The translations under genes and the position numbers were made by a program. DNA of 62,827 nucleotides, counting the filler, from Kipferlia bialata (taxonomy: Eukaryota): NCBI GenBank assembly GCA_003568945.1. It is 4 parts of 4 records of this genome, joined end to end, with 100 filler letters (N's around TTAATTAATTAA, not from the genome) between each part and the next. Parts side by side here need not be neighbours in the genome. Positions count along the whole stretch, not along the records: positions 22,841 to 45,507 come from BDIP01000284.1; 3 more parts are not named here. The stretch is one strand, 5' to 3'. Shown one piece after another: positions 1-62,827 of the stretch (positions are counted from its first letter, which is position 1; each line of letters opens with the position of its first letter). The notes under the pieces were generated by a model. It ran no database searches and was not told the origin of the DNA. It was given only the letters and a program-made list of their open reading frames with translations.

Positions 1-50
<50 letters not shown>
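1..50. repeat. (TC)n microsatellite in an intron polypyrimidine tract
   Basis: Perfect TC repeat leading to the acceptor tcacccccag ending at 69. Confidence 0.95.
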
Positions 51-53
<3 letters not shown>

Positions 54-69
54 TCTTTCTCACCCCCAG

Positions 70-422
70 GCCCCCGTGGTCCCAGCTACACCCTGCAGAT
101 GGCATCCACAAAGTGAGTGTGTTAGGCTCCATCTCTCTCCTCATACCACTCTCGTCCATCTCACCCCCAGGTGCTGCCACACCCTCCTCATCACATGGTG
201 CAACACCTGCGATGACCTTGCCCTGTCTGACGGGGAGGGGGAGAACGACTCCCCCTTCATGCCCCACAGGTACATATATACCTACTATACATATAATAAT
301 ATACATGTAATGTACACATACACTCACTCTCTGCCTGGTACTCTATCATTTGACATGTCTCTCTCTATTCTTACTCCAGGGACAAGCCAGCGCACTACAG
401 GGTCTTTGTGCAGGAGATCTGA
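70..422 (+). CDS. 3' end of a spliced hypothetical gene (exons 70-112, 171-270, 380-422)
   Basis: GT-AG splicing gives an open frame PRGPSYTLQMASTKCCHTLLITWCNTCDDLALSDGEGENDSPFMPHRDKPAHYRVFVQEI* with GC3-rich codons; 5' part lies outside the window. Confidence 0.6.
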
Positions 423-614
423 GCGCTCTTAAGTAGGGATGGGGAGAGAGGGAGGGAGTGAGAGCCGTGGCAACCAGAGACCCATGGACATTTATGTCTT
501 CTGCACTTTCGCAGTGGACACGCTTATATTTCGTCTCGGTGCTTCACGTGAGGCATGTGTGTGTTCAATAGAGTGTAAACCGATTGATTTGCATGGTCTT
601 GCGTTGTTGATCTA

Positions 615-1238
615 ATGACGTTTCTATTGCGTGTAGGCACCTTCCATCACACACACATGCTCTCTTCACATTCACTTTGCTGGGGAGACATGATTGGCTG
701 CCAGGAACAGACGTGTACTCAAGCAGTGGGTTCTGAGGGTTCGCATAGCCACTCAGAGTGCACTGTATGTGCCGCTCTCAGAGCCCACCCCAATGCCGAG
801 GAGGTCTCCCCCCTCACTGGGTTTGCTGTGCCCACCCACCTGGGTGTCTCCCTTATCCCAGGGGCAGGGGTGGGGCGGTTCCTGGATGTGGGTGTGAGGA
901 AGGGCCACCCCATCCGGGTGCAGGTAGTCGGGTCCCCGTCGCTCCCGTGCTACAGGGGGGAGGAGGAGCTTGTCCCTGTGGTACAGAGCAAGGGTGTGCA
1001 GTATGTGGAGTACTTCGGTCATGCTGGCCCGCAGGATGCACCTGAGACCAGAGGCCTGCTGCTACTGAATGACCCCCCCAACTACTCCAACCATAAGACT
1101 GGGGAGGAGGCAGCGATGAGGATAGTGTACGAGGGAGGGAGGAAGGTGTACAGGGCAACCCGGGATCTAGTGGCGGGGGAGGAGCTGACCCAGGACTACA
1201 GGTATACCGTATATGTATCAGGTCTCGTCAATATCTAA
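615..1238 (+). CDS. Small SET-domain protein (putative lysine methyltransferase)
   Basis: SET motifs in order: SLIPGAGVGRF (motif I), NYSNH, ATRDLVAGEELTQDY. True start (perhaps ATG 690) and a possible donor at 1202 are uncertain. Confidence 0.8.
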   Translation: MTFLLRVGTFHHTHMLSSHSLCWGDMIGCQEQTCTQAVGSEGSHSHSECTVCAALRAHPNAEEVSPLTGFAVPTHLGVSLIPGAGVGRFLDVGVRKGHPIRVQVVGSPSLPCYRGEEELVPVVQSKGVQYVEYFGHAGPQDAPETRGLLLLNDPPNYSNHKTGEEAAMRIVYEGGRKVYRATRDLVAGEELTQDYRYTVYVSGLVNI

Positions 1239-1527
1239 TAATAGTCGACTTGTTATATTCATAGATACATCACAGAAGACAGGAGAATTACTAATTTAGT
1301 TATCACTAACTAAATGACAATAGGGAGTATGGGCTTGTCCAGTGGTACGAGGAGTGGTTGGACTCCCACGGCAGACAGTCATCCAGAGCACTCGGACATG
1401 CACTGTCTGAGGGAGAAGGGTCGTAAATAGAGTAGATCTAAGCTTTGCAAGAGGAGAAAAACTGGAAAGGGTGCACTGATAAGCATCCCGTTCATCACCT
1501 GTTATACTAGGACACACAACAACAGCT

Positions 1528-2244
1528 ATGTCATCTAATCTCCAACACCTGGGGTTTATGAAAACCAAGAAGAAGGAGGAAGTGAAGCAGACCAGTACCG
1601 TTACCCAGGGGGCCAATTCCAGTACGTCTGATGTGTACGAATGTGTTACTCTACCCAGTCATTAGTAAGTGTCTCGCTCACCCCCATTCACTCACCCAAG
1701 TGCTGATTATTGAGGAGGACTTCAACGATGAGCCACAGGAGCGGGACTTCAACGCTCTCTCCTTTGGGGGAGCCTCTGAGGAGTTAGAGGTACCCTCTCT
1801 CTCTCTAGATACTGATGTCTCCTTACGCTATGCCCTCACACACACCTCTGACACTCAGAATGCCACCCGGGCTCTCTTGATTCCCACTCTCTCTTGATAC
1901 TTATGTCACACGGTGTCTCCCTCTTCCCATACCCTTGACACTCAGAATGCCACCCGTGCCCGTACCAATCCTGAGGAGGAGAAGGCAAGGCGACAGGAGG
2001 CAGCTGAGCAGGCAAAGGTAGTGATCACATAACATTCACAACCCATAGATACCTATCATGATAGGCTATCACTCTATGGATTCAGTCCAGTCTCACCCAG
2101 ACCATATCGGACGAGGACCTTGCCGAGGTGTTCAAGGCTAGGAGTGGGCGCAGTGGGCGTAGCAAGAAGGGAGGGGACAAGCCTACCTCAAAGGGTACCA
2201 GTGGGTCCAGCAAGAAGGGGTATGGGAAGGGCAGGAGACAGTGA
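1528..2244 (+). CDS. MPHOSPH6: M-phase phosphoprotein 6 (MPP6, nuclear exosome cofactor)-like; exons about 1528-1621, 1701-1789, 1946-2017, 2101-2244
   Basis: Spliced product MSSNLQHLGFMK...LIIEEDF...ALSFGGASEELE...TISDEDLAEVFK plus a basic tail follows the order of MPP6 motifs (LSxNLLxMKFM, IIEE, MSFxGFNPEVE, VSDEEMA). Confidence 0.65.
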
Positions 2245-2439
2245 GGATAGGATAGGATAGGTCACTCTCTTCTTTGGATATGCTGAGAGACTGTTATCAT
2301 TTCTAGCACATTATCTTCTTTACCATGGGTGTTATCACACCACACACACAGTATGTCTCGCCATGTCCAGGGAATAGATACCCCAACCACCAACAATGCA
2401 GTAGAAAATCTATGTGCAAACGATAAATAGTAACATACT

Positions 2440-3504
2440 CTATCCTACAACGGAGAGTGCGACTCCCACGCATATCCCGACCAGCAGCACAGCCAGCCTT
2501 GTCTTGTATGAGTTGAGCTGGGAACGGAGGGCACCCATACCCCCTGGGGCTACAAACTGACCCACCACTGCCCTCAGGACCTCCAGGTCAAGGAGGATCT
2601 CAGACAGAGAGCCCCTGGGGGTGGGGGAGGGGGGGGGGGGCGTACGTTGGAGACTGGAAGAGTGTTTCAGGAAGAGCACAGAACACAGAAGTACAATAAT
2701 AGTATTATCAGAGACAGCGTATATAGCACAAGTATAATAGAAGCCACAGGCGACTGGTGTAGAATGTTCCCTACCTGTGCATAAGTGGCAGCTTCTCGAC
2801 CACGTTCAATATCCATAGCACCACGGTGTCAACTCCACTGGGCAGAGGGAGCATCTCGAGCAGACTGGTAGGCCTGTCCCTCACCCATAGAGAGGATATA
2901 ACCAGTATCAACAGGGCCACACTGTGCATCACAGTCAGCAGCAGGGGCTGGGGCACGGCAGGGGCAGACTCGCCCTTACCCTTGAGCAGAGATGACATGA
3001 TGCCACCCAAGCCACCAAGGCCACCCAGGTTGGGGACTGCGCCTGTCTCTCCACCCATGGTACCCATGCCAGGGGCAGACACGCCCTGCCCCTGCTCCTG
3101 CTTCTGCTGCCTCTCGTAGTACTCATGGGGCATGGAAACACTCTCTACGGGTACTCTGCGGTCAGTGGGGAGGACAGTGACACATACAATATATATACGA
3201 AACACAGCCAACGAATGAAGAGAGATGACACACTCTTGTATCGTCTGTGTACGTACCTCTGAAGGGTTGCCATCCGCTCAAGTGCGCTACCTTGAAGGCG
3301 CCTGGTTTTAGAGAATTTTGTAGATGACAACGATAGGCCAGTATACTCTGAACTTGTGTAAGTGAGGGCAAGCGTCGCTTGCCAAGCGACATACCTGTTC
3401 CGTCTCTCCATACGAGCCTTAGCCTGCTTCTTCATCATCTCACTATTGTTAGTAGCTGCAGGCGCAACTACTGTATCAGCTACATTGTGGGATTCTGTAC
3501 TCAT
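2440..3504 (-). CDS. Get2/CAML-like tail-anchored-protein insertase subunit (4 exons)
   Basis: Exons 1+2 join to give KKQAKARMERRNRRLQGSALERMATL, similar to the Get2/CAML N-terminal basic Get3-binding helices. A Gly/Met/Pro-rich linker and C-terminal hydrophobic segments follow (LLLTVMHSVALLILVISSLW; LAVLLVGICVGVALSVVG*). Confidence 0.55.
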
Positions 3505-3676
3505 CTCACTGAGGTCGTGGGAAGGCGTGCATCAAGGGCTACACTTTGAATGACGTTCTGCACCCTCTCTGTTGTTTTTGTGGGTAACACAAAAATCTCG
3601 AGTCTAGGAGATAAGGGTTCAGACTGAAGTTGCTTTTACACATAGGCCAGAACGGAGTGCCTATAAGTGGAGAATA

Positions 3677-6600
3677 ATGGAGGCAGACGACTCCTCCGTA
3701 CCACAGGATTGGGCTGAGACCAGCTCCGTCCTGGTTTCCCTTGTGGAGACCATATGGGCTACTCTGGACCCCTCTAACATTGAGGAGGCTCAGTTAGATG
3801 ATGTTCCAGAGCTCTCTGCCATCCCAGAGCTGCTGGCAATGGTGGATGAGACCATTCAGAGCGATCCTACCCCTCAGAGGCTGAGGTTCCTGCTATTTGA
3901 GCTCCCCCACAACCTGGTGAGTGTTTCCGACTGTGACTACTATCCGCTTTGCACTCATACAGCTATACATCTGTACTAAGGTGACCTCTATGCATATATA
4001 TTATTGTCTGGTGAACAGGTGGGGTGATGTGTAAGCGTTGTGATAGTATACTGGACACATTTCAGTCATACTGAATGCCTGTCTCAATATATCACTGATG
4101 TGGTTCCTCTGCCATTCACACGATGTCGCATTCTGCTGCACTATTTCCAATGTCATTTGAGTATAGCTGTGTCTATGGACCGGAGTTGTGCATTGTGTGT
4201 CTTTGTTCTGCTTGACATATGATCTGACCTAACTTCCAGATCCGTCTTCTGTGCACTCTGATGAGTGACGACATGTACAACCACATTGACTCCCACACAT
4301 CCATGCAGGATGTGAACCAGACCCGCACAGTCTCCATGAGCGTCCTCTCCAGGTATAGCTTCGTCACTCTCTCTACCCATAGTACTTTGTGAGTGTATAT
4401 ATATGAGTCCACTCATCTACAGGACCTTTTCTGTGTGTTCCAGCCACACTGCCGAGACCCTCGCCTCAGAGATGTTCCCCCAACTCTATGCCTCCCTCAG
4501 CACTGATCTCATGAGGGAGTTCCTGAAGGCCGGTGAGTCATGTGTTCTCGAGAGAACAGCATATATCGTAGTGTATATATACCACTGCCATTCACCCCAG
4601 GTGGACTGAACAGTGTCATCTCTGTCCTCAGTGGAGAGGTGTCCATCGATGTCGACGAGGCACCCCTCAAGTGAGTATCGTCTCTCTCTCTCTCTGTCTT
4701 GTTACTCCTTGTAGCACCCTCTCATTCACACTCATGTGTGTATTCATTGTCCTATTCATTTTGTATGTATATCGAGAGTCCCAACACTCACCTCTTGGCG
4801 CATCCGCCTCATGTCCAGTATATGTATATCTATATCAATGTGTATATCATAGTATGTACATGCTAACATGCAGGCGCATCCGGCTCATGGCCGCTGGGTG
4901 CATCAGGGCTGTGCTCAAGAGCGATGCCGGCCTGACCGCTCTGTCCGTGCCCCCTGTCATGCAGGCCCTGGTGGCAGTGGCATCGGAGGAGGCAGACGCA
5001 GAGCTCAGGTAGGGATGGATATATAGAGCTATTGTAATATTTATATATATAGGGCTATTGGCATGCAGGCCCTGGTGGCAGTGGCATCGGAGGAGGCAGA
5101 CGCAGAGCTCAGGTGTGTACATAGAGTATGTACCCACATGGAGATACCTTTGCGTCCTATCAGTCCACCTGATACTCACCCCTAGGCAGTGGGCCCTTGT
5201 CCTCCTCCGTGACCTCACTGGTCACCTGCACTCCTCCAAGGTGTTCCAGAGCCCCCCTCTCCTCCTGAGGTGTGTAGTGCCATATGGATATATATATATG
5301 TATATACTCATTCACATACATGAGTATGGGGAGTAGTCTCTCTCTCTCTCTCTCGATCTATATATATATATGTGTCTCCCCTTGACCCCAGGGCTGTACG
5401 CACCCTTGTGGAGAGTGGCACAGCTGAGTGTGCCATCATGTCTCTGTGCCTAGACACATCGGAGGCAGTCAGGGCAGAGGGTGAGTGTGTTCACTATATA
5501 TCTCTACTATATGGATATATATATATATACACACATACATGTATATATATGTGTGAGCGCCATTATGTCTCTGTGATCGACGGCAGTCAGGGCGGAGGGT
5601 GCGTGTGTTTAGTATGTACACAAGTATTCATGTTCTCTTTCTCTATCTAGCTAAGGTGTCACTCTCACCCCCAGGCTGCGGTCTTCTGTCCGAGCTTCTC
5701 CTGGCTGCTGAGGACTGTGTCGTCTCTGCCCAGGAGAGATACGCACAGGGTGGGTGTATTTGGCGTGTTCAATGATATCTATACTGTTACTTATATGCAT
5801 GGGGTGGGTGTATTCGGCATGTTCAGTACTCAGCAGTGGTGTTTCTGTGTAGACTATGTACCTCTACTGTGTCCGTCTGACCCCCAGATGTGATGCAGGC
5901 ACAGAAGGACACCGAGAGGCTGCTGGCAGAGAGGGAGAGAGAGGTACGAAAGCAATGTCTCTCCCCCTTTCTCTATATATATAGTATACATACATACCCT
6001 CTCACCCCAGGGTGCCGACCCCGACTCCCCTGCCCCTGTGGTCTCTGGACCCAGTGACGCCACAGCTGTCGGGGCCAGGGAGCTTCTGGATAGGTATATA
6101 TATATTTCTTGACAGTGTATGCCAAGAGTAAGCATCCTCCCTTACCCCCCAGGCTCCTGCTGTCTGTGATCAGTGACCGCACCAGACCCACCCTGGACGA
6201 GGGAGAGGGAGAGGGAGAGGAGGCCCAGAGGCAGTTCAGCACGGCCCTGGTGGAGAGGATGGGTCTGGAGAAGTCCAGGATAGGCCTCGAGGCCCTGCTC
6301 TACCTGCTGTGCACCCTGCTCAGGGTGTCTGCCAGGTACAGTGTATATTTATATATATATATGTATATATTAGTAGAAGTAGATATACAGTAGTACATGG
6401 TGTACAGTGTTACCTGATTAGATTGTATATACTGACCCCCAGGCGTGCCCAGTCCAGCCCCCTCACCCTGTCCCTGCCCCCTACATACGAGGCATTCTGC
6501 GGGGAGGCACCTTCCATGGACGAGGGTGCGTATACAGCGACTCTCTCCCTTATGTATTAGCCTCTTCCTCACCCGTGGGTGCCTCTATGCCTTATGTATT

Positions 6601-6951
6601 AGTGTGTCTCTCACCCTTAGATGCTGAGACCCGTATCACTGAGGCCTTTGAGGCATTCATCGGAGTGCTCCTCGACCAGGTATTCACACACATATTTAGA
6701 TATGATATTACTCTCTCATAGATACATTCCACACTGACAGAGTACCCCTCTTCCCACCCCCTTCTCACCCTGTGCTCCCATTCTCATATCCATTATAGAT
6801 GTACTCACTCATATATGCTAACTCCAGGCCCCCATCCTCAAGATGCTCAAGCTGGTGTCCTCTCCCTATGTGGTCATCGGTGCACATGCTGCCAGGTATA
6901 TATATATATATACATATATATATACCTACAACACCTGTGTTCTCAGTGATT

Positions 6952-6997
<46 letters not shown>

Positions 6998-8017
6998 CGC
7001 GCGCTGCTGNNNNNNNNNNNNNNNNNNNNNNNNNNNNNNNNNNNNNNNNNNNNNNNNNNNNNNNNNNNNNNNNNNNNNNNNNNNNNNNNNNNNNNNNNNN
7101 NNNNNNNNNNNNNNNNNNNNNNNNNNNNNNNNNNNNNNNNNNNNNNNNNNNNNNNNNNNNNNNNNNNNNNNNNNNNNNNNNNNNNNNNNNNNNNNNNNNN
7201 NNNNNNNNNNNNNNNNNNNNNNNNNNNNNNNNNNNNNNNNNNNNNNNNNNNNNNNNNNNNNNNNNNNNNNNNNNNNNNNNNNNNNNNNNNNNNNNNNNNN
7301 NNNNNNNNNNNNNNNNNNNNNNNNNNNNNNNNNNNNNNNNNNNNNNNNNNNNNNNNNNNNNNNNNNNNNNNNNNNNNNNNNNNNNNNNNNNNNNNNNNNN
7401 NNNNNNNNNNNNNNNNNNNNNNNNNNNNNNNNNNNNNNNNNNNNNNNNNNNNNNNNNNNNNNNNNNNNNNNNNNNNNNNNNNNNNNNNNNNNNNNNNNNN
7501 NNNNNNNNNNNNNNNNNNNNNNNNNNNNNNNNNNNNNNNNNNNNNNNNNNNNNNNNNNNNNNNNNNNNNNNNNNNNNNNNNNNNNNNNNNNNNNNNNNNN
7601 NNNNNNNNNNNNNNNNNNNNNNNNNNNNNNNNNNNNNNNNNNNNNNNNNNNNNNNNNNNNNNNNNNNNNNNNNNNNNNNNNNNNNNNNNNNNNNNNNNNN
7701 NNNNNNNNNNNNNNNNNNNNNNNNNNNNNNNNNNNNNNNNNNNNNNNNNNNNNNNNNNNNNNNNNNNNNNNNNNNNNNNNNNNNNNNNNNNNNNNNNNNN
7801 NNNNNNNNNNNNNNNNNNNNNNNNNNNNNNNNNNNNNNNNNNNNNNNNNNNNNNNNNNNNNNNNNNNNNNNNNNNNNNNNNNNNNNCTTTGGGATTTGTA
7901 TATGTTTTCCCCCCCCCCCCCCCCCCACTTTTACCCCTGATCCCAGGTGCTGTGGCCCTTGATACATGGCGCACAATCAGACAGTGTCTTTCAGTCACAC
8001 TCGCAACGGCCCAGTGA
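3677..8017 (+). CDS. Multi-exon armadillo/HEAT-like helical protein (possibly ARMH1-like); interrupted by gap 7010-7886
   Basis: At least 14 in-frame exons with helical ARM-like segments (LMREFLKAGGLNSVISVL, VMQALVAVASEEADAELRQWALVLLRDL, AVRTLVESGTAECAIMSL). The frame of the terminal exon after the gap is uncertain. Confidence 0.6.
7010..7886. other. Assembly gap flanked by poly-C
   Basis: N run; further gaps at 11132-11382, 17563-18247, 39437-39438 and 41596-42495. Confidence 0.99.
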
Positions 8018-8253
8018 GAGGTTACCATTGGCTGGAGTGTGTTAGTGTTTGTGTTTGGTGTTCTTAGTGTTAGTGTCTGTCATATGTTGAATAGAGCTTC
8101 GTTATGCATACCCTACTCACACAACTGGTTCTATTATTCTACAATCCTATTCACATACTTAAAGGGGTACTCTCTGCAATAGTTTGTAGGAGAGGTACAA
8201 CTTGATTGGGACACACACGTATATGGGTGAGGAACACTGGGTATTCTACTATT

Positions 8254-10169
8254 CTACACCGAGAGTCTGGGCGTGGGTGCAGCCTTGACCTTCCTCCTGG
8301 TCATTGTCTCCCTGGTCTTGCCTATAATCACAATGGCCAGCCACGACAGGACGCACACCAGGGCCACGGATGCCCATATGGCAACCTCGACATCGAGGGT
8401 GCCCCAGCCTACGGCCTCGATGGGGGTCAGCCACTTGGCGGTCAGGGAGTCGATGACGCCATCCTCCCTCAGGACCTGGGGTGAGGCGTCATAGTACTGA
8501 GGGTTGTCGGTTGTGTATAGCAGTACCTGTATGGCGTAGTTGATGGATGCCAGCAGCTCATCGTCATAGTCTGCACACATGTACATGACAACGGGGCCCT
8601 CGCTGTAGATGCCTAGGGTGAGAGAGACACAGGGTCAAGACGTACCTCCATTACAGCAGTCACATATATATAGGACATACCTGGGAGTGCTGCGATCCCT
8701 GCGTCCTCATTCTCCTTCAGGTACTGGGTGAGGGGACCCACCCCTAGGCAGCATGCGTCTGCATAGTCGTTGAGCAGCATATCGTGGCAGGCTGCGGCAC
8801 CGCCTGGCATCTCAACTGCAGAGGCACCCTGATCAATGACCCAGTCCCAGGACCTATGGGTCAGTATATACATACATACACACTAGGCCTAGTTGATATG
8901 TTGAAGTGGGCATGTCACAGACAGATTATAGTGAGAATTGGAAGGGTACCTCCCCCCTGGCACAGCTGCTATGCGGTACTCGGTCAGGGCAGCGGGGTCG
9001 AAGTCCTTTGCAGAGCCCGAGATGGACTGCACAGTGACCACACCTGGGTGTCAAGCAGTGGAAGGCATAGAGATGGTGGGGATGTCGGAGGAGGAGTCTA
9101 CCTACGTATAGGGCCATCAATATGGACTGGACCAGAGTGTCTACACCAGCCAGCAGCCTACCCAGGGAGGTGTTGATGGTGGAGAGATCATACCTGGAGG
9201 GTGAGCAGAGGCATGACAAGTACAACACCATATATATATGTAAGAGAATAGGGGACAGAGACGTAGTCAGTCACATACCCCATCACACTAAAGTAGAATG
9301 CAAGAAGTGCACCCTTGCTATAGGACTCATCCCTGGAAGCAGAGTTGCCAAAGTGCTATTGTAAGACAGAATCTGAACGATAGGAGGATGCAATAGAAGT
9401 CATCAGAGACTGGTGCTACTGAATGCAAGACGAGAGAGAATGAGGACACCAACCTGGGTGATGAAGATGAGGTTTGCAAAGAGCACGTGAGAGAGCAAGA
9501 GGACAGCGAGTAGATTGACTGCAATGGGGGTGAAGAGGGGGCTGAAGAGGGCCATGAACACGCTCTCTGTGTTCTCAGTCAGCACGGCAAAGGCATAGCC
9601 AGAGGTGTCAACCTGGGTGAGGGGGGTGACAAGGGGGGGGGGGGGGTAAGGCATAGACACACCTGGATGGTTGGCTTCAGGTTCATCTCCATCCTGGCAG
9701 AGGAGAGTCCACAGGTGGTGATGATTGGGTATGTGTTAGCAGTGACCATGTCAATCCCTGCCTCAAATGTGGTCCCGGGTGGGGCACACACCACATCCAC
9801 ATCGGTGTCCATCAGGATATTCAGTTGCTCCCATAACTCAGTGATAAAGCCGGGTGGGTTTACCTTAGCAGTCAGTTATATCATTTCCGTTGGCAGTGAA
9901 GTCCAACGGCGGATCTTCAAAGATACATTCCGTAAACGCACTGTGCGCTCCCATTGTAAACTCAATTTACGCACCTGGTTGTCACTCTCACATATTGTGT
10001 ATGGCGGGTATGGGATCGACAGCACCGTGTCATGTGTGCTGGTTTCAAAAGGGTTCTCCTCAACATTCAGATTCTTGGCTGCGTGGAGGGTCTTGGCGGA
10101 AGAAGATCCCACCATCATTAGCAAAACCACCACAAGACTACATAACTGACCACGTGACGACGTTAACAT
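8254..10169 (-). CDS. Ionotropic glutamate receptor-like ligand-gated channel (signal peptide-S1-M1-P-M3-S2-M4, no ATD), about 9 exons
   Basis: Signal peptide; S1 (YPPYTI...GFITELWEQL); M1 (IAVNLLAVLLLSHVLFANLIFITQ); pore (HFGNSASRDESYSKGALLAFYFSVMGYDLSTINTSLGRLLAGV); S2 (RIAAVPGGRSWDWV...INYAIQVLREDGVIDSLTAKWL); M4 (VAIWASVALVCVLSWLAIVIIG). Confidence 0.85.
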
Positions 10170-10779
10170 GGGTTGCTAGAAGAGCCTAAATGCATCTGCT
10201 GCTACACCCTTGTGTATATTGCTTGACGATCATGTTTTTGTTTGTTCTATTCTGTTTTTGTGCTACACCCTTCCTAAGGCTCACCCCTCATATACCAAAG
10301 CACTTCATTCAAACAACCTCGCCCCATCTACTCTGATTGTACACCGAGCCTTCCCCTGTGGGTGAGGGTGCGGAACGTGCTCTAGTTTAGTATGGGGTCG
10401 GTGAGCGATGTCCTCAGGGCTATTAAGAGGTGAGTAAATATGTATACTATTGCATGGTGTAGTTTTCTCTTTGGCCTCTATTGGGTAATCCAGCGTCTCT
10501 GCGACGAGATAGTGTATATGGGACATGTTTGTGGTGGATGGAGGTATGTACATTGGATGGGTGTCTGGTTACGTTATTGGGAGGGGAATTCTCCCGTTCA
10601 GTGTCGTTGCTCAATATGGCATAACCACCTACTAAACCGTATTAGTGATTGATAATCCCCATAAAGTAGTTGGTGCCCTATTCTCATGTTCAGATCCCCC
10701 TCCCCCTGCCTTCGTTTGTCTTCTGTCGTATTCTCCCTTCTTCCCCTTATCCTCCTATCCTCTTATCCTCTTATCCTAG

Positions 10780-10893
10780 GGATGGCCATCACAGGGGCCA
10801 ACACCACCTGACCCTCTGTCCCCGGAGCGTGGACCCCACCTCTCACACCCACCAGATACTGGACGATGCCGTTGAGGCATGCAAGAAGTTCAG
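10780..10893 (+). CDS. Isolated exon, possibly a 5' part of the downstream zinc-finger gene
   Basis: Acceptor ttatcctag, open frame DGHHRGQHHLTLCPRSVDPTSHTHQILDDAVEACKKF, donor gtgagg. Confidence 0.4.
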
Positions 10894-11550
10894 GTGAGGT
10901 GTTTGAATACCTTATCCGGTGGTTTCACTCATTGGTTCCTACTCTGCCCCTGGGTGTGGCAGGGAGAGGGCCAGGCAATGTGGTATACACTAATGGCATG
11001 TAGTGGTTTTGGTATCATACATTTATGCCTGTCTCTCCATATTATATTGTCTTATGCCCATTTCTGACCCCCATGTGATATCATACTCCTACCCCCCCCC
11101 CCCCCCCCCCCCCCCCCCCAAACCCCCACCGNNNNNNNNNNNNNNNNNNNNNNNNNNNNNNNNNNNNNNNNNNNNNNNNNNNNNNNNNNNNNNNNNNNNN
11201 NNNNNNNNNNNNNNNNNNNNNNNNNNNNNNNNNNNNNNNNNNNNNNNNNNNNNNNNNNNNNNNNNNNNNNNNNNNNNNNNNNNNNNNNNNNNNNNNNNNN
11301 NNNNNNNNNNNNNNNNNNNNNNNNNNNNNNNNNNNNNNNNNNNNNNNNNNNNNNNNNNNNNNNNNNNNNNNNNNNNNNNNNNCCACCCATTTTCCCCCTC
11401 CCCCCCCCCCCCCCCCCCCCCCCACACACACACACTATCTCTCCCCCCCATATTTCCCTCGTAACCGTGGTGTGGTTACCCAAGTGAGAGTCCGGAATTT
11501 ATCTTGTCTCTCACTCTCTCGCCCTCTCTCCCTCGCTCTACTGACCTTAG

Positions 11551-14413
11551 CGCTACTCCACGCCCACTACAAGGACGCCCATGATAACCTCCCCTATCAA
11601 TGCCCCGCCCTTTTGAAGGATGGTACAGTCTGTGGGATACGGTTCCAGACAACAGGTATATATTATATGTACCGTACATATATTCATACAGTATTGACAT
11701 ATTGCAACTACTCATAGCTTGGAATATCCTTCTGTTGACAGAATATACTCTATAGTACATACAAACACTACATGTTCCATACCATGGCTCCTGTCGAGTG
11801 TACAATCTAATGATATTCATGGTCTGCCCTGAGCTCTGAGCATTTAGTGTCCCTCTTTGATCCTTCATATTAACACCTAGACCTCCTGAAGGCGCATCAT
11901 GTAACGCACACTGCCATAACATATGATAGGGAGAGGGAGAGTGATACCAGATCAGATACGGAGGTACGAGGACTGTGACTATTACTGATGACATGTATAT
12001 TAGCGTGATTTGGGTTGTCAGCGTATGCAAGGACATAAAAGGCACCCTACGTGTGTGATGCCTTTAGAGACTAGAATCTGTGTGGTGATGTAAAATTAGC
12101 CCGATATATTACATTTCTCTTAATACATATAGGGTGTGCATTCTATGGCTGTTCTGCCCACTCCTGCTCCTAACCCATACACCATCCAGTCCTGTCTCGC
12201 CAGACCCGGAGGCTGCGGGTCGTGTCCTCACTTGTGCTATGACTACGTGTGGTCAAACCTTCTCAACCGTAGGTACCCTAATTATTGTGTACGTAGTATA
12301 TATACCCTATTTGTGGAGAGTCCTTTCTCTACACTTCATTCAATATATTGCAGAAGGTGCAAGAATTGGCTTATTGTGCTCCCCACTCCTTCCAATATAT
12401 ATACACCGCTCTCACAGTCAATCAACCACCTGACCCAAGGACTCCTAAGGGCCCACTACAAGGATCTCCACGACAACCGACCCCACGAGTGCCCTGCCAA
12501 GAATGATGAGGGGACTGCATGCGGCATGAGATTCAGGACTCTAAGTACGAATTGCACTCACCGTTGCCATTCATACTGTAGCTTACGCGAATCTTTGTGA
12601 TAGTTTAAACGGAGGCAACTAAGCATGATTATCCTACTGAGACCCTCACCTCAGACTTGCTTCAGGCCCATATCCGTACCCACAAGGACAGAAGACCCTT
12701 CCACTGTCCAAAGTGTCCCAAACAGTTCAAGAGAATAGGTGTGATGCACATGCGTTATACCATGCTATACTGATACAGTAAGACATATATCACACATCCA
12801 GTATGCAAAACAGTTCTCGAAAAATTAGTGTGATACACATATACATGACATCTTACACTATCAGAATCTATGGATACACATCGATCTCTCTCTCTGGACT
12901 GCAGTGGAGTCTTATCTGTATCTTCCCAGTACTCAATCTCAGACCATCTGAAGCGGCACATCGCATCGCACGACACTGAAAGCAGGTTCCGTTGTCCGAA
13001 GTGCTCTCAGACTTTCACAAGAAGGGGTACGTAGTATGTAGTGTACGGACTATTATGTGATAGGGTACTACTACTGGTTATCCCTAAGCGTATGACACTC
13101 GAGTGCATCTGTTCTATAATTGTGTATCAAAATACAAATATGCATAATACATTTTCGTCCGACAATTGGTTGAGTGCATATGTTGCATATGTGCATATAT
13201 TCTGTTAATAATATATATATCAGTAATCATCAGACAAGTTCAACCAGCACATGGCCAGCCACGCCACAAGTCGACAGTGGCCATGTCACCTGTGTGACAA
13301 GGAATTCAATAGGAAGGTAAGGCATGGAAGGAAGATAAGGAGATGTCGTGTTTCACTAGACAGACTTACTCTGTGTGACAGGATCTCACTCAAACCGCTT
13401 ATTTCTAGGGTAACTGTAAGGCTCACGTTGTGTTTGCCCATTGCAGAGTGAGGTACATGTGCCCAAGCTGTGAGAGGTGAGCTCATCTATATGATATTAT
13501 ACAGCCAGCTGGCATGACTTGTTTTAGTGTCTACTTTCGATTATAGTATGTCATTTGCTGTACACTAAGGTATCATTACCCAGCTGTGTAGCCATACTTC
13601 GCTCCCCCTTATTATTAGGATATTCCCGCAGAAGTCACTTGCTGTAGATCACATGACGGGTGCCCACCCAGGTGTAGACATGGAGGTGAGTTTTCTATTA
13701 TCCAATGATATACTTAGTATGATATATAACTACTTGTGAGCCCATATATCCGTCACCCCAGGCCACGCCGCCCACCTGTGTTAGGATCTATGACCAGCGA
13801 GAGGTTGTTGCTGAGCTGGACAGCGATGACCTAGCACAGCTTGTGAAGGAGTATATGGAGATGGAGCCAGTTCCAGATGGCCAGGTTAGTGGGAGGATTG
13901 TGTGTCATTGGTACTGCTGTTATATTATATTGTGTCATTAGGTTCAATCGAAACAGTGCTTTCTTTTGATTTAGCATCCTCTTATACAGGGAGCGCGAGT
14001 GAGCAATCCGGTTTGTAGTAATCCAAGGCCCAGGAGAATAATGGCCAAGGTACAGTATGTCCCATAATATCAAAGCAGAGCACCGCTTTGATAGTACCCA
14101 GTCATGGAACTATGTCACCTCTAACCAACAAGTTTTCTACAGAGGCCACTACTTGGTCCTGCACCGAGTGTGACAAGACATACAGGAGGGAGAGTGACCT
14201 CACAGACCATGTCGAGGCAGTGCATAGAGGGAGAAGGTGGAAGTGCTCAGTGTGTGACAAGGGAGTGAGTGGTGGTGTATGTATAAGAGTTCTGCCAAGA
14301 GTGTATTCGGTTTCGCATTTCATAGTGGTTGTTACGTATCTTACCATAGATTGGTATCTAGGCGAACAAACCTCTCTACCCACATGACAAGGGACCATGA
14401 GACAAGTCTCAAG
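11551..14413 (+). CDS. Multi-C2H2 zinc-finger protein (at least 8 fingers); may extend 5' across the gap and 3' to the stop at 15106
   Basis: Exons encode e.g. HIRTHKDRRPFHCPKCPKQFKRI|DHLKRHIASH, CPKCSQTFTRR|DKFNQHMASH, CHLCDKEFNRK and CTECDKTYRRESDLTDHVEAVH. Confidence 0.9.
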
Positions 14414-14977
14414 GTGGGTATATACACATATAGAATAATACCTTGATATATGGTGGGAGGTGGTACACTCGTTGAGGATCTCCACTATATATTGATATGT
14501 GTGTATGTATGTATATACATATATATCCACCTGGCACCAGAAATAAGACTCAGGGCACCCAACGCACGCCAGTAATATATGGGTTACTCCTGAGTCTCAG
14601 TTCTTTCCCCTCACCTTCCGACAGCACCCACCCTCTCTCCTATATACTGTCCTAATTTTGGACTCCTAACAATTAGGACTCCTAAATGATATGTATTTGT
14701 ATGTGTGTGCGTTAATAATGTGTACCCAGTACTAACTCAGGAGCACCCGCCCTCTGTGGTTTATCTTGACTCAGTTAGGTCCCCTCCTGTCAAGAGAGGT
14801 ACTAACAAGTCATAGATGGACATCAGTATGCCACACTCTGTACGTCAGAGTCTCTGTGGAGACTCTCCACTGGAGAGAGTAGGGATGAGCATTCACCCTT
14901 GCGACTGTCACATATGAATGAACAGGTGCGTACAGTGTTCAAAGGTAGTATGTACAGATATGATACCCTCACACCAG

Positions 14978-15106
14978 ACTGACATGACGAGTGGTGTCAA
15001 CATAGTCTCTGCCCTTCTGGACAATGCCACGGACAACAGGGATAGGTGGCATCGGGAGGTGCGGGGAAAGTCTAACACCCCTGATACCGTTGAGGAGGGA
15101 ATGTGA
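14978..15106 (+). CDS. Probable terminal exon (TDMTSGVNIVSALLDNATDNRDRWHREVRGKSNTPDTVEEGM*), perhaps of the zinc-finger gene
   Basis: Acceptor ctcacaccag followed by an open frame to TGA. Confidence 0.4.
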   Translation, partial: TDMTSGVNIVSALLDNATDNRDRWHREVRGKSNTPDTVEEGM

Positions 15107-15797
15107 ATAGACGTCCGTCGCCTACCTAGCTCATAGGCCTAATCCTATATAGGCAGTGCCTATATAGGCACAAATTGCGCGTTTGTAAATTATGATTGAG
15201 AGACCATGATTCACACCTGCATGTCTGTCGGAACTGGTAGTGGGAAGTGTACCAGTCTTCATAATACATGGACTGTAGAGTCTGACGTATATTCTCGTCA
15301 GTTCCCCAACATCAAAAACCGGAAAATTCACTAGACCCTTTGTTCCTTGCAAATGTATCACTGTCTAGCGACAGCACTTTATCTGACCTGGGTTCTTGAG
15401 TTACACAGCGTTACCGTCTCACTGGGTGCGCAATACTATCTGCTCCTCCTATGCTTGCATTTATCCCCCCCTCCCTGTCTCTGAGACAAATCGTCAGCAA
15501 AACCAAGCTCAATGATAATGGTCTCTCTCAGATATCCCGTCTAGTGCATAATTGGTCTCCATATATATGCATAATTAGTCTCCTTAAACCTTCCCATAAC
15601 AGATATTCTGTGTGTTTCCCCCCCCCCCTCCCCCTCTTCTTCCCACTCCTCTCCCTCTCCACCCTGACATGCTCTGTCTCTCTCTCTCTCTGCCCCTCCA
15701 AACCCCAGGGAACTAGCATCCAGTTAACTCCATCAATCTCATCTTCTGCTGCCCACCCCCTGCTACCAAGGTCACCCTTCTCCCCCATCATCCCATC

Positions 15798-17149
15798 ATG
15801 CCGCGCCCTATCACTATCGAGGACCTTCTAGGTGCCTACGACAAGGTGCTAGCCCTAGAGTCTACAGATACAGAGGGACTAGGCCGTATAAGACCAGTCC
15901 CTCTCACTCACAATGTGTGTTTTGACCTGGCGGGGAGGCGCTTCCTTGAGTTGGTGACTACGAATGAAGGGCAGCAGAGACTCTCTGTAGCAGAGAGTGG
16001 GTACACACCTTGCCCCTTCCCACACAACATAGACAGTGGATGTGTGCACGAGGGTATCCTGTACCTGTACCTGAACAAGGGGTCTGTCAGGCTGTACCAA
16101 CTGGACTCAGGTGGGGCCTCTATCGCGCTGTCATTGAGTCTATGACATAGGCCCTCATGCAGACAGACTCTATCTCTAATAGGCCGTATGACATGTGTGG
16201 GTCTGTAGACACTATTTGCAGTAGTGATATCTTCACTGTGCCAAGTGTACTGAGTATAACCATATAACACCTCATCCCAGATATGTGGTCTGAGTTGACA
16301 GCGGACACCGTGCCGGCTCGCAAGGGCCCTGACGACTATGTACGTTTGCCCACCTGCATGTATGCTTGTCTTCAATACTCCTTATTTATCAACTCAATCG
16401 GCAGGTGTTCGCTTCCTGCGGCGGTCAGCTATACCTGCTACAACGACACCGCTCAGGTGTCAAGGTTCACATCATAGACACTGATCAGAACCCCCCGTGC
16501 TTCAGAAAGCCTGTGTCCCTGACACTAGACTCCAATGGTGGGTATCTCCCTCTGATCCTCGTGGAATATCTATGTGAATGTTATTATGTGTCGTATGTAC
16601 TCTTTATCACACCCCTCTCTTAGAACAGAGTATACAATGGAGGACTTGTACACCGGAGAGCAGCTCTGCATTAGACTCAGGTCCATGAGGGATGAGGTGA
16701 CGTTCAGCCACTCTGCGAGGACTGGGTGGGATAGAGACTCCTATCTGTCACTAACTGCCCCATACAGTTACTTCAAGGTGGTCATCAACCCCACCCCACC
16801 CTGCAGTGGCTCCACAGTCCTCAACCCTAGCATTCCGGTGCTTGAAAAGGGCCTGACAACATTTGACCTGGTCAGCAGGGAGAGGAGGGCCATTTCTCCC
16901 ATGTCCTTAGACGTCACAGACATATGCAGAATGACGCCCTCCTCATTTCTCGTGGAGGTGTTGAGGTGTGTCACATACTATTTGTTAGCCTTTCCGCTTG
17001 TGTAAATACAATTCACTGAATACCCAGCCAGTTTCATACTCTTTTGACACAGGAACTACTACCAAGACAAGGTCTGGTACTTGTGTCACATCAACCACGC
17101 ACTCATTGAGAGGGAAGCAGGAGTACTCTCGAGAGAGGACTTCGTCTAG
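15798..17149 (+). CDS. Hypothetical multi-exon protein with beta-propeller/Kelch-like character
   Basis: ATG exon MPRPITIEDLL...GILYLYLNKGSVRLYQLDS; later exons DMWSEL, SCGGQLYLLQ and TTFDLVSRE; terminal exon NYYQDKVWYLCHINHALIEREAGVLSREDFV*. Confidence 0.55.
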
Positions 17150-18363
17150 AGAGGAGAGAGAGGGAGAGAGAGAGAATGGGGTCATAGGGTACGCAGACAG
17201 CAGACCGGCGAATACACACCTGACAATAACATATGACCCATTGAATAGATCTATGGCGTACGTTGTTTGTTCCTAATATTCACCATATATGGATAGATAT
17301 TCTTGTTACGGGTTACGGGTTCCCGGCAAACCCTGTCAGTGCCAAGAGTCTGCTTAACGTTTTTGCACTACACCCTTTGTGGTGGTCCTTGGTGTTATTG
17401 GTGGTCTCTTATACCCATCATACCGTGTTTACTAGGTTATCCAGGTGAGTCCAATAGGAATCAGAACCCTGAATTGTGTCCTGGCTGCGTTGTGAGAAGG
17501 TATGGTGTGTCTCTGACTGAGGGGGGGGGGGGGGGGGGGGGGGGGGGTTTTTTTTCAGTTTTNNNNNNNNNNNNNNNNNNNNNNNNNNNNNNNNNNNNNN
17601 NNNNNNNNNNNNNNNNNNNNNNNNNNNNNNNNNNNNNNNNNNNNNNNNNNNNNNNNNNNNNNNNNNNNNNNNNNNNNNNNNNNNNNNNNNNNNNNNNNNN
17701 NNNNNNNNNNNNNNNNNNNNNNNNNNNNNNNNNNNNNNNNNNNNNNNNNNNNNNNNNNNNNNNNNNNNNNNNNNNNNNNNNNNNNNNNNNNNNNNNNNNN
17801 NNNNNNNNNNNNNNNNNNNNNNNNNNNNNNNNNNNNNNNNNNNNNNNNNNNNNNNNNNNNNNNNNNNNNNNNNNNNNNNNNNNNNNNNNNNNNNNNNNNN
17901 NNNNNNNNNNNNNNNNNNNNNNNNNNNNNNNNNNNNNNNNNNNNNNNNNNNNNNNNNNNNNNNNNNNNNNNNNNNNNNNNNNNNNNNNNNNNNNNNNNNN
18001 NNNNNNNNNNNNNNNNNNNNNNNNNNNNNNNNNNNNNNNNNNNNNNNNNNNNNNNNNNNNNNNNNNNNNNNNNNNNNNNNNNNNNNNNNNNNNNNNNNNN
18101 NNNNNNNNNNNNNNNNNNNNNNNNNNNNNNNNNNNNNNNNNNNNNNNNNNNNNNNNNNNNNNNNNNNNNNNNNNNNNNNNNNNNNNNNNNNNNNNNNNNN
18201 NNNNNNNNNNNNNNNNNNNNNNNNNNNNNNNNNNNNNNNNNNNNNNNTTTTCTTTTTCGGTTTTTCTCCCCCCCCCCCCCCCCCACTCTCCATTGTCTGA
18301 TGTCTCATATTTGCTGGTCACATATCGGAATGTAGACGTTTCCGTCCTATATACCCACCCCAG

Positions 18364-19521
18364 CGAGACTGACCTTGATGAAGTGGTGCAGACCCCAGTG
18401 GTGTTCCTGAATGTGGCCAGGTGAATACAATGGAGAATAGTAACATTGAGATACACATATGATACTGTCTGACTCTTGGTCTCTCTCACCTGCAGAGGCC
18501 TCTCAGCATCGACAGAAGATATCCACAAGGCATTTGGCGATGAAATGACCGAAGAGCAGTTGGTGAAGGTACAGTGAGGTTTCCTGTATGTATCGTATAT
18601 TATATGCCCTAACAATCCCTCTCCCCCCAGCTGATTCTGTCGAGGGGAGATGCCCAGGTCACAAACCAGGAGAGAAAGGCACTCATAGAGTCAAGGTGAG
18701 AGAAAGAGGGGGTATATAGTGAAGGGATGTACCATTGCCGTGGTCTGGATTTGTTACGCGTTGTCTACCGTTTTAGGAGGTCATTCATACCTATTCACAT
18801 ATCCGATGACTCTTCACGCCCTCACCCCCAGGATCCGCGAGGTCTCTACGCTTGTGTCCCAGCGCACTGTGAACCCTCTGCTCCAGCCCCCCGTGCCGTA
18901 CCCCGTGCCTGTCATCAGACGGGCCATGACAGAGCTCCTGTCCTACAGGGTCAACTTCAGGTACACTTGGGAGAGGCTCTTTATGCAGGTAGTATATAAT
19001 CCCCGTTCTCACCCCCTAGGCAGCCCGTGTCTGCCCAGGCTGCCTATGTGATCAAGAAGCTGAAGGACCTGGTGCCCCTAGAAGAGGTGGGTGGCACTAA
19101 AATGGATGAGTGCGTTTTGTACCCTTTTTATCACACTCATTTCTTCCCCCATGTCTTTGCCCCATACCCCAGGCCCAGATGCTGGTGTCTGTCGAGCTGC
19201 CCTCTGCCCAGATGCAGGGGTTCCTCGCAAGCCACAAGGACACAGTGGGTACGGGGTAGATGTATACACACATGTCCCTCAGTCACTGTATGTCTCACCC
19301 CCAGAGGTCCTTGGCCGCCCCGCGCACTATGGCGACACCGCTGTGGTGCAGGTGCTGATAGAGCCGGGTCTGTTCAAGTCGATCAAGGACACGGTGGCAG
19401 CGGTCGGGAAGGTGCGTCGGGTTGACTTGGACTGTGTTATGATCCCTGAGATATACTGCCCTGTACTGACCTACAGGGACTGGGAACTGTCCAGCTACAG
19501 AAGACATTCACAAGTCGGTGA
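18364..19521 (+). CDS. SBDS: Ribosome maturation factor SBDS/Sdo1 (5' exons in or before the gap)
   Basis: ETDLDEVVQTPVVFLNVARG, EDIHKAFG, ILSRGDAQVTNQER, TVNP...PYPVPVIRRAM, SAQAAYVIKKLK and VLIEPGLFK match SBDS domains I-III. Confidence 0.95.
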
Positions 19522-19915
19522 TACGGGCCTATACCTGTTTTCAGACATTACTACGGTATTTCTGTCACTGAACATACATTGTGTGTCTCGTGTCAGTTCG
19601 TGTTCGTTTTCGTGTTCGTTCTAACAGACGACCGGAGACGAGTTACAAGGAAGAGTTATACTGTTCATCTTACGTCAAATGATTGTTCAGGGTTCGTTAC
19701 AGGTTCAACATCCATAAAGTGTTGTATCGTAGGAATGCGTCACACAAAGTTGATTACATTTGCAGCTGACACCGCCAGCCTAATCAGGCTGGGCCCCTGG
19801 GTTGATTCTTTTCTACACCCTTTTGGACTTTTTGCAAAGTAAGGGTTTATTGTTTTACCTTGAGATCGATGTCATGCTTCTTGGCCTCACTCACCTCTTC
19901 AGTGGACAAACTGAG

Positions 19916-22040
19916 ATGTTTTCGTTCAGGGTACGCAACAGTGTGTCTAGTGAGAGTTTTGTATTGTGTGTGTGTGGTGGGTGCTAGGTTCTGAGGTGTA
20001 GGGTCTGTTAGAGCTCGAATCGTTCATACTACTTTGGCCCTTGTTCACTTAACGTGCTTGGAATGTTCTCTTCGTGACCCAACCCTAGTGATTATTTTAG
20101 GAGTGGTGTGTATATATCTCCGAACTCCTAGTATTTTGTGGTTCCACGCTGTATATGAGTAGTGTGTCGTTGTGTTGCCGCGTCCTGTCCTCTCTTCCTC
20201 TTCATCCATAGCCTCACCCCAGGGCACTGCATCTGACCAGGATGGTCGGTGGCAGACTGCCATGAAGAAGACAGAGAAGAGGGACAACCAGGTGCGTGGT
20301 GTTATTGGGAATTTTCCACGAGTGTGTGAATGCAGTGTTGACCCTCTTCTCTCTTTTCGCCATCTCACCCCAGACCCACCGGTATCCCTCCATCTTCTCA
20401 ACCTCCGTGGACTTCAGCAAGGTATGGCCTACAGGGAGGGGATGAGTCACGCTGTTCACTTCTATTATATGCTTGATATGCCCCCCCCCCCTGTCCCCAC
20501 CCCAGGTCAACATGGAGACGCTGTCCCACTGGGTGCAGCTGAGGATAGCTAGGGCCCTGGGGGAGGCGTCGGACATCATATCCATGACATGCGTCAACCA
20601 CCTCAAGGAGCCAAGGCCAGACCCCAGGAGGTATGTGGCCATAAGATACTACACCCGTATGTGTGTATATACTGCCTTACCCCAGGCTGTACCGCAACAT
20701 GGAGCCCTTCCTGGCTGGTGAGACACGTAACTTCATGAAGAGGCTGTGGCAGGTATGGAGTGGTGACTGCGTTGTATCTGTCTAGACTCTCTCTTACTCT
20801 ATCTTTCTGTCTCTCTCTCTCTCTCTCTCCACCGTTCTTCTTTCCACCTTACTCCAGGTGTGCATTGAGGCTTCCACATCCGAGGACGGCATTGGAGCCA
20901 GTATCGGAAAGGTATGGCATTGTCAATCTCTATATGTGGATATATACAAATGTATCATCCTCTCCACCTCTACCCCCTCTTGTGCCCACCCCCAGGACTG
21001 GCAGAAGAAGCTTGACCTGGAGAGGCAGAAGGCAAAGGAGGAGGCCGAGAGGAAGGAGGCGGAGAGGCAGGCATTCCTCGAGCAGAAGAGGATCGAGAGG
21101 GAGAGGGAGAGAGAGAGAGAGAGAGCCATCGAGGCTGAGAGGAGGGAGAGGATCCGCAGGGACAGGGAGATGGAGAGGGAGAGAGAGAGAGAGATGCGCA
21201 GCAGGAGGAGAGGCAGCCCCCCACCACGTGGCAGGTATAGTCACAATTCATCTTTCCATTGTGTGTGCACCCCCCCCCCCCACCATCCTCACTCCTAGGT
21301 ACAGAAGCCCCAGCCCAGACAGGAGATTTGGGCGCAGAGGTGGTTCTCCTCCAAGGTATTGATTGAGTGGCATGGGATGCCCTTGTATGAGATTATGACC
21401 CCCCAATTTGACGCCTTCTTATGCCAGGGAGAGGTACGACAGAGACAGGAGGGGAGGCTCCTACAGGGAGAGAGACAGAGACTACGACAGGCGTGGCAGG
21501 GACAGGGAGAGAGAGGACAGGGACAGAGATGGCCCCAGGCCCCCTGCCAAGAGGCAGGAGAGGGAGAGAGAGGGCGAGAGGAGGCCCGAGGAGGGTGCCA
21601 TCACACCAGAGGTATGGATATGCTGCATATATATATATATGCTGGCCCCAATCCTCGTATAAACATTCACCCAGGCACCCGTTGAGTCCGACACCCGGGC
21701 CCCCTCCCCTCCCCCCGAGCCTGCTTCCCCCAGGGGATCCCCCCCTCCCCCCGAGGTGGAGGCCCCAGCCAGGAGTCCCCCTGCAGAGGTGGAGGCAGAG
21801 GTGCCACGCTCCCCAAGGCGCAAGAGAGAGGCAGACAGAGAGAGAGAGGAGGACGACAGGCGCGATGAGAGGGACACCCGTGGCCGCTCTCCCCGCCACT
21901 CCCCTCGCAGGCGTACCAGGAGCGAGGAGAGAGAGGAGAGGATGGAGAGGGAGGACCGCCTGAGGGCCAGGGAGCCCGAGGTGGAGCAGGAGAGAGAGGA
22001 CTCCGAGTCCTTCGACCTCGACGACTCCGACGAGGAGTAA
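19916..22040 (+). CDS. SRRM1: PWI-domain RS/RE-rich splicing coactivator (SRm160/SRRM1-like)
   Basis: MFSFR|GTASDQDGRW resembles SRRM1 FFRGTSAEQDNRF. VDFSK|VNMETLSHWVQLRIARALG...PDPR...FLAGETRNFMKRLW forms a PWI domain, followed by an RE/RS/SP-rich tail ending in TAA. Confidence 0.85.
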
Positions 22041-22336
22041 GGGGGCATCTTGTAGTACAGATAGAGCATTTTGCAGTGAGTGCTATCAATATGGGATGTA
22101 GGTCTATTAGTTGTTGTTACGTGTTGTTACCACGTTCATTTATTGTTGGATATATCGCACCTGACGGAATCCCACAGCTGTTGGCCGGCCCAATGCAGTG
22201 ACTTGTTTTGCGGTTTTTGCTTGACAAATTGACAAATTGACAAAAGGGTTCTTATTCTTGAACTTGAATTCTGGTTGGCAGTCTCTTCAGTTTGGAGTTC
22301 CTGTGTTCTTGTGTGCTCTGTGTTGCGTACATAGAT

Positions 22337-22582
22337 ATGTCTCAATCGTCTAGCGGTTGGGATGGGATGGTTCGCACCGTAGGGGCCCCTGCCCCTGCCC
22401 TGATGGGTGACCCTGCCGTCAAGAGGTGGGCAACACAGCCCCTCTCCCCATACCACTTCTCCCTCTCCCAGAGCCTCCGGGCCGCAAGGGGCGGGGGTGG
22501 GGAGCATGCTACTAGGGGGGATGGTACTGACGGGTCTGACGACGTGTGTCTCAATCTGAGCCGTGCCCTTGTAAAGCATGAG
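22337..22582 (+). CDS. First exon of a hypothetical gene truncated by the scaffold end
   Basis: ATG 22337, MSQSSSGWDGMVRTVGAP...LSRALVKHE, donor gtgagt at 22583. Confidence 0.55.
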
Positions 22583-22687
22583 GTGAGTCATTGATTCAGT
22601 GACTCTTCCTCCACATATTCACATATAGATATATATATATATATGCCTATGTTTATATGTCAGATTCCTTACATCTCTCTCGCAACT

Positions 22688-22739
<52 letters not shown>

Positions 22740-22740
22740 T

Positions 22741-22840
22741 NNNNNNNNNNNNNNNNNNNNNNNNNNNNNNNNNNNNNNNNNNNNTTAATTAATTAANNNN
22801 NNNNNNNNNNNNNNNNNNNNNNNNNNNNNNNNNNNNNNNN
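22741..22840. other. Artificial scaffold-concatenation linker
   Basis: N44-TTAATTAATTAA-N44, giving stops in all six frames. Confidence 0.97.
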
Positions 22841-22851
22841 ATATATATATA

Positions 22852-25800
22852 CCTGATGCCTCCAACAACGATAAAGGGTTCAGTCTCTCGGTGGATGGGA
22901 TGGACAGTCTCTTGCTGCGGTTGTGAGAGGGGCGCTGGGGGGTCTTGTCCCTGAAAGATTAGAAAACACAGAGGTACTAGCAATACAATATGCTGGGGGG
23001 TCTTGTCCCTGAGAGGTGTGAACAGCGATTAGATATGTTGGTGAATCATATTATACCAATTATCATTGTAAGAATATGGAATTTCTACTCTATATACACA
23101 TATGTTGGGGTCTTGTCCCTGTGGGAACAGTATTTAGAACAGCCAAGATGCACATGAATGAATAGTTATGTACCTAGACCCAAATGGCGACCAGCCACTG
23201 ACAGACATTCTCCTCTGGTCGATGTCGGTTGTCTCTTCAGAGGGACCATACCTAGTGTCAGTGTCATATATATATATAAATATATATAGATGATATACAT
23301 ATAGAGCCCACTGATACTGACCGAGGTCATCCTCGATGGGGTGAAAACATGGATGAAGTATATACATTGCTATACACACTGTTGCTATTGATAGCACTAC
23401 ATACCATTGAGTGGTGTCTGGCACCCTGTATGTCTCTCTCTCTCTCTCTCTCTCCCTCTCCCTCCTAGTCACCGATGGGGTCGGGAAGGGACGCCCAGTG
23501 TCGGAGTCCTTGACCAGGGACATGACCTGGGGTGTTAATTACTAGTATATATAATATTTAAATGTATATAATAATAAAATGTGTGTATATATATGTGTAT
23601 GTGAATATATGTGAGTCCTTGACCAGGGACATGACCTAGGAATCAATACTAGTATATGCACAAGATATATGAAAAATGTCGTATATATACATATATATAT
23701 GAGTCCCTGACAGGACCATGACCTGAGTGTTATATACACAACATGTACTTGCCCAGCTACTCAAAGTATATACATATCAATACAAACACTCTTACCTGCT
23801 TCAACAGATGGACGTATGTATTGAATGCATCTATCAAGGGATATATATATTCATGTATGCTAAATGTATACCTCGTCTCTCATCTGCTTCACCAGATGTA
23901 TTATATATATTGTAATAAAATACATTTATAAATATAATTATATTGTATTATATATATATTTATCAGATGTACACGTCCGTTGAATGCATCACTCAAGACA
24001 TTGACACATCTGTCATACGTATCTAGTGTAGTAAATCACTAAACCATATCTTACTTGTTTTAACAGATGTACATATCCATTGAATACATCACTCACAAGG
24101 AACACATCTGTATACAATACAATATACATGTACCTATATATATAGTAGTACACTAAGATACCTGTTTTAGTAACTGCACACATCCATTGAATGCATCACT
24201 CACTAGCGGGGGCAGGGGGTTGCCAGACATCAGCTGGGGTTAGTATATCGGTAAATAAATAATAGCAGATGGTTAATGTATACGTGTAATATACACTCTA
24301 CTACATGGGGCAGGGGGTTGCCAGACATGAGCTGGGGTCAGTATATAGGTCAATATATATAGGTAAATACATTAAGAAGACCGTAAGTGTATATATGCAT
24401 AACATATAAGGGCAGGGGGTTGCCAGACATGAGGTGATGTTAATATAAGACTGCAAGAGTGTAGACTGAGAAAGTGCATAGCGTGTAAATAAACACATAT
24501 ACACTAAACGTCGTAGCTATCAGGGGGGTTGCCAGACATGAGCTGGGGTTAGTATAAAGGTAAATACAAAATATCTATGTATATACTTCATATATTATAT
24601 GTTCAATACATACCTCTGATACCACTGCCCCGTGTAGATGTGTCAGTGTCTGGTGGCCATCCAGCACAAAGCACGTCAGGATATGCCTAAGGGTTATATG
24701 TATATATAACCTACATAATGTACTACATATATACACTATATATATACAAATCATTGTCTGTTGGCCATCCATGCCTGCAAATAAGACAGATTAAGAAACA
24801 TATATAATATACTATGTACTATGTACTATGTACTATGTATATATGTATAGCAGGTCAGGATATGCCTCAGGGTAAGACAGATTATACTACATATATAATA
24901 TACTATATACTATGTACTTTACATACATATATAGCAGGTCAGGATATGCCTGGCAGTCAGATAGCTATATATATATTTGTGGATGTGTATAGAAAGAGAG
25001 AGAGTGGCCACTCAGAATGTGTCAAAGGAGTACACATATTTGCACTATATGTACATATTATACTATGACTATGACTTATAGAGAGAGATTACCTGGTAAG
25101 TGGGCTGGACAGAGAGAGCACCATCGGAAACAGCTCCTCTCCCTCCCCCTCCCCCTCCCCCTCTCCTCCTACCCCGACACGTATATCTATGCTGCTCTCT
25201 GTGGGTGTGAGGGGTGGTGGCAGGGCCTCTCTCTCCCCCTCGCTCTCACTCTCTGACAGCCTGTTACCCCTCTCCAGATGGTCCCTGTCAAATGTACTAG
25301 ACACACTCCCCTCCCTTGAGAACATCCGAGTCTCAGTGGCAAAGAGAGCGTCACTGGTCCTATTGATTAGATGGTATCAGTATCAGTGAATACATATATA
25401 TACATATATATATAGAGAGAGAGAGAGAGGGAGAGAGAGAGGGGGAGAGAGAGGACGAGAGAGAAAGTTCACTGAATGAGAGGAAGTGTCTCAGTGGCAA
25501 AGAGAGCGTCGGGTAGGTGGAATGTCCATCATATATATATCATACACTCTTAATACCTCACACACAGCAGAGTCAGCTGTCCAAAGAGGTGTGTGTGATA
25601 TATACATACCTCACGCATAACAATGCCAGCTGTCCAAAGTGGTGTGTGATGGATGGTGACACCCTAGGGACAGAGGCAGAGGGGTGTCTGGGACTGTCAC
25701 CCGTAACAGACCGGGCATGCGAGTGGATGCCGGTCTGATGGTTAGAGAACAATATACACCCATATATACAGAAGGAGGAGGGGATGGGGGGGGACAGACC

Positions 25801-26111
25801 GGGCATGCGAGTGGATGCCGGTCTAGTGGTTAGATAGAGGTGCAAGCATGTCTAAGCGTAGAAGTATAACACAAGATACTACATATATTGAAGAGGGGGG
25901 GGGGGGGTGACAACATATATTCACACTCAACTATACACTACACAGGAGACCCACACATATGCCAATCCTCCCTCAGCAAGCAAGTAGCGGTATAACCCAA
26001 GTACACACAATGTGACATGGAGATACATACACAATATCGCCCTTCACATGCCTCTCCTTTACACTCATACACCTCTCAACTCACCAGAATGTCATTCAGA
26101 ACGTCCCGCAT
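22852..26111 (-). CDS. Mirror copy (left arm) of the 5' part of the gene starting at 36166
   Basis: Reverse complement of 36166-39425. Confidence 0.6.
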
Positions 26112-26222
26112 GGGACTACGCTAAAGGAACTAAGTCAATACGCTACTATCCCTATAGCCTCTGCAGTGTAAATAGGCTGTGTCAAATCACACAGGTGAGC
26201 TGATTGTTTTTTGCTCCATAAC

Positions 26223-26231
26223 TACACCCTT
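26223..26231. promoter_or_regulatory. Recurrent T(A/G)CACCCTT motif in a 240-bp divergent promoter
   Basis: The same motif lies near gene starts at 1467, 3559, 10203, 10264, 17369, 19814, 55663 and 62171. Confidence 0.5.
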
Positions 26232-26350
26232 TGTATACCATCAAGAAACAACACATAAAGGGTCTGGTGCCACAGTGCTTTCTCTAAGAGACAGCTGAAG
26301 ACTCCGAACCCAGGCTAGTGTTGCATAGCGTGTCACGCTGAGTGTGTGAT

Positions 26351-26996
26351 ATGGCTAGAAGAGCACCGCCAAGACCGAACAAGACGGCATTCAGGAGGTG
26401 AGTGTGCACTTGTGATGCATTGATTGAAGGCTTGATTGATATACAAGTCATAAAGTGAAAGGTAGTGTAGAGGGGGGAGAGGGCTGAGAGACAGAGGGGG
26501 AGGTTCAGCGTGTGTGAAGATGTCTGGTACCTGAGAGGAGCACTTCCCTTCTTCTAGTACTTCCATCTGCCGTCTCTCTATCCCACCTAGTAAACTTCCA
26601 TCTCTCTATCATTTTCTGCTGCCTAGTGAACTGTGTCCCCCCCCCCCCCAACCCCTATGGACCCCTACTCCACTATTATATGACATCCTTACGTGTGTGT
26701 ATGTAGATTGAGGGCCACTTGATCTACCTCACCAACTGTCTCCTGCTGTCTCTCTCTCTCTGTCAGGCTGTCTCTCTATCTCTCCGTAACACCATTCTCA
26801 CCCAGCCCTAGGGACCCCTTCAAATCTAAGCTTAGCACCGTCCTTCTATATGTTTTACTATTGTACTTCTATATTATTTGGATATTTGTCTTTATGTATT
26901 CATATTCTAAGTCTATGTCTTACACTCAGCCCTGTGGACCCCTCTAACTCCACTGCACTGACGGCACCAAGGACACCACAGGTACATGAGTATATG

Positions 26997-27035
<39 letters not shown>

Positions 27036-30008
27036 TTCAAGTTATTCGTCAGTCATCATCCCCCCCCCCCCCTCACTCTTCTAGCTCTGCCTATCTATAT
27101 GTATATATATAAGGTTTATATCTCGTTGATCCCGTGGTCATGCCAATATCCACAGCTATATTGTAAATATCTAAACACAAGTAATAATCAGTGTTATCGT
27201 TTACTTCCACAGTACCTTCTGTGCCTGTGTGTATATTACTATTAATTAATCATATATCTCTATCTCTTAATTATTAATTATATATCTCACCTCGGCGCCC
27301 CACCCGTATCATATATGTGTGTTTCTATATATGAGTCATCATTGTATTTATTACTTCCATAGTACCTTCTTGTGCATATTTGTTTCTCACCTCAGCGCCC
27401 CACCACCCGCGTCACTACACCATCGAGGCATGGCAGCACATCTAGGAGGTGAGTATATATATATATATATATATATAATATATTTGTGTGTATATATTCA
27501 AGTAAATGTGCATATAAATGAGGAATATATATATGTGTGTATGTGTGTGTATGTATACTACCCCATCGAGGCATGGCAGCACATCTAGGAGGTGAGGGTG
27601 ATTATACTTTTGTATATACTCTCTAGAGTAATTATTGGCATATGGGAGTTAACCCCTTCAGGTGCCCTTTGCACATAGTATGTATATGTTTACACACCCA
27701 CATAATCATGTTATCATATATCTACCATGTAATCATTATATATAGACATTCCCACCCGTCAGGCGTGCCTCCTCTGCCCAGATTATGTATATATATATTT
27801 ATATATATCTCCCTTTGTTAGGTGTGTATTTATGTATGAAAATACAATACAATACATTTGACTTACTTATGTTTATTCCATCCCACCCTTCAGGCGTGCC
27901 CCCTCTGCCCAGAGTCCCAACCCACTGCTGGCATCACCAGGTACTACTATACAGATGATATATACTCTATGGGGTATTATATACATATATATAGTTATGT
28001 GTATCCCAACCCATTGCTGGCATCGCCAGGTAGCCTATGATTTTTTGGATATGGATAATAATGAATACTTCTGTAATATCCCGGAAGATACTACTGTGTG
28101 AGTCCCAAGCAACTGCTGGCAGCACCAAGTACTAATAATCTCTTTATACATGCATATATGCGATGGCTTACCTAACGTCTGATCCATTAGTTATTGTCTA
28201 TATTGTATTATCCTTGTCCATCTAACCCCCCAGCCGTTGATGTGATTGGGGGCATGTCCACCAACAAGCCATTCCACAAGCAGACAAGGTACGTATATAC
28301 AGTGTTATCCATATATTGTAATCATATGTACTAACGAGGTCTTCCACAAGCAGACAAGGTACACAGATACATGCAGTCATTCATCAATACTTCCTTCATT
28401 AGTAATCATGTGCCATTATTCTAACACCAGATGCTGTAACTCCTTCCTCCGGTTCTTCAGCATATGTACTTACTCATTATATAGGTTAAGTATATACCCT
28501 CGCTTAGTGAATAGTTGTAACCCAAGGTGCTGGGACTCCTTCCTCCGGTTCTTCAGCTCCAGACTGAGTATACAGTATTATATATGTCTATATTTATGCC
28601 AGTATTGTTCCCCTATATATACCTCTAACCCCAGGTGCTGGGACTCCTTCCTCCGGTTCTTCAGCTTCCAGACTGTCTGTAACCTGATATGTCTCTCGAT
28701 CACACTGGCTGGGATATGGCTCAGAATGGAGTACTCAAGTGAGTATTTATATATGTATTGCGTATATATGTATAGAATAACAGTGATTGTATATGTCTGT
28801 CCATCACTCTGGCTGGGATATGGCTCAGAATGGAGTACTCCAGTGAGTATATATATTAATGTATATATATATGTGTGTGTTTGTGTGTGTATATATATAT
28901 TTAGTTGTATGGCTCAGGATGGAGTACTAAAGTTTGTATGTACACAGTACAGTATTACTCAATTATATTATGTGCATACCTCTCTCCTTCTCTCTCTCTC
29001 TCTCTTTCCTTATCTGTATCTCTCTCCTTAGCCCCTTATTCCAGAGTCTGAGGAGCGGTGGCTCCAGATTGTGGCCAAGATGACCTTCACCGTTGGCATA
29101 TTCTCTCTGTCAGGAGGCGTCACCAACGCCATTGCCATCAAGATGCTCTTTGACAGGTATTATGTCTCTCTCTCTCTCTCCAGATATATATATATTGGGT
29201 ATATGTACATACATATCATCTGTGTATATATATATATATATGTATTTACAGGTATATATGTCGCTCCTGATCTCTACGTAATTATGTTATATTTGTACTA
29301 TGCTTCTTGACAGGTCCGGATATCTCTCCCTCTTTATATATATTTGAGTATTTGTGTATGTATGTGTGTCAGATGCTCTTTGACAGGTATGGATAGGTGT
29401 GTGTCATAGCATTCTCTCTCACTCTTCTCTCCCGCACGGACCCTCTTTCAGAGTGTATTTGGAGATTGGATGTTACGTACTTGTATATTTGTACGTCTCA
29501 TCTTTTATTTCCCAATGATAAGTACACTCTCTGTATATATACATGTATTTCTATATCTCTATAGTGTACATGCTCTTTCCTCAGGGCTCTCTCTCTCTGT
29601 CTCTCTCTCTCTCTATATATATATATATTGACATATATGCTCTTACCTCAGGATATACCTCATGCCCCGTCTGTCCCTTCCTGGTAGTGGTATTATCCCA
29701 GAGAACTTCCAGAGCATCCGGTATGTCAATTGTACAATATATACTATATGATCATTGCCATATTATCCACCCATTGACAAATTGTACATATATTATGATT
29801 TTCATTTTCATCATTGATTATATTTCTAACTTCTATTATTGATACTTACCCTCAGGACATCCATCAAGCGCATGGTCATGGCCATGTTCTTCACCCCCCA
29901 GTTCCTGCAGTACTACATCAACAAGAAGGTGGGTGTAAGTGCATACACATATATATTTCTATATATTAGACACTAAGTGTTTAGAATGAGTTGGTATTTT
30001 GATATGTA

Positions 30009-30039
<31 letters not shown>

Positions 30040-31064
30040 CACCTCACCTCTCTGTCTCTCTCTCTCTGTCTCTCTCTCTCTGTCTCTCACCCTCAGGCTG
30101 GTGAGCTGACCTCCTCTCTGCAACTGGACACAAGGTGAGTGAATTATTATATATACTTACTATTCTATATACTACTATTACAATATATATTATACTATTA
30201 CATACTATACTATTTTATCCATACACTCTCTGCAGCTGGACACAAGGTGAGTGATATTTTATAGTTCCTCTACTGTATATACTCGTCAAACAATACACTG
30301 TCTGCTGCTGGACAATTCAATATAACTTTTGCAAAGATAGATGGCACATACAATATAATATACTCACACTCATACCAGGCTGAGACAGCTGTTGGAGCAG
30401 GACAGCATCGACAAGATCATAGGCCAGGTGAGGAGGGTGCATTATGTATAGATTATATATTTATATATATATGTGTAATGTTTATAGTTTAGTGATAAGA
30501 TCATAGGCCAGGTGAGGGTATTATGTTTGTGTATGGATTCTCATATATATATATAGTTAAGAGAGCCTAATTTTTGTCTAGACTGTATATCTGCATCTTA
30601 CCACCAGAAGCTAGCCGAGCTCAATGCTAGGCCAGAGGGACTGGCATTTAGGTGTGTCCCCCACAGAAATGTTAAGTTTAGCATTGGAGTTATTGGACAC
30701 TGACCCTATTGTCACTAGAGATATCAATATTATTACTATATATCTAATTATCATGCTCGTCTGACCTATTCATAACGTAAACGTCGCTATATTTTACTGG
30801 AAGAATAGTATGGATTACTTGCCTGGCTCTAGAATGACGGGTATCATATGATAGGATATGTGTATTTTATATACTTTGTGGTACATTATACATACTGCGT
30901 GTCTGACTGTATGATGGGCATCATTTGATAAGATATACCACAACATACTATATATACCATATACATTATACACTGCGTGTCTGACTCTAGAATGATGGGA
31001 ATCACCACTGAGCAGCTGAAACCTGCCCTGAAGCCATTCTTGGTGTCATTTGTGTGTGACTTAG
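26351..31064 (+). CDS. DUF445-family membrane protein, at least 12 exons, 3'-truncated at the palindrome axis
   Basis: MARRAPP... start; two TM segments, then GIFSLSGGVTNAIAIKMLFDR|IYLMPRLSLPGSGIIPENFQSIR|TSIKRMVMAMFFTP and KLAEL...MMGITTEQLKPALKPF. This resembles DUF445 (GxxTNxLAIxMLF...GSGVIP). Confidence 0.8.
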
Positions 31065-31212
31065 GTGAGTAACTGACTGAGTAATATGGTTATTAGTAGT
31101 CATTTCTCTCGCTCTCTCTCCTTATTTGTATACATATATATATGTATACAAATAAGGAGAGAGAGCGAGAGAAATGACTACTAATAACCATATTACTCAG
31201 TCAGTTACTCAC

Positions 31213-32237
31213 CTAAGTCACACACAAATGACACCAAGAATGGCTTCAGGGCAGGTTTCAGCTGCTCAGTGGTGATTCCCATCATTCTAGAGTCAGACAC
31301 GCAGTGTATAATGTATATGGTATATATAGTATGTTGTGGTATATCTTATCAAATGATGCCCATCATACAGTCAGACACGCAGTATGTATAATGTACCACA
31401 AAGTATATAAAATACACATATCCTATCATATGATACCCGTCATTCTAGAGCCAGGCAAGTAATCCATACTATTCTTCCAGTAAAATATAGCGACGTTTAC
31501 GTTATGAATAGGTCAGACGAGCATGATAATTAGATATATAGTAATAATATTGATATCTCTAGTGACAATAGGGTCAGTGTCCAATAACTCCAATGCTAAA
31601 CTTAACATTTCTGTGGGGGACACACCTAAATGCCAGTCCCTCTGGCCTAGCATTGAGCTCGGCTAGCTTCTGGTGGTAAGATGCAGATATACAGTCTAGA
31701 CAAAAATTAGGCTCTCTTAACTATATATATATATGAGAATCCATACACAAACATAATACCCTCACCTGGCCTATGATCTTATCACTAAACTATAAACATT
31801 ACACATATATATATAAATATATAATCTATACATAATGCACCCTCCTCACCTGGCCTATGATCTTGTCGATGCTGTCCTGCTCCAACAGCTGTCTCAGCCT
31901 GGTATGAGTGTGAGTATATTATATTGTATGTGCCATCTATCTTTGCAAAAGTTATATTGAATTGTCCAGCAGCAGACAGTGTATTGTTTGACGAGTATAT
32001 ACAGTAGAGGAACTATAAAATATCACTCACCTTGTGTCCAGCTGCAGAGAGTGTATGGATAAAATAGTATAGTATGTAATAGTATAATATATATTGTAAT
32101 AGTAGTATATAGAATAGTAAGTATATATAATAATTCACTCACCTTGTGTCCAGTTGCAGAGAGGAGGTCAGCTCACCAGCCTGAGGGTGAGAGACAGAGA
32201 GAGAGAGACAGAGAGAGAGAGACAGAGAGGTGAGGTG

Positions 32238-32268
<31 letters not shown>

Positions 32269-35241
32269 TACATATCAAAATACCAACTCATTCTAAACAC
32301 TTAGTGTCTAATATATAGAAATATATATGTGTATGCACTTACACCCACCTTCTTGTTGATGTAGTACTGCAGGAACTGGGGGGTGAAGAACATGGCCATG
32401 ACCATGCGCTTGATGGATGTCCTGAGGGTAAGTATCAATAATAGAAGTTAGAAATATAATCAATGATGAAAATGAAAATCATAATATATGTACAATTTGT
32501 CAATGGGTGGATAATATGGCAATGATCATATAGTATATATTGTACAATTGACATACCGGATGCTCTGGAAGTTCTCTGGGATAATACCACTACCAGGAAG
32601 GGACAGACGGGGCATGAGGTATATCCTGAGGTAAGAGCATATATGTCAATATATATATATATAGAGAGAGAGAGAGACAGAGAGAGAGAGCCCTGAGGAA
32701 AGAGCATGTACACTATAGAGATATAGAAATACATGTATATATACAGAGAGTGTACTTATCATTGGGAAATAAAAGATGAGACGTACAAATATACAAGTAC
32801 GTAACATCCAATCTCCAAATACACTCTGAAAGAGGGTCCGTGCGGGAGAGAAGAGTGAGAGAGAATGCTATGACACACACCTATCCATACCTGTCAAAGA
32901 GCATCTGACACACATACATACACAAATACTCAAATATATATAAAGAGGGAGAGATATCCGGACCTGTCAAGAAGCATAGTACAAATATAACATAATTACG
33001 TAGAGATCAGGAGCGACATATATACCTGTAAATACATATATATATATATATACACAGATGATATGTATGTACATATACCCAATATATATATATCTGGAGA
33101 GAGAGAGAGAGACATAATACCTGTCAAAGAGCATCTTGATGGCAATGGCGTTGGTGACGCCTCCTGACAGAGAGAATATGCCAACGGTGAAGGTCATCTT
33201 GGCCACAATCTGGAGCCACCGCTCCTCAGACTCTGGAATAAGGGGCTAAGGAGAGAGATACAGATAAGGAAAGAGAGAGAGAGAGAGAAGGAGAGAGGTA
33301 TGCACATAATATAATTGAGTAATACTGTACTGTGTACATACAAACTTTAGTACTCCATCCTGAGCCATACAACTAAATATATATATACACACACAAACAC
33401 ACACATATATATATACATTAATATATATACTCACTGGAGTACTCCATTCTGAGCCATATCCCAGCCAGAGTGATGGACAGACATATACAATCACTGTTAT
33501 TCTATACATATATACGCAATACATATATAAATACTCACTTGAGTACTCCATTCTGAGCCATATCCCAGCCAGTGTGATCGAGAGACATATCAGGTTACAG
33601 ACAGTCTGGAAGCTGAAGAACCGGAGGAAGGAGTCCCAGCACCTGGGGTTAGAGGTATATATAGGGGAACAATACTGGCATAAATATAGACATATATAAT
33701 ACTGTATACTCAGTCTGGAGCTGAAGAACCGGAGGAAGGAGTCCCAGCACCTTGGGTTACAACTATTCACTAAGCGAGGGTATATACTTAACCTATATAA
33801 TGAGTAAGTACATATGCTGAAGAACCGGAGGAAGGAGTTACAGCATCTGGTGTTAGAATAATGGCACATGATTACTAATGAAGGAAGTATTGATGAATGA
33901 CTGCATGTATCTGTGTACCTTGTCTGCTTGTGGAAGACCTCGTTAGTACATATGATTACAATATATGGATAACACTGTATATACGTACCTTGTCTGCTTG
34001 TGGAATGGCTTGTTGGTGGACATGCCCCCAATCACATCAACGGCTGGGGGGTTAGATGGACAAGGATAATACAATATAGACAATAACTAATGGATCAGAC
34101 GTTAGGTAAGCCATCGCATATATGCATGTATAAAGAGATTATTAGTACTTGGTGCTGCCAGCAGTTGCTTGGGACTCACACAGTAGTATCTTCCGGGATA
34201 TTACAGAAGTATTCATTATTATCCATATCCAAAAAATCATAGGCTACCTGGCGATGCCAGCAATGGGTTGGGATACACATAACTATATATATGTATATAA
34301 TACCCCATAGAGTATATATCATCTGTATAGTAGTACCTGGTGATGCCAGCAGTGGGTTGGGACTCTGGGCAGAGGGGGCACGCCTGAAGGGTGGGATGGA
34401 ATAAACATAAGTAAGTCAAATGTATTGTATTGTATTTTCATACATAAATACACACCTAACAAAGGGAGATATATATAAATATATATATACATAATCTGGG
34501 CAGAGGAGGCACGCCTGACGGGTGGGAATGTCTATATATAATGATTACATGGTAGATATATGATAACATGATTATGTGGGTGTGTAAACATATACATACT
34601 ATGTGCAAAGGGCACCTGAAGGGGTTAACTCCCATATGCCAATAATTACTCTAGAGAGTATATACAAAAGTATAATCACCCTCACCTCCTAGATGTGCTG
34701 CCATGCCTCGATGGGGTAGTATACATACACACACATACACACATATATATATTCCTCATTTATATGCACATTTACTTGAATATATACACACAAATATATT
34801 ATATATATATATATATATATATACTCACCTCCTAGATGTGCTGCCATGCCTCGATGGTGTAGTGACGCGGGTGGTGGGGCGCTGAGGTGAGAAACAAATA
34901 TGCACAAGAAGGTACTATGGAAGTAATAAATACAATGATGACTCATATATAGAAACACACATATATGATACGGGTGGGGCGCCGAGGTGAGATATATAAT
35001 TAATAATTAAGAGATAGAGATATATGATTAATTAATAGTAATATACACACAGGCACAGAAGGTACTGTGGAAGTAAACGATAACACTGATTATTACTTGT
35101 GTTTAGATATTTACAATATAGCTGTGGATATTGGCATGACCACGGGATCAACGAGATATAAACCTTATATATATACATATAGATAGGCAGAGCTAGAAGA
35201 GTGAGGGGGGGGGGGGGATGATGACTGACGAATAACTTGAA

Positions 35242-35280
<39 letters not shown>

Positions 35281-35926
35281 CATATACTCATGTACCTGTG
35301 GTGTCCTTGGTGCCGTCAGTGCAGTGGAGTTAGAGGGGTCCACAGGGCTGAGTGTAAGACATAGACTTAGAATATGAATACATAAAGACAAATATCCAAA
35401 TAATATAGAAGTACAATAGTAAAACATATAGAAGGACGGTGCTAAGCTTAGATTTGAAGGGGTCCCTAGGGCTGGGTGAGAATGGTGTTACGGAGAGATA
35501 GAGAGACAGCCTGACAGAGAGAGAGAGACAGCAGGAGACAGTTGGTGAGGTAGATCAAGTGGCCCTCAATCTACATACACACACGTAAGGATGTCATATA
35601 ATAGTGGAGTAGGGGTCCATAGGGGTTGGGGGGGGGGGGGACACAGTTCACTAGGCAGCAGAAAATGATAGAGAGATGGAAGTTTACTAGGTGGGATAGA
35701 GAGACGGCAGATGGAAGTACTAGAAGAAGGGAAGTGCTCCTCTCAGGTACCAGACATCTTCACACACGCTGAACCTCCCCCTCTGTCTCTCAGCCCTCTC
35801 CCCCCTCTACACTACCTTTCACTTTATGACTTGTATATCAATCAAGCCTTCAATCAATGCATCACAAGTGCACACTCACCTCCTGAATGCCGTCTTGTTC
35901 GGTCTTGGCGGTGCTCTTCTAGCCAT
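31213..35926 (-). CDS. Mirror copy (right arm) of the DUF445 gene fragment
   Basis: Reverse complement of 26351-31064. Confidence 0.7.
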
Positions 35927-36165
35927 ATCACACACTCAGCGTGACACGCTATGCAACACTAGCCTGGGTTCGGAGTCTTCAGCTGTCTCTTAGAGAAAGC
36001 ACTGTGGCACCAGACCCTTTATGTGTTGTTTCTTGATGGTATACAAAGGGTGTAGTTATGGAGCAAAAAACAATCAGCTCACCTGTGTGATTTGACACAG
36101 CCTATTTACACTGCAGAGGCTATAGGGATAGTAGCGTATTGACTTAGTTCCTTTAGCGTAGTCCC

Positions 36166-39100
36166 ATGCGGGACGTTCTGAATGACATTCTGGTGAGTTG
36201 AGAGGTGTATGAGTGTAAAGGAGAGGCATGTGAAGGGCGATATTGTGTATGTATCTCCATGTCACATTGTGTGTACTTGGGTTATACCGCTACTTGCTTG
36301 CTGAGGGAGGATTGGCATATGTGTGGGTCTCCTGTGTAGTGTATAGTTGAGTGTGAATATATGTTGTCACCCCCCCCCCCCCTCTTCAATATATGTAGTA
36401 TCTTGTGTTATACTTCTACGCTTAGACATGCTTGCACCTCTATCTAACCACTAGACCGGCATCCACTCGCATGCCCGGTCTGTCCCCCCCCATCCCCTCC
36501 TCCTTCTGTATATATGGGTGTATATTGTTCTCTAACCATCAGACCGGCATCCACTCGCATGCCCGGTCTGTTACGGGTGACAGTCCCAGACACCCCTCTG
36601 CCTCTGTCCCTAGGGTGTCACCATCCATCACACACCACTTTGGACAGCTGGCATTGTTATGCGTGAGGTATGTATATATCACACACACCTCTTTGGACAG
36701 CTGACTCTGCTGTGTGTGAGGTATTAAGAGTGTATGATATATATATGATGGACATTCCACCTACCCGACGCTCTCTTTGCCACTGAGACACTTCCTCTCA
36801 TTCAGTGAACTTTCTCTCTCGTCCTCTCTCTCCCCCTCTCTCTCTCCCTCTCTCTCTCTCTCTATATATATATGTATATATATGTATTCACTGATACTGA
36901 TACCATCTAATCAATAGGACCAGTGACGCTCTCTTTGCCACTGAGACTCGGATGTTCTCAAGGGAGGGGAGTGTGTCTAGTACATTTGACAGGGACCATC
37001 TGGAGAGGGGTAACAGGCTGTCAGAGAGTGAGAGCGAGGGGGAGAGAGAGGCCCTGCCACCACCCCTCACACCCACAGAGAGCAGCATAGATATACGTGT
37101 CGGGGTAGGAGGAGAGGGGGAGGGGGAGGGGGAGGGAGAGGAGCTGTTTCCGATGGTGCTCTCTCTGTCCAGCCCACTTACCAGGTAATCTCTCTCTATA
37201 AGTCATAGTCATAGTATAATATGTACATATAGTGCAAATATGTGTACTCCTTTGACACATTCTGAGTGGCCACTCTCTCTCTTTCTATACACATCCACAA
37301 ATATATATATAGCTATCTGACTGCCAGGCATATCCTGACCTGCTATATATGTATGTAAAGTACATAGTATATAGTATATTATATATGTAGTATAATCTGT
37401 CTTACCCTGAGGCATATCCTGACCTGCTATACATATATACATAGTACATAGTACATAGTACATAGTATATTATATATGTTTCTTAATCTGTCTTATTTGC
37501 AGGCATGGATGGCCAACAGACAATGATTTGTATATATATAGTGTATATATGTAGTACATTATGTAGGTTATATATACATATAACCCTTAGGCATATCCTG
37601 ACGTGCTTTGTGCTGGATGGCCACCAGACACTGACACATCTACACGGGGCAGTGGTATCAGAGGTATGTATTGAACATATAATATATGAAGTATATACAT
37701 AGATATTTTGTATTTACCTTTATACTAACCCCAGCTCATGTCTGGCAACCCCCCTGATAGCTACGACGTTTAGTGTATATGTGTTTATTTACACGCTATG
37801 CACTTTCTCAGTCTACACTCTTGCAGTCTTATATTAACATCACCTCATGTCTGGCAACCCCCTGCCCTTATATGTTATGCATATATACACTTACGGTCTT
37901 CTTAATGTATTTACCTATATATATTGACCTATATACTGACCCCAGCTCATGTCTGGCAACCCCCTGCCCCATGTAGTAGAGTGTATATTACACGTATACA
38001 TTAACCATCTGCTATTATTTATTTACCGATATACTAACCCCAGCTGATGTCTGGCAACCCCCTGCCCCCGCTAGTGAGTGATGCATTCAATGGATGTGTG
38101 CAGTTACTAAAACAGGTATCTTAGTGTACTACTATATATATAGGTACATGTATATTGTATTGTATACAGATGTGTTCCTTGTGAGTGATGTATTCAATGG
38201 ATATGTACATCTGTTAAAACAAGTAAGATATGGTTTAGTGATTTACTACACTAGATACGTATGACAGATGTGTCAATGTCTTGAGTGATGCATTCAACGG
38301 ACGTGTACATCTGATAAATATATATATAATACAATATAATTATATTTATAAATGTATTTTATTACAATATATATAATACATCTGGTGAAGCAGATGAGAG
38401 ACGAGGTATACATTTAGCATACATGAATATATATATCCCTTGATAGATGCATTCAATACATACGTCCATCTGTTGAAGCAGGTAAGAGTGTTTGTATTGA
38501 TATGTATATACTTTGAGTAGCTGGGCAAGTACATGTTGTGTATATAACACTCAGGTCATGGTCCTGTCAGGGACTCATATATATATGTATATATACGACA
38601 TTTTTCATATATCTTGTGCATATACTAGTATTGATTCCTAGGTCATGTCCCTGGTCAAGGACTCACATATATTCACATACACATATATATACACACATTT
38701 TATTATTATATACATTTAAATATTATATATACTAGTAATTAACACCCCAGGTCATGTCCCTGGTCAAGGACTCCGACACTGGGCGTCCCTTCCCGACCCC
38801 ATCGGTGACTAGGAGGGAGAGGGAGAGAGAGAGAGAGAGAGAGACATACAGGGTGCCAGACACCACTCAATGGTATGTAGTGCTATCAATAGCAACAGTG
38901 TGTATAGCAATGTATATACTTCATCCATGTTTTCACCCCATCGAGGATGACCTCGGTCAGTATCAGTGGGCTCTATATGTATATCATCTATATATATTTA
39001 TATATATATATGACACTGACACTAGGTATGGTCCCTCTGAAGAGACAACCGACATCGACCAGAGGAGAATGTCTGTCAGTGGCTGGTCGCCATTTGGGTC

Positions 39101-42100
39101 TAGGTACATAACTATTCATTCATGTGCATCTTGGCTGTTCTAAATACTGTTCCCACAGGGACAAGACCCCAACATATGTGTATATAGAGTAGAAATTCCA
39201 TATTCTTACAATGATAATTGGTATAATATGATTCACCAACATATCTAATCGCTGTTCACACCTCTCAGGGACAAGACCCCCCAGCATATTGTATTGCTAG
39301 TACCTCTGTGTTTTCTAATCTTTCAGGGACAAGACCCCCCAGCGCCCCTCTCACAACCGCAGCAAGAGACTGTCCATCCCATCCACCGAGAGACTGAACC
39401 CTTTATCGTTGTTGGAGGCATCAGGTATATATATATNNCACCGAGAGACTGAACCCTTTATCGTTGTTGGAGGCATCAGGTATATATATATATTAATAAT
39501 GTAGATATTCCACCGAGAGATGGAACCCTTTGTCACTGTTGGAGGCATCAGGTGTGATTATGTATACATCATAAATGATTGATATAGGATAAATGCAGAG
39601 ATATATACTAATACATAGTGTCTACAGAGACACTGAACCCTTTGTCGTTGCTCGCAGCATCAGGCATATTGTATATACATATAGTTAAGACAGGGTATAT
39701 TGGTACCCTCTTTTGAGATGTCTCTCAAGTAGGTGTCTCTTGTGTTTTCTCTCTATACATGTATCGATATATATAGCTATAGTTCTGTATAGTAGTTATC
39801 TTTGTGTATGTATATATAGCTAATCCCCAGGAAAGGGCAACCAGAGAATCTAATATACGTGTATATGTACATATATACATATATATATCTCATAGTATAT
39901 GTGTTAGTCTAATCAGTAGTTTAGTAGTATATACATATAGTATATATATGTGTTAGTCTTATCAGTAGGTAAGGGCAACCAGCTCAGAGAGAGTACATAT
40001 ATGTAAAGTATATACGTATACGTATCAATGTACATATATTCAGTTTCATTAGTAGTTTACATATCGATAGATATGTTAGTCTTATCAGTAGGTAAGGGCA
40101 ACCAGCTCAGAGAGGCCATTGAGAGAGAGCTTGAGAGAGAGAGACTGGGAGAGAGCCAGAGAGAGAGCAGCGCAGTGTGGCTGAGCGAGCCAAGGTAACG
40201 CTTCTCTCTCTCTCTCTGTAAAAAAGAAAAAATTAATTCTTATCTTCTCCTCGTCTATCCCCTCTATCCTCTCCGCCTAGCCCCTTTTATACCAGTTATA
40301 GTGGTACCCAGGGCCAAGAGGACTCCAAGTCGTCCAAGCCTGACCTTCCATTTCCACCCACAGATGCAAGGTATCAACAAGCTCTCTATAGTAGTTCATA
40401 TTCACCTGTTTGATACATAAATATTCCCAAATCTTATATATATACTCAATCTTGGATATGAACCCTCACCCTTCGAAATACTTCATATATATAATTCCCC
40501 AACCCTTAGAGTCCTTTGGAAGAGGGAAGGTATCAAGGTCCTATTAATTGCAGCATCCAGTTTATTGTGTTATATTCCCCTCACCCTCAGGGTGCTCAAG
40601 AAGACCCTGTCTGAGTATGAAGGCACCACAGACCCATATGAACGGTGCTTCACAGACGACTTCCTCAATAGGTGGGGATATCTCTCTCTCTCCCTCTCCC
40701 ACTCTGCGTGTGTGCGTCACTTTAGGCAACCCAAGTTTGAGGTGTCTCTCTAATTCCCTATATCTACCTCACCCTAGGCTACAGGCCACGCACCTCCCCA
40801 TGTATGAGAACATCTCTCTCTCTCTCTGTCTCTCTATCTCTCTCTCTCCCTCTCTCATTTTAGGCTCCAAGCGACGCACCTCCCCATGTATGAGAACATT
40901 GTACACACTGGCACTGGTGTTGTCAGTGTCAAGAAGGGAACGGTGACTGGGAAGAAGTATTACAGGTATATATATGTGTGTGTGTGTGTTTAAGTCTTTT
41001 AGGAGAGTATAATAGGTAAGAATATTTCTGTATGTGGTAAGGATATATGGTAAAATAACATATCTGAACAGACCTAACCCCAGCGCTGCCCTTGTCATCA
41101 CCAACCGCCGTCTCCTTCTGCTGGACCCCTATTGTCTGCCTGAGCCTGAGGACCAGTCCCCCAGTCCATCGCCACAGAGTGCATCCAGAAGTCACAGCAG
41201 GTATATAGTGTGTATACGATATACCTATATATAGATACTCTATTATATGATGTATTATATGTTTGTTTGTTCTCGTCCCCACAGAGTGCATAGCAGGTGA
41301 GTACTGTGTATATATACTATGTATAATATACAGTGTATAATATATCACCCGAGACTGCATCCAGGAGTCACAACATGTATATAGTGTGGATCTATCACTC
41401 TATGTGTCTTTAGTATAATTCTCACAGTCACGAGGAGCAGTCTAGCTGAGACTGTTTGTCATCACATGTATTGTATCCATAAATATCTCACACTAGGCGT
41501 GGTTCTCTAGCTGAGACTGTGGGTCACCACCGTAAGGGCAGGGGCATATATATATATGAATGTCTATATAGTCTGACAAGCAGGAGAGGTTCCCTNNNNN
41601 NNNNNNNNNNNNNNNNNNNNNNNNNNNNNNNNNNNNNNNNNNNNNNNNNNNNNNNNNNNNNNNNNNNNNNNNNNNNNNNNNNNNNNNNNNNNNNNNNNNN
41701 NNNNNNNNNNNNNNNNNNNNNNNNNNNNNNNNNNNNNNNNNNNNNNNNNNNNNNNNNNNNNNNNNNNNNNNNNNNNNNNNNNNNNNNNNNNNNNNNNNNN
41801 NNNNNNNNNNNNNNNNNNNNNNNNNNNNNNNNNNNNNNNNNNNNNNNNNNNNNNNNNNNNNNNNNNNNNNNNNNNNNNNNNNNNNNNNNNNNNNNNNNNN
41901 NNNNNNNNNNNNNNNNNNNNNNNNNNNNNNNNNNNNNNNNNNNNNNNNNNNNNNNNNNNNNNNNNNNNNNNNNNNNNNNNNNNNNNNNNNNNNNNNNNNN
42001 NNNNNNNNNNNNNNNNNNNNNNNNNNNNNNNNNNNNNNNNNNNNNNNNNNNNNNNNNNNNNNNNNNNNNNNNNNNNNNNNNNNNNNNNNNNNNNNNNNNN

Positions 42101-44841
42101 NNNNNNNNNNNNNNNNNNNNNNNNNNNNNNNNNNNNNNNNNNNNNNNNNNNNNNNNNNNNNNNNNNNNNNNNNNNNNNNNNNNNNNNNNNNNNNNNNNNN
42201 NNNNNNNNNNNNNNNNNNNNNNNNNNNNNNNNNNNNNNNNNNNNNNNNNNNNNNNNNNNNNNNNNNNNNNNNNNNNNNNNNNNNNNNNNNNNNNNNNNNN
42301 NNNNNNNNNNNNNNNNNNNNNNNNNNNNNNNNNNNNNNNNNNNNNNNNNNNNNNNNNNNNNNNNNNNNNNNNNNNNNNNNNNNNNNNNNNNNNNNNNNNN
42401 NNNNNNNNNNNNNNNNNNNNNNNNNNNNNNNNNNNNNNNNNNNNNNNNNNNNNNNNNNNNNNNNNNNNNNNNNNNNNNNNNNNNNNNNNNNNNNNGTGTA
42501 TGGGCCTGGGGGCCAGTCCGGCACTGACAAGGAGTAAGCACAGAAAGGTACTCTATGTATTTTCCATATGCTTACATATATTTGTAATTTCGTATAAAAT
42601 CAAACATATGAAAATTCAATACAGTCCTCTGTAGTTTTAGTGGGAGTACCCTTTCAGCATCTCCCCTTACTCTCTATCTCTCCCTTTAGCTACATATACA
42701 TACTCATACCAGTCCTCTGGCAGTAACAGTGGGAGTGCCAGTGCTCTTGCTGCGTCTGAGCCACTGCCAGACAACTGCCTCAATGGTATGAGTATACTAT
42801 TATATATACTATTATACTATTATATATATATATATATATAACTGAGCCACTACCAGACAACTGCCTCAATGGTATGATGCAACGATTACTCTATACTATA
42901 TGTTTATGTATATATCTCCAATTCCCAGGTGTCATTGACCTATCCACTGTAGTCACTGTATACTGTAGTTTCCTACATATATACATATTTGTGTATGTAG
43001 CTATTATACTTATCATATCTGACAATAGGTGTCATTGACCTATCCACTGTAGTCACTGTCTCCTCCAAGGAGAAGGGACCCGGTCTCACGTGTATAGTGC
43101 TTACACTGAGGGTATGACGTGTTTTCCTCTTCCCATAGCCTGGTACTCATGAGTCCATTGTTCTAAGCTGTTACCCCCCCCCCCCATCTCCCCCTCAATC
43201 TATATTTGTATACATATGTGTGGGTATTCATACAAGTTTTTCTAACCCCAGGATACTCCCACCCGGCATGGCATCCACCCCCCATCCAGACTGGTCACCT
43301 CCTGTGCATCGGACCACTCCACACACACACTCAAGATACTTGTATCCAGGAGGGTGGCTCAGGTGTATACAGATGTAGAAGACAAATATTATATTTATAT
43401 ATGAATATATATATATAATTATTTAGTTAGTGGTAAAATAGATACATCACACTCAAGAGGTATCTATACATATATATATGTATATATAGATGTACTTAAC
43501 CCCAGGACATCAAGCTCCTCCTCCTGGCCACATTCAATGAGAGGGCAGCGGAGAGACAGCAGTACATATCTCAGGTATGCACAGTATTCATATATATTGA
43601 TATATACATTTTCTCTCTCTACATTTCATATTGTTCTCTCACTCCCTAGGCGACTAGCCGGTCAGAGTCTGGTCTAGTCTTCGACTTTGTATGCCGGCTG
43701 GCCCACTCAGCCGTACGCTGTACGTCCACCGTTCGTAGAACGTCAAAGGAGCCGACCTCCTTTATGGTTGTGCCTGGTGACCCCCTCTCTCTCTCCCCCT
43801 CCCCCCTCTCCACATTGTGTGACATGCATAGTGTGAGGAGTCCAGGTGACGTGTCAACACTATTCGGTGATGATCAGACAGAGGAAGAGACAGGGAGAGA
43901 GAGGGGTAGCAAGGATAAGAAGAAGAAGGTGGTTGCAACCAGCAAGACTGGAGAGAGAGAGGGTGATGTGGTGATTGAGGGTATCAGTCACGGTGTCAAG
44001 GCCGTGACGTTCATAGTACGCCAGGGGGGCAAGGTCTACTCTGCCTCTCTGGATCTTAGCGCCATATCCCACCCTGGTACGGTTCTGTCTTCAGATGTAT
44101 GAATACATGTAGATTGTCTCTCTCTATATATATAGACTTCACATTGTTTTCAGGATTTGGCCTAACTTGGCTACATATGTATTGTGTGTGTGTATACCTG
44201 AGGTATGTATACAATATTCGTACATTTACTAACTGTAGGTCTCAACAGTGGCAGTGGTGTGTTTGACTCTGGCACCGCTGTGACAGATGACAGGGTGGGG
44301 TACAAGGGGACGGCATTCGTGCTATCAGCCGAAATGACAGGTATATATATACTCTATACTAGTCTAATTATTTGTCACAGTGTATATTTGTATATATGTA
44401 TGAAGAGAGAGAGAGGGGGTGGGGTACAAGGGCACAGCATTTGTCAGCGAGATGACAGGTATATACTGATACAGTTCTCTTCATCAGTATATATTTATGT
44501 AAATAGATGGATGGGGTGCGAGGGAACAGTCTTGTCCACTGAAATAGGTAGGTTCCCAATATTTTTTTGTATCATACCGATGTCCCTTACCCCCAGGCTG
44601 GCTAGTTCTTGAGAATATAGTATTGATATATTGTTATTAAGAATAATATAATACATTATTATCTGTTTGTATCATACCGATGTCCCTTACCCTCAGGCTG
44701 GCTAGTTCTTGAGGAGTTCCCCTCCACCCCCTCCCCCTCCACCATCGATGTGCACAGAGAGAAGGAGAGAGAGAGTACGGAGAAGAAGCCACTCAACCAC
44801 AGCCCCTCTGCGCCTAAATCCCCACCATCCAGGTACTGCAA

Positions 44842-44880
<39 letters not shown>

Positions 44881-45450
44881 CACCCCTAATATCAGAGCGT
44901 GGCTGACGAGTGACTCCCCCGGTGTATACTCTAGGAGCACTGAGTCTCTGCTGTCTCTCTCATACTCATCCCCCGGACCAACGCCAATGCACAGCAGAAT
45001 AGGTATATTATGTGTATAGTATACACAAATTTGTGCAATATCATACATCTGCCTGACCCCCCCCGGGCCGGTCTGACTTATTGAAATATAGTATTACTCA
45101 ATGTATGTAAATATTTCTCCTATCTGACGAATAATATTGGTGTCCTCTCTCTATATATACATTGTATTGTTAGATACATATATGTACATCTGACCCCAGG
45201 CCGGTCTGACCGGGACAGGCGGCATCGGATGCCGAGGACACCCCAGGTGAATATTGTGGTGCAAATATTTCTGGATATATACTATATATATTGTACTATA
45301 TATACTATATATATTGTATATAGATACCTATGATGCCAATGACACTCCAGGTGATTATTTATATACATACATGTATATGTGTATAAATATATGTATGCGT
45401 ATGTATTCATATACACTAGGTTTTCATTTCTGATCCCAGGAGGTTCTCCG

Positions 45451-45451
<1 letters not shown>
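36166..45451 (+). CDS. Large multi-exon hypothetical protein with a possible PH/GRAM-like segment; 3' end beyond the scaffold
   Basis: More than 20 phase-compatible exons (MRDVLNDIL|TGIHSHARS...|HILTCFVLDGHQ...|LMSGNPLPPLVSDAFNGCVQLLKQ|...). PH-like strands AALVITNRRLLLLD and GVIDLSTVVTVSSKEKG. Confidence 0.65.
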
Positions 45452-45497
<46 letters not shown>

Positions 45498-45507
45498 ACC
45501 TCCATCT

Positions 45508-45607
45508 NNNNNNNNNNNNNNNNNNNNNNNNNNNNNNNNNNNNNNNNNNNNTTAATTAATTAANNNNNNNNNNNNNNNNNNNNNNNNNNNNNNNNNNNNN
45601 NNNNNNN
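45508..45607. other. Artificial scaffold-concatenation linker
   Basis: N44-TTAATTAATTAA-N44. Confidence 0.97.
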
Positions 45608-45924
45608 GGTGCGGCAACTACACCTTCGACCTCCCCGCTGCCCAGGACGCCGACCAGCAGCTATACGTCGTGCCCCACAACGCCACTCCAGTACGTAGTC
45701 TAGTTGTGTATAAGCACTCCATCTACCTAAGACCTACTTAGCTCAACGGCCCCTTCTCACCCTAGTGCGTCGGACACGTGTCCCCCTACCACATTGTGTC
45801 TCCCACATTCAAGATCACCACCGACGGTCCCGTTGGAGCAGCCTTCACCAGCAAGTACCTGTCCGGCCTCCTGATTGTGGTGGCCGTCAACGTGGTGGCC
45901 TCTCTGGTACTGGCAATCCTGTAG
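45608..45924 (+). CDS. 3' end of a probable surface/membrane-anchored protein (2 exons)
   Basis: CGNYTFDLPAAQDADQQLYVVPHNATP|CVGHVSPYHIVSPTFKITTDGPVGAAFTSKYLSGLLIVVAVNVVASLVLAIL*: a terminal hydrophobic tail (GPI-signal- or TM-like) and an NYT sequon. Confidence 0.65.
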
Positions 45925-46118
45925 AGGACAAGAGAGTGAGGAAGAGAGGAAGAGAGAGAGTGAGAGCGAGAACGAGATAGATGAATGAGTTTGGGTCACT
46001 TTGGGCATGGTAGAATATGATGATCTATTCTGTACACCACCACTGAAACACATTGCACAATAACAACACAAAACTAATAGGAATGGTTCTTCTGAATATG
46101 TGAATGACTGGATACATC

Positions 46119-49100
46119 TCAGTCTTCGCTGATGGGAACGGATGAGGATATGTCACTGAGGACACCTGACGAGAGAGAAGCGTCCCTGGCAATTGGGGTG
46201 GACCTCTCCACTCTCTCTCTAGGGGGTGGTGTGTGGAAGTGACCCCTGTCGTCCGCTTCCTCCTCCACAGGGCTATGTCTGACGCGACTCGACACATCGT
46301 CCCTCATCTCAACACTAACAGCGCTCTCTCTCTCCCTCTCTCTCTGCTGCTGTTGACTGGCTGCTGTCTCCTTCTCTTGCTGTCTCTGCAGGTGCAGTCT
46401 CTCTACTCTATCGGCAAGGGTACGAGTCAACGCTGCGGTGGGGCTGCCTGATGGTAAGAAATACAAAACCAGGAATCAACCACACCAGAGCAAGAAGCTA
46501 GGCACAGTGTACTCACCCTGGACGTTGGTGCTTCCGATGAAGGTGCGGACCCCCCTCAGGATACCCCTCCACTCGCTGTCGGAGTCCTCTTCGTCATCTG
46601 CCCTACCATCACCCCTAGCCTCACTACCACCCACTGACTGAGAGGGGGCGGGGGAAGGAGAGAGCACCAGGGACATGGATACGTTGGGAGACGTTGACAC
46701 CACAGGCAAGGGTCCTAGGTCTGTCCAGTCTGCTATGTGTGCACCTGGCCCAAACCTGAGGGGTAAGGGACACACTACGTATTCACATATATATGTATAT
46801 ACTATAACGGTAGCAACGTACTTCTCCTGTATCTGTGCTGCAATGGCGTCTGCATCTCTCATCAGAGATGACTCTGAGTGCTTGAGCTCCAGGGTCAGGG
46901 GTACTATGCCCTTGAGGCCAGTAGGTGTGTCCATACCCCTACCCATGCCATGGCTAGTGCCCATGGGTATATAGGTGGACTGGACAGAGAGGGCACTGAT
47001 AGAGTTGAGCTCTGAGGGTGCAGTCTCCCCATAGTTTACAGTGTCTGCCTCTGGGTACTGGTCCTCGGCCTTGCCCTCCTCCTCCATCTGTTCAGTCAGG
47101 GCCTGGATCTTGGCACTGAGGGTAAGACGTAGACGAAGGTATACTGTATATAGTATATATCATAAAATTGTTGATATGATAGTGTCCCACTTACCGTATG
47201 TCAGCTATGCCCTCTGCCCTGGAGGCCAGGTCATGCATCCTATCCTGGATAGAGGACTTGGTATCCTTGGGAGCAGTACCAGCGTCAGCACCACCCTCTG
47301 TACCATCTGCTCCAGTACCCTTCCTGTCTGCACCCTTAGAGGGTAGCCCCAGTCCCTTGGATCGTGTAGCCGTCATGTAGGTAGGCTGCCTCAGGACAGC
47401 GAGCTGCCTTTGGAGGAATGTGTTGGGGGACAGGGGCAGGTACGCAGAGGATGTCTGCATATCCTGGGTGGTCTCCACGTCCACCACCCTAACCCCACTC
47501 CTAAGGGGAGATACAGGTGGCTTGGGAGGAGACTCAGTCGCACTGGCCTCACTAGCAGGTTCAGCCTTGATCTGAGGGGGTCTCCGTCTGATTGCAAACT
47601 CAGACCTCAGCTTAGATAGCTTGTCCTCGGCCGCAGTCATGTTAAGCCTCCGCTTAGCAGGTTGGGGCTCCTCGACAACCTCCTCCTCCTCCTCCTCAAT
47701 GCGCAACTTGCTAGGGGGTGTCTCCTCTCTCCTCTGGGGAGGTGTGACGGACACGGCAGGGGTCAGGTCTAGAGGGGCCATGGTGATGGGGGAGGGAGAC
47801 ACAGACTCGTCAATCACACTCGTGAACCCTACGTGTCTACCCATCATGTGTAGACCTCCTTGACCCTCCTCAACATCAATCTCTCTGGCCCGCATCACAA
47901 CATCGTCCCTGCCCCTCTCAGATCTCCTAGAGGAACGTACCCTCTCCCTTGAGGCCGGGGGTATCCGGGTCTCTCTCCTCTCAGTCTCCCTATACACAGG
48001 CCGGGGCTCACGATACAGCATCTCACCCTCGTACCGGGGGACTTCGGCATCTCTCTGCATCCGAGCTGCCCTCTCTCTCTCTCCCTCTCTCTGCAGCCGC
48101 CTCTGCCTGTCTCTCTCCCTAGACCTGTCTAAGGTGGGTGGGGGTGCATGGTGCCTGGCGAACAGAGACACACGGGGGAGGGGGTACTGCATGTCTCTCT
48201 CTCTCTGCATGTCCATCCCTCTATGTGAGGACTGGAAGGTGGGCACAGAGCTGCTTGGGGCCATTCCCCTCGTACCTCCAGCCATCGCAGGACCCCTCCG
48301 GCCTCTCATAAATACATGGGGCCGCCCACTCTGGCTACGCACAGGTGCAGCACCTGGTACTGAGCGAGTCAAGGGGTTGGCCATCCCCACCGAGCGGGGG
48401 AGGGCAGTGGTTGCCGGCTGGGTCGGGGCTAGGGTACGAGAGCGTGGTGGTGCCGACTGGACGGGGGGACGCCTAGTGCCACTAGTGCCCCCACCTATCC
48501 TGAAGACATGGGGTCTCCCAGTATGGGTGTATGGCTGAGAGGTGCCCGTAGAGGGTGCCTGACGTACGGCTCTAGAGGTGGACTGTGGTGGGGTGTACAC
48601 AGGCATTGGGGCTAGGGGTGCGGTGCTCACTGGAGGCACGATGCTTGGCTCTGGATATGTCGGGTAGGTAGTGGCCTCAGAGGTAGGGGCCGGTGCAAGA
48701 GGGGAGGGAATCTCAACTGGACCCATCTCGACACTGGGCTCATCTGCCATATCCATACCCAGCACACGGGATGGAGACACCGTCTCTTCCCGTCTCCTCT
48801 CCCTAGCAGACACCTCTCTCTGTCTCTCATCAACCTGCACAGGAGACAGAGGGGGGGACTCCGCCAGGGGCCTAGGGAGAGATGTGGCTTGAACCACCGG
48901 AGAGATACTCTCTCTCTTGGGTGGGACCACAGTGTGCACTGCAGACGAAGCTGGATAGGCAAGGGTAGGGGAGGGTAGAAGAGGTCCAACCGTGACCTCG
49001 GCCTGAGCCTTGTATGCTGCCACGCTGTCCTTCTTCCTGTCTGTCTCTCTCTGTCTCTCCATCTCCCTCTGCCACTCCAGCTCTCTCTCCCTCTCTCTCT

Positions 49101-52100
49101 CCCTTGCATCCAATGAAGTCGTGGTCGATAGAGAGGTGACTGAAGACGACACCGTGGGGGAGGTCTGGGGGGGAAGGGCTCCCCTGTCCTTGCTCAGCAC
49201 CTCCAGCTGCCCCCCTCCCTCCCTGTATGCGTTGATGGGGATGGATAGGGCAGGCATAGTACTATCAAGGGCAGGGAGGGTCACGACCAAGGGGTCGGCT
49301 GCATCTCTGTCCCATGAGGCCCTCTCTCTCTCCCTCTCCTGCTCTAGGGCACTCTGGATACCATTCAGGTTGAAGGTCTGAGTACCAGCGGCACCCAGGT
49401 CCCCTGTCTCAGTCTGTACAGGGGGTGGGGCATCAAGCCTAGCGACAGAGGCCACTCTCTCCAGATCAGTCTTCATCTCTGTGCCTCCCTCCATGGGAAC
49501 CCCTCCCTTGTTGACAGAGGGGGAGACATCGGCACGGGCCCTGTGGATATGGTCCTCCCCTAGACCCAAGGCCCCATCTAGCTCGGCCTCTCTCTCTCTC
49601 AGTCTGTCACTCAGGGTGTCCCACCGACTGTACACAGCAGCACAGGCCTCTGACTCTGATGCACCAGTGGAAATCTCACTCCTCACTAGTACGGATACCA
49701 GAGTGGGGCGGCCTCCCTCCTCCCTCCCAGTGGTCGATGGGTACACAAACTCATGGGCTAGGGAGTGGGCGAGGGAGAGAGCAGCATGGACACGCTGTGA
49801 GGATAGCAGCAGCCTGACAGCCAGGGTCGGCATGCCACTCCAGGCCATAAGGAGAGCAGCACCTGACATGAGAAGGGAATACAGCAACTGCATGATAGGT
49901 TACACTCACTAACAAGTACCTTCTGGGCTGTAGAGTCCTCTCATCGCCTCGGGTATGTTGTTGAGACTCTCCTGCAGCTGAGTTGGCTCCACAACAGGAT
50001 GGGCCCCATCCTTGGGCACAGATGCTACCCCTCCCTTAGAGGACAGCTGTAGAGGCAGAAGGGCCACTGGCTTCTCTGCACACATGCTAAACACGGCACC
50101 ACAGAACCACTGAAGTGCGGGGATGAGTGAGGGGTTGCGTGGTACCAGGGCGAGTGATCTGACAGGCGATGTCCCAGATGGTAGGTCTGTGTCCATCTCA
50201 GGATGGACAGACTGACCAGGCAGGGGTGGTATGTCATGGGACATGCCGTGCCTGTGGACCTGGAGGTACTCAGCAGCAGCAGACACTCTGTTCAACACAG
50301 TGTCCAGTACCCTGGTGGAAGGGACAGAGGCTGCACCAGTGGTGGCTAGGAGAGACTGAGGGTGAGACCATCAAGAATATGATTGGTGTATATATATATC
50401 ATCACCTTGTCGTTGTCTGTCACCAGAGGCAGAGCCCCTATGTCTGAGGCCAAGTACCTGCAGCACAGAGTGGTGGCGGCATCCCTAAGGGTGAGACATA
50501 CTAACAATGTATGGAATACTACAATACATGGTATATATATACCATACCTCAGTCTGCCCTGCTGCACCAGGTGCTGCAGTATCATTCTGGCACAGTCCGG
50601 GTCACCCTCTGACTTGACAGCACCCTCCCTCACACCCTCAGTGTCACTCACCTCCCGGGGGGCAGCAGAGGACCCAGCTAGCATGGAAGCCAGACCAGTG
50701 TCCAACTCACCCTGGGTATTAGTCGGTGTCCAACGGCTGCATAATGGTATATAGTATACTACTCACCTTACTGAGGAGTCTGAATGCATCCACGGCAGGG
50801 TTCCTCTCCCCTGCGTCTGCTATACTGGCACACACCCTGTGTCCTATGGATACAGCAGGGGGGGCATCGGGGACAGGGATAGAGACATCACTAAGGGACT
50901 GACGCAACCTAGCATCCACGGCCTCAATCTCACTGAATGCATCCTCTAGAGCGGTCGAGAGAGACTTGACACCCAGCCTAGGGTAAGAAGTTATGACATA
51001 ATGAGATAGTACCCACTGCTAGTATTCAAATATATAGCTACCTGCTGGCGACGAATGCACACACGTAGTACCGCTGCAGCATCACCCTGTATGCCTCTCT
51101 CTCCTCCTTCTCTCTCTCCTTGACTCCAGAAGACATCACTAGACTGCGTCCCAGACCCCTCCTGACCAGAAGAGACGTGCTAACACGTCTCCTGAGGAAG
51201 GCGTTGGCAGCTCCCTCCAGTGAGGGCAGTCCTGTGCTACGTAGGAAGGCCCAGAGAGGTAGAGCCAGGACAGGCCTAGCGGGAGGTCTGCGGAAGTGGT
51301 TGAGGAGCTCAGCAGTGGTGGATGTAGCAGAGGCAGGCTTGGCCCTAGTGGTTGTTGGCAGGGTAGGCACAGCGAAGAGAGAGAGGGTGTGCAGCTGCTT
51401 GGAGGAGACGTAGGTGATGGACTCCAGGGTGCGAACGGCAGAGACGATGGCGTGCACCTCCGCGCTATCCCTACCCCCCTCGGACTCAGTACCCGTCATG
51501 GCGAGGAGAAGAGAGAGCACCAGCCTACCCACGACAGGCAGGGCAAGTGACACCACTCTGTCCCTGACTGTGTCTCCTCCGGTGTGGGCATCAGTGATGA
51601 CCTTAAGCAGAGACAGAGCGAGAGCAGGGGTACGTGACTGGTCGCCCCTCAGCGTAGGAGGTAGGGACGGGTCCACGTCATTGGAATAGAGCAGGGCCAT
51701 GGCTATCTGCCGAGAGACACAGAGGATGAGCCTCTCCAGCTCAGCTGCCACTACACTCTTGGAGAGGGTGCCAGTAGTTCCCCTATCACTCTCCCCTATG
51801 AGGGAGAGGGCGTCATGGAGAGAGAGGGAGGGGACGAGAGAGTCGACGGAGAGAGGGTTGATCCTGGCACCCGAGGAGGAGAGAGAGAGCCACGACGCCA
51901 GCACGGCACAGAAGGGAAGGGTCTCACTCTCACCTGTACCAACAGCAGCTGCCACTAGGTAGGGCACGGCAGAGAGTGCATGGGGGAGGGAGACACAACG
52001 CAGGGTGGGCAGGTAGGAGTTGAGGCTCGCCCTCAGCATCCTAATCTCCAACAACTCCCTAGGGGTGTTGGCAGCGTTCCCACCCTCCCCTTGCAGAGGG

Positions 52101-55100
52101 ACGGCCATGGAGTAGAGCCTCACCCCCTGTCCAGCAGTGACAGAGAGACAGTACCTCAGCCCAGATGCAGATGGCATGCTGATAGAGAGAGGTGGGGAGA
52201 GAGGGGTGTCCGGCTGAGCGGGTGTTAGGGGCAGCGGCAGCAGAGACAGCTTGAGTCCCAGGGAGGCAGGCCCACAGAAGTAGCTGTCGGGGCTAGTTGC
52301 ATATGCAGCTACCTGGGAGGCAGCGCAGTTCAGAGCAGCGAGTACATCTGTGTTCTTGAGTCTGAACATGTACCCAGTCACATCTGGACCCCGGATGGCG
52401 GCAGTGTCCCTTGTGAGGCCGTGCTGTCCTGAGAAGGCGGCACCTGCACTGCTGTGGGAGAGAGTGGCAGCTAGGGGGCCAGAGGCAGGGACACCTCCTG
52501 CAGGGGTGGTGGTCTGAGGGGTGAACTTGGGAGAGGGCAGAGTCCCCTGGGACTTGGGGAGGTCTGTATCAACATCCCCAAAGGATGTGCCGCTAAAGAC
52601 GCCATCGTCACTGTCCTCAGACCCTGACCCTGAGTCGGAGTCTGTCCAGAGCTGGAACCCTGGGGAGGGGGCAGGGGTGGGGACCAGCTTGGAGGGCTTG
52701 GATATGGGGCGGGGGGCAGATACAGGTGCAGGTGTAGATGCAGGTGCAGGTGACTGTGCGTGGTCTGTATCAGACAGGGGTGCGAACAGGGCACTCTGTC
52801 GGAGGGGCACCACTATACCACAGCTGTTGACCACCACCCCATACCCACTCTCAGACACAGCCATGCACAGGGTGTCAGTGCCAGCCATGGAGGCAATGCG
52901 GTGGGAGGGGATGGTCTGCAGGGGCACGTCAACGTGAGAGGCTGCTCAGTTAGAGATGGATGGGAGTGGATGACAATAGGTGTATGAGAGTGTATATATA
53001 TACATACCTCCTGGCCCAGTCATTGTTCTAAAGACATCTGCAGCTGCCGAGTCCGATGTGAGAGGCATCGTGTAGGGGGTGAGGCGCCCATCGGCAGTGA
53101 GGCGGTCGGCAAGGAGCTTTCCCACAGAGAGTGTTGAGAGTACTGAGAACTCTCTGGCAGAGGTACCCTCTCCCACACCCTTGTCTGTGTGTGCATATGG
53201 GTTGGCACTCCTAAGCACTACCATGCACATATCACACAATCTGGCACCTGGGGTGAGGGGCAATAGGTACTATTCATTCATGCTGTATACATATAACAGT
53301 GACAACACGTACCATTGACGGTTACCCATATTGTCCTGCCTCCAGACCCGACATGGCACATGATCTGAGGGGTAAGGAAGGCGTATATGAAGAGGGGCGG
53401 GGAGGGGGGGGGGGGGACACATAGGACCAGTCACTGATAGAGGACAAAGTGCATCCATACCTGGGGGTGACTGAGCTCTGTCTCCTTGCCGGGTGTCCTC
53501 TCTCTCTGCCCCACATTGTGGGTGGGGGACTGACCCTCAGGCAGGGGGGTGAAACCAGGGGGGAGGCGGACCCACCTGGGTATTAGACACACAGTGAGCA
53601 TCAACATTGTATAGTACTGCAGCAGTCCTCACCTAGTGCTCCGGTTAGACACCCTCCAAGACGTAGTGTTCTCCGATACCCTGTGCACTCTCTCAAGAGT
53701 GCATGTGAAGACACCTAGAGTGAGCACAGCCAAGATGATACCATATTCACATACAATATACATCCACACAGTATATACAACATATGAAGGTAACACTACG
53801 TCAGGGGTCGTACCTATCAGCGCCATGTCAGGCGGGGTACTGTCTGCCGGGACCAGAGACACGCACCCTGGGGTGTGCAGGAAGGCCCTAGCCACCACAC
53901 ACCTGGCCTCCACCACCTCTCCCCCTAGGGAGGTGGGTATAGCAGAGGGAGAAGGAGAGGGGTTGGCCTGGTCCGCAAAGCGCACAGCCTTGATAGGTGC
54001 ACCCCTACCAGGCCCAGGGGAAGAGACACCAGACTTGACAGACTTCATAGGGTCTGTGAATGGGTTGTATGCCTCCTTCCCCTTAGTGTTGCCCTTGTCC
54101 GCCTGGCCCTTCTTCTTGTTGGGGTCTGTGAATGGGTTGTAGGGGGCATCAGTACTGCCAGCCGCAGGTACACTCTCCTTCACAACAGTGGGTACTGGAC
54201 CCTTCCGGCTGACTCCAGCTGTGTCCTCAGGCACACTCGTGTCAAAGCATGCACCCATACACGTCCTGACGTCAGTATAGTACTGAACAGGAAACACTTG
54301 GAGTATGTGGTAATATGTATATAGACACACCTGGGTCCGATATAGGGGAGCAAGAGAGCTGCCCTGTCTATCTCCCTCTCTGCATCTGGCTCTGGACACC
54401 GCTGGAGGCGCTCACCAGCTGGTATCACGCCTAGCATGGTACCGGGTACAGTAGTCCAGCCTAGACAGTGAGAGAGAAATGGTGATAGCGAATGAAACAT
54501 CCATCTAATATGCCTGTACCCACCTTGCTTGAGGCCACTGTCCCAGAGCCCCACCCCCTCCCTGGCACTGCAGCACACCACGGCAGAGGGCAGTCCCTTC
54601 CTAGCCATGAGGGGGGACGACACTGCCAGGGGGACAGGGTAGGCAGGGCGGGTCAGGGGGCGGGCGGCAGGGGGGGCCTTCACACCTAGAGGTCAGAGAG
54701 GGTACATATCATATTAGGTCACAAATATATACATACTAGTACCTGGTTTGCAGAACAGACCCCCCAGCTTCTGGAAGGGAGACTGGCTTCTCTTGACAGG
54801 CAGCGCAGGGGTAGCCTCGGGGAGGGGGTGGGTCAAGAACCGGATGGAGCGGGTGGTGTCACCTGTGGGTAAGAGACACATACATAGACTATAAGTATAT
54901 ATCGCGTTATAGGGAGAATATATACCTGATTCCGAGTCACACACCCATACTGTCCCGTCACTCTTCACCACACACAGAGACACCCCGTCCTCACTGCTCT
55001 TGTGGTACAGAGACTTGGTCAGCTCTGCCCGTAGCTCAGAGAGACCCACCCTAGTGTTAGAGAGGATGACTCAGAAGATAAGAGGGGATAGGGGGGGGGG

Positions 55101-55566
55101 GGGGGGGGGGGGGGGGAAGGGGGGGGGGGGGGGGGGGGAGGGAGGGGGGGGGGGGGGGGGGGGGGGGAGACAAACCCGCTTACCCGAATCTGCTCCATCC
55201 ACGACTGTAGTGCGTTACGTCTCAGTCGATTTAAGGTCTTCTCTTGCAGGGAAAGCGCCTTCCTCCCTGCCCTGAGGGCTTGGAAGGCACTGGGGTTAGA
55301 GATGGGTATACTTGTATATATTACTATTATATACGTCGTTGAGACAATCATCACCATGGGGGGGGGGGGGGGGGATATATATATGACATAGGACAAAGTT
55401 ACTGTGACATAGTACATATACACTCTCTAGTGGCTATATCATGCATGATTGGGGTCAGGAACTGGAAAGAGAGTGACAATTATACCACTATACTTGAGAT
55501 CTCTCATTGCATATATACAGAAACATATATCAGTATGGCCACAAGTACTCACCAATATTTGGGCAT
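46119..55566 (-). CDS. Very large (>2000 aa) protein: N-terminal WD40-like region, helical middle, long Pro/Arg/Glu low-complexity C-terminus; possibly CPLANE1/JBTS17-like
   Basis: ORFs 51038-52927, 49909-50298 and 47191-49893 are linked by GT-AG introns. WD-like KSSEDGVSLCVVKSDGTVWVCD. Start exon (MPKY at 55566) is tentative. Gene presence is well supported; identity is weak. Confidence 0.6.
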
Positions 55567-55593
55567 CTCAGGCCGGTGTGTGTTCAAGTCGGC

Positions 55594-58500
55594 TTAATCA
55601 ATGCCCTTGAAGACGATGGCATCCTCTTCATCCTTTAACCACTGAGGAAAAACTGTGATACAAAGGGTGTAGCACTCAACAGTGAGTCTAATCAACCCGA
55701 CAAGGCTTAATGATACTCAATCTATTACTACATGTTCCCAATACTCAAGACTTCGCCCCCGCGGCCATAGTTTCCCTGAAGACAGAGGGTGTTCCATCAA
55801 CAATTCCAAATCACCGTGATTCTAGCGCATACTACTGTGTGGTGTATGTGCAGTTGAACCCCAGGCCACTAGTGTAGTCCAGGTCTGTCTCTGATACTAT
55901 TCTATACGAAGCACTAGTCCCATTATGATAGCTCTTCTGGGTAGGGGAGAGGGGGTAAAAATAGTTATAATATTGGGGCCCAATTGGGGCCACCATGTCA
56001 AGCCGTCCTACTCTCACTGGTACTGCGCTACTTGCCGTACTCTTTCAGCATTCCGACTACTAGCTGTGGGTGAGATGGCTGGAACACAAAACTGGGCAAA
56101 CGTCCAATGGCAGTATAATGGTGAACCTATGTTTCATTCCACTCCCCTGTTCCCATCCCCAACTATATTCATAACCTATATACATACCTCTCTCTTTGGC
56201 CTCATCCCCGTCCCACCTATACATATATATCAAAGACTCTATGTGACATAGACATGTTGAGCAGGGTACCAGTCCCGCACTATATATCATAGTCTACTAT
56301 ATCATATAGTGTACAAATATTACATACCTCTCTCTTTGGCCTCGTCCCCGTCCCACCTGGGCATATTGAGTAGGGTGGTGCCGAAGAGAAGCTGGAGATG
56401 AGAAAACAGCCAATACAGACACAATGCTCCTATGACCAGCACTGTACTACCTCACTGCTCAGGGTTAGCACTCCATACGAAGGCTTGTCTCGATGATACC
56501 TGTCACGCTCTAGTGTCAGTTCAGATATATATGTTAAACATATATATGCGACGGAATGCTTCTTGAGAGATATCACTACTTCATATGGTGAGGTCCATAC
56601 GCACCATGGGGGATGAATGTGACTAGAACAGACACAGAGCCCTCTACAATGGAGTAGATGGACATCGTCAGTACATAAGGAGTGAACCTGCAGGTGAGAG
56701 CCAACGACAGACACGAGGGCTGAGACACAAATGATATTGGAATAGAAGTGAAAGAAATGTGATATTCTACCAACCCTCACACACCTTGAGTCTACACCAC
56801 GCCACGGCCCATCCTCCTGCCATGACCTGTGAAGGCTCTCCTCCTCCTGCTCACTGGGCTCAGGGAAGAGATGCCCTATCATGTACCATTCACCGGAGAC
56901 ACAGTCATACAGACAGGCCTAGAGTGTCAGTATGGGTACGTAAATAGATTTATGTATATGGATAGGTGTAAATATATTTGTACCTGCAGTTATAGGGATA
57001 TAATATCTGATCTAGTACATAGCACACGCATATATATATATAGTGCATGCATATACTCCAACACTACATCAGTGACATTCATAGATTCCACACAATGTAG
57101 CGGATGAACATAGCTAGGTGATATATACATATACCTATATGTAAATGTGAATATGTATGTGTATATATGTACCTCTTTGGCTATGTCCCCAAGTGCTAGG
57201 ATCTTGCGACCTGGGAGCTGGATGTTAGAAGTCAGGGAAGAGCCATTCACACATTACTATCCACAAGAGTGACTGTAAAGACTCGTGAAGATGTACCCCT
57301 ATCAATGATCCCTCTGGCAAGAAGTTGCAACCATCGACAACAGCATCCTTCCACTTGCAGCCAACACGTCCATCCCTGTACGCAAGGGCCAGGGATATGT
57401 GGTGGAACTCACTCCTGGGATTCAGTTGTGAAGTATACAGTACTCACTAACTGCATGTATATTGGGAACCTTGTAGTTTTGGCCCTGTACCAGGGCCTTC
57501 CATCCTCTCCGCTAGCATGAGCTCTCTTGGCCTCTATAGCTGCCTCTTCAGCTGTCATTGGGACAGTGTACTCCCTGAACATGTACAGGGTATCATTGGA
57601 GACGGCATGGCTGCCAGTGAGAGGAAGATTAGAGATTGGTAAACATGATGGAGACCTCACCCTTCAGTGCCGGACCCTACATCTATGTGGCCAGGTATAT
57701 CAGGTAGAGGGCACCATAGCCTGGAGGTCAGAAGTGTTCATCGACGGGAAGAAGTGATTGGCTATAACCCGAACCTCGTCTCTGGATCATAAAGGGACAC
57801 TGACCGAGACCTATACTTCTCGCCAATCTTCTTGCCAGTCGTATATCCACCTACAACGACAAGCTACGCGTGAGACTTGTGGACACATACTGAATCAACA
57901 GCATGAATCACTGAATTCCACATAGCGGAAATCTATATCCTATAAACTCACTAAGAATGTACACGTACCTTCCCATCCAGACAGCATGTGATTGGGTTAT
58001 GAGCAGGTGGGCGCCAGAAGGACTCATACTGACGCTCCGGTCCGTCACAAGCCCGCAACCACTCCCGCCTCCTCTCCCCTGCCTCTCTCTCCCTCTCTAG
58101 GACACCAGGCACTAGTCGCTGGTGACCGTCTATATGATAACAATCTTGCAGGTGTTCCAGTGTGTGATGGACGTTGAATCGACAACACTGGAGTCTCTCG
58201 TGCGTTGGTCGGTCCTCATCCTCAAAACAAGGGCAGCAACAGTGCTTAGAATCAGGGTCGAACGGACCCTCGGTACCACCTTCCGTCTTCAACTTCTCTT
58301 CCAACTCCCTTAGTGACTCACGGTACTTCAAGAACCTATCACGGTGATGAATCTGATATCAGTAAGTACATAGGAAGTGATATTGAAACATATCACATCG
58401 GTATAATAATCAATAGTTCAAGAGACAGTATATATAGATCCATACTGCACTATTTGGCTGACGCCCACATACTCACCCGAAGCCTGTGGGTGTTCAGATG

Positions 58501-59790
58501 CGATTCTCTGCTCCACATGAGCGACGACCACTGCTTAGGGGTCAACAGGTCAAGCTCCCCAGCCGCCCTCCTCCGATCCACTTCCTCCAGAATAGTGCTC
58601 CTCTGGCAGTAAGTCTAGCGAGGACAAGAATTGAGGAGAGGCCTCTATACACTTATGGTGTCGCAATATATAAATACCACATACCATGTCCCTCCTGACC
58701 CAGTTCTCCGTTGGGATATCATACTCGTGGATGTAACTCTGATCTGCCTCCTTGGATAGACCTACATACAGCACCTTGTCCTGCACACGACACACAGAGA
58801 GGTATCCTGGTATCGGGGAGCACAAACATACAAACACATATTGAAACATATGTGTATGACTATATATAGATAGATTATACCCACCATCTGATCCCCGTTC
58901 CATCTCGTGTGGCATAACCAACTCATCGTTTGCTCTGGGCTGTTCAGGGCACGTCTCTGTACAGGTTACTGAGGAGAACCAACTCTGCTAATTAGGAGAC
59001 CAGTTATGTCTGCAATCATAAAGTAGACACCGTAGATAATAATTATTACTAACATTACAAACATTACCATTGTAAGACCATTCTTAGATCATAGTCTAAA
59101 TCTCAAGTGAAAGTCTCCATCGAAAGGTAGCATACTCTTACTCACCCTGTCGTCCCAGTCTATGGCCAGACTCTCTTCCAGGATGAATTTGTTCTAATGT
59201 ATGAGTTGAAGAGAATCTGACCATAATCTAATTGATAGTGACAAAGGGAATAGTGCCACTACCACCATGTGTATCTTACCTGTATTGGGTCACTGCAGTG
59301 CCTGTCACAGATCTGGGAGTGAGGGATGAGTATAGCCAAAAAGAGCAGCCTTACTGGCAAAGAACAGTTAGTGGAGACTGACAAGCCATAGCAGCGATGA
59401 GTCATCATTGCACAATGGATATTTCTATACATTATGGATTGTTGTTGTGGGAAGAGACCCCACCTGGCATACCATGACCCTTCTCTCCCCGATATGGACA
59501 CCAGTCATATGGGAAGGGTCCCTCATGAATCTGGGGGTTAGGTGAGTCAGGTAATCTATCATCCTTGCATGTCAATACTATACCTATTTGAAGAGAGGGA
59601 GAGAGAAGATAAGATAAGATAATAGAAGAGAATACACCATACCTATACCGATTCTCATTGTACTTCCGTTCCCTATAAAACTCTCGATAATCCACAAGAG
59701 GGGGGAAGTCCTCGACCACAAGCACCCGAGGCAGAGCAAGCTAGGGTCACGTTTGAAGTGGAAAGGTAATGGGGTGAGAAAGTACAGAGG
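55594..59790 (-). CDS. Multi-exon hypothetical protein(s) with degenerate Kelch-like motifs; 5' end at the scaffold edge
   Basis: Exons with VQDKVLYVG...IHEYDIPTENW, AVSNDTLYMF and ACLYDCVSGEW; probable terminal exon WLKDEEDAIVFKGID*. The exon chain is not fully resolved. Confidence 0.5.
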
Positions 59791-59853
59791 ATATAGTGGA
59801 TGCGCTTGGGGGGGGGGGGGGGGTTTCCCACATTTTGCCCCCCCCATTTGGGT

Positions 59854-59953
59854 NNNNNNNNNNNNNNNNNNNNNNNNNNNNNNNNNNNNNNNNNNNNTTA
59901 ATTAATTAANNNNNNNNNNNNNNNNNNNNNNNNNNNNNNNNNNNNNNNNNNNN
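59854..59953. other. Artificial scaffold-concatenation linker
   Basis: N44-TTAATTAATTAA-N44. Confidence 0.97.
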
Positions 59954-60038
59954 CTTTAGCCGCATACTACTCTTTTGGTCTCTCTCTCCTCCCCCCCTCC
60001 CCCCCCCCTTCTTCTTCTATTCTCATTTCTGACCCCAG

Positions 60039-61729
60039 ATCCCTCCCTGGGCCCTGGTCTAGTTGTGGCCTCGTGTCTGCCAGAGAGTATGGCATGGGCT
60101 GAGTCTGCAGCAGAGTTCCGCCCTGGCATACACGTGTGTGACCTATCCACCTTCAAGGACAGGGTGCAGGCTGGGGAGGGAGTGTGGGAGCACTACCCCC
60201 TGCCCCCACCTGACACTGAGGTACACAGCAGCTTGGTAGATTCATCTCTTTGTTCTTCTTCCCGTCCAACATCAGGCCATCACCCAGCTGTTGCCCCCCA
60301 TCCCTAGTACACCCCAGTCAGACAGTGCCACACAGCATGCAGCCCCTGCCCCTGAGGTCTCTCCCTCCCATGTCCTACTAGCACTGAGGAGGGCAGTCCA
60401 CAGACGCATATCGTGCATACCACCGGGGAAGAGTGTCGGGGTGCTGTTCAGTGGAGGTAGGCACAGAGTCACACACATTCACCCTGACTGGGATGACTTC
60501 TTGGTATCTCACTAGTGTATAGATATATACTCCACCACCCTCTCCCCCCAGGTGTTGACTGTGCTCTGTTGGCATGGCTGTATGCCCAGCACATGTCACA
60601 GCACTCAACCCATGCACAGTCCAGCCTGGTCCTGTGCTCTGTCTCGTTTGGTCCCTCTGCCGGCACTGCACCCGACAGACTCTCTGCCATCCACTCCTTC
60701 TATGCCATGTTCAGAGAGGGTCAGGAGGGGGATGGAGGTGCAGAGGTGGAGGTAGAGCGGGATACGCTGATGAGGGGGGAGGTCTCCCACACCACCCCCT
60801 TCACCATCCATGGCTCCGGTGCCTACTCCTTTGTGCGCCTTGTCCTCCTAGACATACCCTCCCCCCTAGCATGTCAGGCTGTGCCTATAGTCAGTGCCCA
60901 GGTCAGGCCCCACCCCGTCTCAGTCATGGACGTCAACATAGGCACAGTGTTCCACCACGCAGGTAGGGGCAGGGGGTCTGGGTCTGTATATGTTCCTACT
61001 ATATATATCTGTGAGTACTCATCTCCTCATTATACCTCACCCTCTCACCCCCAGCGTGTGTGCTGGCCTCCCTTGACTGCAAGGTGGTGGTGTCTGGGCT
61101 GGGGGCAGACGAGATATTCGGGGGGTACAAGAGACACGGCACCATACTCAGAAGGGTACGTGTGGCATTTGATGTCTCTTGGTCGTGTACTGTATTTACC
61201 ACCCCACCTCCTACCCCAGGATGGCCCTGATGCTGCCCTTAAGGAGATGCAGATGGACATTGATAGGCTGTGGGAGAGGAACCTTGGGAGAGACGACAGG
61301 ATAGTGAGTCAACACGGAGTGGAGCTGAGGTGAGTGTGGTGGAAGGATATATATGTCTCTCCACGCATCCGTATGGTGTTGTTTCCTGAGTCTCTGTCTC
61401 CCACCACCCACCCCAGACTGCCCTACCTAGACCCCGAGGTCATAGCAGTCGGTGCCAGGGCAGTGCCCCCTAGACTGGCCAGGGACGAGGGGGACAAGGT
61501 GGGGGGCCACTCTGTATATGTATCTATATTGTCAACGAGCTGTGTCTCCCCTGACCCCCAGGTGTCTCTGCGTGAGGCTGCCGCCCTCTCTGGCCTCCCC
61601 TCCCCTGTATGTGATAGGCCTAAGAGGGCTGCCCAGTTTGGAAGTAGGTCTGCTAAGGTGGTCAGGGGGAACGGGACAGTGGCTCTGACTAGGGAGGACG
61701 TGGGTAGGATAGGGGAGGGGCAGGGCTAG
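60039..61729 (+). CDS. ASNSD1: Asparagine synthetase domain-containing protein 1, C-terminal part
   Basis: VLFSGG|VDCALLA, APDRLSA, MDVNIG...GRGRG, GLGADEIFGGYKRH, DIDRLWERNLGRDDR, R|LPYLD, GDK|VSLR and KRAAQFGSRSAK. Confidence 0.93.
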
Positions 61730-62215
61730 GTTCATCGATACACAAAGTGTCCTTGTCAATTGTCACTAGAGTGGCAGTAACCTTGTGAGTCCCCGCATAC
61801 GACTATGTCATGTCTTCCCGTCGTGAGAATGATAGGATTGAGTCACCTTGTACGGAGACAGTTTCCCTGGGTTCTAGCCCATGCGATAAGACAGTCTACT
61901 ATGTTCCCACACCCTGTCTGGTGGACACACCCTGTGCAGGGTAGGGTGCCACCTTGCCAATGACATAACCAATCAGGGTCAGTGCTAGGGATAGTCCTGA
62001 TCAACAGCCAGTGTATCCGTGTACATGCCATATGGTGTGGTCCTAACCCAATGATGCGGACACGACATGCAGCCATTGTCCCTTTGGCTCTTATGACCAG
62101 GAATTATTGTCTATGTCTAAATAGAAAGAGAGTGACGGAACGTGTAGGATCTACTCTATCCAAAAATTCATGCACCCTTCATCAAGATCCGAAGCATGGT
62201 ACTCTCTACCCCTGC

Positions 62216-62749
62216 ATGACTCAGGACGACCCCAAGAAGCGCCTGCCGGACCCGCAGCGGTATCTGTATGGGAACCGGCCCCGCATACCATCTGTGCCTG
62301 GGTCCCAGCCTCTAGGGGACAAGACCCACCTGGCCAATCTCCACAGGTATATATAGACATAGTGGAACCATGTTACTTCAGATTGTTCCCTCTAACCACT
62401 CAGGGAGATTCCCAGGGTCAGAAGGGGCGGTGGGATTGGCGCCAAGCCCACCCCAGGGGGCCTACCCCCAGGCAGCAGGGGAGCCCCCTCTGTGACCAGC
62501 AGTCTCACCACTCAGGTACCCATTGGGATATACACAATCATTTGTCCATAGGTTAACCTGCGCCTAACCTCTCAGCTGGCTGGGCGTCTGCGTGAGGCCG
62601 AGGCTGAGGTAGCCTCTCTGAGACAGAGACTCAAGACGGCGGATGCCCACAACAGGCAGCTGGAGGAGAGGCTGCTGGGTATCGAGGACCCCATGGCCAG
62701 TGCCCAGTACCACACTCTCTACCAGTATGCAGAGACACTCCACGAGCAG
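62216..62749 (+). CDS. 5' exons of a coiled-coil protein, UBXN11/Socius-like (partial)
   Basis: MTQDDPKK...|...GGGIGA...SSLTTQ|LAGRLREAEAEVASLRQRL...YAETLHEQ resembles the UBXN11 N-terminal coiled coil. SEP/UBX domains would lie beyond the window. Confidence 0.45.
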
Positions 62750-62784
62750 GTGCGGTTGTCATTACCCTTCTCTCTCTCTCTCTC

Positions 62785-62816
<32 letters not shown>

Positions 62817-62827
62817 ACCTCCCCCTC

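Follow-up and report, generated by a model that had tools for sequence, protein, structure and literature searches.

Why do the introns of two neighbouring genes of Kipferlia bialata, a free-living protist, hold extra copies of the adjoining exon end together with its splice signal, and how are such genes still spliced? These copies, here termed echoes, were followed through a window of 62,827 nt (filler included), which is the whole stretch of DNA analysed. A literature search found no description of this exon-end pattern. The two genes are arranged as follows.

36166..41543, + strand: 5' half of the echo-bearing gene, 14 exons, open 462-codon frame
36166-36192, 36543-36667, 36918-37184, 37591-37663, 38044-38115, 38751-38872, 39026-39103, + strand: exons 1-7 of the 5' half
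39327-39424, 40092-40194, 40296-40370, 40591-40671, 40864-40965, 41084-41200, 41497-41543, + strand: exons 8-14 of the 5' half
42497..45246, + strand: 3' half of the same gene beyond the N gap (KIPB_001889, P0001), exact spliced match to P0001
42497-42547, 42713-42785, 43029-43111, 43252-43362, 43506-43574, + strand: exons of the 3' half
43650-44076, 44239-44340, 44697-44832, predicted 44896-45002, 45200-45246, + strand: further exons of the 3' half
31213..35990, - strand: neighbouring DUF445 gene (KIPB_001886, P0002), 13 exons, echoes in 9 of 12 introns

The 14-exon model of the 5' half takes the outermost copy of every site, and its exons 4 and 5 are without RNA cover. The public model KIPB_001887 has exons 1-4 in common with it and terminates on the echo at 37735. 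No Pfam family matches the protein of the 3' half, and a search of 1.84 billion representatives gave no relative. The DUF445 gene is mirrored at 26287-31064 (+ strand) through an assembly palindrome; its RNA contigs are interrupted at the junction of exons 3 and 4, and an unexplained surplus appears in a single depth bin. The echoes of the + strand gene, with one excluded copy, are listed below.

36455..36483, + strand: acceptor echo of exon 2, 29/29 identical, AG kept, skipped by RNA contig 11
36682-36720, + strand: donor echo of exon 2, GT kept, in an intron spanned by a join of RNA contig 11
36767-36789, + strand: acceptor echo of exon 3, AG lost, in the intron spanned by that join of RNA contig 11
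37328..37526, + strand: three acceptor echoes of exon 4 (37328, 37412, 37506), inside contig 37148-38805 of DNA run X1
37735..37983, + strand: three acceptor echoes of exon 5 (37735, 37844, 37946), from sequence comparison
Within 38178..38664, + strand: three donor echoes of exon 5 (38178, 38282, 38446), from sequence comparison
Within 38178..38664, + strand: two acceptor echoes of exon 6 (38555, 38642), after the exon 5 donor echoes
39159..39285, + strand: two acceptor echoes of exon 8 (39159, 39269)
39439..39491, + strand: exact 53-nt copy directly after an NN gap, probable scaffolding artefact, masked from every echo count
Within 39509..39991, + strand: two donor echoes of exon 8 (39509, 39621)
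Within 39509..39991, + strand: two acceptor echoes of exon 9 (39831, 39969), the 39969 unit head-to-tail over ~120 nt
40778..40813, + strand: acceptor echo of exon 12, 3 differences, all synonymous
Within 41276..41465, + strand: two donor echoes of exon 13 (41276, 41344)
Within 41276..41465, + strand: acceptor echo of exon 14 (41441)
42625, + strand: acceptor echo, old
42842-42871, + strand: donor echo, 29/30 identical
42929-42959, + strand: acceptor echo, 31/31 identical, intron side unrelated
44417-44458, + strand: donor echo with deletions and 4 differences, each of them synonymous; RNA contig 12 skips it with exact length
44597-44613, + strand: acceptor echo with 37 nt of common intron side, skipped by RNA contig 12 with exact length
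45067, + strand: acceptor echo of exon 45200-45246
45332-45350, + strand: donor echo of exon 45200-45246

The observation is confirmed. Exon-only queries, which contain no shared splice motif, return 42 echoes across 20 of the 34 introns of the two adjacent genes, with a null rate of 0.16% per query, and exon-internal segments taken 45-90 nt from the junction give a single, low-complexity match in 119. Between 31139 and 45507, 59 complex direct-repeat pairs lie within 450 nt of each other, versus 0-1 per local shuffle (n=10). Both results exceed chance, and the motifs quoted by the sequence-only reading are found by direct sequence check: CCCCAGCT[CG]ATG at 37729, 37940 and 38038, AGGTCATG at 38553, 38640 and 38749, AGGGACAAGACCCC at 39157, 39267 and 39325, and AAGGGCAACCAG at 39833, 39971 and 40094, together with the pairs 42756/42842, 42927/43027 and 44566/44666, the pair 45229/45332 being one base off. 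Two of its copies need correction, since the one at 37843 has lost its AG (it reads AC) and the one at 38553 is diverged, with no full 25-mer. Elsewhere in the window, echoes occur in 3/96 predicted introns of 16 other genes, so its statement that most introns carry them is true only locally. The pattern is absent from highly spliced nearby genes, and the three echoes found elsewhere belong to one gene.

4798..5598, + strand: gene on another scaffold, three echoes
4798, + strand: acceptor echo of that gene
5063-5112, + strand: donor echo of that gene, 50/50 identical, spacer unrelated
5559, + strand: donor echo of that gene

The geometry of the echoes is strict. The exon part measures 12-50 nt and is accompanied by intron bases, 38 of the 45 matches from all genes extend to the junction, and identity drops to background no more than ~8 nt from the donor. 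Copies of exon heads are confined to the upstream intron (14/34) and copies of exon tails to the downstream intron (12/34); wrong-side copies (0/68), inverted copies (0/136) and copies two introns away (0/124) were not found. The median spacing between copies is 103 nt. Over 130 introns, length equals 109 + 106 x the number of echoes, in agreement with the earlier proposal of a junction-duplicating process that lengthens introns.

An assembler that joined alleles or repeats end to end could produce such copies, and both a false palindrome of 8.3 kb and one copy beside a gap are indeed present in the scaffold. Against this, one contig of DNA run X1 spans 37148-38805, with four echo clusters, at zero differences and zero gaps, and further X1 contigs span 33723-34710 and 43498-44831, all at depths of 329-439, similar to the remainder of the scaffold. 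Because X1 may be the source of the assembly, these contigs amount to a second assembly of possibly the same reads from one sample. In addition, the echoes are graded in divergence from the exon, mostly 0-20%, in series of up to four. Concatenation, named by the sequence-only reading as one way in which it could fail, is thus very improbable.

Most echoes retain the splice signal, as expected of the decoy sites proposed before: GT is kept in 15/16 donor echoes and AG in 20/24 acceptor echoes, and the scores of 8/16 and 17/24, respectively, fall inside the true-site range. Relative to their parent sites, echoes have weaker signals (p=0.015 for donors, 0.039 for acceptors), and a score at or above that of the used site is found in 5/16 donor and 9/24 acceptor echoes; those at 42929, 39831 and 26653 score above their parents. 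RNA contig 11 enters at 36543 and joins 36667 to 36918 across one donor and one acceptor echo. The length of RNA contig 12 fits exons 7-13, it starts at the GA run of exon 6, and in the 3' half it leaves gaps of 70 and 100 nt, exactly the lengths that the outermost sites would give. Use of the outermost sites is shown at three introns and consistent at more, as judged from the RNA contig matches listed; such contigs drop rare forms.

A splicing-coupled or functional origin, in which junction-directed breaks or RNA-templated repair write the echoes, or in which they are kept as decoys, alternative or recursive sites, would suit the extension of most copies to the junction and the fall of identity to background close to the donor. 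It could also draw on the 5/24 acceptor echoes that read AG followed directly by GT and could act as zero-length recursive sites, on the RNA contig break and surplus depth bin of the DUF445 gene, and on the public model, which uses the echo at 37735. However, splicing from an echo site leads to a stop or frameshift in 36/38 cases, spliced contigs skip echoes where they join across them, the signals are weaker than those of their parents and decay towards AT, and highly spliced neighbours lack the pattern; since intron bases form part of each copy, mRNA did not serve as template. This origin is accordingly quite improbable, and alternative or recursive splicing as a general role is not upheld.

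Head-to-tail tandem duplication of 50-200 nt, kept only where the unit straddles a junction, would account for the echoes if AT-rich spacers mutated until homology vanished while the GC-rich exon piece stayed recognisable. Whole-unit homology is clear in introns T-3 (84 nt) and T-8 (~120 nt) of the echo gene, the spacers behind the first two exon 4 echoes forming a true 84-nt head-to-tail unit, and is partial in T-4, 44341-44696 and DUF445 intron 12. In these introns the spacers hold many more differences than the exon parts. The mean spacer z is 0.32 (p=0.047) and TATA density in the focal introns is twice that of other introns. The remaining spacers point the other way. Only 3/39 match the stretch expected to be homologous (z>2), and 1/19 among near-identical echoes; the spacer is unrelated to its expected partner in 36/39, so the echoes are mostly not head-to-tail repeats, and the unique AT-rich spacers described earlier hold for most, apart from these three and the few introns with whole-unit homology. 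Without the three pairs the spacer signal is gone (p=0.27). Intron-side homology is seen in 10/40 pairs (25%), versus 52-99% in simulated tandem duplication with up to 30-fold more indels, and the exon part is less than half of the spacing in 39/40. With the five unit-homology introns left out, spacers have no excess of 8-mers in common with their own intron over those in common with other introns (11 versus 8.7 expected). Intron-only paired copies independent of echoes or microsatellites, also expected under tandem duplication, were not found (simulated power 0.31-0.80). We regard this explanation as unlikely.

Differences between echo and exon are skewed to synonymous sites, with a fourfold/zerofold ratio of 3.3-3.9 (bootstrap 2.1-7.9) and 63 synonymous versus 51 replacement differences (p 0.001-0.035; 0.04-0.06 in the most conservative simulation). 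The skew is strongest in the nearest echo (25/173 fourfold versus 23/622 zerofold sites). The nearest echo is less diverged than the farthest in 8/14 series, more diverged in 3 and tied in 3, and the echoes decay towards AT (30 versus 11 replacement changes). The main rival to our preferred explanation is offset recombination between diverged alleles. Strand invasion within exon homology on the other allele, copying of ~100 nt across the junction and end-joining would write the exon end twice, each copy then followed by a different allele's intron. This single cause would cover the synonymous skew, the absent intron-only copies, the intron-sized spacers and the acceptor-like signals on both copies, which persist even at <=50% identity (11 pairs; p ~1e-5 on each side). 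Non-homologous introns at one site occur among Daphnia alleles (PMC4202315), and a close paralogue, as an alternative donor, was searched for and none found. Yet allelic introns would have to be unalignable while exons differ by <10%, the 50/50 and 31/31 identical echoes have unrelated spacers, the echo-to-echo ratio is only 2.0, and used acceptors should be of normal strength but are weaker. Recombination between alleles is therefore somewhat unlikely.

The explanation we tentatively favour, still short of a probable one, is that staggered breaks across the splice junction are repaired with filler DNA and tolerated through pairing of splice sites across the exon. Its first step corresponds to what is observed: the geometry, the sizes, the non-homologous spacers and the ~106 nt per echo. 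Of two offset nicks, one would lie in the exon end and the other a few bases inside the intron; fill-in of the ends would be followed by their joining through 50-110 nt of filler, with polymerase theta as a plausible agent. Events wholly within exons would be purged, and a duplicated piece including GT or AG would survive if the exon-proximal copy still splices. Splicing likely pairs sites across the exon, choosing the copy still attached to the whole exon, while the displaced copy would decay towards AT and repeat events would stack echoes, the nearest tending to be youngest. Paired nicks are known to give tandem duplications, sometimes with inserts, via polymerase theta (PMC5730883), Daphnia introns are lengthened by staggered breaks with insertions (PMC4202315), and under exon definition cross-exon proximity favours such sites (PMC9225289). 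K. bialata has PolQ and lacks Ku70 (PMC8516963).

Among used acceptors, those accompanied by an echo score lower than the rest (median 2.5 versus 6.4; 17 versus 17, p=0.023), as expected if the used site lies on new DNA while the echo kept the old signal. Several results count against the staggered-break explanation. Used donors with an echo show no weakening (p=0.35), a normal acceptor score is reached by only ~7% of random intron DNA, and the echo did not act as template for the filler beside the break (p=0.62). The synonymous skew is not predicted except in the case of a later allelic exchange of the used exon, a head-to-tail structure is plain in some units, and the K. bialata listing lacks PARP1 and XRCC1 (PMC8516963). 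Moreover, the concentration of breaks at exon ends and in two genes is unaccounted for, and the lack of independent intron-only copies means that staggered breaks would need unexplained targeting or fast erasure. It is conceivable, if doubtful, that exon ends are a specific substrate, each echo being either a displaced, formerly working exon end from another allele or the product of a junction-targeted break. The genome would thus be a layered record of recombination between hyper-diverged alleles, in which a reduced, short-intron spliceosome picks sites across exons and ignores intact, sometimes stronger, intron-proximal ones.

The earlier view that no named system matches this geometry was too strong, for several come close in part. 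In junction-spanning minisatellites, namely human F7 IVS7 (37 bp), CBS IVS13, 6-16, LMNB2 and PDGF (PMC1557585), a donor and a short piece of its exon recur further down the intron, and splicing relies wholly or mainly on the copy farthest upstream. These minisatellites repeat a single unit head-to-tail, on the donor side only, and are confined to single introns. The echoes share the reiterated splice site, but have mostly unrelated spacers (whole head-to-tail units are limited to a few introns), 12-50 nt of exon, and both donors and acceptors in 20/34 introns. In Daphnia pulex neointrons, direct repeats flank novel inserted DNA, as they do here, and repeated bouts lengthen introns; those repeats measure 4-17 nt and accompany the gain of an intron (PMC4202315), whereas the echoes are several times longer, anchored on existing junctions, without boundary repeats, and with no intron gain shown. 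Vertebrate repair-mediated duplications, or doublets, are likewise short nearby copies with filler, some carrying splice sites and partial exons. Their filler is 1-68 nt, shorter than the 50-110 nt proposed here, and they may insert in inverted orientation and at distances of up to 5 kb (PMC2671141), unlike the echoes, which are all direct, collinear and within one intron, ~100 nt from the next copy. The side and orientation of the echoes are fixed, and placement independent of both, as in SDSA capture, was not seen.

The exon AGGT duplication model also involves local duplication including a splice-like site, but under it a newly gained intron has one copy of the repeat at each end (PMC3443670 and PMC2891723). 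Direct repeats of at least 6 nt across intron ends occur in 1/34 and 2/96 introns (null ~4.5%); with no such excess, the earlier rejection of this model stands. Introners are multi-copy families of intron-sized inserts, often bounded by terminal inverted repeats, with duplicated targets of 3-9 bp (PMC9860276). Within the window, 82 spacer pieces gave no complex match to one another as a spacer family would, and 7-nt inverted ends occur in 2/82 (null 1.9%).

The echoes offer a visible, countable route of intron lengthening, at ~106 nt per event, in a lineage without classical end-joining. They also form a natural splice-site competition experiment, in which the outermost sites are used where testable though some echoes score equal or better. 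Organisms with short introns are expected to pick the sites nearest across the intron (PMC9225289), and K. bialata has 87/174 surveyed spliceosomal proteins (PMC6679479). The synonymous skew, if genome-wide, would provide an estimate of allelic diversity and recombination from one genome. Meanwhile, echoes appear to mislead gene models, as in KIPB_001887, which ends on one.

The repeated exon ends that the sequence-only reading had quoted exist in the sequence far over chance, with 59 pairs against 0–1 in shuffles. With exon-only queries (null 0.16%), 42 such echoes, each a short direct copy of an exon end and its splice signal inside the adjoining intron, are located in 20 of the 34 introns of two focal genes, the echo-rich gene (KIPB_001887 and KIPB_001889) and the DUF445 gene (KIPB_001886), whereas 16 other genes yield 3 echoes in 96 introns, predicted without RNA by a small program for spliced ORFs whose training set was the two focal genes. 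The claim that most introns carry echoes thus stands for the two focal genes and not elsewhere. The copy at 39439–39491 was left out of these counts. The proposed lengthening of introns is borne out, as intron length fits 109 + 106 × echoes, and none of the 67 introns shorter than 100 nt carries an echo. Junction-spanning pairs are also found on the other scaffolds, at 56181/56321, 5748/5802 and 1849/1936, one of them almost entirely intron-side, so the process is not limited to the focal scaffold. The echoes are real, dense, local and partly unexplained.

The hypothetical proteins KIPB_001889, KIPB_001886 and KIPB_001887 of K. bialata are annotated on scaffold 22841–45507, as returned by homologue searches. 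The initial 8.3 kb of this scaffold form a perfect reverse complement of the following 8.3 kb:

22841–39436: perfect inverted duplication, 8.3 kb, with its centre in a TA run (31138/31139) and its end at an NN gap

Because the contig depth is equal inside and outside the palindrome, not doubled, and one contig continues beyond the centre, the palindrome is probably an assembly error, which also cuts the DUF445 gene after the exon 13 donor; each echo was therefore counted once, and only one mirrored copy (31139–35990 or 22841–31138) was kept per test. Contigs of the runs, among those listed, were mapped over 31139–45250. One contig of the DNA run covers 37148–38805 unchanged, placing the echo series on one assembled molecule; the window may itself derive from this run. 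That the echoes themselves are an assembly artefact is extremely improbable. The 5' gene model comprises 14 exons with an open frame of 462 codons, the half encoding P0001 (KIPB_001889) lying beyond the N gap, and P0002 (KIPB_001886, the DUF445 protein) maps exactly onto 13 exons. A GC donor apparently closes exon 14 (41543/41544), and the RNA depth in that bin agrees. The DUF445 gene (31213–35990, minus strand), at 14.6 introns per coding kb, is among the densest in the window.

The geometry of the copies follows the splice junction, which is reached by 38 of 45 copies, and exon-internal pieces are essentially uncopied (1 of 119). Donor echoes come before acceptor echoes in all eight introns containing both types, and no wrong-side, inverted or two-introns-away copies were present among those tested. 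In 40 well-aligned echoes, the exon part measures 12–45 nt (median 24) and the spacing between neighbours 53–230 nt (median 103, quartiles 88–123), with the exon part shorter than half of the spacing in 39. The splice dinucleotides are retained as GT in 15 of 16 donor echoes and as AG in 20 of 24 acceptor echoes. On the exon side, echoes match the parent exon end at approximately 91% of positions (93 of 1050 sites differ); on the donor side, identity declines from 88% at +3 to background by +9.

Plain tandem duplication would account for the few whole-unit cases, but it fails in simulation: intron-side homology was found in 10 of the 40 echoes (11 in a second analysis), and simulated head-to-tail duplications remain detectable in 52–99%. 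Such an origin is unlikely. The description of the spacers, the DNA between copies, as unique applies to most and not to 3 of 39, where the whole spacer matches its tandem partner (2 of 41 echoes were dropped for short or N-containing spacers). Among near-identical echoes the match occurs in 1 of 19, and true tandem units are a minority of echoes. After masking of the echoes, nine intron-only clusters remain (simulated power 0.31–0.80): five CT microsatellites, three clusters attached to echoes and one acceptor-tail copy. Within the window, the spacers contain no sequence family and no inverted ends, and a test for filler templated from the echo was negative.

A second run of the same sample, presumably RNA, provides contigs that do join at GT–AG. 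Contig 11 takes the last acceptor into exon 2 and connects 36667 to 36918, skipping one donor echo and one acceptor echo, and the gap lengths of contig 12 exactly fit the first donor (44340) and the last acceptor (44697). Provided that exons 7–13 use the outermost sites, those attached to the whole exon, contig 12 has a total length that would make it begin at the exon 6 GA run. The lead examples of the sequence-only reading are flanked by exons 4 and 5, over which RNA cover is absent. The public model KIPB_001887 terminates on the echo at 37735, which we tentatively read as a prediction error. Among the 22 depth bins with echoes, 11 agree with the outermost-site model within 0.5, 3 are without RNA cover and 8 have surplus depth, several with microsatellites; this comparison is a consistency check only, with exon ends partly fitted and missing cover proving nothing. 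Under the exon-definition rule, the sites nearest across the exon are chosen (PMC9225289), and first-donor choice has been demonstrated for F7 (PMC1557585).

The proposal of decoy splice sites holds in part: 8 of 16 donor echoes and 17 of 24 acceptor echoes score in the range of true sites, but echo signals are weaker on average. Use of an echo site (n = 38) is predicted to leave the frame open in 2 cases, the others running into an internal stop (25) or shifting the frame (11). An origin coupled to splicing, or a functional one, is quite unlikely. The two echoes keeping the frame open are located as follows:

33711–33846, minus strand (mirror 28431–28566): DUF445 intron 5, with inserts of 204 and 108 nt

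Five of the 24 acceptor echoes (38555, 38642, 39969, 42929 and 28527) read AG/GT because the exon begins with GT, and the echo at 39969 reads AG/GTAAGG, as a recursive splice site would. Exactly at the DUF445 exon 3/4 junction, two RNA contigs overlap by 30 nt, with surplus depth in the bin:

34686–34906, minus strand (mirror 27396–27591): overlap of RNA contigs at DUF445 exon 3/4

The sole AG/GC-not-G acceptor of this intron sits within the donor echo with a weak score of 2.0 and would yield an in-frame 21-nt micro-exon; the overlap is equally compatible with one contig having been placed twice.

Unexpectedly, the differences between echo and exon show an apparent synonymous skew. Assuming neutral echo decay and a fully constrained parent, we infer a ceiling of 2 for the ratio of fourfold to zerofold differences. 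The observed ratio is 3.3 over 54 alignments, rising to 3.9 when only the nearest echo is taken (36 junctions; bootstrap 2.1–7.9), and 63 synonymous versus 51 replacement differences give p = 0.001–0.035, or 0.04–0.06 in the most conservative simulation, with the mutation spectrum drawn from the replacement differences. The skew weakens for the farthest echoes (2.7, p = 0.2 against 2), for junctions with one echo only (2.8, p = 0.26) and between echoes themselves (2.0), and is thus suggestive rather than established. Such a skew implies that, for a time after their split, both the echo lineage and the exon lineage remained coding, through either a copy from another allele or a later exchange of the used exon by recombination. 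CpG is depleted equally in exons and introns of the whole window (observed/expected 0.32–0.39). CpG decay was rejected as the cause of the skew, the depletion being the same everywhere and 8 of 13 parent CpG differences being transversions.

Offset recombination between alleles accounts for both the skew and the lack of intron-only copies, as well as for 11 dissimilar pairs in which both members show an acceptor-like signal, but it requires allelic introns that cannot be aligned and is a rather doubtful explanation. We tentatively favor, at somewhat short of even chances, a staggered break across the junction repaired with filler DNA, every step of which we infer. Such repair would leave direct collinear copies, unrelated spacers and weaker used acceptors beside echoes; used acceptors do score lower with an echo beside them than without one (2.5 vs. 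6.4, p = 0.023), and donors show no difference. The break-and-filler reading fits a genome with PolQ present and Ku70 absent, as in K. bialata (PMC8516963), and the repair products described in PMC5730883 and PMC4202315, but it needs extra assumptions for the missing intron-only copies and the synonymous skew.

Compared with known systems, the echoes resemble F7-type junction-spanning repeats in the likely way the copies are tolerated and Daphnia break-repair insertions in probable origin, but they depart from both at a defining test, as they do from repair-mediated capture, AGGT duplication and Introners. The intron ends are without the repeat of an exon duplication, in keeping with the earlier rejection of the AGGT model. 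Searches of the open-access literature found no description of the echo geometry, nor of such repeats in Kipferlia. The accessible portion of the genome paper on K. bialata, a free-living fornicate whose annotated introns number 124,912, lacks the string 'duplicat' (PMC5874029).

P0001 has no match besides itself in a 50%-cluster database, and three homologue searches restricted to longer proteins matched only the window's own annotated proteins. The sole Pfam hit is DUF445 in P0002, which scores below the curated cut-off, and a metagenome scan with this protein found five loci, none with introns where they matched and none resembling Kipferlia. The four scaffolds of the window are joined at 22785, 45552 and 59898 by linkers with stop codons. 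Judged from their translations, the predicted genes include what we take to be a SET-like protein (690–1426), a look-alike of C2H2 zinc-finger proteins (11551–14413), a presumably SBDS-like protein (18364–19513), a presumed relative of PWI-domain SR-related splicing proteins (20262–22040) and a presumably asparagine-synthetase-like protein (60089–61703).

What the first reader, a model, noticed from the sequence alone, without database searches (positions are those of the whole stretch)
36639..40900. Echoes differ from the real exon mostly at synonymous positions
Seen: 40778 cta cag gcc vs real 40864 ctc caa gcg (LQATHLPMYENI in both; all 3 differences silent). 36639-36667 ttg tta tgc vs echo 36692-36720 ctg ctg tgt (LLC kept). 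LLKQ is tta cta aaa cag (38104), ctg tta aaa caa (38211) and ctg ttg aag cag (38470). tta tcg ttg (39402) vs ttg tca ctg (39529). Echo a gtc ctt (40509) vs g gtg ctc (40591). ctg vs cta (42763/42849). Non-synonymous changes and indels also occur, mainly in more decayed copies. Neutral decay of a dead intronic copy should not favour third positions. Inference: either the echoes were or are translated (alternative exon ends, gene-conversion cassettes), or they are exon ends captured from diverged alleles. One route is break repair that copies the homolog's exon end and intron start and then rejoins, leaving the old end as an echo, which would imply recombination between divergent haplotypes.
Basis: partly seen in the sequence, partly recalled or inferred. 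Interest (0 to 1): 0.85.

Follow-up and report, generated by a model that had tools for sequence, protein, structure and literature searches.

The report
Intron echoes of alternative exon ends
In the free-living Giardia relative Kipferlia bialata, many introns carry spare copies of the neighbouring exon's end that differ from the working exon mostly at silent codon positions, likely leftovers of DNA-break repair that copied a diverged allele, which would be a trace of outcrossing in a group where sex has not been seen.

Summary
The echoes are real. The window is Kipferlia bialata. In three modelled genes, 42 intronic echoes copy an adjacent exon (22 of 46 introns); 35 junction-anchored ones were analysed further. 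Each has a median 24 nt of exon end, usually with an intact GT or AG, and adds about 100 nt to its intron. DNA contigs show the 37148-38805 arrays in cis; two RNA contigs skip the echoes they bridge.

Mismatches fall 29/27/69 on codon positions 1/2/3; 67 of 125 are silent, against 27% for neutral decay.

Echo splice signals differ from the live ones at 39% of positions yet score almost as well. Translation is unsupported: 0 of 42 have a splice path.

Best reading (0.5): aborted homology repair on a diverged allele, finished by end-joining. Main rival (0.3): self-duplication plus fast intron turnover. No second haplotype was found.

The parts
36166..45246 (+). Gene B, hypothetical protein, at least 23 exons, one ORF on each side of an assembly gap (41596-42495); annotated in pieces as KIPB_001887 and KIPB_001889
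   Evidence: RNA contigs
36543..36667 (+). Live exon 2
   Evidence: RNA contig piece 36542-36665 adjacent to 36916-37098; P0004
36455..36483 (+). Acceptor-side echo of exon 2, 29 nt identical, AG kept
   Evidence: #17
36682..36720 (+). Donor-side echo of exon 2, 5 silent/2 replacement differences, GT kept
   Evidence: #18, 65
36767..36789 (+). Echo of exon 3 start region (23 nt identical, not junction-anchored)
   Evidence: #19
37328..37526 (+). Three acceptor-side echoes of exon 4 (37328, 37412, 37506)
   Evidence: #20-22; inside DNA contig 37148-38805
37591..37663 (+). Live exon 4
   Evidence: P0004
37735..37983 (+). Three acceptor-side echoes of exon 5 (37735, 37844, 37946), all CTC where the live exon has CTG
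   Evidence: #23-25
38044..38115 (+). Live exon 5 (ends in LLKQ)
   Evidence: ORF continuity; no RNA contig piece listed here
38178..38481 (+). Donor-side echoes of exon 5 (38178, 38282, 38441; a short fourth at 38382 seen by eye)
   Evidence: #26-28, 18, 65
38555..38664 (+). Two acceptor-side echoes of exon 6 (38555 decayed, 38642 identical)
   Evidence: #29-30
39159..39285 (+). Two acceptor-side echoes of exon 8, each with a different acceptor sequence
   Evidence: #31-32, 39
39327..39424 (+). Live exon 8
   Evidence: RNA contig length consistent
39509..39663 (+). Two donor-side echoes of exon 8 (39509: 4 silent/1; 39621: 5 silent/3, GC donor)
   Evidence: #34-35, 54, 65
39833..39991 (+). 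Two acceptor-side echoes of exon 9 (39833, 39969)
   Evidence: #36-37
40778..40814 (+). Acceptor-side echo of exon 12, 4 silent differences, own CCCTAG acceptor
   Evidence: #38, 65
40864..40965 (+). Live exon 12
41276..41376 (+). Two donor-side echoes of exon 13 (41084-41200)
   Evidence: #39-40
42625..42964 (+). Echoes of exons 42713-42785 and 43029-43111 (42625, 42842, 42929)
   Evidence: #41-43
44417..44613 (+). Echoes of exons 44239-44340 and 44697-44832; skipped in an RNA contig
   Evidence: #44-46, 13, 65
26351..31064 (+). Gene A (DUF445, KIPB_001886), 13 exons, echoes in 9 of 12 introns; the same gene mirrored on the minus strand at 31213-35926
3677..6895 (+). Gene C on another contig, 14 exons modelled by ORF continuity only; echoes at 4798, 5059 (54 nt, 1 mismatch, unrelated intron start) and 5552
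   Evidence: #49-51, 39

Best explanation
The echoes are intronic copies of exon ends with their own splice signals, and they are likely scars of aborted homology-directed break repair that used a diverged allele of the same gene as template. Inferred steps: (1) a break near an exon end is repaired by strand invasion into a homologous chromosome whose exon is similar but whose intron is not; (2) synthesis copies the exon end and runs some tens of bases into that allele's intron (total tract about 100 nt); (3) the extended end cannot anneal across the unlike intron and is joined back by polymerase-theta-type end joining; (4) the new end becomes the working exon end and the old end, with its old splice site, is left in the intron; (5) the protein is unchanged because the exon-nearest splice site is used, so the event is tolerated, the echo decays, and repeats of the event stack echoes with the newest nearest the exon. 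Silent differences are then allele differences present at birth (about 8-10% of silent sites) and replacement differences are mostly later decay. Shown here: the anatomy, the cis arrangement of one array cluster, the skipping in two RNA contigs, and the statistics. Not shown: the template, the repair pathway, or sex.
For: pN/pS 0.18-0.26 in 32-36 junction-anchored echoes under four trimming rules, family-bootstrap upper bounds 0.33-0.39, P(0.5 or more) 0.0005-0.0026; excess silent divergence pS-2pN = 0.08-0.10, CI above 0. Self-copy simulations through the same pipeline give medians 0.54-0.66, and 0 of 400 reach 0.22 in each of three settings. Of 35 echoes, 12 differ only silently and 4 only by replacements. 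Intron flanks are far more divergent than exon parts: identity 0.41 at +7..+20 (unrelated donors 0.30) and 0.39 at -15..-30 (0.30), yet GT is kept in 18 of 20 and AG in 19 of 24. Echo splice signals differ at 39-40% of non-invariant positions but score 1.6 vs 2.0 (donor) and 2.9 vs 3.4 (acceptor), against -1.3 and -9.0 for random intronic sites; the drop is smaller than a self-copy predicts (P=0.055 and 0.0015). 40 exon-derived echoes against 22 intron-only repeats, most of the latter attached to junction echoes. Proximal echo scores higher than the most distal in 11 of 14 families, lower in 2, tied in 1. Intron length rises 100 nt per echo, r=0.73, 46 introns. K. bialata lacks Rad51A and Rad54 and has PolQ (PMC8516963 supplement rows); fornicates lack Ku-type end joining and use Dmc1 paralogs (passages); Dmc1 tolerates mismatches (PMC8682777 abstract); aborted SDSA plus TMEJ makes tandem duplications in C. 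elegans helq-1 (PMC8654963 passages).
Against: No second haplotype: DNA contigs list only 2 other letters over 13.7 kb, both beside the NN artefact (contigs drop variants, so this is weak), and each protein cluster has 1 member. With unanchored local alignments it weakens: gene A 15/41, gene C 4/10, 38/84 without the six quoted echoes (P=0.29), 63/133 at the looser threshold (P=0.1); one trimming gave CI 0.18-0.65. Echo-to-echo differences are not silent-enriched (9 silent, 14 not). Alleles would need introns much more diverged than adjacent silent sites (54 nt with 1 mismatch beside an unalignable intron at 4955/5059), which needs exon-limited conversion or fast intron turnover as an extra assumption. 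Spacers show no excess of locally templated snippets, a polymerase-theta hallmark (23 spacers vs 21 control segments, P=0.26). The splice-score test overcounts differences where C-tract indels shift register. Only three genes of one window were tallied.
Confidence: 0.5

Rival explanations
1. Self-templated (sister-chromatid or slippage) tandem duplications across splice junctions, identical at birth. The echo decays neutrally, the live exon drifts silently, AT-rich intron parts turn over quickly or are partly new sequence, and the rest of the silent excess is chance and post-hoc choice of region.
For: Explains much of the third-position bias (42% expected). Silent differences are GC/AT-symmetric (10:11) while replacements are GC>AT biased (17:6), as this model also predicts. 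9 of 16 young echoes have spacers similar to the matching intron part. If the old junction is the echo, its good splice score needs no allele.
Against: Predicts pN/pS of 0.5 or more; observed 0.18-0.26 with 0 of 400 simulations at 0.22 or below. Needs intron flanks to diverge roughly tenfold faster than echo sequence in the same intron. Cis gene conversion does not lower the 0.5 bound (my derivation, not a tool result).
Confidence: 0.3
2. The template was a paralog or segmental duplicate elsewhere in the genome (ectopic repair), not an allele.
For: Gives the same silent excess and foreign intron ends.
Against: Protein searches returned only the gene's own product (1 of 730, 1 of 10, 1 of 5829 candidates); no variant exon letters in DNA contigs at 90% likeness or more. 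The assembly is fragmented and could not be searched whole.
Confidence: 0.06
3. Error-prone copying: the new copy becomes the live exon end, and selection keeps only events whose errors are silent.
For: Gives silent-only differences at birth and old, functional splice sites on the echo.
Against: Needs about 8-10% error per silent site per event, far above repair-polymerase error rates as I recall them (not checked here).
Confidence: 0.05
4. Echoes are translated alternative exon ends or selected gene-conversion cassettes.
For: Amino acids are often kept; the annotation ends KIPB_001887 on the 37735 echo; one echo has a net in-frame 6-nt deletion (44419).
Against: 0 of 42 have an in-register GT/AG swap path; an in-frame stop at 28908-28931 and frameshifts; 3 of 9 indels are multiples of three, as chance gives (sizes read by eye); two RNA contigs skip the echoes they bridge.
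Confidence: 0.04
5. Assembly artefact: two haplotypes stitched in tandem.
For: The contig has proven artefacts: an exact 8.3-kb mirror and an exact copy across NN at 39437.
Against: Independently built DNA contigs run through echo arrays with 0 differences and 0 gaps (37148-38805, 33723-34710, 43498-44831) at depths of 379-415. The 40778 echo and its exon lie on separate listed contigs, broken at a CT repeat.
Confidence: 0.02

Closest known systems
Tandem duplications from aborted SDSA finished by polymerase-theta end joining (C. elegans helq-1, PMC8654963, passages read; BRCA1-type, PMC12309385, search listing only)
   Same: Direct duplication of sequence next to a break; the proposed pathway; K. 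bialata has PolQ and lacks Rad51A/Rad54.
   Different: There the usual template is the sister, so copies are identical. Here copies differ silently, the spacer is not a faithful copy, the unit is about 100 nt, and survivors straddle splice junctions.
Human F7 IVS7 37-bp VNTR spanning the exon 7-intron 7 boundary (PMC1557585, abstract read)
   Same: Repeated exon-end plus donor units in the intron, silent pseudo-sites, first donor used.
   Different: F7 has regular units with pseudo-sites identical in sequence at one locus. Here spacing is irregular (53-277 nt), spacers are often unalignable, both donor and acceptor sides are affected, and 22 of 46 introns carry them.
Intron gain by tandem genomic duplication and intron transfer (review PMC3443670, passages read)
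   Same: Short intragenic duplication involving splice signals; recombinational transfer of intron sequence between gene copies.
   Different: No new intron is made; an existing intron gains an extra end and about 100 nt.
Introners / transposons with target-site duplications (PMC9860276, search listing only)
   Same: A direct repeat flanks a spacer that begins with GT or ends with AG.
   Different: Spacers form no shared family, and the repeats are 14-54 nt and differ silently.

Membership tests
Aborted-SDSA/TMEJ tandem duplication | Direct repeat of sequence flanking the break | tested here: met
   42 direct echoes; median first period 104 nt
Aborted-SDSA/TMEJ tandem duplication | Whole unit copied identically from the sister chromatid | tested here: not met
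   Shared intron part median 8 nt vs exon part 24 nt; silent excess
Aborted-SDSA/TMEJ tandem duplication | Microhomology or templated insertion at the junction | tested here: inconclusive
   No excess of local snippets (P=0.26); microhomology untestable without the template
Aborted-SDSA/TMEJ tandem duplication | Dependence on polymerase theta | not testable with these tools
   PolQ listed for K. bialata in PMC8516963 Supplementary Data 2
Junction-spanning VNTR (F7 IVS7 type) | Regular, near-identical repeat units | tested here: not met
   Periods 53-277 nt; 7 of 16 young spacers no more alike than chance
Junction-spanning VNTR (F7 IVS7 type) | Pseudo splice sites stay silent; exon-nearest site used | tested here: met
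   Two RNA contigs skip echoes at 36682, 36767, 44417, 44509, 44597; contigs only, minor isoforms not excluded
Intron gain by tandem genomic duplication | New intron formed between duplicated AG|GT sites | tested here: not met
   Echoes lie inside existing single introns
Introner / transposon insertion | Shared element family at many sites | tested here: not met
   17 short matches in a 25% sample of intron pairs, no family; window only
Alternative or mutually exclusive exon ends | A splice path that swaps the echo for the live end in frame | tested here: not met
   0 of 42
Alternative or mutually exclusive exon ends | Echo sequence in spliced mRNA | tested here: inconclusive
   Absent from the two informative RNA contigs; no raw reads were offered
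Inter-allele (homeologous) repair product | Echo variants exist as alleles in the species | not testable with these tools
   One sample only; no second haplotype; metagenome scan gave 5 distant DUF445 loci at 29-42%

The most novel reading that the evidence does not exclude
Kipferlia introns are a stacked archive of former alleles: a Rad51-less, Dmc1-only repair system copies exon ends from homologues about 8-10% diverged at silent sites, swaps intron ends and leaves the displaced ends in order of age. One clonal genome would then record outcrossing, population diversity and repair-tract length (about 100 nt) in a lineage where sex has not been observed, and the process would be a main driver of its intron length.
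Probability: 0.4. Interest if true: 0.82.

Novelty: new variant of a known kind. Interest (0 to 1): 0.6.

Why it matters
Neither sex nor parasex has been directly observed in Metamonada, although meiotic genes are kept (PMC8516963 passage). If echoes are displaced alleles, thousands of them across about 125,000 introns (PMC5874029) would make outcrossing, past diversity and repair-tract length measurable from one genome with one tally. Even under the duller rival, the echoes explain intron growth (about 100 nt each), mislead gene annotation, and show that this reduced spliceosome passes over intact decoy donors and acceptors, which suggests exon definition (inference).

Tried and rejected
No whole genome was held, so the genome-wide tally could not be run. 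No run was listed on record as RNA; the one used is a guess and is kept as contigs; bins without RNA cover (37598-38511, 39426-39882) are not used as evidence. The HMMER search of protein representatives gave no result. The metagenome scan found no other Kipferlia strain (5 loci of 101 stretches, 29-42% identity). Pfam named only gene A (DUF445, below the gathering cut-off; 1 of 9 queries). The repeat finder was swamped by TA/GA repeats. Clustering of silent differences near the splice site was not significant (37 of 67 in the near half; silent vs replacement P=0.07). Distal echoes did not show higher pN/pS than proximal ones (0.31 vs 0.31; trimmed 0.42 vs 0.31 with wide CIs). CpG context does not explain the excess. 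AT content did not track echo number (P=0.15). The 12-of-14 polarity test used a miscount; the right tally is 11 better, 2 worse, 1 tie (P about 0.011, by hand). Hit #12 (29748) looks like a chance match: it stays in the tally and is excluded from the anchored set. Literature searches and four look-ups of earlier findings showed no description of these echoes; the library lacks most subscription papers, and the supplements of PMC5874029 were not read.
Full report
Source and layout. Protein searches with three exons each returned one annotated Kipferlia bialata protein on a 22,667-nt contig, which equals window 22841-45507 between two N-linker joins. Bases 22841-31140 are an exact reverse complement of 31137-39436 (8300 of 8300), so each echo there was counted once. 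An exact copy across the NN at 39437-39438 was dropped as a scaffolding artefact.

Gene models. Gene A (DUF445; 13 exons) and the 3' half of gene B were fitted exactly to the annotated proteins. The 5' half of gene B and gene C were built by hand and give stop-free ORFs with GT-AG at every junction; gene C rests on ORF continuity alone. RNA-type contigs support gene B: one joins 36665 to 36916, another has gaps of 100 and 70 nt exactly as modelled, and its upstream length fits exons 7-12 ending in a GA repeat. These contigs skip the echoes they bridge. The run is only guessed to be RNA, and contigs hide minor isoforms.

Echo catalogue. Each exon was aligned, blind to codons, against its two flanking introns. 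A score of 13 or more occurs in 0.55% of 2180 non-adjacent pairs. 52 hits scored 11 or more; 42 scored 13 or more after removing the artefact. They sit in 22 of 46 introns (A 9/12, B 5' 8/12, B 3' 2/9, C 3/13), and intron length rises by 100 nt per echo. Donor-side echoes are exon end + GT downstream of the live donor; acceptor-side echoes are AG + exon start upstream of the live acceptor. Elsewhere in the window near-repeats are scarce (0-0.9 per kb against 2.3-6.5 in this contig; 1.3 in 1-7009), so the trait is patchy. DNA contigs built independently of the assembly cross echo arrays with no differences, so those are real and in cis.

Silent excess. Pooled, 67 of 125 mismatches are silent and 69 fall on third positions; neutral decay predicts 27%, and wrong frames give 13-27%. 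The proper null is stricter. After a self-duplication the live exon gains silent changes too, so about 42% silent, or pN/pS of 0.5 or more, is expected. Against this, local alignments give P=0.004 (unique differences 0.025; looser threshold 0.022 and 0.1) and pN/pS 0.31, CI 0.21-0.47. Extending outward from the splice site avoids junk tails and gives 0.18-0.26 with upper bounds of 0.39 or less; simulated self-copies through the same steps give 0.54-0.66 and none of 400 reaches 0.22. The result survives removing shared differences and CpG sites and, marginally, the six quoted echoes (P=0.03-0.08). Echo-echo differences were 9 silent and 14 not. I rate the evidence for difference at birth as moderate.

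Intron side. If echoes were plain tandem copies, the intron part should match about as well as silent sites do. It does not: the shared intron stretch has a median of 8 nt against 24 nt on the exon side; identity beyond the consensus is about 0.40 against 0.30 for unrelated sites; 7 of 16 near-identical echoes have spacers no more alike than chance, and 9 have spacers that are similar but only 58-76% identical. Yet echoes keep GT (18 of 20) and AG (19 of 24), and their differing splice signals score nearly as well as live ones. Each echo looks like an exon end with its own once-working intron end. Where intron parts align, substitutions are 25 of 183 (14%, biased low), between the two models' predictions.

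Mechanism. The anatomy fits a break near an exon end, invasion of a homologue, synthesis into its unlike intron, failed annealing and end joining. The new end works, the old end becomes the echo, and later events add echoes at the exon-proximal side, as the polarity suggests (11 of 14 families). The successful outcome of the same pathway would convert exons only, which could keep exon alleles similar while intron types stay deep; this is inference. The gene inventory is compatible: no Rad51A or Rad54 and PolQ present in K. bialata (supplement rows), no Ku, Dmc1 paralogs in all fornicates examined, and a haploid prediction for Carpediemonas membranifera (passages). Dmc1 tolerates mismatches (abstract). 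Aborted SDSA plus TMEJ yields tandem duplications in worms (passages). None of this shows the pathway acting here; no polymerase-theta patchwork signature was found and no second haplotype was seen, as expected if the clone is haploid, which I could not test.

Rivals. Self-duplication with fast intron turnover explains much and is not excluded (0.3). Translation is unlikely (0 of 42 splice paths). Paralogous templates, error-prone copying and assembly error are minor.

Known systems and novelty. Nearest are HR-abort tandem duplications and the F7 junction-spanning VNTR; the membership table shows which features fail. The genome paper's main text has no occurrence of 'duplicat', 'heterozyg' or 'ploid' (passages only, supplements unread), and five searches found no account of such echoes. 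Papers seen: PMC5874029, PMC8654963, PMC3443670, PMC6679479 as passages; PMC8516963 as passages and supplement rows; PMC1557585 and PMC8682777 as abstracts; PMC12309385 and PMC9860276 as listings. Verdict: a real, apparently undescribed intron architecture, a new variant of repair-born tandem duplication, with a roughly even chance that it records diverged alleles. Interest 0.6.

Noticed in passing
window 22841-31140 and 31137-39436: Exact 8.3-kb inverted duplication; probably a misassembly, since an RNA contig of gene A is 2424 nt and runs far past the mirror point while the annotated protein ends by reading through a donor site.
   Followed up: partly
window 22741-22840, 45508-45607, 59854-59953: N-flanked stop-codon linkers: the window is four contigs joined.
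   Followed up: yes
window 39384-39491: Exact 53-nt duplicate across NN; scaffolding overlap, not an echo.
   Followed up: yes
window 37735-37772: The public annotation ends KIPB_001887 on this echo, splitting one long gene into pieces; echoes likely corrupt gene models in this genome.
   Followed up: partly
window 37704-38043 and 44566-44696: Intact upstream acceptors, one identical over 14 nt, are passed over for the last one, and first donors are used; this suggests exon definition in a reduced spliceosome (87 of 174 proteins, PMC6679479).
   Followed up: partly
window 38382-38405: Short echo reading LVKQMRDE before a GT, four codons longer than the live exon end; possibly a version with a shifted donor.
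   Followed up: no
window 38178-38481: The exon-5 donor echoes share His-Leu codons where the live exon has Gln-Leu with other codons, so the live end is the odd one out.
   Followed up: partly
window 41441-41530: Repeat pair before the assembly gap; likely echoes of, or part of, an exon in the gap (139 nt of exon unaccounted for, 52 visible).
   Followed up: partly
window 18248-22740 and 45608-62827: Genes here have short introns and almost no echoes; the cause of the patchiness is unexplained.
   Followed up: no
window 1841-1959, 5739-5825, 56181-56366: Further junction echoes in unmodelled genes or below threshold; not counted.
   Followed up: no
window 11541-14400: Gene with repeated C2H2-like motifs (read by eye) and an internal exon-to-exon repeat at 11541/12430.
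   Followed up: no
window 27201-27370: Intronic repeat pair with acceptor-like ends that matches no annotated exon of gene A; possibly a missed micro-exon and its echo.
   Followed up: no
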